Notes: generated by a model not told the origin, from the letters alone. A DNA stretch of 64,000 bases from Owenia fusiformis (GCA_903813345.2 CAIIXF020000001.1:18600001-18664000); one strand, 5' to 3'; shown: positions 1-64,000, counted from the stretch's first letter. Made by a program: numbers and translations.

Positions 1-3000
1 ACAGAATTTATTTTCAATAGTGTATGGGTGATGCACATCCAATGGTCAGATCTCATATCCCCAATCCAAACTTGGATATCATATCTTTATCCAAGGGAAT
101 ACATATCTATTCCCGGGAATAGGAATATAAATGTGACTGACTGTGGCATAATGAAAGGCCTTGAAATAAAGTAATGCATCTTTTTTAGTAACTTTTTGTT
201 ATAAGTGGAAAAATTTCTTGAACGGTTTTAATAAAAAAAAATAAATAAAAAATTATCAAGAGGATATTGCAGTTCTGTTGCTTCAATTGTGGATGAAATG
301 AAATCATTCAAAATATGCTCGATATAACTTAAATAATTAAACACTTTACAATTGGTCAGAATCCAGACTATTCTGTGTTAAGCTTAAATCTAATTGGTTC
401 TAATGGGTGACGTTAACTTATAATTGTACAGAAATGGGTTGGGCACCATAGGTAGATGTTTCATCACCACCAAGAAATGGTGACACGAAATATTGCCATC
501 TCTAACAAACTAATGGTTGAATTGACTTGAAATTTCATACATTGAACATCTATAGAGATATCGCAAAACTACAATGTAATATTGTTCAAAATTGCTTATC
601 AGGCTCCTGGTAATCTTAAATTGTGGAGAATGGAACTAACTATGAAGAATGTGAGACACAATTGAAATACATCTTTCCTTGTGCACACATTAAACAAACA
701 ACACAATTTTTAGTTTTAGAAAACTGTTAGCTATTTATTTCTGGATGTACTCTGTATATATTGTCGTTTTCTTCAAGTATTTCCTATTATATTTCAGATA
801 CAATATTATCACCAAGAAAAAAGAATTACACTTAAGTCATTTAAATATTTTGGGCTCTACACAGGAATAGACTTTATCTTTATAAATTTATCTGTAGGAT
901 ACACCCAGCACAACTAAAAAGTCCTATCATTGTAATTGAATATAAATAGATTTTGGTTGTCAAACCTTTACCCTATGGTAATTAAGGATGGGACAGAATG
1001 AAAAATTTTGGAACATGAGTAGAACGGCCTTCAGTATGGGACATTTTCAGAATGGAAATCACTCAGATAGAAGAGAACTGAAATTAAAATTGATGGCCAA
1101 TACTGATGTTCAGTTTTTTATTATTAAATTTTGGATAGAATTTGCATGTTTACAATCTAATAGGGGGAAAAGTACTAAAAGCGATGTGTTCTGTTCCATA
1201 CTGAAAGTGCTGCCTCATATTTCACAGAATTGTAGTTACAAGCAACTGACCCATCCCTAATGGTAATAATTACTGTTCACTGTTGTTAATGGTGTCATGT
1301 TTTTATTAGCAACAATTGGTGATTTATGAGAATTACATGCGGTACTTGTAGTAAATGAAATAACAAAACAAGTTAACTTGAAATGAGAATGTACAGTACT
1401 CATGGGGGTCTGTATATGTGAGAACCATCTGTAAGCGATCCCCTCTGCAAATATTGTAACCCATCTTTTTTACAAATCCATAAACTTTAGTAATTTAGGA
1501 AATATTGCCATATTAAACATGAATTTAGATTGCATCTAGACTTTTTCAGATATTTACAAGATATTGTATTCATCTTTATATAACGCACACGTGATGCAAA
1601 AATGATGGGAGATAACCTGTATGGCCTGCATTCTCATATGATGCACTAAAGAGCCACTAAGTCCATTCTGTGAGCAGTCACTCAGTGTGTTTATTGTTCT
1701 TTCACTGCAGAAGTTAATTCAGTTTTCCTTGGGACCTCAGTCTCACTGACATTCAGAGTTTACATAAATATTTCTTTACATGACTTTTTTTAATGTGACA
1801 GCTGACAGCATATAGCGTACTGAAACAACACTGATGAATCATATGGAAATCCAAGTGAATCAAGAATTTGAAGAAACAAGAAAGAAAGCAAGATCACACT
1901 GGACAAAATGCTAGGAGATTGCCCAATAATTTGGAAATGAAGATGTAATTCTGAAATCTAAGTAAAGGCACCCTCTGAGTGCAGGGCTTCAGACAGCATT
2001 CACAAAGTGATAGTGGATGATGTCTGGGACCCTGTGATTGAGATAAAGGACATTGCCTCTTAAATCAGAACTCAGAAAAACGAACCAGTTTCATGTCACC
2101 AAAGCTTAATATGTTACATCGGTGGCTCTGTATAATACGCATACTTTTAGGTGCTCACTAAGACAGAATGAATTGTATATCAATTAGAAACTGAAACCAT
2201 CAACCTGATTGCCACAAGGAAAACACACAAAACACAAAAATTAATGATCATATTCATTTTGTTTCGCTAATAGAACATATTGCATCTTATTCATTTATAC
2301 TAAATATGGCTTCAACGAAGTTTTGGAGATTCAAAATGACTGCTCCGTATCTGACAATTGTATTGGCTCTACTATAACTTGACCACCCAGCCTGTAGTAT
2401 GAAAGAAATGTCAATGGTGACATGCCTTCGCCCAATAAACACTTGCTATTCATTTCAATTACAAATTATCACAATTTTTAAAAAATAAGTCTAACGACAA
2501 ATGGAATGGAGATGTGTGTATGGCTAAAATTGACTTTGACAAAATGCATCCCCTGGTTATAGCACGTATTATAGGAGTTTTACAGTATTAAAGCACCTGG
2601 ATTGACAAATTGGTGGCCAAATGAAAGCATGGCCAAAAGTTCTTTTTACAAATTTTTTTTCCTACCTTCAATTCAATGTCAGATAATTTCAACAACTCAT
2701 GTCTAATGTGCATTGTAGCGCTTGTTACAAAAAGCTTGTAATTAGAATGCAATATGAGAAAAATGTGTCAATTTTTTATGAGTCTATTATTGTCTGACTG
2801 TTGTCATAATGAAAACTAGCACTTTTTTCCATACTGGTTTTCACTTGTAATTAAACTTCCCTGTTTCATTTAAACTTGAAATACTACGTTTAAAACATCT
2901 CTGTGCATTGTTCTACAACCAGAACTATAAAGAATACAAATCCATCAATTCTGCACTGTAAAATTTTTGTGTAAGCATTAAAAAATATAAGCTCCACAAA

Positions 3001-3433
3001 ATAAATGATTGAGTCTACTAAATGAATGTACATGAAGTTTTTGAAAGTTAGCAAATGTGGTGGTACATGGGGTATATTTCAAAAGTCAGTCATTCTGTTG
3101 ATTATATATGATGTATCCTAACTAAAATATTCAGACTTCAAGGAATAAAGAGTTTTTTCTTTATGAATTTTTGTCAGCTTAGAAGTCCAGTCAAACAAAT
3201 GTAATTAATTTCATTAATCTACATGTATTCCTCTCTCTCTTCATCAACATATCTGTTGATTTCAAAACAAGTCTTAATCACCGGTCTCACATATTGAAAT
3301 GGCCCTAGGTACTACTCCTCAAAAAGTCATGGGGAAATTATGTCATGACCGGACCAAAGTTTTTTTATCAATACTGGCCATACAAAGAAAAAAACAATTC
3401 AATACTGGCCTTGTGAATGATGTGATCCTATAT

Positions 3434-3558
3434 GCTGTATTCTCTCTAGTAAATGCACTCTGCAGCTCCAAAGTTGTTACTCTGAAGTTGCCAGTTTTTC
3501 ATGAAAAAGTAGGGTGTGTGTTTCTTAGAGTATGTGCATCTATTAGAGAGAATACGGT
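3434..3558. mobile_element. Small degenerate MITE
   Basis: Inverted ends gctgtattctctctagtaaatgca / tgcatctattagagagaatacggt. Confidence 0.5.
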
Positions 3559-3909
3559 CGGTTCTTTGTGTGAGCCAATAAATCAGTTTTTATACACTTG
3601 AATGATATTCCCATGAATTATTTAACACGGTGTACAGTTAGATCATTTAGCCACAAGGTGTCCTGGAATATCCTAACAACAATGTCCAGCTTGGAGTATC
3701 AATATCCTGATCCAATGTGGGGGAAGTGATCGCTTTTGGGACACCCTGTAGATCAAATCTAGGGGCTCCCTTTATATTGTGTAGTTGCAACTTTTCTACT
3801 CAAAGCAGAAATATGAGAACTTTCCAACCAAAGTAGAGCCATGTATCATGAACCTTATTATTACAGGCAACAACTGCTATATCTCCCCATGTAGAAAATA
3901 TACTATATT

Positions 3910-4062
3910 TCACTTAATTTTCTGTTGCCTTGGTAACCCTGCCGAGCTACATAGATTGGCAAGATTAGGAGGGGGTTGTAGTTTATTGAGTTCAGTTTTT
4001 AAGTTTTGTACAACTCTTTCTAATTTACTGCTTTTACTTCTTCGTACCCAGCCTTCCACTTC
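3910..4062 (-). CDS. Terminal coding exon ([10 protein letters not shown]...RQQKIK*)
   Basis: Acceptor ttctttgtcattgcag|GAA; TGA at 3912-3910; phase 0 matches the previous exon. Confidence 0.85.
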   Translation of the reverse strand, partial: EVEGWVRRSKSSKLERVVQNLKTELNKLQPPPNLANLCSSAGLPRQQKIK

Positions 4063-7000
4063 CTGCAATGACAAAGAACAAGTCTCTAATGAAAATGTTG
4101 TCAGTAATTCTGATCTGACAGTACAATATTTGTTTTGTCTTGTCATGATTTTGCTGATAAAATGAATGATTCATTACAGGTACTCATCAAAAAACTTTTG
4201 CATGGAACAGAGTGCACCTGTGTGTGCAAAAACACATGGCGTCCGTCCTGATATATTCACTAAAACTGATTATTGTACAGATATCCTCATTGATTCTTTT
4301 CTTTTACTACCTAATTTCATTCAATTTTGCACTTCAAAATACAATTGTTACAACTTACAACATACTATACAAAAACCTGAATCTTGATACTTACCTCAAG
4401 TATTCTGTCTTTTTTTAAGTAAAAATGTGATTTTATGACATCGGAGAAACCTTCGCTGGGATTCTGCAACTGATTTATCATTCCCCATTTTATTGTGTTT
4501 GTTCGCACATCTAAAAAAGAATTACTATACAATGAGTTTGGATTCAGTTTGGATCCTATTTAATTCCTAGTCTTTTCTGCACTAGGTTGTACAAGATAAT
4601 TTAGACAGTACTGTTTTTGTTTATAATCTTTATAAGTTTCTAAATAAAAGTTCTAAATAAAAATCATCTTAAACTTTTTATATGTTTTTGTTTTAATGTC
4701 TAAATATTTTCATTTAATTTTTATTTAAGACTGGACACTAGGGACTCTGGACCCCATGTTGCTACCATACTACCATAATAGCACAATAGTACAAAAAACA
4801 TCATAAATTATTTCTGTATCCAGTACACACACCTGCATTGTATTCAGCACTGTGTCTTTTGCCAGCATCTGTTCCTATTTCCTGCTCATAGCCAGGTTCA
4901 TTAAAGTAAGGCTCTGGCACAAGAATCAATGATTGTATGGACACTAGCACCTGAAACATTTCTCAACCGTTTCAAGTTTTCATACATGTCTTTTATTTAC
5001 TATCTTATATGTATGCACTTATATATGTAACTTTACAAGGGTCATCCAAAAAGTCTTGAAATTTTGCTCTAATCCAGAGTATTTTTATTAGAGAAGGGTC
5101 GGTTACGGTTCGGTTCGATTAACCGCGTTTTTTTGCCTCACGGTTCTACTGGGACCGTCTGATCACCAAGAACCGAGTCCAAAACGGTTCCATCATTCCC
5201 GGGGAAATACTTTATTTTCGTGCAGTGTAACATGAATACCAAATTTTTGCGCAAATAATTACAGCTCTATTTCATCTAAATAGCGAATGAAAGTACCATT
5301 TAAACGACAATTGAACAACTTTAAACGATCCATACGGTAATAAAATCGTTTCCTTGGATATTTCATTGTTCTTCCACGTCTCGATGGAACATAATTCTAC
5401 TTGCCAGCATGAATTTATTTCGCGCGGGAACACTTGTGTTTAACAAGAAAATGCAGCAAACTCCTCGAGTCGAGGTCTCCAAGTCAAAAAATGCCTGACC
5501 CTCTCATATATCTGTTGATTATCCTGTTTATAACTGATTCAAGAGCTTTGCACTGAACGAACCTATATGCCTATTTGTTATTTGTTTAGTTGTTGGTTGG
5601 GTAACATGTTTATGACGTCACAAATGATGCGAAGAATCTTTAAACCAATCAGTGAAGTCTGTATTAATTGTTTGTTTAGTTGTTGATGCTGTAATAAGTG
5701 TACGACGTAACAGGTGATTGCATCATATTCCAGCCACGCCATTTTACGACATTGCATAATTTTAGCTGATTTTGGCTTCATTTCACTTTATTTGAAAGAC
5801 TTTTAAAAATATAATAATGAGTCAGTATTTTTTCTTATAAATATTAATATTTGAATTTGAGGTCAAAGTCCGAAAATTTGATCAACTGATTGAAATCACA
5901 TTTTAAAGAGGTGAAGAAGTGAATAATTACAGGAGCAAACGTGATCAATGGTTTGAGGTCTCCCGCAAAGTAGTCGCTACGCTCCTACTTTGCGCTGCCT
6001 TCGGCAGAGGAGACCTCGAAAAAATGGCGGACAGTTTTCGAAGTCTTAGGCAAAGAGCTAGTAAAACCATAATAGAGCCTTTCCCCGCGATGCCTAAGTT
6101 GGATGCTTGGAAGTATTCGGTTTCTACGATGAGAATACGTCTACCCTATGTCGGTTGTGCAACACGACATTGAAATACGCTGCAGGTTTCCAATTTTTGT
6201 GATAGAAACTTTTTGTAAATTTTTTTAATTTTAAAAATTAAGACCGCGATCTTTATTAGACTTCAATTCATTCCCTATCTCGTAACTGCCTCCTATTACC
6301 CACTCATAGTAACATTTTTTATGACTGATATATACACTTTTTCATGTGTCCTACCTCAGGTCCCAAGTCAGGTTGAGAATTTGGGTAAACACCCCCTAGC
6401 CCACTGCACTGTTATTCCAAACTGAAGGACATCTGTGCTATCCATATAATTTTACTTTTCAGGAAAAACACTGTCTGCCGTGAGGAAACATATTGAAAGG
6501 TCTTACCCAACCATACCCAGTTTAGAAAGGAATCCCTCCCATCTAACACGGGGCAAGCAACTTGTTGATAGCCACATACAAATAGTTCAATTCTAGTTAT
6601 TTAATTCCATAAATATTCAATGATTATCAGCTATCATCATTCCATATTGATCATTTATAAGATTGAAAATAAAATTATATCCCCTAATAATACAAAATAA
6701 AAGTGAAACACCTTTTTATGTTGCCATATTTGTGGCACCAATTGCAATTTATGAGGCCCACCTTATTAAGTATATGATTTAAGAACCGACCGAACCGAGA
6801 GACAAGAACCGAGAATCATCCCGAACCGAACCGAACCGTGACCGACCCTTCTCTAATTTTTATGTCTATATTAGAATATCAAAAAAATCAAATTAAAATA
6901 AGATCTAAATAAGATATGATCACTTGGTTGTACATTTGTGAGTTACATGTAAATACAGCGCTTGCCTGTGTAGATGTGGTTACCTGTGGACATGTAGCTT

Positions 7001-10000
7001 ACCTGTTTGGATTATGATTGCAAATATAAGGTGACTTACCTGTAACAGTGTGGAGGTGATCTCATTCCAGGTCTCCCCCTGTTGACCCTCCCAAGTCCCT
7101 AGAAGTGACAAACACACTTTGCCACAGCTGCAACACAAATATGAAATAAATAACATAACATGCGTGAAAAACAGTATAGAATACATTCAAAAGGCCAATG
7201 TTTCCAAAGATAATATATGACCTATATCTGTATTAAAAATAATTCTTGCTTTTAACATATAACTGATAGCTTTAATCTGATCTATGCTACATAGGAGGTA
7301 ACTGGCTGAAGAAATATCAGAATATCTAAGTTTTGTGTTAAGTTAGTAACTGACATATCTTAAAAAATTATTATAGATATAACTTACTTGTATAAGTTAG
7401 GATTAAATCTCACTGTTCCACCACCAGTAGTCTACAACAGAACATTTGAAAATAATTAATGAAGATTGGTCAATGGATAATAAAATTGTCAATTACTTAT
7501 TGATCACCCCTTGTATTACCTTGAGCCACTTTGGCTGTTTCAAGGAAAGCTTATGATGCTTTTAACTGGAAATATTAGATAGGGTAGTAGTGAATGATGA
7601 ACATTTTGAAATCATAAATTCAAAATGGCAGCCACAAGTAGATTTTTTAATATCATTTTCTACAATTTACAAAAATATTCGGATAAACTACTAATTTTAA
7701 TGATCAAACATGAGTCAAGCCAATTAATGTTCAACTGCCATCTACAAATATATAAATAAATGAATTTCCTGCTCACCTGTAAGTTTACTAATGGAGGTGC
7801 CTTGGGATATGCAAAGGGGAAGAATATGTCAAATGTAAAACATCCCCCAGAGTATGGCGTTCCTTCTGGCCTGAAAATAGGTAGAAAAAAAAACTTTATG
7901 TTACGTCCAGATGAACATCCAGTGAGAATATCTACCGAATGTCAATGTATGTGTAGATCACAAATGCCATATTTACTCTGTGATGATGATCCTTATTACT
8001 AGCACTCCAATTATGACCTCTACTTGCCATGTGATCATGACCTCTTCTAAACCATTAATTATACCCATTCTTACAACATGTGATAATGTCCCCTTCTTAA
8101 CCTGTGATCATGGCCCCTGTTTCACTTTGATAATCGCCACTATTCTTCTGGGATTATGACCCAGTTTATCCAGTTTCTTATCATGATGTTCACTCTTATC
8201 ATGCTAATTGCTGCCTCTACTTATCAAATAATCATTTCCCATCATGAGATCATAGCCCCATTTTCCTGGGATTTAAATCCTAATTTCCCGGTGCTTTATA
8301 GCCCTTACTTACCCAGTGATCATGGCCTTCATGAGTGTGAGCTTGTCATCATCTGTGCGTACAAATATGGATGATGAGAGATCTATGGGTAATGATGTTG
8401 ACAGGGACGTTATCTCCTGTGCGATACGGAACACTTGAGACTGACTAGGTGTTGGGCTTTTCTTGAAATCTCCCAGATAATGATGAGCATTAGATCCTTC
8501 TGCTACAAAATATAAATATAAGATGCAAAATGTCACCACCTGCCATTTGTTAGAAACACCATTTGTTAACTCCTTAACGCCTGATCCTTAAAGTGGTTAA
8601 AATTGGTGAAATGTGCATTAAATATTAATTTAAATGCTTTTTATTCAATATTATACAAATATATGACTGTCATATATCAAAATGAAGAGAATTAGCCATG
8701 TTTCTCATTTTTACCTAATTTGCATAAATTATGCAAAAATAATGATGTCATAGTGACGTCACAAGGCTGAAATTGAGCATTTTATTTCATTAAATTGAGT
8801 CATATCTCTACAGTCAATACAGTTTTTCTCAAATACTGTTCAATTATTGCAATTTTGAAAAACATGGATTTGTTCTCCTTGATTTAAGCTTTAAAATGGT
8901 ATATTACATGATGGGTATAAGGAAGATTTGGTGTAACTAGATTATGTTAAAGTTTGCGATGCCAAGCCAAAAATTCCAGGAATCGTGGAAAATCTCAGAA
9001 AATTATGTCGAAATGTTTAATTGAAATATGTAATCTATAACAAATAAACTTTTAACTTGAATAATTTTTATTATATATTATAGGCCATACTAAGGGGGAT
9101 TGCTCATATACTGTTTTTGCCTAATTTGCATATACTGTAAAACGGGTAATTTTGACACCGGGAAATTTTAGCGATTTTTCAATTTTAGGGGGTTTTAGCG
9201 CGGGAAATTTTAGCGAAATGAAGATTAATCTTTAAAAAATCAAATTAGCGAAATGCATTAGAAATTGTATCATTTATGGCAGAAGAATCAATAACAGACA
9301 TGACAGAGGAATTATCAAAATGTAAGACTTCTAACGCACATGGTATTGGTCCAAACTACTGTTATCTCATCTGACTAATCACAAAATCACGGTAGCATTT
9401 AAAATCGTTGATTTTTCGGTCGAGCACTGAACGAAACGCTCCTTAAATACTAGTATTCTTGTTGTTTCCCGGGAATTTGCAAATTTTAGCGCCTGGTTTA
9501 TTTTAACCCCGGTTTATTTTAGCGAATTGAATTTTTAGCGAAACTATAGCGATCGCTAACAATCGCTAACAATTACCCCTCGCTAACAATACCCGTTTTA
9601 CAGTATTATGAAAATATAGCGATGTCATAAGATGACGCAAGAACGGTTTGTTCCGTCAACTAAATTCCATATTCAGGAATAAATAATTTTTATTACCCGA
9701 GATTCAGTTGATAAATGTTTAATAACCCAGTTCTGTTTCATAACAGCTTTAAAAATGATAAACTACATGAAGCATAGAAAAATAATATACTGTCACGACT
9801 CACTAGAATAAACCAGACGATCTGCGATAAGGTACTGATATTTGACAAATCGATGAAAATCATGACTCTACAATGTTTTGAAGAAATAATAGATGTATAA
9901 AGATGTGTTAAAAGCAAATTTCTGCTTGTGAATGTCTGTTTGTTCATGTACTCATTATGTTTGATTGCTAATAAACCAGATAGATCATGAACATGCAAGT

Positions 10001-13000
10001 AATCCTCAAACTGCTTGGCCTTCCATGGGTTTCCCCAACAAAGGCTTCTGATACACCCCCCCCCCTGAATCCCTATGCTCCCCCCTGAATTCCTATGCCC
10101 CCCTCCCTATACTACTCAACATTTTTCAAAATATATTTGTGTTGATTGTCCTACACACCTTGCAAGAAGATTTTAATGTGCCATGACATCTTACAGTAGC
10201 TATAAGAGTGAGGAAAGACGAAAAATAGTGAAAAAATAAAGTTTTTCACCTATTATCGCCCACTATAAAATCGGCCATAAAAATTAACAGAGTGAATTCA
10301 TCTGCCATTCAAGGTTTTGTAGGTGCATAAAGGTAGTAAAATTAACAATATAGTAACCCTTTACACCCTATATGTGTTTCAATTGGAAATATTGATGAAC
10401 TGATCTCACAAAGCATGGATATTGAGAAAATATTTTTAGATTGAAAATTGAATTTTTCTCAGAAATCGGGCCTTGATTGACTTGAATGAAAACGAACATA
10501 TTCTTACCTTTTTCATCAATCTAGCTCATCTTCTCTACGTTCGCTGATACCCCTAGGTATTATAATACTTGAAACTAGTTTCAGAAAGTGCATCTGTTGC
10601 CCCTAGATGGCTTGATATTTCAATAATTATATTTTAAATTTCGCGGTTCAGCCTCTTGGTCGAACCGGAAATCAATAATTTCAAAAATATTTAAATTTTT
10701 TCTTTTGCATTATTTTTTGGTCAATAACAACAAAATTGGTCAAAATAAGTGAACAAAGCAGTATTCTATGAATGTATTTATATTTATTCACAACTTTATA
10801 TAACAATTATAGGGAAATAGCGTGGAAAGATGCAATTATATTTTGGTAAGATTTTTCTTTATCAGGTGACGTCATAAACCCGTCAAATCGATCATATATG
10901 ATCGATTAGGCATGACGGAGTTAAGGACGCTATTTGATAGATGTAGACCGTGGAACGCCAACTTATGGTGGTGACATAAAAATCATAAAAAATAATCAAA
11001 ATCAGATAACAGCTGGTGTGTAGATACAATCATGTTTTTGATTTATTCATTATGATGGGTGTAGATTCTTCAAAGACTAATCACCAAAAGGTCATTCATT
11101 ATAAGCTTGGTGGAAAAAATCTGAAGGGCGTTCAGAACTGGGGCGAGTATGAGGAAAATCAATGTTTACCCTCAAATGCAAAGGTTTCCTGCTAAAATCA
11201 ACACATAATTCACATAAATATGTAGGGCAAGTGACATAGACTATAATAGTTCATTACTTACTTGATATTTCAACTGAGTCAAATAGCAGATCTTTCAGAG
11301 CCATTCTGTAGTTTGCTTCTAATTCGCTTAACTGAAATCATCAAAGTTTTTATTCAGGTGATTACTCAAATGATACGACATTTTACAATGACAGTTATAA
11401 ACTACTTTAAATATATAGTATTAAGCTGGATTATGAGGACATAGTATTATTGACAAGTCATTTACATGAATAGTAATTCCTTGTATGACTAATCTTACCT
11501 TATCTGCAGTGTTGTGTTTAAGAAGGGGAGTGCTGGACATGTCTGTATCACTGCTCTGACTGCTACTGCTACTGGAACTAAAGCTGTTCCCACTGCGCTT
11601 TATGGCACCTACATAATATATTCACAACATTGTATTTTTTCTATCTGCGCTTTATGGCACCTACATAATATATTAACAACATTGTATTCTTTCTATCTGC
11701 GCTTTATGGCACCTACATAATATATTCACAACATTGTATTCTTTCTATCTGCGCTTTATGGCACCTACATGATATATTCACAACATTGTATTCTTTCTAT
11801 ATGTGCTTTAAGGCACCTACATAATATATTCACAACATTGTATTCTTTCTATCTGCGCTTTATGGCACCTGCATAATATATTCACAACATTGTATTCTTT
11901 CTATCTGCGCTTTATGGCACCTACATAATATATTCTCTACATTGTATCTTTCTATCTGCGCTTTATGGCACCTACATAATACATTCACAACATTGTATTC
12001 TTTCTATCTGCGCTTTATGGCACCTGCTTAATATATTCACAACATTGTATTCTTTCTCTCTGCGTTTTATGGCACCTACATAATATATTCACTACATTGT
12101 ATTCTTTCTCTCTGCGTTTTATGGCACCTACATAATATATTCACAACATTGTATTCTTTCTATCTGCGCTTTATGGCACCTGCTTAATATATTCACAACA
12201 TTGTATTCTTTCTCTCTGCGTTTTATGGCACCTACATTATATATTCACAACATTGTATTCTTTCTATCTGCCTTTATGGCACCTACATAATATATTCACA
12301 ACATTGTATTCTTTCTATCTGCGCTTTATGGCACCTACATAATATATTCACAACATTGTATTCTTTCTATCTGCGCTTTATGGCACCTACATAATATATT
12401 CACAACATTGTATTCTTTCTATCTGCGCTTTATGGCACCTGCTTAATATATTCACAACATTGTATTCTTTCTCTCTGCGTTTTATGGCACCTACATAATA
12501 TATTCACTACATTGTATTCTTTCTCTCTGCGTTTTATGGCACCTACATAATATATTCACAACATTGTATTCTTTCTATCTGCGCTTTATGGCACCTGCTT
12601 AATATATTCACAACATTCTATTCTTTCTCTCTGCGTTTTATGGCACCTACATAACATATTCACAACATTGTATTCTTTCTATCTGCGCTTTATGGCACCT
12701 ACATAATATATTCACAACATTGTATTCTTTCTATCTGCGCTTTATGGCACCTACATGATATATTCACAACATTGTATTCTTTCTATATGCGCTTTAAGGC
12801 ACCTACATAATATATTCACAACATTGTATTCTTTCTATCTGCGCTTTATGGCACCTGCATAATATATTCACAACATTGTATTCTTTCTATCTGCGCTTTA
12901 TGGCACCTACATAATATATTCACTACATTGTATCTTTCTATCTGCACTTTATGGCACCTACATAATACATTCACAACATTGTATTCTTTCTATCTGCGCT

Positions 13001-16000
13001 TTATGGCACCTGCTTAATATATTCACAACATTGTATTCTTTCTCTCTGCGTTTTATGGCACCTACATAATATATTCACTACATTGTATTCTTTCTCTCTG
13101 CGTTTTATGGCACCTACATAATATATTCACAACATTGTATTCTTTCTATCTGCGCTTTATGGCACCTGCTTAATATATTCACAACATTGTATTCTTTCTC
13201 TCTGCGTTTTATGGCACCTACATTATATATTCACAACATTGTATTCTTTCTATCTGCCTTTATGGCACCTACATAATATATTCACAACATTGTATTCTTT
13301 CTATCTGCGCTTTATGGCACCTACATAATATATTCACAACATTGTATTCTTTCTATCTGCGCTTTATGGCACCTACATAATATATTCACAACATTGTATT
13401 CTTTCTATCTGCGCTTTATGGCACCTACATAATATATTCACAACATTGTATTCTTTCTATCTGCGCTTTATGCCACCTGCTTAATATATTCACAACATTG
13501 TATTCTTTCTCTCTGCGTTTTATGGCACCTACATAATATATTCACTACATTGTATTCTTTCTCTCTGCGTTTTATGGCACCTACATAATATATTCACAAC
13601 ATTGTATTCTTTCTATCTGCGCTTTATGGCACCTGCTTAATATATTCACAACATTCTATTCTTTCTCTCTGCGTTTTATGGCACCTACATAACATATTCA
13701 CAACATTGTATTCTTTCTATCTGCGCTTTATGGCACCTACATAATATATTCAGAACATTGTATTCTTTCTATCTGCACTTTATGGCACCTACATAATATA
13801 TTCACAACAGTGTATTCTTTCTATTTGCGCTTTATGGCACCTACATAATATATTCACAACATTGTATTCTTTCTATCTGCGCTTTATGGCACCTGCTTAA
13901 TATATTCACAACATTCTATTCTTTCTCTCTGCGTTTTATGGCACCTACATAATATATTCACAACATTGTATTCTTTCTATCTGCGCTTTATGGCACCTAC
14001 ATAATATATTCAGAACATTGTATTCTTTCTATCTGCGCTTTATGGCACCTACATAATATATTCACAACATTGTATTCTTTCTATCTGCGCTTTATGGCAC
14101 CTACATAATATATTCACAACATTGTATTCTTTCTATCTGCGCTTTATGGCACCTACATAATATATTCACAACATTGTATTCTTTCTATCTGCGCTTTATG
14201 GCACCTACATAATATATTCACAACATTGTATTCTTTCTATCTGCGCTTTATGCCACCTGCTTAATATATTCACAACATTGTATTCTTTCTCTCTGCGTTT
14301 TATGGCACCTACATAATATATTCACTACATTGTATTCTTTCTCTCTGCGTTTTATGGCACCTACATAATATATTCACAACATTGTATTCTTTCTATCTGC
14401 GCTTTATGGCACCTGCTTAATATATTCACAACATTCTATTCTTTCTCTCTGCGTTTTATGGCACCTACATAACATATTCACAACATTGTATTCTTTCTAT
14501 CTGCGCTTTATGGCACCTACATAATATATTCAGAACATTGTATTCTTTCTATCTGCACTTTATGGCACCTACATAATATATTCACAACAGTGTATTCTTT
14601 CTATTTGCGCTTTATGGCACCTACATAATATATTCACAACATTGTATTCTTTCTATCTGCGCTTTATGGCACCTGCTTAATATATTCACAACATTCTATT
14701 CTTTCTCTCTGCGTTTTATGGCACCTACATAATATATTCACAACATTGTATTCTTTCTATCTGCGCTTTATGGCACCTACATAATATATTCAGAACATTG
14801 TATTCTTTCTATCTGCGCTTTATGGCACCTACATAATATATTCACAACAGTGTATTCTTTCTATTTGGGCTTTATGGCACCTACATAATATATTCACAAC
14901 ATTGTATTTTTTCTATCTGCGCTTTTTGGCACCTACAAAATATATTCACAACATTGTATTCTTTCTATCTGCGCTTTATGGCACCTACATAATATATTCA
15001 GAACATTGTATTCTTTCTATCTGCGCTTTATGGCACCTACATAATATATTCACAACATTGTATTCTTTCTATCTGCGCTTTATGCCACCTGCTTAATATA
15101 TTCACAACATTGTATTCTTTCTCTCTGCGTTTTATGGCACCTACATAATATATTCACTACATTGTATTCTTTCTCTCTGCGTTTTATGGCACCTACATAA
15201 TATATTCACAACATTGTATTCTTTCTATCTGCGCTTTATGGCACCTGCTTAATATATTCACAACATTCTATTCTTTCTCTCTGCGTTTTATGGCACCTAC
15301 ATAACATATTCACAACATTGTATTCTTTCTATCTGCGCTTTATGGCACCTACATAATATATTCAGAACATTGTATTCTTTCTATCTGCACTTTATGGCAC
15401 CTACATAATATATTCACAACAGTGTATTCTTTCTATTTGCGCTTTATGGCACCTACATAATATATTCACAACATTGTATTCTTTCTATCTGCGCTTTATG
15501 GCACCTGCTTAATATATTCACAACATTCTATTCTTTCTCTCTGCGTTTTATGGCACCTACATAATATATTCACAACATTGTATTCTTTCTATCTGCGCTT
15601 TATGGCACCTACATAATATATTCAGAACATTGTATTCTTTCTATCTGCGCTTTATGGCACCTACATAATATATTCACAACATTGTATTCTTTCTATCTGC
15701 GCTTTATGGCACCTACATAATATATTCACAACATTGTATTCTTTCTATCTGCGCTTTATGGCACCTACATAATATATTCACAACATTGTATTCTTTCTAT
15801 CTGCGCTTTATGGCACCTACATAATATATTCACAACATTGTATTCTTTCTATCTGCGCTTTATGCCACCTGCTTAATATATTCACAACATTGTATTCTTT
15901 CTCTCTGCGTTTTATGGCACCTACATAATATATTCACTACATTGTATTCTTTCTCTCTGCGTTTTATGGCACCTACATAATATATTCACAACATTGTATT

Positions 16001-19000
16001 CTTTCTATCTGCGCTTTATGGCACCTGCTTAATATATTCACAACATTCTATTCTTTCTCTCTGCGTTTTATGGCACCTACATAACATATTCACAACATTG
16101 TATTCTTTCTATCTGCGCTTTATGGCACCTACATAATATATTCAGAACATTGTATTCTTTCTATCTGCACTTTATGGCACCTACATAATATATTCACAAC
16201 AGTGTATTCTTTCTATTTGCGCTTTATGGCACCTACATAATATATTCACAACATTGTATTCTTTCTATCTGCGCTTTATGGCACCTGCTTAATATATTCA
16301 CAACATTCTATTCTTTCTCTCTGCGTTTTATGGCACCTACATAATATATTCACAACATTGTATTCTTTCTATCTGCGCTTTATGGCACCTACATAATATA
16401 TTCAGAACATTGTATTCTTTCTATCTGCGCTTTATGGCACCTACATAATATATTCACAACAGTGTATTCTTTCTATTTGGGCTTTATGGCACCTACATAA
16501 TATATTCACAACATTGTATTTTTTCTATCTGCGCTTTTTGGCACCTACAAAATATATTCACAACATTGTATTCTTTCTATTTGCGCTTTATGGCACCTAC
16601 ATAATATATTCAGAACATTGTATTCTTTCTATCTGCGCTTTATGGCACCTACATAATATATTCACAACATTGTATTCTTTCTATCTGCGCTTTATGGCAC
16701 CTACATAATACATTCACAACATTGTATTCTTTCTATCTGCGCTTTATGGCACCTACATAATATATTCACAACATTGTATTCTTTCTATCTGCGCTTTATG
16801 GCACCTACATAATACATTCACAACATTGTATTCTTTCTATCTGCGCTTTATGGCACCTACATAATATATTCACAACATTGTATTCTTTCTATCTGCGCTT
16901 TATGGCACCTACATAATACATTCACAACATTGTATTCTTTCTATCTGTGCTTTATGGCACCTACATAATATATTCACAACATCCGCTATGTATTTTTCTA
17001 TTTTCATCAAATCAAAGTAAATCAATTTCTGAACAGACCAAGAACTGACCAAGAACTAGTAAAGGGTATTATGAAACAATGTTGATATACTAAATTAAAT
17101 AAAAGAATTGAACAATGTGTAAAGATTCACTGAGAGATCGAAGAGAAAACTGTTTATACTTTTGTGTTTTTAATTTTAACATGTAAAATTGAAACAAATA
17201 TTATGTTTGACCAGGAAAGTTGACCAGGATGATCCATTAAACAATGCCAAACAGTTGATTAATTTGTAAGGGATAATACATATACATGTACATCGACCCA
17301 AAAGGTTTGAAGGAAGAAATAATGAAAGTACTCACCAGTGACATCTTGGAACAGGTTAACAAACTCTCTGAAAACAAAGCAAATGTTAAATGTTTAAGTT
17401 TTTAAGTTGAAGCAAAACAATGTACAAACTTCACATGGGCTGTTTTTATATTTTTTCATGATTTACAATTTACAACAATTGCGAATCATTTAGACATTTA
17501 AAATCATTTAACATGTATCCATCATGTAAATTGCAGATTGGCAATACTTTCGCATGTACATGTACATGCTGAGTTGTTAAAATCAAGTTGACATAGAATC
17601 CCTTAAATCTCAATTAGCTCAAATGGATGCAAGTTTTTTTAACTCATGCATCAATTGCAAGTGGATTCCATCTACAAGACCATGGGGTACAAGAAAGAAT
17701 ATGAGGACTTGCACCCCTAAGAGGTTGTATTTTACATTTACTTCTGGTCCACTTAGCGAGATCAATAGTGCAAGAAAACAGGCAGATAGTTCATTCATGG
17801 AACGAAGCATGAAACTTTCCACATATCATCAGAATACCATTCCCTTTGATTTAAGAGCCAGAGCCATTTTCATGGTCCACTAGAATGGTCAAAAAATAGT
17901 AAGTACCCCCTCCCACCAAATCCTATGGGGGTGGGGAGATATAGGAATATTTTTTTCATAAAAAAATTTCTTTGAATATGGTCATACTACAGTTTTAGTG
18001 TGCTATTTTCATGGTAAAGAAATTTTGCAAACATAACAAGATGATTTATCATTGATTTCCATCACTGTTAAAGACTAATCATGGGCGACGCCCACTTTTC
18101 ATACCTTGAACATTGAGGTTATTAAATCTCTATCATTGGTTTAACAAATGAATGTAATTCAGTTTTCTGGATAACACCAGATACCTTTTTGATGTTAGGT
18201 GCTATAGTTAATCTTAGCATTTGACTTTTTAAAGGCTTACACCATATCACAACCCTGTTTAGAAGAAGAAAGCAAGCAACAAATGTCCCAGATCTACAAC
18301 ATGTATCCACTATTCTATGTACATGTATGTCGAGTCTCTATTTTTTCCTGAAGAGAACCTATGCTACAGATACAACTTTCTAGAATTTAGATGATGATGT
18401 GCTTAAACAGTTTGATGAATGGTGTGCTGACCCATTGCCTAAACAGTTTGATGAATGCCGTGCTGACCAACAGAATGTACCAGTACCAGTGAAAATTTAG
18501 GCTATTAAACCTCTTTCATGGTTTGAACCGGAACCAGAAAAGCCGCCACAGTCACAGCCTGCAGTCTCTAAATTCTCAAGAGAGCCTATACTACATACAC
18601 AGCTGTCCAGAATCTAGATAATGAAGTGATAAAAGTTTGATGAATGGTGTGCTGACCACCAGAATGTACCAGTCTTTAAGTTTTGGTTTCAGATTATTTG
18701 AATCAAAATACTGTGCCTGAACTAAGTGTGGGCTATCAGAGAGGGAAATTTCCCTCTTTCACACTACCCTACCACGTGACCACGTTTAAAAGGGAAACAG
18801 GGTACAGCTAAGTTGCAAATGGAGGACGTGTGTTTAATTCCATATTTCTGAACGTAAAATACATTTTACATTTATTTCTAGTGTTCTACCAGACATAGAA
18901 TTGATTCATCAACCAGTTTGTAGAATATTGTTGGCAAAAAATCATTATAGGCAAAGATAGTTAATAGTCGGCGCAGTGAAGCAAAACTCAAATGCAATAC

Positions 19001-22000
19001 ACGATACATTTCAGTAAATCTATCAACGTACAGGGAGCATGTAAGTTTCCCTTCGAAAATGTTACATTGATATGTAACAAAAAAAACAGTTAACTGTTAT
19101 TTAAACTGCGTGTCATCGTGTTATATGTGGATACGTTTTCTAGTATGTTATTCAAATGTATTTTTGTGAATTAATTGTTTTTCTAAAATCTTACGATGCA
19201 TAAAAAGTCGTCCCAGAAATGTATCTTGACTTTGCCGTAAGGCATAACATATTGCGAAACATTTTTCCTCTTGTCACAAAGAGGATAGTGTTTGTTTCGA
19301 GGTGTCTTGTGATGAGCGTTTCATGATTAAATGCAAAATTACTTGAGCAGATACCATCCAAAAACATCTGACATTCAACACGTCATATAAGACATACATC
19401 GATATACATGGTATTGTTTTTTTTACAATAATAGAGAAATACGACGTCATATCAGCGCTACATATACAGCAAATCGTGAAGAACAAAATGCTCTTAAGTT
19501 TTGAGCAACACATTTTAAATGATCGGTTTTTTAGGACGGCGGTGAATTAGACCATTCAAGGGGTTATATAGAAAGATTCTTCACGTGTTCAGGCAATTTT
19601 AATTATTCTGAATAGCGGATGGTCATTAATACTGATAGCGGATAGTCATTCCTCAACGTGCTCATATTTAATTTTGTTATTTTATTTCAATTTGATACCC
19701 CAGTAACACGCAAATCTAGCGTTCTTGTTAATTGAATGACTAAAATGCATATACGACCTGAAAGCCCGTGTCTAAATCTACAAAATAATGTTTACTTTAT
19801 TTGGATTAAATAACATATTGATGAAACCTCAAAGCATCAACATGCGGCCTTTTTAGCATTATTTTCGCTGTTTGCAACGTAAATGTACATGAGATATGGG
19901 ACATAGTATGTCTGTATAACCAGCTTACTTTCTCGCTCCTTGTACTATTGAACAATTTACATTCCTTGTACCCTGTATTGATCAACTTTTGCAACTGTGT
20001 ACCGTGTACTAAGACATATCAAATATTTTAAAATTTAAAACGATATTATTTACATTATTTCTTCAACTATCATATAACTTGGAACATGGACTTCACTATT
20101 ACACCACTGAAGTTCAGCGAATAGCAATATTGATTCACTCCGAGCACCAAACGTATTAACCTTTTGACTAAGCAGTCGATATACTCAAAAGCGACCTGTT
20201 TGAAAGCCAAAGAATTCGCGCATGCGCGATCGAGGTAGGGTAGTGTGTCTTTATCTCCAGTCAATTAGCAAGCTTGTCACCTGGTTTTTCGTTTTTTGAC
20301 CTTGTCAATATGTTTGCTGAGTACCAGTTCAGTATATCATCAGAACTCAAAGTTCAAAAATGGATAGCTTTTGGAAAAGTAAAAAATTAGAGATATCTCA
20401 CTTCCCATGAAATTGCAGCTGCCCTTTGACATGGTAGGACTATGTGTCTCCCCTTATTTCATGCCCCTACAGGTTCAGACACTATATCTTGATTCCAATC
20501 TTTGAACGTTTTGTTGCGATTTTATACAATAGAGACAACAATGAAATAACTGTAAATGCTGCAAGACAAGAAATGTTCACAAAGAAAACAACTCAAATTG
20601 AGAACATCCCACCATAAGTTGCATAAGTTGGTTCCAGGCAATTATACCTATGTCAGTCCTTGTTTCACCCTCACAATTGAGTTGGGAATCCATTACCACA
20701 AAGGCTGGGAAAAAAACAGTGCTCGACAAAAAGATGAAAGTGCTTTTTTTGTCATTCTAGTGAACCTCAAAAATGGCTCTGGCTCTTAAATCAAAGGGAA
20801 TGGTGTCCTGATGATATCTGAAAAATTGCAAATGCCCCCTCCCATCAAATCCTTTTGTTGATTTTTTTAAATATGATCTATATTCATTTTTAATATGTTA
20901 TTTTCAATGTTTAAAATCAATTTTTAAGATTGCATCCGTATTTCTCATGGATATGATATTCATTATTAAAGCTTGACCGAGGGCGATGCCCACTTTATCA
21001 ACATGTTAATATTCAAGTTAATGAGTCTTCTATTATGGATAGGAAATTTACCTATTTTGTGCATTTAAGCACTTCAACACTCTTATTATCAGTATCACTG
21101 AGCTAGGTGTCATGTCCATTATCTAGATTCTGGACAGCTGTATATGTAGTATAAGCTCTCTTGAGAATTTAGAGACTGCAGTCTTTGACTGTGGCGGCCC
21201 TTCTGGTTCTGGTTCAACCAATGAAAGAGGTTTAATAGCCTAAATGTTCAGCATATGAAAAGTGGGCGTCACCCATGACTGGTCTTTAACAACTATGAAA
21301 ATTAAAGAGAAACCATCTGGAAATAAAGAGGAAAATTCTCCTGTCCTATAGCCCTCACATAGTCAAGGCACAGTATTTCAATTTGAATAATCAGAAACCA
21401 AAGCTTGAAGACTGGTACATTCTTTTGGTCAGCACGGCATTCATCAAACTGTTTAGGCACTTGGTCAGCACGCCATTCATCAAACTGTTTAAGCACATCA
21501 TCATCTAAATTCTGGAGAGTTGTGTCTGTAGCATAGGTTCTCTTCAGGAGAGTATAGAGACTCGACATACATGTACATAGAATAGTGGATACATGTTGTA
21601 GATCTGGGACATTTGTTGCTTTCTTCTTTCTTGTAAACAGGGGTGTGATATGGTCTAAGCCTTTAAGAATGCAAAGATTAATTATAGCACCTTACATCAA
21701 AAAGGTATCTGATGTTATCCAGAAAACCGAATTACATTCATTTGTTCAACCCATGATAGAGATTTGATAACCTAAATGTTCAAGGTATGAAAAGTGGGCG
21801 TCGCCCATGATTAGTCTTTAACAATGATGAAAATCGATGATAAATAATCTTGTTATGTTTGCAAAATTTCTTTACCATGAAAATAGCACTCTAAAACTGT
21901 AGTATGACCATATTCAAAGAAATTTTTTTATGAAAAAAATATTTCGATATCTCCCCACCCCCATGGGATTCGGTGGGAGGGGGTACTTACTATTTTTTGA

Positions 22001-25000
22001 TCATTCTAGTGGACCACAAAAATGGCTCTGGCTCTTAAATCAAAGGGAATGGTATTCTGATGATATGTGGAAAGTTTCACGCTTCGTTCCATGAATGAAC
22101 TATTTTTGCACTATTGATCTCGCTAACTGAGCATCTTTGAATCAAAAATCCTAAAGAGATCATCACGGCAATATGATCTAATACTCTATTTCCATAGCCT
22201 TGTAGTCATGGACTAGCAGTAAATGTACATGTACTTGTATTGTTTAAAGTCATATCTCAAATCTATAAATTGCACACTAACAAACACCCATATTATACTA
22301 AAATAATATCAAGCACACAATCAAAGCTCTTAGCTATGTTGGAGGGGGTGAGACTTGATGAGATTTGTTGAATGTGCGCTTCATGAGTTATGGGTGGTAT
22401 CCCCATATCTAATTTATAAATGATACAATATATATATACATTTCTTTATCGTATGATCTGTAAATGAAGCCCTCTGATTGGTCAGTTCTTGTGCTGTACC
22501 AATCTGTATTGCTACTGAGATTGTCCCCGTTGTTTATCTCCGTCGTAATACACTGTGGCTAGTCGATCTATGTGGATGCAGTCAATTATATGTAATGTAT
22601 CGTGGGTACTCGCGTACATTATAGGGAATGGGATCATTGCAAAAATATGACAGCAAATCGAGGTAAGTGATCTCAGAGTTTCTACTTAACATTGTGACTT
22701 GAAATCTTGCACACATATTCAATATACATAGTATGACAATGTGTGAAAGTTTCAGCTACCATATTCCTGTTATAGGGAAGATATTTGAAAAACATTTCGT
22801 AAACGTCAACATATATGTATAAAATGGATGCACCTATGTATCATTTGGATTCAGAACGGTAACAAATGGATGCTTTAATAAATTTAGGCTAGGCAAATGG
22901 AAGTTTAACATCCCAAAAATTGCAACAGTTTTTAAATTAGGCTTATATTGTATATTGATACCAGTTGAAAAACATATCAAAAATATAGAAAAATATATGC
23001 AGTGGACAAATGTGAAATGTCACATTCTAGGTACCCCCCTCCAAATTTGAGTATGGGATTGTAAATATTTTTTTATTTCAAAATAGAATGCTCTTGTCAA
23101 CTAAACGAGTAATATTATGATAGTTTACTGACATAAGAGCAACTAAAAATTGTTAACCAACTATTTGAGTGCAAAAATTGGCATTTCTAGCCCCAATTAT
23201 CCGAAAATAGGCCATCAAATAGCCCGTATTTAATTTAACAATGTATCTATTTCTGTATCAATTTATCTGAATTGCATGAAAAAAATCAAGGAGGTTATTG
23301 TACACCTGACCATTGTATTTGATAAGTATCAGGGTCATTAAGTGAATATTAAGGGTGAAAATAATATTTGAAATTTCAATATTTTACCACACCCACTTTT
23401 GGGGTGACCTTACTTTTGATTAATTACTTCAAAGATATGTCATATTTGAACTCAATAGCACAACGTAATTATTTGTAAAGGCTTATTTTGTCCTGAAATC
23501 AGTTTTTTGATGTTTTCAGGAAAGAATTGTGTAAAAAAGTAAAAAAAAACAGCAAATGCCAGGTGAAATATAGGGGAAGCCCTACTTTTAGTTGATAACT
23601 GCTAAATTATCAAATGTTTTTCCCTTTAAATTCAATTTGATATATAATATACCTTTTCTGGTAGAACAGAGAACGATTTGTTAGAAATTAAGTAGAATCA
23701 GTGGTCTAAAAATATCCTTGAAAAGGCAACAAAATGTTAAATATCCCTGTCCCTGTCATCAGTTTATTAATACAGTATGAGCCAAAAAAGGTAACCCAAC
23801 CAAATGTTTGTTAATAACCCAGTCATTCAGCATGGGTTTGACATCATATTTGGCACAATTACCTTGTTCAATGTTCTTTCATTCTGCTTAGTGTCATTGA
23901 TCTATCCTTAATAGTCACGATTTTATGGCCATTTACAAACTGTGCTCAAAATATCGAAATGTGCCTAACTGACTGGACATCAATGCCAAGTCAAGTTTTT
24001 TTTATCTGTGGACCTTTCTTCTATACTAGCAACACTTGAAACATTAAAACAAGAGATAAGAATGAAGATGAGAGCCATAACACAAGATTTTTATGCTCTT
24101 GATTTGAACAACTACGCACGATACGTTCAAGTTGGCCTCCAGGCATGACACCCATATTTCATGGCATGGTATAAAATGGCCATAAAATCGTGACCACTAG
24201 AGATAGACCACTGAGATTGGGTAGATTGATAATACATTGACCAAGACTCAACTCATGCAGGATGACTGGACTGAGTTATTAAGATTTGTTTGGGTTACCT
24301 TTTTGGCTCGCCCTGTATTAAGGAAAAATTGTTACTTTTGACTAAGGTGTTCTTAACCTCACAGTGATATTGAGAAATGAAATGAAGAAGTTCAACTGAA
24401 GAATTGGATTTCAAGATGAAATTCAATAATTAATGAGGAAAAGGTTTCTACGTTAATAAATCCTACTGAGTTAACTAGTGTAACACAAAGTAAATCCCTG
24501 GTCTTTATCGGGGTCTTTATACAGGGCATGGTTCGATTACGTTATGTTCATTGTCAAAAAGCTGCCTTAATTTTGTAATCTTAACCGTCATATATGGCAA
24601 CAATCAGTTACAAACTTGTCTATCACCAAACTTCATTAAGGGTGGATCTGGGAACCAACAAGGGGGGGGCAAATTTCAGGTCTGAGAAAAAAACATCTGG
24701 GCTTGCGCGGGAAAAAAAATTTGGGCCCCTAAAACCCTAAATTTTGAAACATTGAGGCCCATTATCTTCAAATGTGGCCTGTAATTAAAAAATAAGGCCT
24801 TAAAAGGCCCACTAATGACCAAAAAGGCCCACTTTTCGGGGCCTTAAGGCCTTTTTCAGGCCCTATTTTTCTCTGGGCCCACCCAAGGGTACCCTGCGTG
24901 CAGAGTCTAGTTAAACTACAGACGAAGACGAAGCTCTCTTTTAAGGAGTGAAGTCAAACGAATGCAAAGGGTAACCCAAGGGGGGGGGTGCGGCCCCCAG

Positions 25001-28000
25001 ATCCGCCAGTGTTCATTATTTAGTCACCATTATTTTCATAATCAGTAATGGAGGTATTTGCACAAATATCAGAAATTGGAGGAAGAACACGGGGCTGCAA
25101 TAATTCAGATCTTGCTGTTCTCTTTTAATAGAATTTTTGAAGCCTAAGTTCAGTTAGGGTTTCACCGTTTTTCCACCTTAAATTGACAAAAGAGCATGTT
25201 CCTCTGCAATGACAGAGTTGCTTGCATTTCACTGGTTTCCACTTAATTACGTTGTAACAAAATGTCGGAACATCGAAGGTATGATTTTTCTTTTTTCCTT
25301 ATTTCACACGTTGTAGGCAGAATTTCCACAACATTGTTATCACAAAATTGTATCAGTATTATGTGTTTAAAAAATGTACATATTTGCGAACAAATAGTTC
25401 AGAAGACAACAGAATCGTCGATTTAATTCCTCACTTTATTTACATAAACGGTATTTCGATAAACAGTTAAGATCTGCACTTTTGACCCAAATCGTTTATG
25501 TAACTTAGTAAGGAATTAAATCAACAATTCTGTTGTCTTCTGAGCTATTTTTGCGCAAACATGTACATTTTCTAAAACATATGATACTGATACACGATCA
25601 CGATGGTAAGAAAAAACATCGTGGGGATTCTGCCTATAACGCGTGAAAAAAAGAAAAAAGAAAAATCGTACCTTCGACGTTTAGACATTTTGTTACCGAA
25701 ACGACCCATTTGGTAATTTAAAAACAACCGCTTGTTTTCTCAAGAACTCTATCTTTTTTATCTGCCTCAATGATAGCTTCTTGGTTATGCCAGGTATAAC
25801 CAGAATGCGGTGTCACACCCCAGAAAAGATAAACAAAAGACAATCTTATTTCATTTATATTCCAACATTTTGTTTCTTGGGTTACTGCTTTTGGTTCAGG
25901 TTTGAGGAAAATGTTGAAGTTTGTGTACACAAGGAGATCTGTATGAGAACTGTATTTGAGGTTTGGACACTTTGGATTACAGTTTTCACAATCACAATAT
26001 CTGCATCCGATTCTGAATGTAGCACATGCACACTCAATGTTTTCCAACCTGACAGACAGAATTACCATCATTCCTACGCACTGAAATTATATTAATGAAA
26101 GACTCCCCAGATATCTGAGATTTAAATGTGCTCTATCAGTTTAAATTCCGTTTAATAACCATAAATTAGTTTCTACAGCATTATACATCCAATTGATAGT
26201 TCCATAGTAATGTACTCCTATGTGATGATTTATTTATCTGATGGATTTAAATATATGCAAATTTTGTAATTGCGGATTGTAATTAATAATTTTAATTTAA
26301 ACAATATTAAATTGCACAGAAACTACAACTTACATTATTTATTTAGATAAGCCTAGTATATCAGTTATCAAATACCCTAATACCCTAATATCAAAGTGGT
26401 GATTTGTAATTATTCATCAAATAAAAGTGAGGTCACCTTAACATTTCACCTGGTGCAACTAATAATTCCTATTTTTCATACTAATAAGGTATAAACCTTC
26501 ACAAAACTTGTATTTTAGATGATGACAAGCCTATATAAACGATTTAGATGTCAACTCTAACACAAATGTGATGCATTGTGGGAGTTAGTCATAAAAACTA
26601 TAGTCTCCCCTATAGTGGGTGGGGCAAAACTATGAAAATGAAGTAATTTTTTTCTTCCTAAGTATACACGTTAGAATTCTGACACTCTCCAAATATGAAG
26701 TTCATATGAATATGTAACACCATGATTTTTTTCATGTTTTTCTGACAAACTGATCCTAAAATATCTAAATAGATATGTGATAACATGCCTGTTTTGTGCC
26801 TATTTTGTTATACTTTGGGGTCAAATGACCAATTACTGGTCTCAAAAATGATTAAAATAATATTTTAATTATTTGTGAATATGTTATCTATCATAATAAA
26901 GCTTGAATACTTGACTAAAGTATTCCATTTGGGAAGAAAAAATTGTTTCCTACCAATACTCAATTTTGGGGTAGGGCTGTAGGGGGTACCTAGGAAGTGA
27001 AATTTCATATTTGTCCACTGCATACATTTTTCTATACTTTTGATATGTTTTTCAACTGATATCAATACATAATATAAGACTAATTTAAAAACTGTTGCAA
27101 TTTTTGGGATGTTTGGGCCTTTTATGAGCCCATTTGCTTAGCCTAATTATACTTTTATCATAATGATTTATTTACTGATGGACAACTGGCCAAATTTTCT
27201 TTGTATCCATTGTTTGGATAAACATTCCTCATTCAGTAAAGTAATTAGCCACCCCATTACAAGTAGTCTAAAGACACCCTCATGAAAAATTGAAAATAAT
27301 ATATATAAACCCATCAACTGGAAAATGCCATTACAGATGAAATAAAGGACCCACGGTCCTGTGCTCACACTGTGTAGAACCTTCAGAGGAATGTATATCC
27401 TGATTTTCAAACAAAAGTATTGGTAAATATGAGATCAATAAAAGATGAGTCCTTTGTTGTTGGTTCAGATATGATTTGTTGTAGTCAAAGGAAAAACTAT
27501 GAATTTGACCTAGATTTTGACCTAGGCCTTTTAGTGTCCAAATTAAGTAGATTTTGAGGACGGCTTCTATTGTAGATTCTTATTAAGTTGGCTGCATCCA
27601 AGCTGTACCAGTGTTGTGTTGTTACAATTGATAATTTTCTCAAGCCCCATTGACTTAACATGGGATACCAAAATAGCGATTCGGATCAAAATCTGGTTTG
27701 CAGATTCGGATTTCTTGGACAATTCTACACATATTTCATAACTTATACATTGAATTCCAAGAACTTTTTATTGTGACCTACTTTTCGGATGCCATATCTC
27801 AAAAACGGTAAGAGTGATCAAAAACAACTTGCCTGTAGGGATTAGCTTTTTTCCAAGGAACATGATTAAAAAAACGGAGCAAAAATATTGAAAGACGACT
27901 GAGAAAATTGAAAAAATGACAAAGTACTGGATTTGACCTAGTTCTTGACCTTTGACCTAGATTAAACCTGATTAGACCTAGATCTGGACTTGGACCTGAA

Positions 28001-31000
28001 CTGGACCTTGACTTGGACCTGGACCTGGAAATGGACTGGACTGGTATTTTTTCAATCTTTTCTTCACTTCTCTTGACTTTCTATAAGGCTATCATCAGAT
28101 CGATTTTTCTCGAAATTTAAAAATCAGCAATTTCTCGATACCGTGCGAACTTGGGAAATGGCGATGTTAGGTCAAATAGACATTATGGATATACATAAAA
28201 TGAATGTGGAAATGACTCAATAGTGCTGTCCCTAGGTCTGATTTCGTTACTCGGCTCGGAAAAAAGGTTTGTGGGTATCATTTTGTTCCAGACACTCTCT
28301 AGAATAAATTCATCTTGGGTGGAGTAAAAATGTGTGGTAAACGAATTTGCTATGGGCAGTTAAAGAGGCGCCATCTATTCATTTTCAAACAGGGGGTAGA
28401 GGTATAAAATAATTTTTTAACACATTTTAATAGTAAAATGACATTGAAATACTAATAAAATCTTATCAAAAACATTATTTACAATCAGTATGAATTTTCT
28501 TGTGTGGATTAGGGTGAAAATAAGGGCATATCTTGAAATTCACTAAAGGGGCGCCACCTATTTTGGTACTTCTACCACGTGTAATAACTTATTTGAGATT
28601 CGTTAAGGTACGAAATGTACTGAAAAAATTCATTCTGAAGTGCCTATATATGTTCATACCACATACTTAAAATTAGATCAATAGCTTATGTACCGGCGAA
28701 GAAAAAAATTATTGAAATTTAAAATTGTGGTATCATGCAGGATAGGGGTGACCATATGTCACCTTAATAACTTCCAAAATATTGAGCATATGTATCTCAA
28801 ATGTGCTCAAAATGGTGTATGTACTCTTGCTTTGTCATAATATTAGTAATAAGAAGTAGAAAAATGATTGTACATTTTAGAAATTATTAATTCTCATTTT
28901 GGCTTCTGACGTCCCAGGGGTGACCATATCTCACCTTTATAACTTCCAAAATATGGAGCATATGTATCTCAAATGTGGTCAAAATGGTGTATGTACTCTT
29001 GCTGTGTCATAATATTAGTAATAAGAAGTAAGAAAATGATTGTACATTTAAAAAAATATTAATTCTCATTTTGGCTTCTGATGTCCCAGGGGTGACCATA
29101 TGTCACCTTAATAACTTCCAAAATATTGAGCATATGTATCTCAAATGTGCTCAAAATGGTGTATGTACTCTTGCTTTGTCATAATATTAGTAATAAGAAG
29201 TAGAAAAATGATTGTACATTTTAGAAATAATTGATTCTCATTTTGGCTTCTGAAGTCCCAGGGGTGACCATATCTCACCTTAATAACTTCCAAAATATGG
29301 AGCATATGTATCTCAAATATACTCAAAATGGTGTATGTACTCTTGCTTTGTCATAATATTATACTAATAAGATGTAGGAATATGATTATACATTTAAAAA
29401 TTTAAATTTTAGCTTCTTACGTTCCTGGGTAATCATATCGCAACATATAATGATAATAATAACTTCTAAGATATGTAACATATACGCCTCAAATATTCTC
29501 AGAAAAGTCTTGTCTTTCATATTACTAATGAAATGTAGAAAAATGATTGCATTTTTTTTTAAATTTTGATTTTAGCCTCTGGTGTCCCACCTTGATAACT
29601 CTCACGATATGCAACTTATGCATCTCAAATGTGTGCTCAAAATGGTATAAATATAGTCTTGTTTTGTCATATTTATTTAGAATCATAAAATCAACAGTTC
29701 AGAATCAATGGATTTTGACTGTCTCCTCTACAGCTACATATAATTCAGGGCAAATAATATCTGCTTTCAAATATTTGCATCTGCTCCCCAAACACCCCTT
29801 ACAGGTACAATGGATGAGATTATTCCCTTGCATAACTTGGACCAAACATCTTTTGTAATCCATACAGGAATCCTTTTAGCCTATCAATAGTGGGAGTACT
29901 TTACTCCATTTATGAAGTAATGACAAATGTTGATAAGGTGTTAATATGTTATCCTGTGGCCTGCAATATATGCACCTTGGATCATACACTGAATTAGGGG
30001 ATTTTGAGTACGTAAAATACGGGAAAAGGAGCTCTTTGTAATGATAAATCTTTCTAGCCATATTCTCTTGTTTTCATGTTTGTCATACAACATACATTGA
30101 TTGTATTGAAATATTAATTTATGATTGTGACGTCCCGCACTTCTTGGGTCCCAGAGAAGAGCTTAGCTTTTGGAACACTTGCATTACTCTTGGCATGATA
30201 GGCCATACAGTGAATACAATTGTTGAGATGGGGCAAGAACAATATAGCACATTCGACAAAAGGCAACTTGAAAACCTAACAGTACCATTTGATAGAACCA
30301 TATCCAGGAGCAAAGTTCTTCAGTTTATTAGGCCTCCAAAACCTCCATTCATTACAGATTATGGAAAACTATAGTTCTGAATGACCATGCCAAAAATTAG
30401 ATCATTAACATGCTAAAACCCAACAGTGAAAATATGCAGAACATGAACATAAATGATTGTGCAAATTAAGTAATATTTCTTCCCCACATATAAAACATAG
30501 AAATGGAACAAGGGAGAAGGTATATCATACTAATTCTCTTGTAAATTTCCTAAGATGTGCCAAGAACAAGAGTGATCTGTTTTCCTTCCAGACATCAAAA
30601 CTTTATGCTAAAAAAACTGAAAGTGTCAATTTGGATTGCATACTGAAAGAGGAAATCTTATCAGTATCTCCCTTCCCATGTTATTATTGCAGAATATGGC
30701 CATGGCAAAACTTTAGCCCTTTCCTTATGCAATCATTGCATGTGATGCCATATCTGCATTCTAATACTGTTCTAAATCATCCGATTTCCGATCTGGATTT
30801 CTTCTGATACATGTACCATAGAATGAGACATTGCAGTTATAAAGTCATTTGTAATTCTGATATATGACAAAACATGCAAACGAGAGAATGTCAATCGGGA
30901 TTAGAAGTGACTTATCGCCCTTGTAATTTAGCAGTGGGACAGTTTGGTGTATGTTTGGGCATAAATGCGCCTTTAAGGCCTAATTTTTCAGGATATTTTC

Positions 31001-34000
31001 AAAATTTCGGGGGTTAAGGGGCCAATTTTGGTAAAAGAGGCTAGGCTACTCACACTACTGATAGGCTACCAGTATACAAAAGATGTTGCATCCAAGGCAT
31101 GCAAAAGACTTATCGTCCATTGTTCCTGTAATATAAGGAGTGTTTGGGGAGAAGATGCAAATATTTGAAAGTAGATCTTATTGTCTCTGGGCTATATGTA
31201 GCTGCATCCTTCAGGGGAGACAGTCAAATCCATAAATTCTGAACTTCTGATTTTATGAATCTCAATAAATATGACAAAACAAGACTATATTTATACCATT
31301 TTGGGCACACATATGAGATGCATATGTTGCATACTGTGAGAGTTATATCAAGGTGAGATATAGTTGCCCCTGGGATGTCAGATTCGGAAGCTAAAATGAA
31401 AATTTCAATTCAAAAAAGGTGTAATAATTTTTTCTACATCTCATGAATAATATTATGACAAAGCAAGACCATATGCCCCATTTTTGGTATATTTGAGTTG
31501 TATATGTTACATAATTTTAGAAGTTATTGAGGGACCTCAGAAGCTAAAATTAAAATTAAAATTTTTTAAATGTATAATCATATTCCTACATCTTATTTAA
31601 GTATAATATTATGACAAAGCAAGAGTACATACACCATTTTGAGTACCTTTGAGATACATATGCTCCATATTTTGGAAGTTATTAAGGTGAGATATGGTCA
31701 CACCTGGGACGTCAGAAGCCAAAATGAGAATTAATAATTTCTAAAATCTACAATCATTTTTCTACTTCTTATTACTAATATTATGACAAAGCAAGAGTAC
31801 ATACACCATTTTGAGCACATTTGAGATACATATGCTCAATATTTTGGAAGTTATTAAGGTGACATATGGTCACCCCTGGGACGTCAGACGCCAAAATGAG
31901 AATTAATATTTTTTTAAATGTACAATCATTTTCTTACTTCTTATTACTAATATTATGACAAAGCAAGAGTACATACACCATTTTGACCACATTTGAGATA
32001 CATATGCTCCATATTTTGGAAGTTATAAAGGTGAGATTTGGTCACCCCTGGGACGTCAGAAGCCAAAATGAGAATTAATAATTTCTAAAATGTATAATCA
32101 TTTTTCTACTTCTTATTAGTAATATTATGCGAAGCAAGAGTACATACAACATTTTGAGCACATTTGAGATACATATGCTCCATATTTTGGAAGTTAATAA
32201 TGTGAGATATGGTCACCCCTATCCTGCATGATACCACAATTTTAAATTTCAATAATTTTTTTCTCCGCCGGTACATAAGCTATTGACCTAATTTTAAGTA
32301 TGTGGTATGAACATATATAGGGCCTTCAGAATGAATTTTTTCAGTACATTTCGTACCTTAACGAATCTAAAATAAGTTATTACACGTGGTAGAAGTACCA
32401 AAATAGGTGGCGCCCCGGTAGTGAATTTCAAGATATGCCCTTATTTTCACCCTAATCCACACAAGAAAATTCATACTGATTGTAAATAATGTTTTTGATA
32501 AGATTTTATTAGTATTTCAATGTCATTTTACTATTAAAATGTGTTAAAAAATTATTTTATACCCCTACACCCTGTTTGAAAATGAATAGATGGCGCCTCT
32601 TTAACTGTCCATAGCAAATTCGTTTACCACACATTTTTACTCCACCCAAGATGAATTTATTCTAGAGAGTGTCTGGAACAAAATGATACCCACAAACCTT
32701 TTTTCCGAGCCGAGTAACGAAATCAGACCTAGGGACAGCACTACAATCCGAATAGCAGTTTTAATTTGTGCAGCCAATGTTGACAGACGGACGGACCAAC
32801 GGATGGACGGACGGACCAACTGACGGACGCCTGGTTGATCCCATAGGATCACTGTGTGAGCCAAAAACTATGGTTTTATCGCTAATACTGTTAATTTGAA
32901 AAAAGGGTCCATAACATGTAATGATGACAATGAAAATGTTGAAATTAGGTACGCCAATGAAGTGAATTCAGAGCAAAAGACCCATCGACCCACTGGAATA
33001 CCCACAAATCAAGTTTCATAGCCTTGCCCAAGTTGGTCTCTTTTACTTATCTTGATTTCTATTATGACCGCCCTGTACCCAAGAGAAAGCCACGTGCTTT
33101 ACCAACCCAGTGTTTTTGTTGGTAAAATTTGACAAATCAACAACGGCCCTACATTGCCGGACTAGGTCGTCATGCATTTCCATCCCGAATTCAGTTTTGA
33201 TTTTGAATCAACATTGAATTGCATGGTTTCATTTAGACGAGTATTAATGACTGCTTACATTCCAATGTACATTTAATAACATAATATATTGTAACTCTAA
33301 AGAAACACTCGATCAGATCATTGAATTTCAAGTCCTAGACGGGTAGTTTGCTTTTTTAATGCAGGTCAACCTGATAACGTTTTGATTGGTCAATCAGCCT
33401 GAAGTCACACGTTGTGTCCATGTCCATATTGTCAATCAATATGGTTTTGCGATACCCTTAGGTAGCCTAGGTATTATGGGAATCTCGGAACCGCTGAATA
33501 ACTTAGCATAATATCAGCGATGATACATTGGATTGTACAAGGTGGTAATAATTCAAGATCAGATAAGTAAATAAATACCGACTTGGGCAAGGCTACAAGT
33601 TTCAGAGCCATTAACATTCCTTGAAAGTGACAATGAGCAGCCAACAGATGTACCATCCGTAAATCTTGATGATTTTGTCAGCTCATCTGAACGAGCCTCC
33701 AGATTCCTTGAAACAAATGACCATAATTCAAGAATAATATTATCCATTTACAATTTTTTGAAATCGTGGTAAGTGGAATCTTTCCAATTACCAATATAGC
33801 ATTATCATTGTTTTTGGACACTGTGGACTAAAATATTAAAAATACACACATTCAAAATGATTCAATTGAAACCTAGCCAGTCTGTTCAATGAATCCAATC
33901 AGAACGTCTACTAATCCACATGATACATCATAATTAGATTGCTTTTTTAAAGTGGATATTTCATACCATAACCCCAAAAATATTATAGAATGCATTGTAT

Positions 34001-37000
34001 TTGTATTTTACTTTACACAGACATATTTGTGTATGTGAAATAATTATATTACTTGAATTTTTTATTCCCCATTACAAGGTAAACCTATGGCAAATTATAC
34101 ATACCTTCTCAGAGCTATGAGCGAGATGATAAAACTGGTCGAGTGAACTCGTTTGAGTTATCTATTCTCCGTAAAAATATCAGAGAATGTGTGTTTATAG
34201 CGTAGCTTTGGTTTTGTAAATCAATGAAGTATGATATACACGGATGAGTAAATATAGATTATTTAAACAGAAGTGCAAAATTCTTCCATTGAAAAGTACA
34301 GAGGCGGGTACTCACGAAACATTACATGTGCCTGACTGCATCCACATAGATCGACTAGCCACAGTGTAATACAGAAAATATTGGTACGGAGGGGACAATC
34401 TCAGTAGCAATACAGAGGATCACACGATAAAAATGTTATTGAATGATTTGAAGTGCAATACAGGATATATTCTGTCTCGATATTCTGTATTGGCACTCAA
34501 CTTCGTCTCGTTCCAATACAGATTTCTCGAGCAGAATATATCCTGTATTGCACTTCAAATCATTCAATAACTTATATTATTGAATTGTTGCCTTCATGGG
34601 TAGACATATCATATGAAAACATTGCAATCCCTTAAACCTATAATCATATACCCTAGAGGCCTACACATTGCTCTCCTCACATTGAGGCAGGGCACCTCCA
34701 TGTATCTCATAACATCAAAATGCCCCTCTACCAATTCAACGGGCCTCATGAAATATTACAATAAAAAATAAGAAAAATACTAAAATGTTGCACAAAAACT
34801 TAAAACATCCTCCAAAAAATCCCCGGGACAGCATAATGAGCATAGTTACATAAACATGCCATCATGCTGCGTCTCCATACATATAGCTAGCTAAATAAAC
34901 AACCCAAGACTCTACAAGTATGTGAGTTATAATACCCAAACCACAAAATGTAAGGAAGGCAGCGTGAATGCCGACACAAAGCAAATAAGATGAAGAAAAT
35001 GTTCCTCCTGGGTCCATCTTAAGATATTTATGGTTAGGAGTGATTAAGAGGCCAATAATGTTATGAAATGTCAGAATAATATTGGAAATTTTACATTTTT
35101 GTATGGTCTCGTGCAAAAATATTTCTACATCAAGATTACAATGATGCTTTTATATGTTGACAATATTTGCCATTTTCATAAACATTAATAATAAAATGAT
35201 CTAGTTTTGCAATATTTCGAATCATTATGACATCACAGACTATGACTTTGATGACAAAATTAAAAGAATCTTTCTCAGTTGCAGTTACATAATTAATCGA
35301 AATATTGCAAAGCTAAATCATTTTGTTATTAATACATAGAACAACTAATTTTCATAAAATTTGATGATAAAATGATGCAAATAACAGGAGCCTGCCTATC
35401 CTATCATATCATATTTAGCACAATTAGCCCATTAAACCCCAATATCTGATTTGATGTCAAACACATAGAACAGCAGATGGGGCTAAACATGCATGATAAC
35501 ATACATGGTCATTTTATGATATTTTGCAAATGGGGTCAATTCTTAGTTCTATGATATCTGAGTCTGATTGTGTACTTGTGAAGTACTCAAATAAAACCTG
35601 CTTTTAACTCATAGCGTAGCCCTACACATTTATTTCATTGTATATATTATGTATATTGTACTAGGCAGACCCCCTTAACTAGCAGACATTGATGGCCACA
35701 GGGATGCAGGGATAAAATACCTGGCTAAATGTCCCCTGAGCAGCAAATATAATATATATAAGCATTATTTACATGTAAACTCAACATAAAATATTGTTCA
35801 CAAGAAAATACACATCAACTTCTACTATCCCCATGTGAACTCATTAATAACAAGCGAATTTAGTGTTTACATGTGAACAAGTTATTCACATTTAAAATTA
35901 TATTCACTTGTAAACTGATCATCAATTTGTAAACTGATTATTCACTTGTAAACTAGCTATTCACATGTAAACTGATTATTCGCTTAAGACCTGCTAGTTA
36001 ATTAAATAATTATTTGATGAAATGTCTAAGATCCATTTAACCAGTAAAACATTGAATGGGAGTGTGCCACCTGGATTACTTGAATCTCATTCAAATGGTC
36101 AGATCATTTCATATGACTGAGAAATACAATGAGACAAACAACTTATCACTGCCTTAAAGGTAATTCTTAAACAATGCCCCCTATGCTACATAACATACCT
36201 TGCTAGTTTCTCTTCTGCAGAGTTCTCATGCATTTCTGCCATATTTGTTGATGTTGACACTTCAGGGCTTCCAGAACGTTCCTTTTGAGATGCTTCTTTT
36301 TTGCCTGATACCTTGCGCTTTGGAGGTTTTGGAATACTTCCGTTACCTGCTTTGCATATTCTCGCTAACAGCCCAGAGGCCTGGAGATGCATACAAGTAG
36401 AACATACAGTGGTATACATGAGAAGACTACAATCTCAAAGGCACATGTCAAGTAAAAACAAAGCAAACAATACTTATATGAGGTTATAATACTCAGATCA
36501 ATCTATGATGGACATCAAACATTCTATTGTGTTAATAAATAAGCAAATCATTTTCAAGTGAATGTTTCTTTAAACTGCTAATTAAAAAATAAAATTTGAT
36601 ACAATGTATAGTGAATTCGCCATGATGCACGCCATGGTCAGCATTAAAGTTCCATGTGACAAGTCAGAACTATTGAAACAAATGTTTATTTCTAGTATTA
36701 ATTAAACACAAACCTGTGATTCTATAGTCTCTAGCAGTTGGTAAAGGGATGCCTTCTGATCAGGGAGGGTGCACAATAGTGGAACTAACTGGGGCTGCAT
36801 GGCTGAAATGCATAAATGCATTGGAAGACTTTAGAATGACTCTACTATCTTCTGGTTTAATAGTCACATTTTTATAAATGGCCTACTTTAATGAATCTAT
36901 ATATTTGTATTTAATATTTTTCAAATCTATCTCTGACAGAAAATTTCAATTTTCAATATCATACTAGGAGAGCTGGTAATAGTAACTGTGTACACATAAT

Positions 37001-40000
37001 GGCAGATAGTACTACATGTACTTGGCCCATATTATTAACCAATAAGATGTCTGCAAAGTTTGAAAAAAAAATTTCTAAGTAAAAACTTACCAACTTCTTT
37101 GATGATATCAACAATGACTTTATATACCTTGAAATAAAAAGAATCACACATGTATACATTGTTAATTAGAACAAACCATTCCAAACATGTATACATACTA
37201 CCATCTTCACAGGTATCAACAGGCTACTCAGAATAAGGACGGAATTTTAGGTGCATTGGCTTAGTTCTCTAAGACCCATAAATGTATTATTTATAGAATT
37301 CTGAATGATGCAAATGCAGCTGTTTATAAAGAAGGAATTTGATACTTTATGAGCCTTACAACATTTCCTTCACCATATTATTTTGCTCATCATTGTGCCT
37401 GCTATTTTGTAGTACTGTATAGATAGTTGACATATAGATAGCCTGGGGGCTGTATAAGGAAATAGGAAAGCAACTGAAATCATACAGGGTGGGCCAAAAG
37501 AAAGGCCTGGTGTAATTTTAGCCTCTAACTCCACAAGACAACAACGGTTTTTCAATTGGATGCTGTCATATTGTTAGAAAATGATTATCTTTAAAATGAT
37601 ATGATAATAATACATGGCATGATTAATACACATCATATCACTATGATATTCATCTTTAAACTTGGGTACTGGCTTTTTTGGCCTAACCTGTATTATCAAT
37701 GAAAATGAATTAAATTAATCAATTATGCTGTTCAATTCTTATTTGGGTGGTTCAATATCAAATATTCTTATTAGGTATAACATCACCTAAAATGCACTTA
37801 TTGTTCTAGTTAGAAAATATACAATATTGAATTAATATTGATCTGATGATGATACTTACAGCTGTGTGCCTGCAAATCTCTAGAAATGAATCTGCTTTTA
37901 AATATTGCTGAAAAATGAAACATTTCATATTTACGATATTAGAATTTTTTTGTTAGATTTGAACTATTGAATATAAAATAGTTTGGAAATCATATTTGAC
38001 CGTATAACAAGTTTTATTACAGCCTAATAAATTAACCTGTTAACTGATATAATCCTTAAGTGAGTCAACCCCCCTCTTGATTACTACTGATTTGTGAACA
38101 ATGTAGTTCCACAAAAGATCATAATTTGAAAGTCGTCACACTATGACATATGCCTGTTTCAATGAATATATTAACAGATTTATAGCTGTTATGTAACAAC
38201 ATTAACTGACCATTGTTATTAAAAACAATAATATTCTCACACAATGGTCACCTCATTGCTTACCTCTAAGAAGGGGACAAGGGCTGAACCCTCTAATATA
38301 TTATACATGTCTTCAACTGGGTCAACACACTCAGGTCTACTAGCTGCAGCAGAGGCAAGCTTCCTGGGCTTCAACTGTGGGGCATGGTTGGCATATAACA
38401 CTTTAAGCTCTTGTTGGATCTTGTGTAACACATCTTCTACCTGTAAATGTGCATTTGTTACTTTACAATTTCAACAAGATACTCGTGCCCTTAAATCGGT
38501 GTTAAACACCAAGACATGAACATAACAAAAATAGGGGTACCTTAAAAATTGTTTTTTTACATTATCAAGTACATTTTCTTTATAGGCTATAGCAAGGGAT
38601 TTAATTTTGTGTTTTCATCGCCTTATTACATTGGTGTGTCTGAGAGACTAATCAATACCTGTTTATCTTTCTCTCTCTGTGCAGCAAGATATGCCTTTAC
38701 ATCCCACTCGGGCCTTCTGCTATGCCCATAGCCAACTCCCTTGGCCCAGTACTCAGGCTCATCTTTCCTCCTCTTTAAATCCTGTACAATGGACAAAGAA
38801 ATTAATTTATAAGTCTTCTTATCAGCCATTAATAATGAACTTCATACTAGGTTGGTACCATGTTAAATCACAATTTGTAAACAAGTTGAAACTTCCTATT
38901 GGTTCTTTGGTGACCTTAAAAAATGACTTTAAAGAATTGCTCTTTTCTTTAAATAAATTTTTATTTACCTTTGGATTTGTAACTGAGTCTTCATTCTGAG
39001 TGTAAGATTTCTCATCATCATGCATGGATGCATTTTCATGTCTAGCAGGCCTCAGCTCTGGGGGCTTCTCAACATCAATGTGGTACTTTATGTTAGCTCT
39101 TGGGTTTACTTCACTTACCTAGAGAAGTAAAATATGGGAATTGACAACCGTAATTTGGGTGGGGTGGTCTGGGGTATCCATTACAGCTGTACACTAAATG
39201 ATTAAAGGCATCAGAGCCTCAAGGTGGTAATCTTTTTTCTGCTATACATACAGAAATACATTTTTGCAATTTGGTATAGAATTAGGTATGGCAATGGCTA
39301 AATAACAATATAATAATAATAATATAATAGAAACTTTTTCTGATTTTCTCAAATAAATTAAGGAAATTTGTTTAACAAAGATTGACATTGCATATACATG
39401 TAGTTTAGTAGATAGCTTGGTCATCATCAGTGAGAAACCTTGCCAGATATTATTTTTATTTAAGAGGCTGAAACTGCAATGAGTACGAACTGAGTCTATT
39501 CTTCACAGAATACATTATATTAAAGTACATGTATATAACTTACCAAGGCCAGCCGCAGTAAGTGGTGCTCAATCTCCACATAAGACCCTGTTGGAAATCT
39601 CTTCGGATCATTCCGTTCGCTGTTTACTTCTAACCTACAATATTTGTCACACATGATAAGAGGGATAATATCAATCATCCATCAGTTTTCTACGTTTTAT
39701 TTCAAGCTTTCACTTCTGGTGATTGATATTCAACTGACTGTCCCTTAAGAGGAGGACATCATTAAATCAAATTAATCCTGAAATTGTCAAGTTATTCTAC
39801 AAATAAAGGCTGAAAGGATGGAATTATCACTTGTTTCCAAGTAAAATTCACTGATTATTGTCCAACGAACTATCTTAACTGCTTCATATAATACTTTATT
39901 CCATTGTTTACATTTTCCAAGGTTTAATAAATCAAGACCACATTTTACTGCTTTGCTGACATCATTATCACTTCCAGCACATTACATCAGGGGATTTTTG

Positions 40001-43000
40001 ATGACATCATCAGAAGCTAAGGGGAATCCCAAATCAAGCTTCTGAAACTCAAATTTTCTATCTAATGAGAAAGAGGAGGGAAAATCCCAGGGTTCAGAGA
40101 AGACACAAGGGGGAAATCTCCCAAAGTTCAGCCTTTGTATTCTGTCACGTGGTACCCACGTGCTAGATCCATATAAGGATTATAGGACCATATAGAAATC
40201 CAACTTACTATTGCCGCCATTTTAAATATCATGTGATAGATACATATATGGCTTGTATGACCATACGGTAAAGCTAAGGGAAATCCCCTAATACGAAAGA
40301 ATATGATAGTATTATGGGGGCTACTCATTCTGAAGACATATGTCTATAATGTAAATGTGCATTGAGAAGACATTGTTTGATTGATCAAATCTACAGACAA
40401 ATGACATCATTCAATGGCGATTTCAGAATTTTGTAAAACGCTTTGAATAATATTTTATTCATTTCTGGCATGTTAACCAATACCATAGGTTGTTATTTCA
40501 CATCAAGATAAAGAACGATGTAAGGAATATGCTAACATTGATTAAAACATCACAACAACGTTTGGTTTTCGGAAACTAGCAGGTGAAAACTTGGACAAAC
40601 GAAGGTGGTAAGCAAGATATGTCGTTTGTGGATGTGGTTTTCCCTCCTCTTCTAATGAGATAAAGTCAACAGAATATATTTTCTACCTGGCCCATTGTTG
40701 TAGGAAATTCTTTATATCTGAGAGAACTCCCTTCATGTCCTTGGCTGGATTCCAGTAAGATAGTTTCAACATCTCCATATTGGTAACCCTCTGCATCATA
40801 GAACCCTGGAACAAAATACATGCAATCAATTTTTTCTCATTTTGAATTGAATACAAAAGCATAAACAAGAAAATGAGATATTCAGAAGTGCATTGGTTCC
40901 ACAATGAAAATATAAGTTTTAAGCATCTAAATACAGTAAAATGTTGGGTCTAGTAATATGGTATAATAAAAACTTGATCTTGTCATACTTAGATTTGTAA
41001 CAGAATTGGCTGATGAAGACTCACTCAGTGGGCAAATAAGCAGTTATCTCCCATGCACCAAAGCAAAATTGTACATTACATATAAAAAATGGTGTCCCAA
41101 AGTGTTTCTTGCAAAACCATGCAGCTGCAGTGTAAACAGTGAATATTAGCAGTGAGTTGGATGTATACACATGTATTAGCATGTGAGTGGAACATACACA
41201 AGGCCTTGTGCAAGACTAAATCATGATAGCACAAAATGCTGAGAGCAACACACAAGGATAGATTATGAAAAATATATCATCATGACTGCAAAAATGCTTA
41301 TCACAATATGATGTAAATGCCAATCACAATATAACTTCATTCAGTGGTTTTGCAAATAAAAAGACTTGAATTACTGGCCACAATCACAAAAGAGTCATAA
41401 TATATCATTTACTGTGCAACGGACTTCAGCAAATCAAAATTGATACTTAGACACAAAATGATTTTTTCATAAAGCCTTTAAGCCACCCATTCATCACTCA
41501 AGAATCATCAATTCATAACTCAAGAATCATCAATTCATAAGTCAATTATCATCAATTCATAACTCAAGAATGATAAATTCATAACTCAAGAATCATCAAT
41601 TCATACCTCAAGAATCATCAATTCATAACTCAAGAATGATAAATTCATAACTCAAGAATCATCAATTTATAACTCAAGAATCATCAAGTCATAACTCAAT
41701 TATCATCAATTCATAACTCAAGAATGATAAATTCATAAGTCAAGAATCATCAATTCATAATTCAAGAATCATCAATTCATAACTCAAGAATCATCAATTC
41801 ATAACTCAAGAATCATCAATTCATAACTCAAGAATCATCAATTTATAACTCAAGAATCATCAATTCATAACTCAATTATCATCAATTCATAACTCAAGAA
41901 TGATAAATTCATAACTCAAGAATCATAAATTCATAACTCAAGAATCATCAATTCAAAACTAAAGAATCGTCAATTCATAACTCAAGAATCATCAATTTAT
42001 AACTCAACTATCATCAATTCATAACTCAAGAATGATCAATTAATAACTCAAGAATCATCAATTCATAACTCAATTATCATCAATTCATAACTCAAGAATC
42101 ATTGATTCATTAATCAGCTATATAAATATCCAAACCTTCAAGTGATCAATATCCTGTCCATGTTGCAATGTGATAAGTTTTAAATCAGAAAAGACCACAT
42201 GCAGTATGGCAAGTGATTTAAGATGGTCATATCTTTCACCATGAGTACTTTCTGGGCATAAATACAGTGGTTTTTATTAAAACAATATGTTTTCTTTCAA
42301 ATGAAGTACCCATGATGATAAAAATATAAATCAAACAATTCAAAAAATAATGAATAGGGACCCCATGTCAACATTTTTTTCAAAATATTAAACCTATTTC
42401 CTCAAAAGAGGATCTTCTTTTTCTGATTTTTATTGCATGAAAACATTATTCAACAAGGGGTCTAAGACATGTTCAAAAATAGAATGGTATTGAAAGTCTC
42501 GTTTTGAAGATATCAATTTTCGATCATGCTGAAAACAATGGATAGTACGAGTTTTCCCTATGGGAAAATAACATGGGATATGTGTTTTTTAACTTTAACT
42601 CATTTCAATACCCATCCCCGTTTCAGAAATTGTTAATATAGTGTAGAGGAGACTTTCGATATGTTTAAATTGAGAAAAACAAGATCCTCTTTTCAGAAAA
42701 TAAGCCTAACATTTTTCAAAAAGTGCCAAGGTGGGGCCCTAATCCCTAATTTGTCAGAGAGTTGAATTGATATTTTACTATCATGGGGACTTCATTTGAA
42801 AGAAAACATATTGTTTTAATAAAAGCCACTGTATTTATGGCCAGAAAGTACTCATGGTGAAAGATATGACTGTCTAAAATCACTTGCCATACTGCACGTG
42901 GTCTTTTATGCAATTCACACTCTGATTATTATGTTTTTGCAAATACCATGTAAATCATATCAGATTGGGTTGGATATAAAGTAGGACATGATCAATCTCT

Positions 43001-46000
43001 ATAGACAAAGCAGATGGCTTGCTATTTTACTTTCATTAGATGACTATATGAATAACGTAAAAGTAAGTACATACTTGTAAACGTGGGCGGATGACTTTCA
43101 CTAACGGTGGATAGAAGGGGTAGAGATCTATAGCAAAATCCATCTCAAGTTCTATGTTGTTATAACCAAACAACTTATTAACTTCTGCAAGGTCTTTCCC
43201 CAGATCGCTACAATTAAGAAAAAACAATGTTCAATACAACAGAACATACATGAATCATTTCTATATACTATTTAATATTGAGCAATCGCTCTAATTATCA
43301 CTCGATAATATCATTACTATTCTATAATTAAACCAGTGGGTTTGTTTTGACTATGATTAGTATTTACATCATTCTCACGTCATTGTACGCATCAAATAGA
43401 TTTTATCTTGATACTTTAATAATACTGTAGTAACTGACAAATATGTATAAACAAGTGGGTATAGACCAAAATGTTTTTTAGAAAAACAATTGTGAAGGAA
43501 CATTTGTGATTGTCATAAGGAAACATGTATATATCAGTCAAATAAATAAACACATAAACTTAATTAATTTGGTCAAATCATGTAATAAATATTACTTTGG
43601 AAATTTATCAATTTTATGATTTAAAAAATTCAGACCTAAAACTTTCAACCAATCAGCAGTTTGACTACCAAGGGTTTCATGAATCATTGGTAAAATGTCT
43701 TACCATGTTTCAGCAAAGTTGTACAGCTTTACACTCCATTTATATATGTTATCATCTATGGGGTCTGCAGTGAAGCCAACACTCTGAAGAAAACGGAACA
43801 TTTATTCATATTTTCATTTATTATATACCCAATATGTAACACTAATCCTGATTGGTCAATACCTAGTCATGTGTTCCGAAATACATTTACTATTTCCCTT
43901 CGAAAGTTATATTCCCTCAAATGTAAGAAGCAGGAATATACATTTGAACTATTGCCCGCTGACGTCACGATTGCAACTTCTATTACCCTTGGAAACGTCT
44001 GCGCATCATCAGTGAGCACAAACACAAATCAAATCCGTTCACCATGACAGCATGCATGAACGATACAATATAAGCAACTTGGATAAAGTTCCCTAAGCTC
44101 AATACGTCTGTGTAATTTCAAGTGTTATGATAACCTATTTCGTGTGTTAAACGCGATGCAAAAATTTCTGATGAGCATATGATGACGTCACCGCTTATAA
44201 TGCTAACAATGGGCTGGGAGGGGGCTTTCTAAGCCTTTTTGGCCTTCGCAGAGGAAGCGGAACAAGAGTCAGTATAGGGTATATAATTAAACTGCCTAAT
44301 TTCGAGCAATAGTGTAAATGATTTCCCCTTGGGAATATCCTCTAATAATTTTAGAGGATATTCCCTCGGGGAAATAATTGACACTATTACCCTTTATGGC
44401 AGTCACTATTTGCATAATATAGGGTCTTTACCATGAGATTATTGGAAAAAACAACTACAACAAGTAGAAAAAGTAATCCGTTCAATTTTAGCAAAAGTAA
44501 AGTTAACACTTTTTTCTGCATTGTTTACTACCCCCAAAGTTTAATAAACACGATATGGTGTTTTTTATGTATGTATGCTTCTATGATATACTCTACCTCT
44601 TCAACTTCCATAATTTTGACCAGGTCGTTTGTGAGAATTCCTGATGCAGCGTTTGTTGTGAAAATCTGACCAGCCTGTTCTTTCTCATGTCCTGAGGCTA
44701 GAAACAAATCATCCATCATTTCTTAGAACTCTTATTAATAACAAAACATTTTATTCTAATCAATGAGATCAGAGAATCTGCTTGGAGGTTTAATAAAGAT
44801 ATATTGAATAAGTCATACAAATCATCAGAATTTTCAATGAGATCAATATACCTTTGAAAATGTAGAAGTAATTAATACGGACATCAACTGTACATTATGT
44901 TATCAAGTATTATCCCATGCCTAGAGACAGTAATTAAATATCATATGAGGATCAATGTCATTGATACTAGCCCAAGTATATTACGTTCCATTCAATCTTA
45001 TATATGTAGTTTTAGCCATTATTCCATTACCTTGAATGGCACCATAGTCTGATGAGCCAGGGACGAGTTTGGCTCTCTTCATTTCCTCCCGTACTTCGGC
45101 CTCTTTTTGGGCCCAACGTTTCTGAAGTTAATCAACAATTAAATATTTAGTAATAGCAATTCAATGTTTATAGAAAATATGATGAAGAAATAATGCATGT
45201 ATAAGAGAATAGTAAATATGAAATTTTAACAGCATGCTTAGTACTTAGATAATCTTACCTAATTAACCTTATCTGTATTTAAAAAAAATCTGAAGTAAAA
45301 GTACAATATCTCACAAGATGCCAAATAAATAAGAGTTCATAGATTTTCCTTTGTACCTTTTTCCTGGCAACCTGAAGCTCCCATTCTGTTGTGAATGCAC
45401 TGTCATCATCTGATATCATCTCTTCATTATCATCTTCATCATCATCGTCATCAACACTCATCTCATCCTAGAAGTCAGAAAAAATTAACAATAAAAAATA
45501 ATGGTGTTATATTGCTCTAGTGAAATGAATTCTTGGCAGATTATGGTATTACTGTATATAACATAATTGCCACAGCACAGGGTAACGAATCCCACCGAAC
45601 AAAAACTGTTTTGATAAATGGCAGCCATCTTTAAAATTCCTTCTTGAACAGAGCTCCCTTGTCCCTAGGTCATCAGCATATAAATTTGAACCAAATCCAT
45701 CCACAGGCACTGTTTTATGAAAAAATGGCAGCCATTTTAAAATTTGGTAGCCATTTTGAAAATGTATTTTGAGTGGAGCTCTCATGTCTTTAGGCATCAG
45801 CATATGAAATTTTAACCAAATCCATCCACTGGTTTTTGAGTTATCAAAGATTACGTTCTGTTACGAAGACTGGGGCCATTTTGAAATTTAGCTGCCATCT
45901 TGATCAAATTCCTTCTCGATCAGAACTCATGTGTCCCTAGGTGTCAGCATATAAAATTTGAACTAAATCCATCAACTGGTACTTGAGTTATCAAGCATTA

Positions 46001-48393
46001 CATTTTTACGATAAATGGCTGCTATTTTGAAAATCAGTAGCCATCTTAAAAATCTCTTCTTCAGCAAAGCTCACCAGCATATAAAATTTGAATTAAATCT
46101 GTCAACTAGTATTTGAGTTATCCAAGATTAATTTTTTACGAAAAATGATGGCCATTTTGAATTGAGCGACCATATTGAAAATTCATTAATAATCTCATTA
46201 AATAATAGAGTAATGTGGTTGATTGTGATTGTCAGTTTCATTTTTAAAGCTAAAAGTAAACTTTGTGGTAAGGTTTCACGTCAAAAAGTCGGTACAGTAC
46301 ACAATTTCAAAATAAATTAGCTCCCATTAGATGACATATCTTCAATATAAAATTAGTATCTATTCATTGCATTTAATAACTACTAAAATACAATATTTCA
46401 TCTTCAGTCAATGTCAGGCACCATGCTGTATTTTACTATCTTAAGTGCTATTAGGAATCCCTAGACATTAATGTAAATTTATCACTGTTCCATATATTCA
46501 AATTTGCTTTTACCTCTCATCTTATCTAATATTTCATTGTAATCACGAGTTAGAGCAGCTTAGTCCATAGCTGCTATGGATGGGACGTTACCGGAAACTG
46601 CACTGTTCCATGGTACTTAGCTAAGGAAGCACTTTTGGAATGGGACATGAGATGTCAATTTCAGTATGTTTCCCCAAATTGGGACATGAGGTGTCAATTT
46701 CAGTTTGTTTTCCCCAAATTAGGACATGAGATGTCAATTTCAGTATGTTTCCCCAAATTGGGACATGAGGTGTCAATTTCAGTTTGTTTTCCCCAAATTA
46801 GGACATGAGATGTCAATTTCAGTATGTTTCCCCAAATTGGGACATGAGGTGTCAATTTCAGTTTGTTTTCCCCAAATTAGGACATGAGGTGTCAATTTCA
46901 GTATGTTTCCCCAAATTGGGACATGATGTGTCAATTTCAGTTTGTTTTCCCCAAATTAGGACATGAGATGTCAATTTCAGTATGTTTCCCCAAATTGGGA
47001 CATGAGGTGTCAATTTCAGTTTGTTTTCCCCAAATTAGGACATGAGATGTCAATTTCAGTATGTTTCCCCAAATTGGGACATGAGGTGTCAATTTCAGTT
47101 TGTTTTACCCAAATTAGGACATGAGGTGTCAATTTCAGTATGTTTCCCCAAATTAGGACATGAGATGTCAATTTCAGTATGTTTCCCCAAATTGGGACAT
47201 GAGGTGTCAATTTCACTTTGTTTTCCCCAAATTAGGACATGAGGTGTCAATTTCAGTATGTTTGCCCAAATTAGGAGATGAGGTGTCAATTTCAGTATGT
47301 TTCCCCAAATTAGGACATGAGGTGTCAATTTCAGTATGTTTCCTCAAATTAGGACATGGGGTGTCAATTTCAGTATGTTTCCCCAAATTAGGACATGAGG
47401 TGTCCATTTCAGTATGTTCCCCAAATTGACCTTTTGCGATCAGAATTCAGGAATTTTGTTTATGGATACTGTTGTCATGTATTTCGTCTTATTGGTGTGA
47501 CGTCATATAGAAATGATATTAGACATGATGGAATCACGAAATGGCGGACACTTGGCAGTTTTGAGCTAAAAATATTGTAGTTTCTTTTATGAAAACCATG
47601 AGTCGGATATTTACCAGTTAAGCCACATTGACTAGATCATGATTATTTCTATATATGTGCGAAGTTTGGGTGAAATTCATACTAAACATCGATGCCTATT
47701 AGCGCCCCCCGTTTTTGTCAAAATCGGGGGGCGCTTAACCGCTATCTAAATCATGTCTGTAAGATCTTAGACTTGGTATGTGCTTAGCATGAATGTTGAT
47801 CTAGTCAAATAAAGCGCTTTCATGAAAAATGAATCAATAAAGCACGAAATATAGAAGATAATCTCTCAAAATCAAACATCTAGAGCTAGGTGACCTAATT
47901 GTGACGTCACTACAAGATAGAATCCATTCGGTGATCGCAAATCATCAATTAGGACATGAGGTGTCAATTTCAGTATGTTTCCCCAAATTAGAACTAAGAC
48001 ATGCCGATTCCATCCAAAATTCAGAAAAAACTTCAGTATGGAGTATATTCCAAATTATCTAATATACACTAATAATAGAAAAAAATACATGACTTGTTGT
48101 ACTTATTGTTCCACTATTTGAGTAAATACCATTCTATTCTGAAAATGTTTAGTTTCAAAGCCCCATACCAACGTTTTTTTGTCCATCCCAATACTTGCAA
48201 AGGCATAATGTATGTAAGTTTCAAAGTATTAAAACTTCTAATAAAATCACCCTCCTGATGTGAAAAATGCCAGCCCATGGTATGGTATTCCCTTAATACA
48301 TATTAATAACAACACTAATGAATATATATGTAAATTACCTCAGATTGTCCAGTATTATTCTGATGGCTGTCGTTGATATACAATGAAGATGCC
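3910..48393 (-). CDS. Multi-exon gene (25 exons found, 5' end missing): tandem-E2 protein with a UBE2Q-like pseudo-UBC domain and a BIRC6-type C-terminal ubiquitin-conjugating module
   Basis: Exons with GT-AG boundaries join in one frame: 2602 nt = 1+867x3, including the TGA stop. The C-terminal part follows the BIRC6 motif order: [142 protein letters not shown]. Confidence 0.9.
4395..4510 (-). CDS. Exon, C-terminal helices of BIRC6-type UBC ([39 protein letters not shown])
   Basis: ttttttag| ... GAG|gtaagt; 116 nt; resembles the BIRC6 'TVKWAMLEQIRNPSPCFKEVIHKHFYLK' segment. Confidence 0.92.
4833..4950 (-). CDS. Exon, UBC ([39 protein letters not shown])
   Basis: tttcag| ... G|gtgtgt; 118 nt; carries the PYFNEPG motif of BIRC6/UBE2O/UBE2Z-type E2s. 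Confidence 0.95.
5089..6855. mobile_element. Non-autonomous hAT-type DNA transposon
   Basis: TIR TAGAGAAGGGTCGGT / ACCGACCCTTCTCTA; perfect 8-bp TSD ATTTTTAT (5081-5088, 6856-6863); subterminal CGGTT/AACCG repeats. Confidence 0.88.
7040..7127 (-). CDS. Exon with the catalytic Cys ([29 protein letters not shown])
   Basis: ttgcag| ... CAG|gtaagt; 88 nt; GKVCLSLL active-site motif. Confidence 0.95.
7388..7431 (-). CDS. Exon, UBC ([15 protein letters not shown])
   Basis: ttgtag| ... AA|gtaagt; 44 nt; RFNPNLY motif. Confidence 0.95.
7777..7870 (-). CDS. Exon, UBC ([31 protein letters not shown])
   Basis: ttttcag| ... CAG|gtgagc; 94 nt; GP.TPY..G.F.F...YP..PP E2 motif. Confidence 0.95.
8313..8502 (-). 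CDS. Exon, start of the BIRC6-type UBC (EGSNAHHY...[39 protein letters not shown])
   Basis: ttttgtag|CAG (NAGNAG) ... GG|gtaagt; 190 nt. Confidence 0.92.
8570..10920. mobile_element. Non-autonomous piggyBac-like element
   Basis: TTAA on both sides (8566-8569, 10921-10924); imperfect TIR CTCCTTAACGCCTGATC / GATTAGGCATGACGGAG. Confidence 0.65.
9135..9603. mobile_element. TA-flanked MITE nested in the piggyBac-like element
   Basis: TA|CTGTAAAACGGGTA ... TACCCGTTTTACAG|TA; many internal TTTAGCG/CGCTAA motifs. Confidence 0.8.
11262..11331 (-). CDS. Exon ([23 protein letters not shown])
   Basis: atttcag| ... A|gtaagt; 70 nt; resembles the pre-UBC 'Y...MK.LQFD' segment of BIRC6-type proteins. Confidence 0.88.
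11499..11608 (-). CDS. Ser-rich exon ([36 protein letters not shown]); its acceptor is the terminal unit of the 52-bp satellite
   Basis: ttatgtag| ... AAG|gtaaga; 110 nt, open frame; needed to convert phase 1 (exon ending 17336) to phase 0 (exon starting 11331). Confidence 0.8.
11593..16982. repeat. 52-bp tandem satellite, about 103 copies (ctgcgctttatggcacctacataatatattcacaacattgtattctttctat)
   Basis: Period read directly (11701 to 11753); highly homogeneous units with recurring variants. Confidence 0.97.
17336..17367 (-). CDS. 32-nt microexon ([10 protein letters not shown])
   Basis: tttgttttcag| ... G|gtgagt; phases 2 and 1 fit both neighbours. Confidence 0.75.
17754..22125 (+). mobile_element. 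Academ-type DNA transposon derivative with long TIRs and decayed transposase fragments
   Basis: Termini TAGCGAGATCAATAGTGCA / TGCACTATTGATCTCGCTA; 3-bp TSD ACT (17751-17753, 22126-22128); inverted arms of about 700 bp. Remnants '[19 protein letters not shown]' and '[21 protein letters not shown]' at about 20400-20615; '[19 protein letters not shown]' in ORF 21302..21568. Confidence 0.8.
18760..20247. mobile_element. Non-autonomous Transib/RAG-like element nested in the Academ-type element
   Basis: 14-bp perfect TIR CACACTACCCTACC; 5-bp TSD TCTTT (18755-18759, 20248-20252); the empty site is visible in the inverted paralogous segment near 21318-21340. Confidence 0.7.
23773..24315. mobile_element. 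Tc1/mariner-type MITE
   Basis: TA|CAGTATGAGCCAAAAAAGGTAACCCAA ... TTGGGTTACCTTTTTGGCTCGCCCTG|TA. Confidence 0.78.
24638..25011. mobile_element. GC-richer hAT-like MITE (GGATCT...GATCCGCCAGTG ends)
   Basis: Ends ggtggatctggg / cccagatccgccagtg; ttcatta on both flanks; left end decayed. Confidence 0.55.
24890..24973 (+). mobile_element. 84-bp micro-element, TACCCT...AGGGTA family
   Basis: 6-bp TIR; perfect 9-bp TSD ACCCAAGGG. Confidence 0.85.
25254..25696. mobile_element. Foldback MITE (imperfect palindrome centred near 25475)
   Basis: gtaacaaaatgtc..tcgaaggta / taccttcga..gacattttgttac, with inverted similarity continuing to the centre. Confidence 0.75.
27340..32867. mobile_element. Helentron/HINE-like non-autonomous element split by the Academ-type foldback element
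   Basis: Subterminal inverted motif gctcacac (27363) / gtgtgagc (32854); (GACG)n-like microsatellite at 32782-32829 followed by an A-run; internal TGGACC/TGACCT repeats. Boundaries are approximate. Confidence 0.5.
28221..32743 (+). mobile_element. Academ-type foldback element: two arms of about 1.7 kb around a 1.1-kb core with a transposase remnant
   Basis: Termini TAGTGCTGTCCCTAGGTCTG / CAGACCTAGGGACAGCACTA; 3-bp TSD CAA; near-identical outer arms, each with 4-5 copies of a 172-bp unit (28745, 28917, 29089, 29261). Core ORF 30144..30374 '[13 protein letters not shown]...[14 protein letters not shown]' resembles Academ transposase. Confidence 0.85.
34435..34571. repeat. Near-perfect 137-bp hairpin, possibly the end of a Crypton-like palindromic element
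   Basis: gttattgaatgatttgaagtgcaatacaggatatattctg ... cagaatatatcctgtattgcacttcaaatcattcaataac. Confidence 0.8.
36199..36380 (-). CDS. Exon ([14 protein letters not shown]...[10 protein letters not shown])
   Basis: atctccag| ... AG|gtatgt; 182 nt; open frame within ORF 36186..36419. Confidence 0.82.
36714..36802 (-). CDS. Exon ([29 protein letters not shown])
   Basis: atttcag| ... CAG|gtttgt; 89 nt; LVPLL segment resembles BIRC6. Confidence 0.85.
37091..37127 (-). CDS. 37-nt exon ([12 protein letters not shown])
   Basis: tttttatttcaag| ... G|gtaagt; resembles the BIRC6 'LYRALLELLRAIA' helix; phases fit. Confidence 0.8.
37860..37907 (-). CDS. 48-nt exon ([16 protein letters not shown])
   Basis: atttttcag| ... 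GCT|gtaagt; resembles BIRC6 'YLRNDSVLDMARH'. Confidence 0.88.
38264..38440 (-). CDS. Exon ([13 protein letters not shown]...[13 protein letters not shown])
   Basis: atttacag| ... GAG|gtaagc; 177 nt; phase 0 at both ends. Confidence 0.87.
38659..38781 (-). CDS. Exon with the BIRC6-type YWAKG motif ([41 protein letters not shown])
   Basis: ttgtacag| ... CAG|gtattg; 123 nt; resembles BIRC6 'YWAKGTGFG...WDVEQAL..QR'. Confidence 0.9.
38969..39118 (-). CDS. 150-nt exon ([20 protein letters not shown]...SVTNPK) that begins with GTAAGT
   Basis: ttacttctctag|GTAAGT ... AAG|gtaaat; open frame, symmetric phase 0; the donor position is less certain. Confidence 0.7.
39544..39634 (-). CDS. Exon ([30 protein letters not shown])
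   Basis: ttgtag| ... TTG|gtaagt; 91 nt. Confidence 0.85.
40687..40805 (-). CDS. Exon, pseudo-active-site region of the UBE2Q-like fold ([40 protein letters not shown])
   Basis: ttttgttccag| ... AG|gtagaa; 119 nt; TNMEML..W sits where UBE2Q has ICMELL..W. Confidence 0.87.
41496..42102. repeat. 22-bp minisatellite, about 27 copies (actcaagaatcatcaattcata)
   Basis: Period read directly (41496 to 41518). Confidence 0.95.
42189..42907. mobile_element. Foldback MITE, possibly Kolobok-like
   Basis: About 135-bp near-perfect TIR starting aaagaccacatgcagtatggcaagtgattt, degenerate inward; TSD not clean. Confidence 0.75.
43075..43207 (-). CDS. Exon, UBE2Q-like fold ([44 protein letters not shown])
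   Basis: taattgtag| ... CAA|gtatgt; 133 nt; YPF.PP.V.V..P.L motif. Confidence 0.9.
43704..43783 (-). CDS. Exon, UBE2Q-like fold ([26 protein letters not shown])
   Basis: ttttcttcag| ... TG|gtaaga; 80 nt; 'D.LY.W.VKL' pattern of the UBE2Q family. Confidence 0.9.
43820..44415. mobile_element. Non-autonomous repeat ending in a hairpin of about 110 bp (Crypton-like architecture, tentative)
   Basis: ttatataccc (43821) / gggtatataa (44277) inverted motif, then a hairpin at 44291-44402 (gggaatatcctctaa..ttagaggatattccc). Confidence 0.5.
44597..44697 (-). CDS. Exon ([33 protein letters not shown])
   Basis: ttgtttctag| ... GAG|gtagag; 101 nt; 'AS..L..DL..I' resembles E2 helix 1. Confidence 0.85.
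45031..45121 (-). CDS. Exon ([30 protein letters not shown])
   Basis: aacttcag| ... G|gtaatg; 91 nt; phases fit. Confidence 0.82.
45357..45467 (-). CDS. Acidic exon ([37 protein letters not shown])
   Basis: gacttctag| ... AAG|gtacaa; 111 nt. Confidence 0.82.
45560..46185. repeat. Degenerate tandem repeat (units with aaatggcagccatttt...cagcatataaaatttgaac.aaatccatc), probably a decayed HINE-like element
   Basis: Motif cagcatat..aattt.aac.aaatc recurs at about 45674, 45798, 45945 and 46075. Confidence 0.55.
46642..47990. repeat. 39/40-bp minisatellite (79-bp dimer), about 21 units, with the last unit separated by an insertion
   Basis: Unit ggacatgaggtgtcaatttcagtatgtttccccaaatt; alternating periods of 39 and 40; resumes at 47950. 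Confidence 0.95.
47427..47947. mobile_element. MITE with AT target duplication inserted in the 39/40-bp array
   Basis: caaAT|TGACCTTTTGCGATCA ... TGATCGCAAATCATCA|ATtagg; the array unit caaattagg supplies the empty site. Confidence 0.75.
48339..48393 (-). CDS. Most 5' exon found ([18 protein letters not shown]); internal, so further exons lie upstream
   Basis: tatttttcag| ... GAG|gtaatt; 55 nt, open frame; no homology support. Confidence 0.6.
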
Positions 48394-49420
48394 CTGAAAA
48401 ATATAAACATTGCCACATCAGTACCTCACTTACTTAAGATATATACCATCTCTGAAAAGGTGAAAACTACATTCGAACAGAGTGAAAGCATTTTTGATTT
48501 TGATTTTTTTGTTTAATATCAGTTGCTCAACTAATATGATATATAAATGTATATAAGATAAACATGCCCTTTTTATTTTATTTATATAATGAATCTATTT
48601 TCAAATTGTTTCTGCAACAAAATTCTCTTGAAATTCCTGACTTCTATCTAAGATCAAGAGCAAGGCCCTACTGGCCTAATATCAAATAAGTTAACATGGA
48701 AAGAAAGAGCTTTTTTACTCCTTTACTCCTATATCAGTGATCTCCACAGCATTAAAGCAAGTAGGCTAAGCACCCACATGAGATTTGAAAACAGGCTTGA
48801 ATCCACCTCAAAATCTATTTGCACCCACTTGAAAATGAGAAAAATAATGACAAATTGGCATATTTTGACCAATTTTGGTCTGACTTGTGAAAATGAGAAT
48901 AAGAAATTCTTTGGAGAACACTGTATATGATAGTTGTTCCTAAAAGAGTGATTAAAACATTTTCCATCTAACTAACGTTTGATCTATGGATGCAATTGCA
49001 TCGTTGATAGCTGAGCTCCTGCAGTGATGCCAGATTAACAGAGGAACAAATGGGATTTTAATCAATTTTATCTGTTTCAATTAATTAAATCAGAGAACAT
49101 TGCGACTAATAAATTACTATCATTAAAGTATTTATTAATTCATTAATCTTTTTTGACATTCAATTATATTTTTCAATTATCTATAGATCTTATAGATACC
49201 ATCAAATGCACACTGCATTTGTAAGTGTTTTACAAACATTTGTAAATGAAATCATTCAAGATTTGGAGAACACACTTTCAGGAATTCCTGGGTGTAGGAA
49301 AAATTATGAAATAAAATTTCAGAACCATGGGGAAAAAAGATTTGGAGAACAGTGACTGGCAAACTCAAACCTATAAATATAAACCCCTGTCATTAAGATA
49401 CATTCACAGAAAGCTAAACT

Positions 49421-49711
49421 AAGGAGGATTGGCTCCAAAAATGCAACATCGATATTTTAGCCCTATATGATGTTATGGCCTTGACCTTATTTTTTCACTT
49501 CAAAATTTGAATCGCGAGTTTTGGCCTTATTTCTAAACAAAAAATTCAAAACACATGAGAAGTGATTAAGATATTAGTTCAAATCTTTTGGATCGCTGAT
49601 TTTGAATTTATAGTCAGTTATAATATCAGAAAATAACGACATTGTCAATGTTGTCATCGATCGAGGTCAAGGTCAAGTATCGAGCTGGAGCCCTGGGAGC
49701 CAATCCTCCTT
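49421..49711. mobile_element. MITE, possibly Kolobok-like
   Basis: 16-bp perfect inverted ends AAGGAGGATTGGCTCC / GGAGCCAATCCTCCTT. Confidence 0.7.
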
Positions 49712-50824
49712 GAAGCTAAGCATGACATATCACATTCTGACCAATCAGAAAACAGTTTGGCCTTTCTCTGTTTTACATCAGATGAATAGTTTATAAAGGT
49801 AACCTTTTATGAGGGAACAAATTAGAACAGTGTGAATATCCCAATGATTAGCAATGTAAGTACTTATGCAAGTCAAAATGTTGATCAAGTAAAATCCTTG
49901 CAAAATGATTTCTGGATGAATGTCATTCTTTTGAATGATACTGTTCCAAATCCTTTATGTGTGAAAAGTATTTAAGAATTTATGGGTGATTTCATGTACT
50001 GATTTCTTCCATGCTAGCATTTGAGCTTGGGCTGTTATCCTTGTTAAAAGTCAAGAAACTCATGCTTAAAATCTAAACTTAAACAATGCCACCTCATTTC
50101 AGATGTGATGAGTACCAGTATACACCCCAGACAAAATCCTACAAGAAGGGTTTACATAAATGGCAGCCATTCGGGGAACAATTTCAAAACTTGACAAAAA
50201 CAGCCTACATATCGATAGTTTCAAAAAAGTATCATTTGCATAGGATCAACAAACAAGCAAATAGTATATATTCTGAAAAATAATTGAAATGCACTATCTG
50301 TCAAGAAGTGTTCAATTATTGCCTCGACATTTCACTCAAGGATAGGAAGTGAAAGATCAAACGACATATATACTGAATAATGCTTCAATATATCCTATCT
50401 TAATCTTATTCATTCATTTGCGTGGATAATAAAGTAGCACTCCCCCACCCCCGAGCTTTATCGATTTAACTTGACAGCTTAGACATCATATGAATCTAAT
50501 TCATTTAGAAGATATTTATTTGAGATACGTGTGAAATAGTGTATTAATGCAACCATTGCGCCTCATTAGTCTGATAGTTCAATGTGACAATCGGCTGCTA
50601 AAGCTATCTATCCATAGATGTTGAGAATATAGAGACGTAATTATTCCCACCTTGGTTATATTATCTCAGTAGTGTCTAATGATAAATAGATGTTTTAGGT
50701 TTTACATTGAACGTCTGGGACCAGAATTTCTCAATTTGTATCAAGTTTATTTATGAACTCAAAATTAAATTGGATGAGTAATTTTCCTGTCTATAAAATT
50801 AATTTGAGTTGATGTTAAGACTCA

Positions 50825-52062
50825 ATCCCTCTCGGCCCTATCCAGCAAAATCACCTCCTGTAGCCCCTACCCTTGGCCTGATCAAGCAAACGCCTCATCC
50901 CTGGCCCTATCTAGCAAAATCTCCTCCTCTAGCCCATATGCTTGGCCTGGTCAAGCAAAACCCACAGCCCTATTTAGCAAAATCACATCCTTTAGCCACT
51001 ACCCTTGGCCTGTCAAGCAAAACCCATAGCCCTATTTAGCAAAATCACCTCCTTTAGCCACTACCCTTGGCCTGTCAAGCAAAACCCACAGCCCTATCTA
51101 GCAAAATCTCCTCCTCTAGCCCATATCCTTGGCCTGGTCAAAACCCAAAGCCCTATTTTGCAAAATCACCTCATCTAGTCACTACCCTTGGCCTGGTCAA
51201 GCAAACCCTCAACCCTATCTAGCAAATTCCACTTCTCTAGTCACTTCCCTTGACCTAGTCAAGCAAATAACCTCTCAGCCCTATCTAGCAAAATCTCCTC
51301 ATCTAGTCACTACCCTTGGCCTGGTCATGCAAACCCCTCAACCCTATCCCGCAAAATCTCCTCTAGTGCCTACCCTTGGCCAGGTCAAGTAAAACCCAAA
51401 GCCTTATCTAGCAAATATCCCCTTCTCTGGTCCTTATCCTTGGTATGGCCAAGCAAACCCCTCAGCCCTATCTAGCAAATTCCCCTTCTCAGTTACTATC
51501 TCGCAAAATCCCCTCCTCTAGCGCCTACCCTTGGCCTGGTCAAGTAAAACCCAAAGCCTTATCCAGCAAATATCCCCTCCTCCGGTCCTTATCCTTGGTC
51601 TGGCCAAGCAAACCCCTCAGCCCTACCTAGCAAATTAACCTCTCCTCACCACCCTTGGCCTAGTATCCCTCAGTCCAATCTTGCAAAATTGCCTCCTCAA
51701 ACCCCTACCCTTGACCTGGTCAAGCAAACCCCTCAGCCCTATACAGTGATAATAAAAACTCCTCTAGTCCCTACCTTTGACCTAGTCAAGCAAACCCATC
51801 AGCCCAATATAGCAAAATCCCCTCTTCAAGTCCTTACCCATGGCCTAGTCAAGCAAACCCCTCAGCCCTATCCAGTAAAAACCCTCCCCTAGTACCTACC
51901 CTTGGCCTAGTCAAGCAAACCACTCACCCCTATCTAGCAAACATCCCCTCTTCAAGTCCCTACCCTTGGCCTAGTCAAGCAAACCACTCACCCCTATCTA
52001 GCAAACATCCCCTCTTCAAGTCCCTACCCTTGGCCTAGTCAAGCAAACCACTCACCCCTATC
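50825..52062. repeat. Degenerate C-rich satellite, about 62 bp, about 20 units (cccttggcctggtcaagcaaacccctcagccctatctagcaaaatc...)
   Basis: Recurring motif; explains the Pro-rich ORFs at 50809-51892; further copies at 58467-58565 and inverted at about 60836-61002. Confidence 0.9.
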
Positions 52063-53775
52063 TATCTTATAGCACTCAGTGACATATTAAGAATAAATGT
52101 CAATGGTACCTTATTCTTCTTAAACATGATGTCACGTAAACTAGCTTTACAGCAATACAACTGCAATACAATATATTCTGACTTTGAGCTGAGAGAAAAC
52201 CTAATTATTTTCTCATGATATGACTCCCAGGCTACTTAATCATTGATATTATCACATGATGTATGTAACTCTTCAATCACATTGTGGATGCCCTGATGAT
52301 TAATAGTAATAGAAGCAACCAAGACTAGACCAGAGTAGAGAGTAAGTTTCAATAAAAATTGTCACAATTGTACATTATTTATTTTTGTCCTCATTATTTT
52401 ATGATTGTGGCTTTTTCAATGGTTTCTCATCTTATAAAAATTTGAGGAATTCCTGAAACAGTAAGCAAAGTCTCCCATCATAACAAGTGATGGCATGTTG
52501 ATTAGTTGACCACACTTCACATATACTGACTGGGGAGATGTTGTATGTTTGTTGCCTAGTAGAAAAGAACCTATGACAAACATCTTTCATCCCTTGGATA
52601 CCAGACCATTTTTCTTTTTTTCCAGTTTTTGCCATTTTACTTCAGGTATATTAATATACATTAGTGTGGGTCAATCTGGATAATTTAGTAAAACTAACCT
52701 AATTTATGCAAATTAGATAGATTTTGCCAAAGTTAGAGCCATAAGGTTCAAGATCTTTAAAGATCCAAATATGGGCCTAAAATAACATGATATCTCTGAA
52801 TGAAGGAGCTAAGTGGATGGCAACTTGAGCCTTGTGCACAGAAAATGAAACACATATGAAAATAATTTAATCATAACTTGTGAAAAGGTGTCAATTATAA
52901 TTTTCCTTTCTGAATGATTTTATTATTTCTTACAATCACAAACAGTAATAATAGTACTCTTTAACATTTCTCATTCTTGTCTCATTGTCTTATTTTTACA
53001 TGCTGTTATTGAAAAAACCTGAAGTGTCACGAATCCCATTCATTGAATAATACGCTAGTTATTTTACTGTCAACAAATGAAATGTAATATTGATATGCAA
53101 GAGCAAGTGCCAAAGGAAAAAAGAACAAAGAGAATTACAAAACCTAGCAAGAAAAAAGAAACATCTAAGAGAGTAGTCATGATAAGGAAAACAAACCCCA
53201 ATATCCCAAATTATGATCAAACAAAAAAAATGTTTGGGCCTTCTTGGGGATGAAATGTGGACACCCCCCCCCCCCCCTTGATAGCTTCTGGATCCGCCAG
53301 TGAACATCGCCACGCCCCTCAATGTGCGAGGTGAACAAACAGCTTAATTACTGTACTTTATAAAGTTTAATTAAGCAGCTATAGTACACTTGGTACATAA
53401 CCAATAGCTCTATGAACAGACCACTGAATTCATTCTTTGCTTTACTGAACCATATAATCCCTCCTTTCATTAAGAAGTAAATGCCTTAGTGCTACACGCT
53501 TTCATGTTTTTTAAACTGTTAATAAATGGCAAACAACACTGCTGATCTGTTCTTATGGCAACTCTACATACAATTAATACATTATTCCATTAGATTAAAT
53601 AGAAAAGGAACAATGAAAGACTTAATGGTTATTCCCACAAAGATTACTCTACATTTCATATAATCTTCTGCCTTCACAATCTCTTCCATATGAGCTCCAT
53701 GCTACAATCATTCATTAAAAGGCCAATCACATTTCATATAATCTTCTGTCTTCATCATTTCTCCCTGTGAGCTCT

Positions 53776-54137
53776 TACCCTGCATGCAGAGTCTAGTAAT
53801 AAACTACCCTCTGCCTAGCATAGACTATATTACAGTTTAGTAGCCCCCCCCCCCCCCCCACCAACCACCTTTCCCCATGACAGTCTGTGCCATAAATCAT
53901 TTCAAACCTACAATGTTGATCTTTTCTCAATCAAGCAGAGAGCTAGAAGGAACACATACTAAATGCGCGCTCATTAACTATGCAATGATATCAGAGGAAA
54001 TGACCATATATAGAAAGTTGTCCATATTTCGAAGACGAACTCTGAATAGCTTGGCGTGTTCAGAGATTTATTGTAAACTGAAAGAGTGGAGTCGAAGCTC
54101 TCTTTTAAGAAGCGAAGTCGAACAAATCCAAAGGATA
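53776..54137 (+). mobile_element. 362-bp member of the TACCCT...AGGGTA family (duplicate at 60272-60628)
   Basis: 9-bp TSD GTGAGCTCT on both sides; ends shared with the 84-bp element at 24890. Confidence 0.85.
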
Positions 54138-55836
54138 GTGAGCTCTACAATCATTCAATAAAAGGCCTTCCTTACAACATCTTTGACAACTTTGAATCTA
54201 AAAATAAGCGATAAGGACCACATTGTAGCATTATATGAAAAATAAAAACATGTACATTACCAAATTTTTGTATATTTTGCTTTTGTAGTTTTACTATCAT
54301 ATGCGTTGCCTCTATCATTTTGATGTTATTTTCCAAAATTAACATGGCTGAAACTCCCTAAATTATAAAAGGCGATGGATTTACTGCACATTATTCCTAA
54401 TTATCTGAAATATATACGAAAGGGCGGGCATGTGTTTCTATTCTTCAATATACTGTTGCTATGAGGTCCTTTTATTGCTTATTTTAGATTCAAAGTTGTC
54501 AAGGAGATTATAATGAAGACTAGTTAGTGTAATATATATTGTACAGCAAAACCTGTCAAATGTCCATGATCTCAATCTTTTTGTTAACTCATATGACAAC
54601 ATTTTAACAATTTATTCAATGTCAAATATGACATCTGTACTAACAAAGCAAAAAATCAGAATTTAAAAGTTGTACTGACATCCCCAAAAAAGTCATTTCT
54701 ACACAAAGGTCATCTTAAAAAATATAAAATTATTACTACTCCAAAATCCATTTTCCCCAACGAAAAGTACTTTGTACTTAGCAATTGTTATAATGATAAA
54801 CTCCTTATTCCAGAAACATTCCTCTTACTAATCATACTGTATATTCTAACCCTGGGATACTTTGTGTCCTAGTTTTCCCCAAGCTTGTTCAAATAATATT
54901 CAGGCCATGTGCATCCTGTTTCTCTCCATCAGAAAAGCCCTATTTATTAAAAGGTGCTAGTCAGTGCACGATTACCACAGTATTTTTTACTCATTTCTAA
55001 CAATTCACACATAATTTCACACTTCCTTTCTAAAAATGAGAACTATTTGATTTTGAAGCAGAGCCATAATGCTCAAAGCATTTTCTCAGATGGATTGCAG
55101 ATATCCAGGACAGAGATGGAAGAACCAACCATGATGGTTAAATTATGATATGAATTATTAATGAGAAATATGAATCTGGGACAGTGTCTTGACATAAGTG
55201 GGGCAAACTGAAATCCTTCCATTGACATTAATTTTATCATGTCTCCAATGTGATTAAAGTATCATTAATTCTAGGTGAAGGCTTTCATGTTGGTAGGTAA
55301 TTACATTGGATTCAATTTCAATGAGATTTTTGAGGTCACTGTGACTATTAGACAACATTGGTAAATAAAAAACTAAGGCAGTGTTTATTTCGTCAGTCAT
55401 GATCCCATAAAATTTCAAATCCTAAGGTTAGTGACATCACACTTGACAGTGACCAAATCTCTGGTGTTAATTTTCCTAGAAATCAACTAAGCATTTTTGG
55501 ATAGCTTGCATGCTCACAAAATGGCGATTAGCTAATTGCCTGCCATATTTCTGCGAATGCATGTTCATGCATATGATCATGACTCATGACCTTTGAACTC
55601 GGGGACATTGACTGAGAAATTGATGTTGTCTTTTCAGTTGAGATTTTATGACCATCTAATTGCTAAAATCCAACTCTGTTGTGAGAGAAGATCGCTAGAC
55701 ACTGATGATACTGATGTAACAAAAGGCAAATAATGTTTTATGAAGTTGCGTCTGGTGAAACAGACATTGCTTAATATTCCCTTTGAGTTGCAATCATACC
55801 AAACAACAACAAATAAATGAGTCCACCAATAATTTA

Positions 55837-56622
55837 AACAAGGCACAGACGTGAACAATATCGTACCTAAAACACAGCAGTGTGACAGTGAAGAATTTAG
55901 GACGGAAAATCCAAAATGGCCACCTTAAAATTTACCCAGAATGCCCAAAAACTAATCAGTTGTTAACTTTGATATGTAGAAACATCCCTGTAAATTTCAA
56001 ATGAATCGTCAAATGGTTTGGCTGGAAACCTGTAGACAAGTCTTGAAAGTGAAGATTTTTGGACGGAAAATCCAAAATGGCCACCTTAAATTTTACCCAG
56101 AATGCCAAAAAACTATTCAGTTCTTAACTTTGATACGTAGAAACATCCCTGAAAATTTCAGATGAATCCGTCAAATGGTTTGGCTGGAAACCTGTAGACA
56201 AGTCTTGAAAGTGAAGATTTTAGGACGGAAAATCCAAAATGGCCACCTTAAGATTTACCCAGAATGCCCAAAAACTAATCAGTTCTTAACTTTGATACGT
56301 AGAAACATTCCTGAAAATTTCAGATGAATCCGTCAAATGGTTTGGCTGGAAACCTGTAGACAAGTCTTGAAAGTGAAGATTTTAGGACGGAAAATCCAAA
56401 ATGGCTACCTTAAAATTTACCCAGAATGCCCAAAAACTAATCACTTCTTAACTTTGATACGTAGAAACATTCCTGAAAATTTCAGATGAATCTGTCAAAT
56501 GGTTTGGCTGGAAACCTGTAGACAAGCTGAAAAGTGAGACGCCGACCGCCCGCCCGCCCGCCACCCGCCGCCCGCCCGTCAAGCTGACGACAATATCGTA
56601 CCTTTATTAGGTACGATAAAAA
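55837..56622. mobile_element. Helentron/HINE-like element with four internal tandem repeats of about 162 bp
   Basis: caatatcgtacct at 55856 and 56591; terminal hairpin tatcgtacct-ttatt-aggtacgata plus A-run; (GCCC)n microsatellite; repeat units at 55889, 56049, 56211 and 56373. Confidence 0.75.
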
Positions 56623-57391
56623 CACACTATCAAATATGATTCTAATAAATGACATCACAATAACTAGAACAGCTGTTTGTCTGGTTTATAATAAGTATGT
56701 ATGACCACTGAATTTCATAAATGCAAATACATGTTTTTCTGGTTTGTTTTTCATATTAGAATCGTAACAAAGACCTCTGTTCAATGATTTATGGCAAATA
56801 TATGACCACATATCTTATTCTGGCCATTGCTAAAGACCTCAATCCCTACGCGATTTCAGTCTTTTAACAATGAACAGAATAAAATTTTCGGTGATTATTA
56901 TTAGCGTGTCATAAATCATTGAATCTCGGTCTTTATTCCTTAGAGACAATTCAATATAAATAATTACATGATAATATAATTAAATCATCATAAAAAATCA
57001 CATATGATTAAATGATATTGAAGACAGAATCTAGTACTATATGCTAGAACCTTTAGTGGAATATTTGGTATGCAAAACATTTCACAGAAAAGTGTTAGTA
57101 ATAGGAAGAATGTGATTAATGAAGACTAGACTCAGTCCCATGGGTATGTAGTGCTATGTTTTTAAGGGTATAGGTATGTATAGTAGGTCTTAAACTACTG
57201 TGACTGTGATATGATCACAAATGTGGATATTTTGGGGGTAAATGGAAAGTCCTTTCTTGTACTGGGCTACAGTATCTAAATGTTCGTGAAAGTTTCTAAT
57301 ATTCCTATGCTGTAGAAATACCAAAAGACCCAGAATACTTTATGCCAAACTGGCTTATCTAATAAAAATCTTATACACTTTCTACCCTGAT

Positions 57392-57739
57392 TACCCTCAA
57401 GCAGAGTCTAGTTATAAACTACCCTCTGCCTAGTATCGACTAAATTACAGTTTAGCAGCCCTGCCCCATGACCAATGGCCGTGATAGCTCGGCTCATAAA
57501 TCATTTTATACCACACACTGACCTATTCTCAACCAATCAGCCAGCTGGAAGGAACAAGTGCTAAATGCGTGCACAATAATTATGCAATAGCGTAACAGAA
57601 AATGACCATACTTAGAAAGTTGTCCGTATTTCGATGACGAACTCTGATTTGCTCGGTGAGTTCAGATATTTGTTGAAAACTGAAAAAGTAAAGACGAAGC
57701 TGTCTTTTGAGAAATGAAGTCGAACATATGCGAAGGGTA
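57392..57739 (+). mobile_element. Older member (about 350 bp) of the TACCCT...AGGGTA family (duplicate at 63254-63609)
   Basis: Same ends; degenerate 9-bp TSD (taccctgat or caccccgat vs catcctgat). Confidence 0.75.
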
Positions 57740-60700
57740 CATCCTGATCTATATAGGATCATAGTATTGTAGGATAAGATCAACCTCCCTCATTTAAAAC
57801 TAAGCATGAGCTTACATAAGAATACAAAATTGCTTTGCAGTTCAAATTGGCACTTTAGTGAGTGAGTTCCAATTAGCATCTGTCACACATGATAAACGAC
57901 CTTTGCTAATCTGCCCTCTTGGTTCACTATGCTTCACTAGGTTCGCCAATCAAGGCAGATATGGATTAAAAGACATAATACTGCCAATTAAACAACATAG
58001 TGATCATGACCTCCAGAAGCGAAATTGCTTATTACATTAACAGTAACAATGCAATATTTTCTTTGAAGTTGTGTTTTTATCATACCACAAAAACATGATA
58101 ATCTCCACATCAACGAGCACAAACTGTGAATAAATATTCAGAATGATTCTTGCCATTTCAAAAATTATGACTAAATTGTGTCTATGATCAATCATAGAGG
58201 AATTGGATTGTGAGTCCCGAGACAGACTTTCTTTGCACTATACTATACTTCTGATACCTATCATAACTTTCAGTTTTCAGCAAGGGATATGCATGTGGCT
58301 TAAAAAGGATGGTCAAAGGAGTCAGGCCCATAGCCAGGAGGTGGGGTTTGGGTGGTTCGAGCCTATCCACCCCCTTCGCCAAAAATTCTTTCAAAATCAT
58401 GCAGTTTTTCACCATTCTGAGCACTTTTTCAGTGATTTTGGGCCAAAGTTGTCTAAAGTGAATCTATCCTTGGCCTAGTCAAGCAAACCCCTCAGCCCTA
58501 TCCAGTAGAAATCTCCTTCTCTAGTCCCTACCCTTGGCCTAGTCAAACAAACCACTCACCCCTATCTATCTTATAGCACTCAGTGACATATTAAGAATAA
58601 ATGTCAATGGTACCTTATTCTTCATAAACATGATGTCACGTAAACTAGCTTTACAGCAATACAACTGCAATACAATATATTCTGACTTTGAGCTGAGAGA
58701 AAACCTAATTATTTTCTCATGATATGACTCCCAGGCTACTTAATCATTGATATTATCACATGATGTATGTAACTCTTCAATCACATTGTGGCTGCCCTGA
58801 TGATTAATAGTAATAGAAGCAACCAAGACTAGACCAGAGTAGAGAGTAAGTTTCAATAAAAATTGTCACAATTGTACATTATTTATTTTTGTCCTTATTA
58901 TTTTATGATTGTGGCTGTTTCAATGGTTTCTCATCTTATAAAAATTTGAGGAATTCCTGAAACAGTAAGCAAAGTCTCCCATCATAACAAGTGATGGCAT
59001 GTTGATTAAGGTGACCACACTTCACATATACTGACTGGGGAGATGTTGTATGTTTGTTGCCTAGTAGAAAAGAACCTATGACAACCATCTTTCATCCCTT
59101 GGATATCAGAGCATTTTTCTTTTTTTCCAGTTTTTGCCATTTTACTACAGGTTTATTAATATACATTAGTGTGGGGTCCAATCTGGATAATTTAGTAAAA
59201 CTAACCTAATTCATGCAAATTAGATAGATTTTGCCAAAGTTAGAGCCATTTTGGGAAAAAGGTTCAAGATGTTTAAAGATCCAAATATGGGCCTACAATA
59301 ACATGATATCTCTGAATAAAGGAGCTAAGTGGATGACACCTTGAGCCTTGTGCACAGAGAATGAAACATATGAGAATAATTTAATCATAACTTGTAACGA
59401 AAAGGTGTCAATTATAATTTTCCTTTCTGAATGATTTTATTATTTCTTACAATCACAAACAGTAATAATAGTACTCTTTAACATTACTCATTCTTGTCTC
59501 ATTGTCTTATTTTTACATGCTGTTATTGAAAAAACCTGAAGTATCATGAATCCCATTCATTGAATAATACGCTAGTTATTTTACTGTCAACAAAAGAAAT
59601 GTAATATATGATATGCAAGAGCAAGTGCCAAAGGGGAAAAGAACAAAGAGAATTACAAAACCTAGCAAGAAAAAAGAAACATCTAAGAGAGTAGTCATGA
59701 TAAGGAAAAAATCCCCAATAACCCAGATACTGATCAAACCAAAAAAAAATTTTTGGGCCTTTCTGGGGATGAAATGTGGACAACCCCCCCCCCCCCCCTT
59801 GATAGCTTCTGGATCCGCCAGTGAACATCGCCACGCCCCTCAATATACGAGGTGAACAATAAAGTTTAATTAAGCAGCTATAGTACACTTGATACATAAC
59901 CAATAGCTCTATGAACAGACCACTGAATTCATTCTTAGCTTCACTGAGCCATATAATCCCTCCTTTCATTAAGAAGTAAATGCCTTAGTGCTACACGCTT
60001 TCATGTTTTTTAAACTGTTAATAAATGACAAACAACACTGCTGATCTGTTCTTATGGCAACTCTACATACAATTAATACATTATTCCATTGGATTAAATA
60101 GAAAAGGAACAATGAAAGACTTAATGGTTATTCCCACAAAGATTACTCTACATTTCATATAATCTTCTGCCTTCACAATCTCTTCCATATGAGCTCCATG
60201 CTACAATTCATTAAAAGGCCAATCACATTTCATATAATCTTCTGCCTTCATCATTTCTCCCTGTGTGCTCTTACCCTGCATGCAGAGTCTAGTAATAAAC
60301 TACCCTCTGCCTAGCATACACTATATTACAGTTTAGTAGCCCCCCCCCCCACCCACGACCTTTGCCCACGACAGTCTGTGCCATAAATCATTTCAAACCT
60401 ACAATGTTGATCTTTTCTCAATCAAGCAGAGAGCTGGAAGGAACACATACTAAATGCGCGCTCATTAACTATGCGATGATATCAGAGGAAATGACCATAT
60501 ATAGAAAGTTGTCCATATTTCGACGACGAACTCTGAATAGCTTGGCGTGTTCAGAGATTTATTGTAAACTGAAAGAGTGGAGTCGAAGCTCTCTTTTAAG
60601 AAGCGAAGTCGAACAAATCCAAAGGATAGTGAGCTTTACAATCATTCAATAAAAGGCCTTCCTTACAACATCTTTGACAACTTTGAATCTAAAAATAAGC

Positions 60701-60746
60701 GATAAGGACCACATTGTAACATTATATGACAAAATAAAAACATGTA

Positions 60747-61066
60747 CAGTGCTCACCATAAATAAATGACACCAGAATTTGCTAAGGTGAGGATTTCCCA
60801 TGTGAAAAAGAAGAGAATTTACAAGAGGGTTGAGGGGTTGGCTTGACCAGGCCAAGGGTAGTGACTAGAGGAGGTGATTTTGCTAAATAGGGCTGTAGGT
60901 TTTGCTTGACCAGGCCAAGGGTAGTGACTAGAGGAGGTGATTTTGCTAGATAGGGCTGTGGGTTTTGCTTGACAGGTCAAGGATAGTGGCTAGAGGAGGT
61001 GACTAAAATCTCCATTGTCTTGAAATGGTGATAGAAAATCCAGGTGTCATTTATTTATGGTGAGCA
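60747..61066. mobile_element. Tc1/mariner-type MITE carrying inverted units of the 62-bp satellite
   Basis: TA|CAGTGCTCACCATAAATAAATGACACC ... GGTGTCATTTATTTATGGTGAGCA; right tip missing; absent from duplication copy 1. Confidence 0.75.
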
Positions 61067-61660
61067 AAAAAAATAAAAATAAATAATATCATATGTGTTG
61101 CCTCTATCATTTTGATGTTATTTTCCAAAATTAACATGGCTGAAACTCCCTAAATTATAAAAGGCGATGGATTTACTGCACATTATTCCTAATTATCTGA
61201 AATATATACAAAAGGGCGGGCATGTGTTTCTATTCTTCAATATACTGTTGCTATGAGGTCATTTTATTGCTTATTTTAGATTCAAAGTTGTCAAGGAGAT
61301 TATAATGAAGACTAGTTAGTGTAATATATATTGTACAGCAAAACCTGTCAAATGTCCATGATCTCAATCTTTTTGTTAACTCATATGACAACATTTTAAC
61401 AATTTATTCAATGTCAAATATGACACCTCTACTAACAAGGCAAAAAATCAAAATTTAAAAGTTGTACTGACATCCCCAAAAAAGTCATTTCTACACAAAG
61501 GTCATCTTGAAAAATAAAATTATTACTACTCAAAAATCCATTTTCCCCAACAAAAAGTACTTTGTACTTAGCAAGTTGTTATAATGATAAGTTCCTTATT
61601 CCAGAGACATTTTTCTTACTAATAATACTGTATATTTCTAACCCTGGGATACATTGTGTC

Positions 61661-61739
61661 TACCCTTTGCATTCGTTTGACTTCACTTCTTAAAAGAGAG
61701 CTTCGTCTTGTATTTTAACTAGACTCTGCACGCAGGGTA
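61661..61739 (-). mobile_element. 79-bp micro-element, TACCCT...AGGGTA family
   Basis: Perfect 9-bp TSD CATTGTGTC; the paralogous site near 54860 is empty. Confidence 0.9.
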
Positions 61740-64000
61740 CATTGTGTCCTATTTTCCCCAAGCTTGTTCAAATAATATTCAGGCCATGTGCATCCTGCTT
61801 AACTCTCCATCAGGAAAATCCTATTTATTACATGGTTTTAGTCACTGCACGATTACCACAGTATTTTTTACTCATTTCTAACAATTCACGCATAATTTCA
61901 CACCTTCTTTCTAAAAATGAGAACTATTTGATTTTGAAGCAGAGCCATAATGCTCAAAGCATTTTCTCAGATGGATTGCAGATATCCAGGACAGAGATGG
62001 AAGAACCAACCATGATGGTTAAATTATGATATGAATTATTAATGAGATATATGAATCTGGGACAGTATCTTGACATAAGTGGGGCAAACTGAAATCCTTC
62101 CATTGACATTAATTTTATCATGTCTCCAATGTGATTAAAGTATCATTAATTCTAGGTGAAGGCTTTCATGTTGGTAGGTAATTACATTGGATTCAATTTC
62201 AATGAGATTTTTGAGGTCACTGTGACTATTAGACAACATTGGTAAATAAAAAACTAAGGCAGTGTTTAATTCTTCAGTCAGGATCCCATAAAATTTCATG
62301 TCCTAAGGTTAGTGACATCACACTTGACAGTGACCAAATCTCTGGTGTTAACTTTCTGAGAATTCAACTAAGCATTTTTGGATAGTTTGCTCACAAAACG
62401 ATGATGAACTAATTGCCTGCCATATTTCTGTGAATGCATGTTCATGCATATGATCATGACTCATGACCTTTGAACTTGGGGACATTGACTGAGAAATTGA
62501 TGTTGTCTTTTCTTTTCAATTAACTAGAACAGTTGATTGTCTGGTTTATAATCAGTATGTTTGACCACTGAATTCCATAAATGCAAATATATGTTCTTCT
62601 GGTTTGTTTTTCATATTAGAATCGTAAAAAGACCTCTGTTCAATGATTTATGGCAAATATATGACCACAGATCTTATTCTGGCCATTGCTAAAGACCTCA
62701 ATCCCTACGCGATTTCAGTCTTTTAACAATGAACAGAAGAACATTTTCATTGATATATTAGCGTGTCATAAATCATTGAATCTCAGTCTTTATTCCTTAG
62801 AGACAATTCAATATAAATAATTACATGATAATATAATTAGATCATCATAAAAAATCACATATGATTAACTGATATTGACGACAGAACCTAGTACTATATC
62901 CTAGTTCTTTTAGTGGAATATTTGGTATGCAAAACATTTCACAGAAAAGTGTTAAGAATAGGAAGAATGTGATTAATGAAGACTAGACTCAGTCCCATGG
63001 GTATGTAGTGCTATGTTTTTAAGGGTATAGGTATGTATAGTAGGTCTTCAACCACTATGACTGTGATATGATATTATCACAAATGTGGATATTTTGGGGG
63101 TAAATGGAGGGTCGTTTCTTGTGCTGGGCTACAATGTCTAAATGTTCATAAAAGTTTATATTATTCCTATGCTGTAGAAATACCAAAAGACTCAAAATAC
63201 TTTATGTCAAACTGGTTTATCTAATAAAAATCGTATACAATTTCCACCCCGATTACCCTCAAGCAGTCTAGTTATAAACTACCCTGTGCCTAGTATCGAC
63301 TATATTACAGTTTAGCAGCCCCGCCCCATGACAAATGCCTGTGATAGCTCGGGTCATAAATCATTTTACACTACAACACACTGACCTATTCTCAACCAAT
63401 CAGCCAGCTGGAAGGAACAAGTGCTAAATGCGTGTACAATAATTATGCAATAACGTCAGAGATTATAACCAATAACCATACTTAGAAAGTTGTCAGTATT
63501 TCGACGACGAACTCTGATTTGCTCGGTGAGTTCAGAGATTTATTGAAAACTGAAAAAGTGAAGACGAAGCTGTCTTTTGAGAAACAAAGTCGAACATATG
63601 CAAAGGGTACATCCTGATCCATATAATACCATAGTATTGTAGGATAAAATCAACCCCCCTCATTTAAAACTAAGCATGAGCTTACATAAGAATACAAAAT
63701 TGCTTTGCGGTTCAAATTGGCACTTTAGTGAGTGAGTTCCAATTAGCATCTGTCACACATGATAAACGACCTTTGCTAATCTGCCCTCTTGGTTCACTAT
63801 GCTTCACTAGGTTCGCCAATCAAGGCAGATATGGATTAAAAGACATAATACTGGCAATTAAACAACATAGTGATCATGACCTTCAGAAGCAAAATTGCTT
63901 ATTACAACATAAACAGTAACAATGCAATATTTTCTTTGAAGTTGTGTTTTTATTATACCACAAAAACATGATAATCTCCACATCAACGAGCACAAACCGT

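Follow-up and report, generated by a model that had tools for sequence, protein, structure and literature searches.

The host gene and its exons

The window analyzed here, a 64,000-nucleotide stretch of the Owenia fusiformis genome (GCA_903813345.2, CAIIXF020000001.1:18600001-18664000), carries on its minus strand a gene that, judged by protein similarity, is a BIRC6-like UBC gene with a UBE2Q-like pseudo-E2. Using one downstream exon as a query, five relatives were found among 37 candidates, the best of which (P0001, 967 aa) was 100% identical and is also from O. fusiformis. In a tblastn comparison, residues 102–967 of P0001 were placed on 25 exons running from position 48392 to 3910, including those at 17367–17336 and 11608–11499; P0001 is a database model which may derive from the same assembly, and it is thus not independent support. 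The C-terminal half of the protein matches BIRC6 (E 2e-98, residues 398–926), with a Pfam UQ_con domain at residues 727–881 that includes the cysteine of a KVCLS motif at 815, and the C-terminal BIRC6-like UBC domain is assigned by Pfam and tblastn to seven exons at 3910–8502. Residues from about 200 to 335, placed by tblastn on exons at 39544–44697, match UBE2Q1 (E 3e-8), and Asn300 lies opposite the cysteine of the UBE2Q1 GAICMELL motif, which we take to be catalytic. A preliminary description of this DNA had pictured a pseudo-E2 combined with an active UBC domain, and these similarities point to the same organization.

Three consecutive exons are of particular concern here. The upstream exon (17336–17367, minus strand, 32 nt, residues 630–641) lies behind an 18.8-kb intron and ends in the donor CTG^GTGAGT (^ marks the splice point). 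It is followed by an exon of 110 nt (11499–11608, minus strand, phase 1 to 0, residues 641–677), closed by the donor AAG^GTAAGA (11493–11498), and by an exon of 70 nt (11262–11331, minus strand, residues 678–700). The pattern DV..A.KR.G across the upstream junction of the 110-nt exon is kept in three other lophotrochozoan proteins (P0002–P0004), which supports both the acceptor at 11608 and the reading frame. The earlier statement that the 110-nt exon cannot be skipped in frame is correct for this exon alone, given its phases, but the 110-nt and 70-nt exons add up to 180 nt and skipping both together would stay in frame, a possibility not mentioned there.

A minisatellite made of splice acceptors

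The intron between the 32-nt and 110-nt exons is largely occupied by a single tandem array on the minus strand (TRF: 11593–16982, period 52, 103.7 copies, 94% matches). Reading along the minus strand, 104 acceptor-like sites of the form AG^GTG(C/G)C follow one another from 16960 to 11608, and AG^GTG is kept in 104/104. Unit parsing gave 103 full units of 51–52 nt in 23 variants, with a mean of 1.7 differences from the consensus. Each unit combines 36 nt of intron end with the first 16 nt of exon 11608–11499, so that the array consists of head-to-tail copies spanning the intron-exon boundary of the host gene, and the unique exon body (47% G+C, compared to 33% in the unit) is reached from the terminal copy at 11608 only. 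The preliminary description, made from the sequence alone, had recognized a 5.4-kb satellite of about 100 near-identical copies of this 3' splice site, with only the last one continuing into the exon, and the parsing bears it out in each of these respects.

The remaining 103 acceptors, one per unit (11660–16960, minus strand), are decoys in the sense that an in-frame stop follows each of them within 6–37 residues. The consensus frame G-A-I-K-R-R-stop that had been proposed is indeed the prevailing one, as six residues (mostly GAIKRR) and then a stop are found after 76/103 decoys, while the other 27 run into a stop after 9 (nine decoys), 12 (two), 34 (nine) or 37 residues (seven). A product spliced to a decoy would retain residues 1–641, which comprise the pseudo-E2 and part of the BIRC6-like middle region; the earlier expectation that translation would end prematurely, ahead of the UBC domain, thus holds for all 103 decoys, but not the expectation of a product consisting of the pseudo-E2 alone. 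A weak donor-like site, AT^GTAGGT or a variant of it, is additionally present at +48 in 79 units.

A search of the organism's own genomic DNA with the unit returned 41 matches, all of them inside the array (one candidate region was scored), and a dispersed element or satellite family was rejected, the unit being confined to a single locus.

History of the array

The array is a young, single-locus structure built from blocks: a run of 29 consecutive units is found again 31 units further on, and sub-blocks of 15/16 units and one block of 19 units were also found. Such nested blocks of variants are the pattern expected of recent unequal exchange. Upstream of the array, 375 nt of the intron are unique (16961–17335), and the sequence immediately before the first copy aligns with the intronic portion of the unit, with six extra bases and one base fewer. 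The first copy, at 16960, thus probably represents the ancestral acceptor, still 375 nt from the upstream donor and in its older intron context, and the acceptor in use today (11608) would be a derived copy whose entire upstream context is repeat. A plausible origin would be the tandem duplication of a short segment spanning the acceptor, with about 41 nt from the intron and 16 nt from the exon, followed by a 6-nt deletion in the duplicated copy and by amplification through unequal exchange, which would have taken the intron from 375 nt to 5.7 kb. A random 52-bp seed in the host gene would cover an acceptor with a chance of about 2–3%.

None of the 26 variant types strikes AG^GT, where 2.0 would be expected (P = 0.12), and selection on the splice signal is thus not indicated in either direction. 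For the six-base GTAGGT/GTGC stretch, chosen post hoc, one variant type was found against 3.0 expected, a weak hint of constraint.

Acceptor use in RNA

Three raw stranded RNA runs, chosen by species label and each read to 6–12%, were analyzed together with a contig set, X1. Reads were placed on positions 8200–11700, a segment containing about two units, with the upstream exon 17336–17367 lying outside it. The exon is transcribed from the minus strand, sense-strand reads only being found. Within the 110-nt exon the depth at 11580 was 29, 16 and 30 reads in the three runs (75 in total), and it remained equal along three exons (70 at 11275 and 67 at 8405). The joints between them were covered by 51 reads (11499 to 11331) and 63 reads (11262 to 8502; P = 0.30 for equality), and neither single nor double exon skipping was seen in the three runs. 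The RNA of the host gene is thus spliced normally, with the 110-nt exon included. Among loose read ends, reads from a transposon at 8519–8561 were dominant.

Counting landings on 11608 against those on the decoys had been proposed as a check. At 11637, in the nearest decoy unit, the depth was only 2, 2 and 0 reads in the three runs, compared to the 75 reads in the exon, and each of these four reads carried the consensus letter and 3–4 other differences. As RNA spliced to a decoy in any unit would collapse onto this position, stable decoy products make up at most 4/79 reads, or about 5% (95% limit 12%), a figure that describes steady-state RNA, in which products destroyed by NMD are hidden. The four reads are best explained as array-internal: arithmetic from mean bin depth gives an implied depth at the exon edge of 27.5 and 14.3 if they are, compared to 29 and 16 observed at 11580, and of 32–34 and 19–21 if they represent decoy landing. 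Depth within 8200–11700, rather than reads joining 17336 to 11608, thus suggests that the copy through which stable RNA enters is the last, genuine one.

The animals behind the RNA runs carry many SNPs relative to the assembly, and their array may be shorter; intronic depth in the runs was near zero. X1 resembles DNA, its contigs running through introns without exon joints. It contained a single repeat contig, about 78 nt long, with a depth of 49.6 and one difference listed, where single-copy neighbors had 3.7–12.2, although depth in this set is no measure of copy number. The assembled array would be expected to break into 71 unitigs, with high-copy ones of 31–36 nt, a comparison which hints that other animals may have an array that is shorter or more uniform.

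Splice-site strength and acceptor choice

Splice sites were scored with matrices built from the gene's own 23–24 introns, which are necessarily crude. The real acceptor at 11608 scored only 2.0 bits with a matrix from the other 23 introns; 20 decoys scored higher, 55 equal and 28 lower, so that 75/103 were at least as good, and two reached 7.8 bits. The nearest decoy, at 3.6 bits, also exceeds the real site. Since decoys 1–3 would in addition yield exons of normal size (162–266 nt), the choice of acceptor is not explained by exon size alone, and the candidates for what directs it are closeness to the donor or enhancers within the exon body. The donor at 11498 is among the strongest of the gene: its 10.5 bits rank in the top 0.1% when compared with 1024 intronic GT sites. 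The donor-like sites of the unit itself are weak (4.5 and −1.6 bits).

Several features that could have set the last copy apart were considered and rejected. A private, stronger acceptor is not present in the last unit, as its −20 to +3 sequence is that of 55 decoys and its single variant (an AG lost at −29) is shared with two internal units. Masking of the decoys by RNA structure was likewise dismissed, the real acceptor being predicted to be no more open than many decoys at either 37 or 15 °C (18–45/103 decoys were at least as accessible); four units fold somewhat better than shuffled sequences (z −2.5) through a near-palindrome, but the stretch on the exon side does not (z +0.8). An alternative acceptor inside the exon was also rejected, as the sole in-frame AG, at 11542, scores 0.4 and depth is full at 11580.

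Exon definition, already put forward in the preliminary description with the donor at 11498, therefore appears to be the best explanation, given that a unique exon body and a 10.5-bit donor follow the last copy. The upstream 32-nt exon behind its long intron also suggests that exon definition operates in the host gene.

Similar arrays elsewhere in the genome

Four pre-selected loci on the same contig were all found to be acceptor arrays (4/4), with units of 56 bp (121 copies), 49 bp (9 copies), 88 bp (37 copies) and about 75 bp (13 copies). The exons of three of these were compared to Pfam, the fourth being left out, and matched Aldedh (E 0.0015, below the cut-off), GT64 and a homeodomain.

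A blind sample of 0.8 Mb (80 pieces of 10 kb, evenly spaced) contained 49 arrays, in which exon edges were sought with a crude predictor (leave-one-out sensitivity 5–14/23). At four settings, from the loosest on, 9, 3, 3 and 2 of the 49 arrays had an exon edge in their terminal unit, with 4.3, 2.0, 1.2 and 0.6 expected from random seeds (P 0.03, 0.32, 0.13 and 0.13). An array of nine 93-bp units at a myosin-head exon is confirmed by Pfam (E 3e-12); a second candidate, with a 12-bit acceptor and without a Pfam match, is a likely case, and two further candidates gave no Pfam match on scanning. Widening the test to the terminal unit plus 40 nt gave 3–7 arrays on the acceptor side (0.6–5.0 expected) and 3–10 on the donor side (0.6–4.4 expected), an enrichment that serves as a lead only, as this test was designed after the data had been seen. 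At one or two cases per 0.8 Mb, and provided that the contig is typical, a 500-Mb genome would hold hundreds of them. Chance together with frequent minisatellite birth may suffice to produce such arrays, and a modest bias of that birth toward exon edges is possible, the counts being suggestive.

Discussion

Minisatellite-like repeats of this kind are known from amphioxus as 'mirages', described in Adh3, the globins BflGb6 and BflGb9, troponin C and PGBD5 (PMC3087553, PMC3902484). In these two accounts, mirages have units of 10–160 bp, most of which keep their AG/GT signals, are spliced normally, and have end units that escape homogenization; like the Owenia repeat, they are tandem copies of the 3' end of an intron and the 5' start of an exon. 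The Owenia array has a boundary-spanning unit, a unit length of 52 bp that falls inside the range given in PMC3087553, a retained splice signal and use of the exon-adjacent copy (75 compared to 4 reads, in steady-state RNA), and is thus a member of this known class, new in an annelid UBC gene. It differs from the amphioxus mirages in its host, in its higher-order blocks and in its copy number (about 104, compared to 3–6 in BflGb6), and instability in length, demonstrated for amphioxus mirages, is only hinted at in Owenia. In a literature search covering few subscription journals, the relevant accounts of mirages were those from amphioxus (PMC3087553, PMC3902484), and among the matches listed for O. 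fusiformis none dealt with the repeat of the array.

Human genes offer further parallels. In CBS c.844_845ins68, the duplication takes in 52 nt of intronic and 16 nt of exonic sequence, and the downstream copy is strongly favored (PMC2630376, PMC7490669), with splicing reported to be normal (PMC2630376); this is one extra copy, differing by a few bases, compared to about 100 in Owenia. The 37-bp VNTR in intron 7 of F7 presents identical tandem splice sites of which the exon-adjacent copy alone is used, although minigenes showed the pseudo-sites to function once the real site is removed (PMC1557585); it has 5–9 copies and lies on the donor side, whereas the Owenia array is on the acceptor side. 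In the human polyubiquitin gene UBC, AG^GT sites likewise follow one another in tandem at a spacing of one unit (PMC10809524), but these serve as donor and acceptor within coding repeats, whereas the Owenia array is intronic and its GT side scores as a non-donor.

We consider it likely, with a probability of roughly three in four, that the array is a tolerated mirage minisatellite which is resolved by exon definition and does not act as a dosage dial. Only the last copy precedes a unique exon body with a strong donor 110 nt away, while every decoy precedes repeat, and the spliceosome would select the last copy on this basis. Transcripts with premature stops are eliminated by NMD, and rare wrong landings, all of which would carry such a stop, would be removed in the same way. 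There is no need for a regulatory role.

The main competitor is a leaky array in which a sizeable share of transcripts lands on decoys and is lost to NMD, so that longer alleles would make less enzyme. Each of the 103 decoys leads to a premature stop that has many introns downstream of it, the two 7.8-bit decoys are far better than the real site and most others at least match it, NMD would hide the products, and the single repeat contig of X1 with its one listed difference hints at length variation between animals. The measurable use of alternative sites in stable RNA that would mark a regulatory VNTR was nevertheless not seen, with at most 4/79 reads on the decoy unit onto which all units collapse, and NMD targets are generally decreased rather than abolished. 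The presence of this architecture in unrelated genes is also more in keeping with a by-product of mutation than with a device specific to one gene, and PMC3087553 reports mirages without disturbance of splicing. The earlier suggestion that copy number might tune NMD or a truncated isoform is thus not supported by the read counts, the equal depth of the exons, the membership in a tolerated repeat class or the recurrence in unrelated genes, and we regard such a dosage effect as unlikely. A combined account, in which array length sets enzyme dose through NMD-hidden landings and minisatellite birth favors exon edges genome-wide, seems no more probable.

Stepwise removal of the array is a considerably more remote prospect. 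Landing on a decoy would recreate an exon end followed by GT, which could be recut to a later copy; AG^GT is present in every unit, such re-splicing would yield exactly the correct mRNA, and tandem AGGT sites are so used in human UBC (PMC10809524). The regenerated donor CTG^GTGCCA scores −1.1 bits, though, less than any of the 24 real donors and a score that 48% of random intronic GT sites reach. With the acceptor-adjacent GTGCCA at −1.1 to −1.6 bits, the functional donor on which dual-specific AGGT splicing depends is not found, and an active one would also cut into the completed mRNA, which does not agree with the full read depth of the exon. In a variant of this model, 48-nt pseudo-exons would run from the acceptor to AT^GTAGGT, and 7/79 of them are stop-free and in frame, but their reads would fall on 11637, which holds just four. 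Hardly more probable is a partial assembly artefact, by which a short real repeat would have been over-expanded to 5.4 kb. The large near-perfect blocks, with 29 consecutive units recurring, could be read in this way, as could the depth of the X1 repeat contig, which is far under a hundredfold of its neighbors, albeit in a set where depth is no copy number. Against it, the 23 unit variants form nested blocks that differ in their number of plain units and have the look of stepwise unequal exchange, repeat units occur in reads of two RNA runs as well as in X1, and other such arrays on the contig reach 37–121 copies.

On the tolerated-mirage reading, this repeat class now includes a ubiquitin-conjugating gene of an annelid, with a copy number far above that of the published cases compared. 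This reading also makes the locus a natural experiment on acceptor choice, as the first decoy lies at the old distance from the upstream donor and in the old intron context, and three quarters of the decoys score no lower than the real site. Entry of stable RNA at the last copy is what exon definition predicts, unlike scanning for the first AG from the upstream donor. Were copy number to change expression after all, the locus would hold a dosage allele in the form of an intronic repeat that short-read genotyping misses. If minisatellites are indeed born preferentially at exon edges, this would point to a mutational process linked to splicing or transcription, and the hundreds of arrays would form a natural panel for the study of 3' splice-site choice.

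The host protein and the acceptor at 8502

The host protein (window 3910-48392, minus strand) combines a UBE2Q-like pseudo-E2, a BIRC6-like middle region and a UBC domain, and its relatives in annelids and a chiton share 62-65% identity with it. No BIR domains were seen in the protein by Pfam, and residues 1-101 had no tblastn match within the window. The acceptor of its 190-nt exon is a TAG-CAG tandem (window 8499-8502), and all reads at the listed joints into this exon in the RNA runs (63/63) use 8502. Directly before this acceptor, a 40-nt intronic stretch (window 8519-8561) draws thousands of partial RNA reads as well as very deep contigs, frequently joined to 10961; the stretch is the terminal part of a dispersed element that is highly abundant.

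Other repeats in the window

Two 172-bp arrays, apparently in opposite orientations, lie within the 18.8-kb intron of the host gene (window 28744-29402 and 31531-32220) and may represent the termini of a foldback-type element. Further minisatellites were found with units of 22 bp (window 41489-42110), 39/79 bp (46643-47427) and 62-64 bp (50835-52064), none of which contacts a mapped exon of the host gene. Near-identical translated stretches are common to the regions at approximately 52000-55500 and 58500-62500, which suggests that a block several kb long was duplicated or stems from a transposon.

Arrays at other intron ends

Arrays built from an acceptor were also found in DNA pieces outside the window. 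One of these, from the blind sample of 80 evenly spaced 10-kb pieces, is a 93-bp x 8.8 array (L088:3914-4733; G000:C1:57380001+) derived from an acceptor together with the beginning of its exon, which encodes a myosin-head P-loop (Pfam E 3e-12). Two neighbouring, related arrays in another piece (49 bp x 15 and 52 bp x 15; L026:7033-8659) terminate in a 12-bit acceptor followed by an open exon, which gave no match in a Pfam scan and whose peptide is reminiscent of TAF2. Four additional arrays (L080:2553-3150, L073:5329-5632, L089:7277-7872 and L012:8294-8869) end approximately 3-35 nt upstream of a likely acceptor, and their units consist of the intron 3' end without the AG. Judging from these four cases, intron ends may be favoured by arrays.
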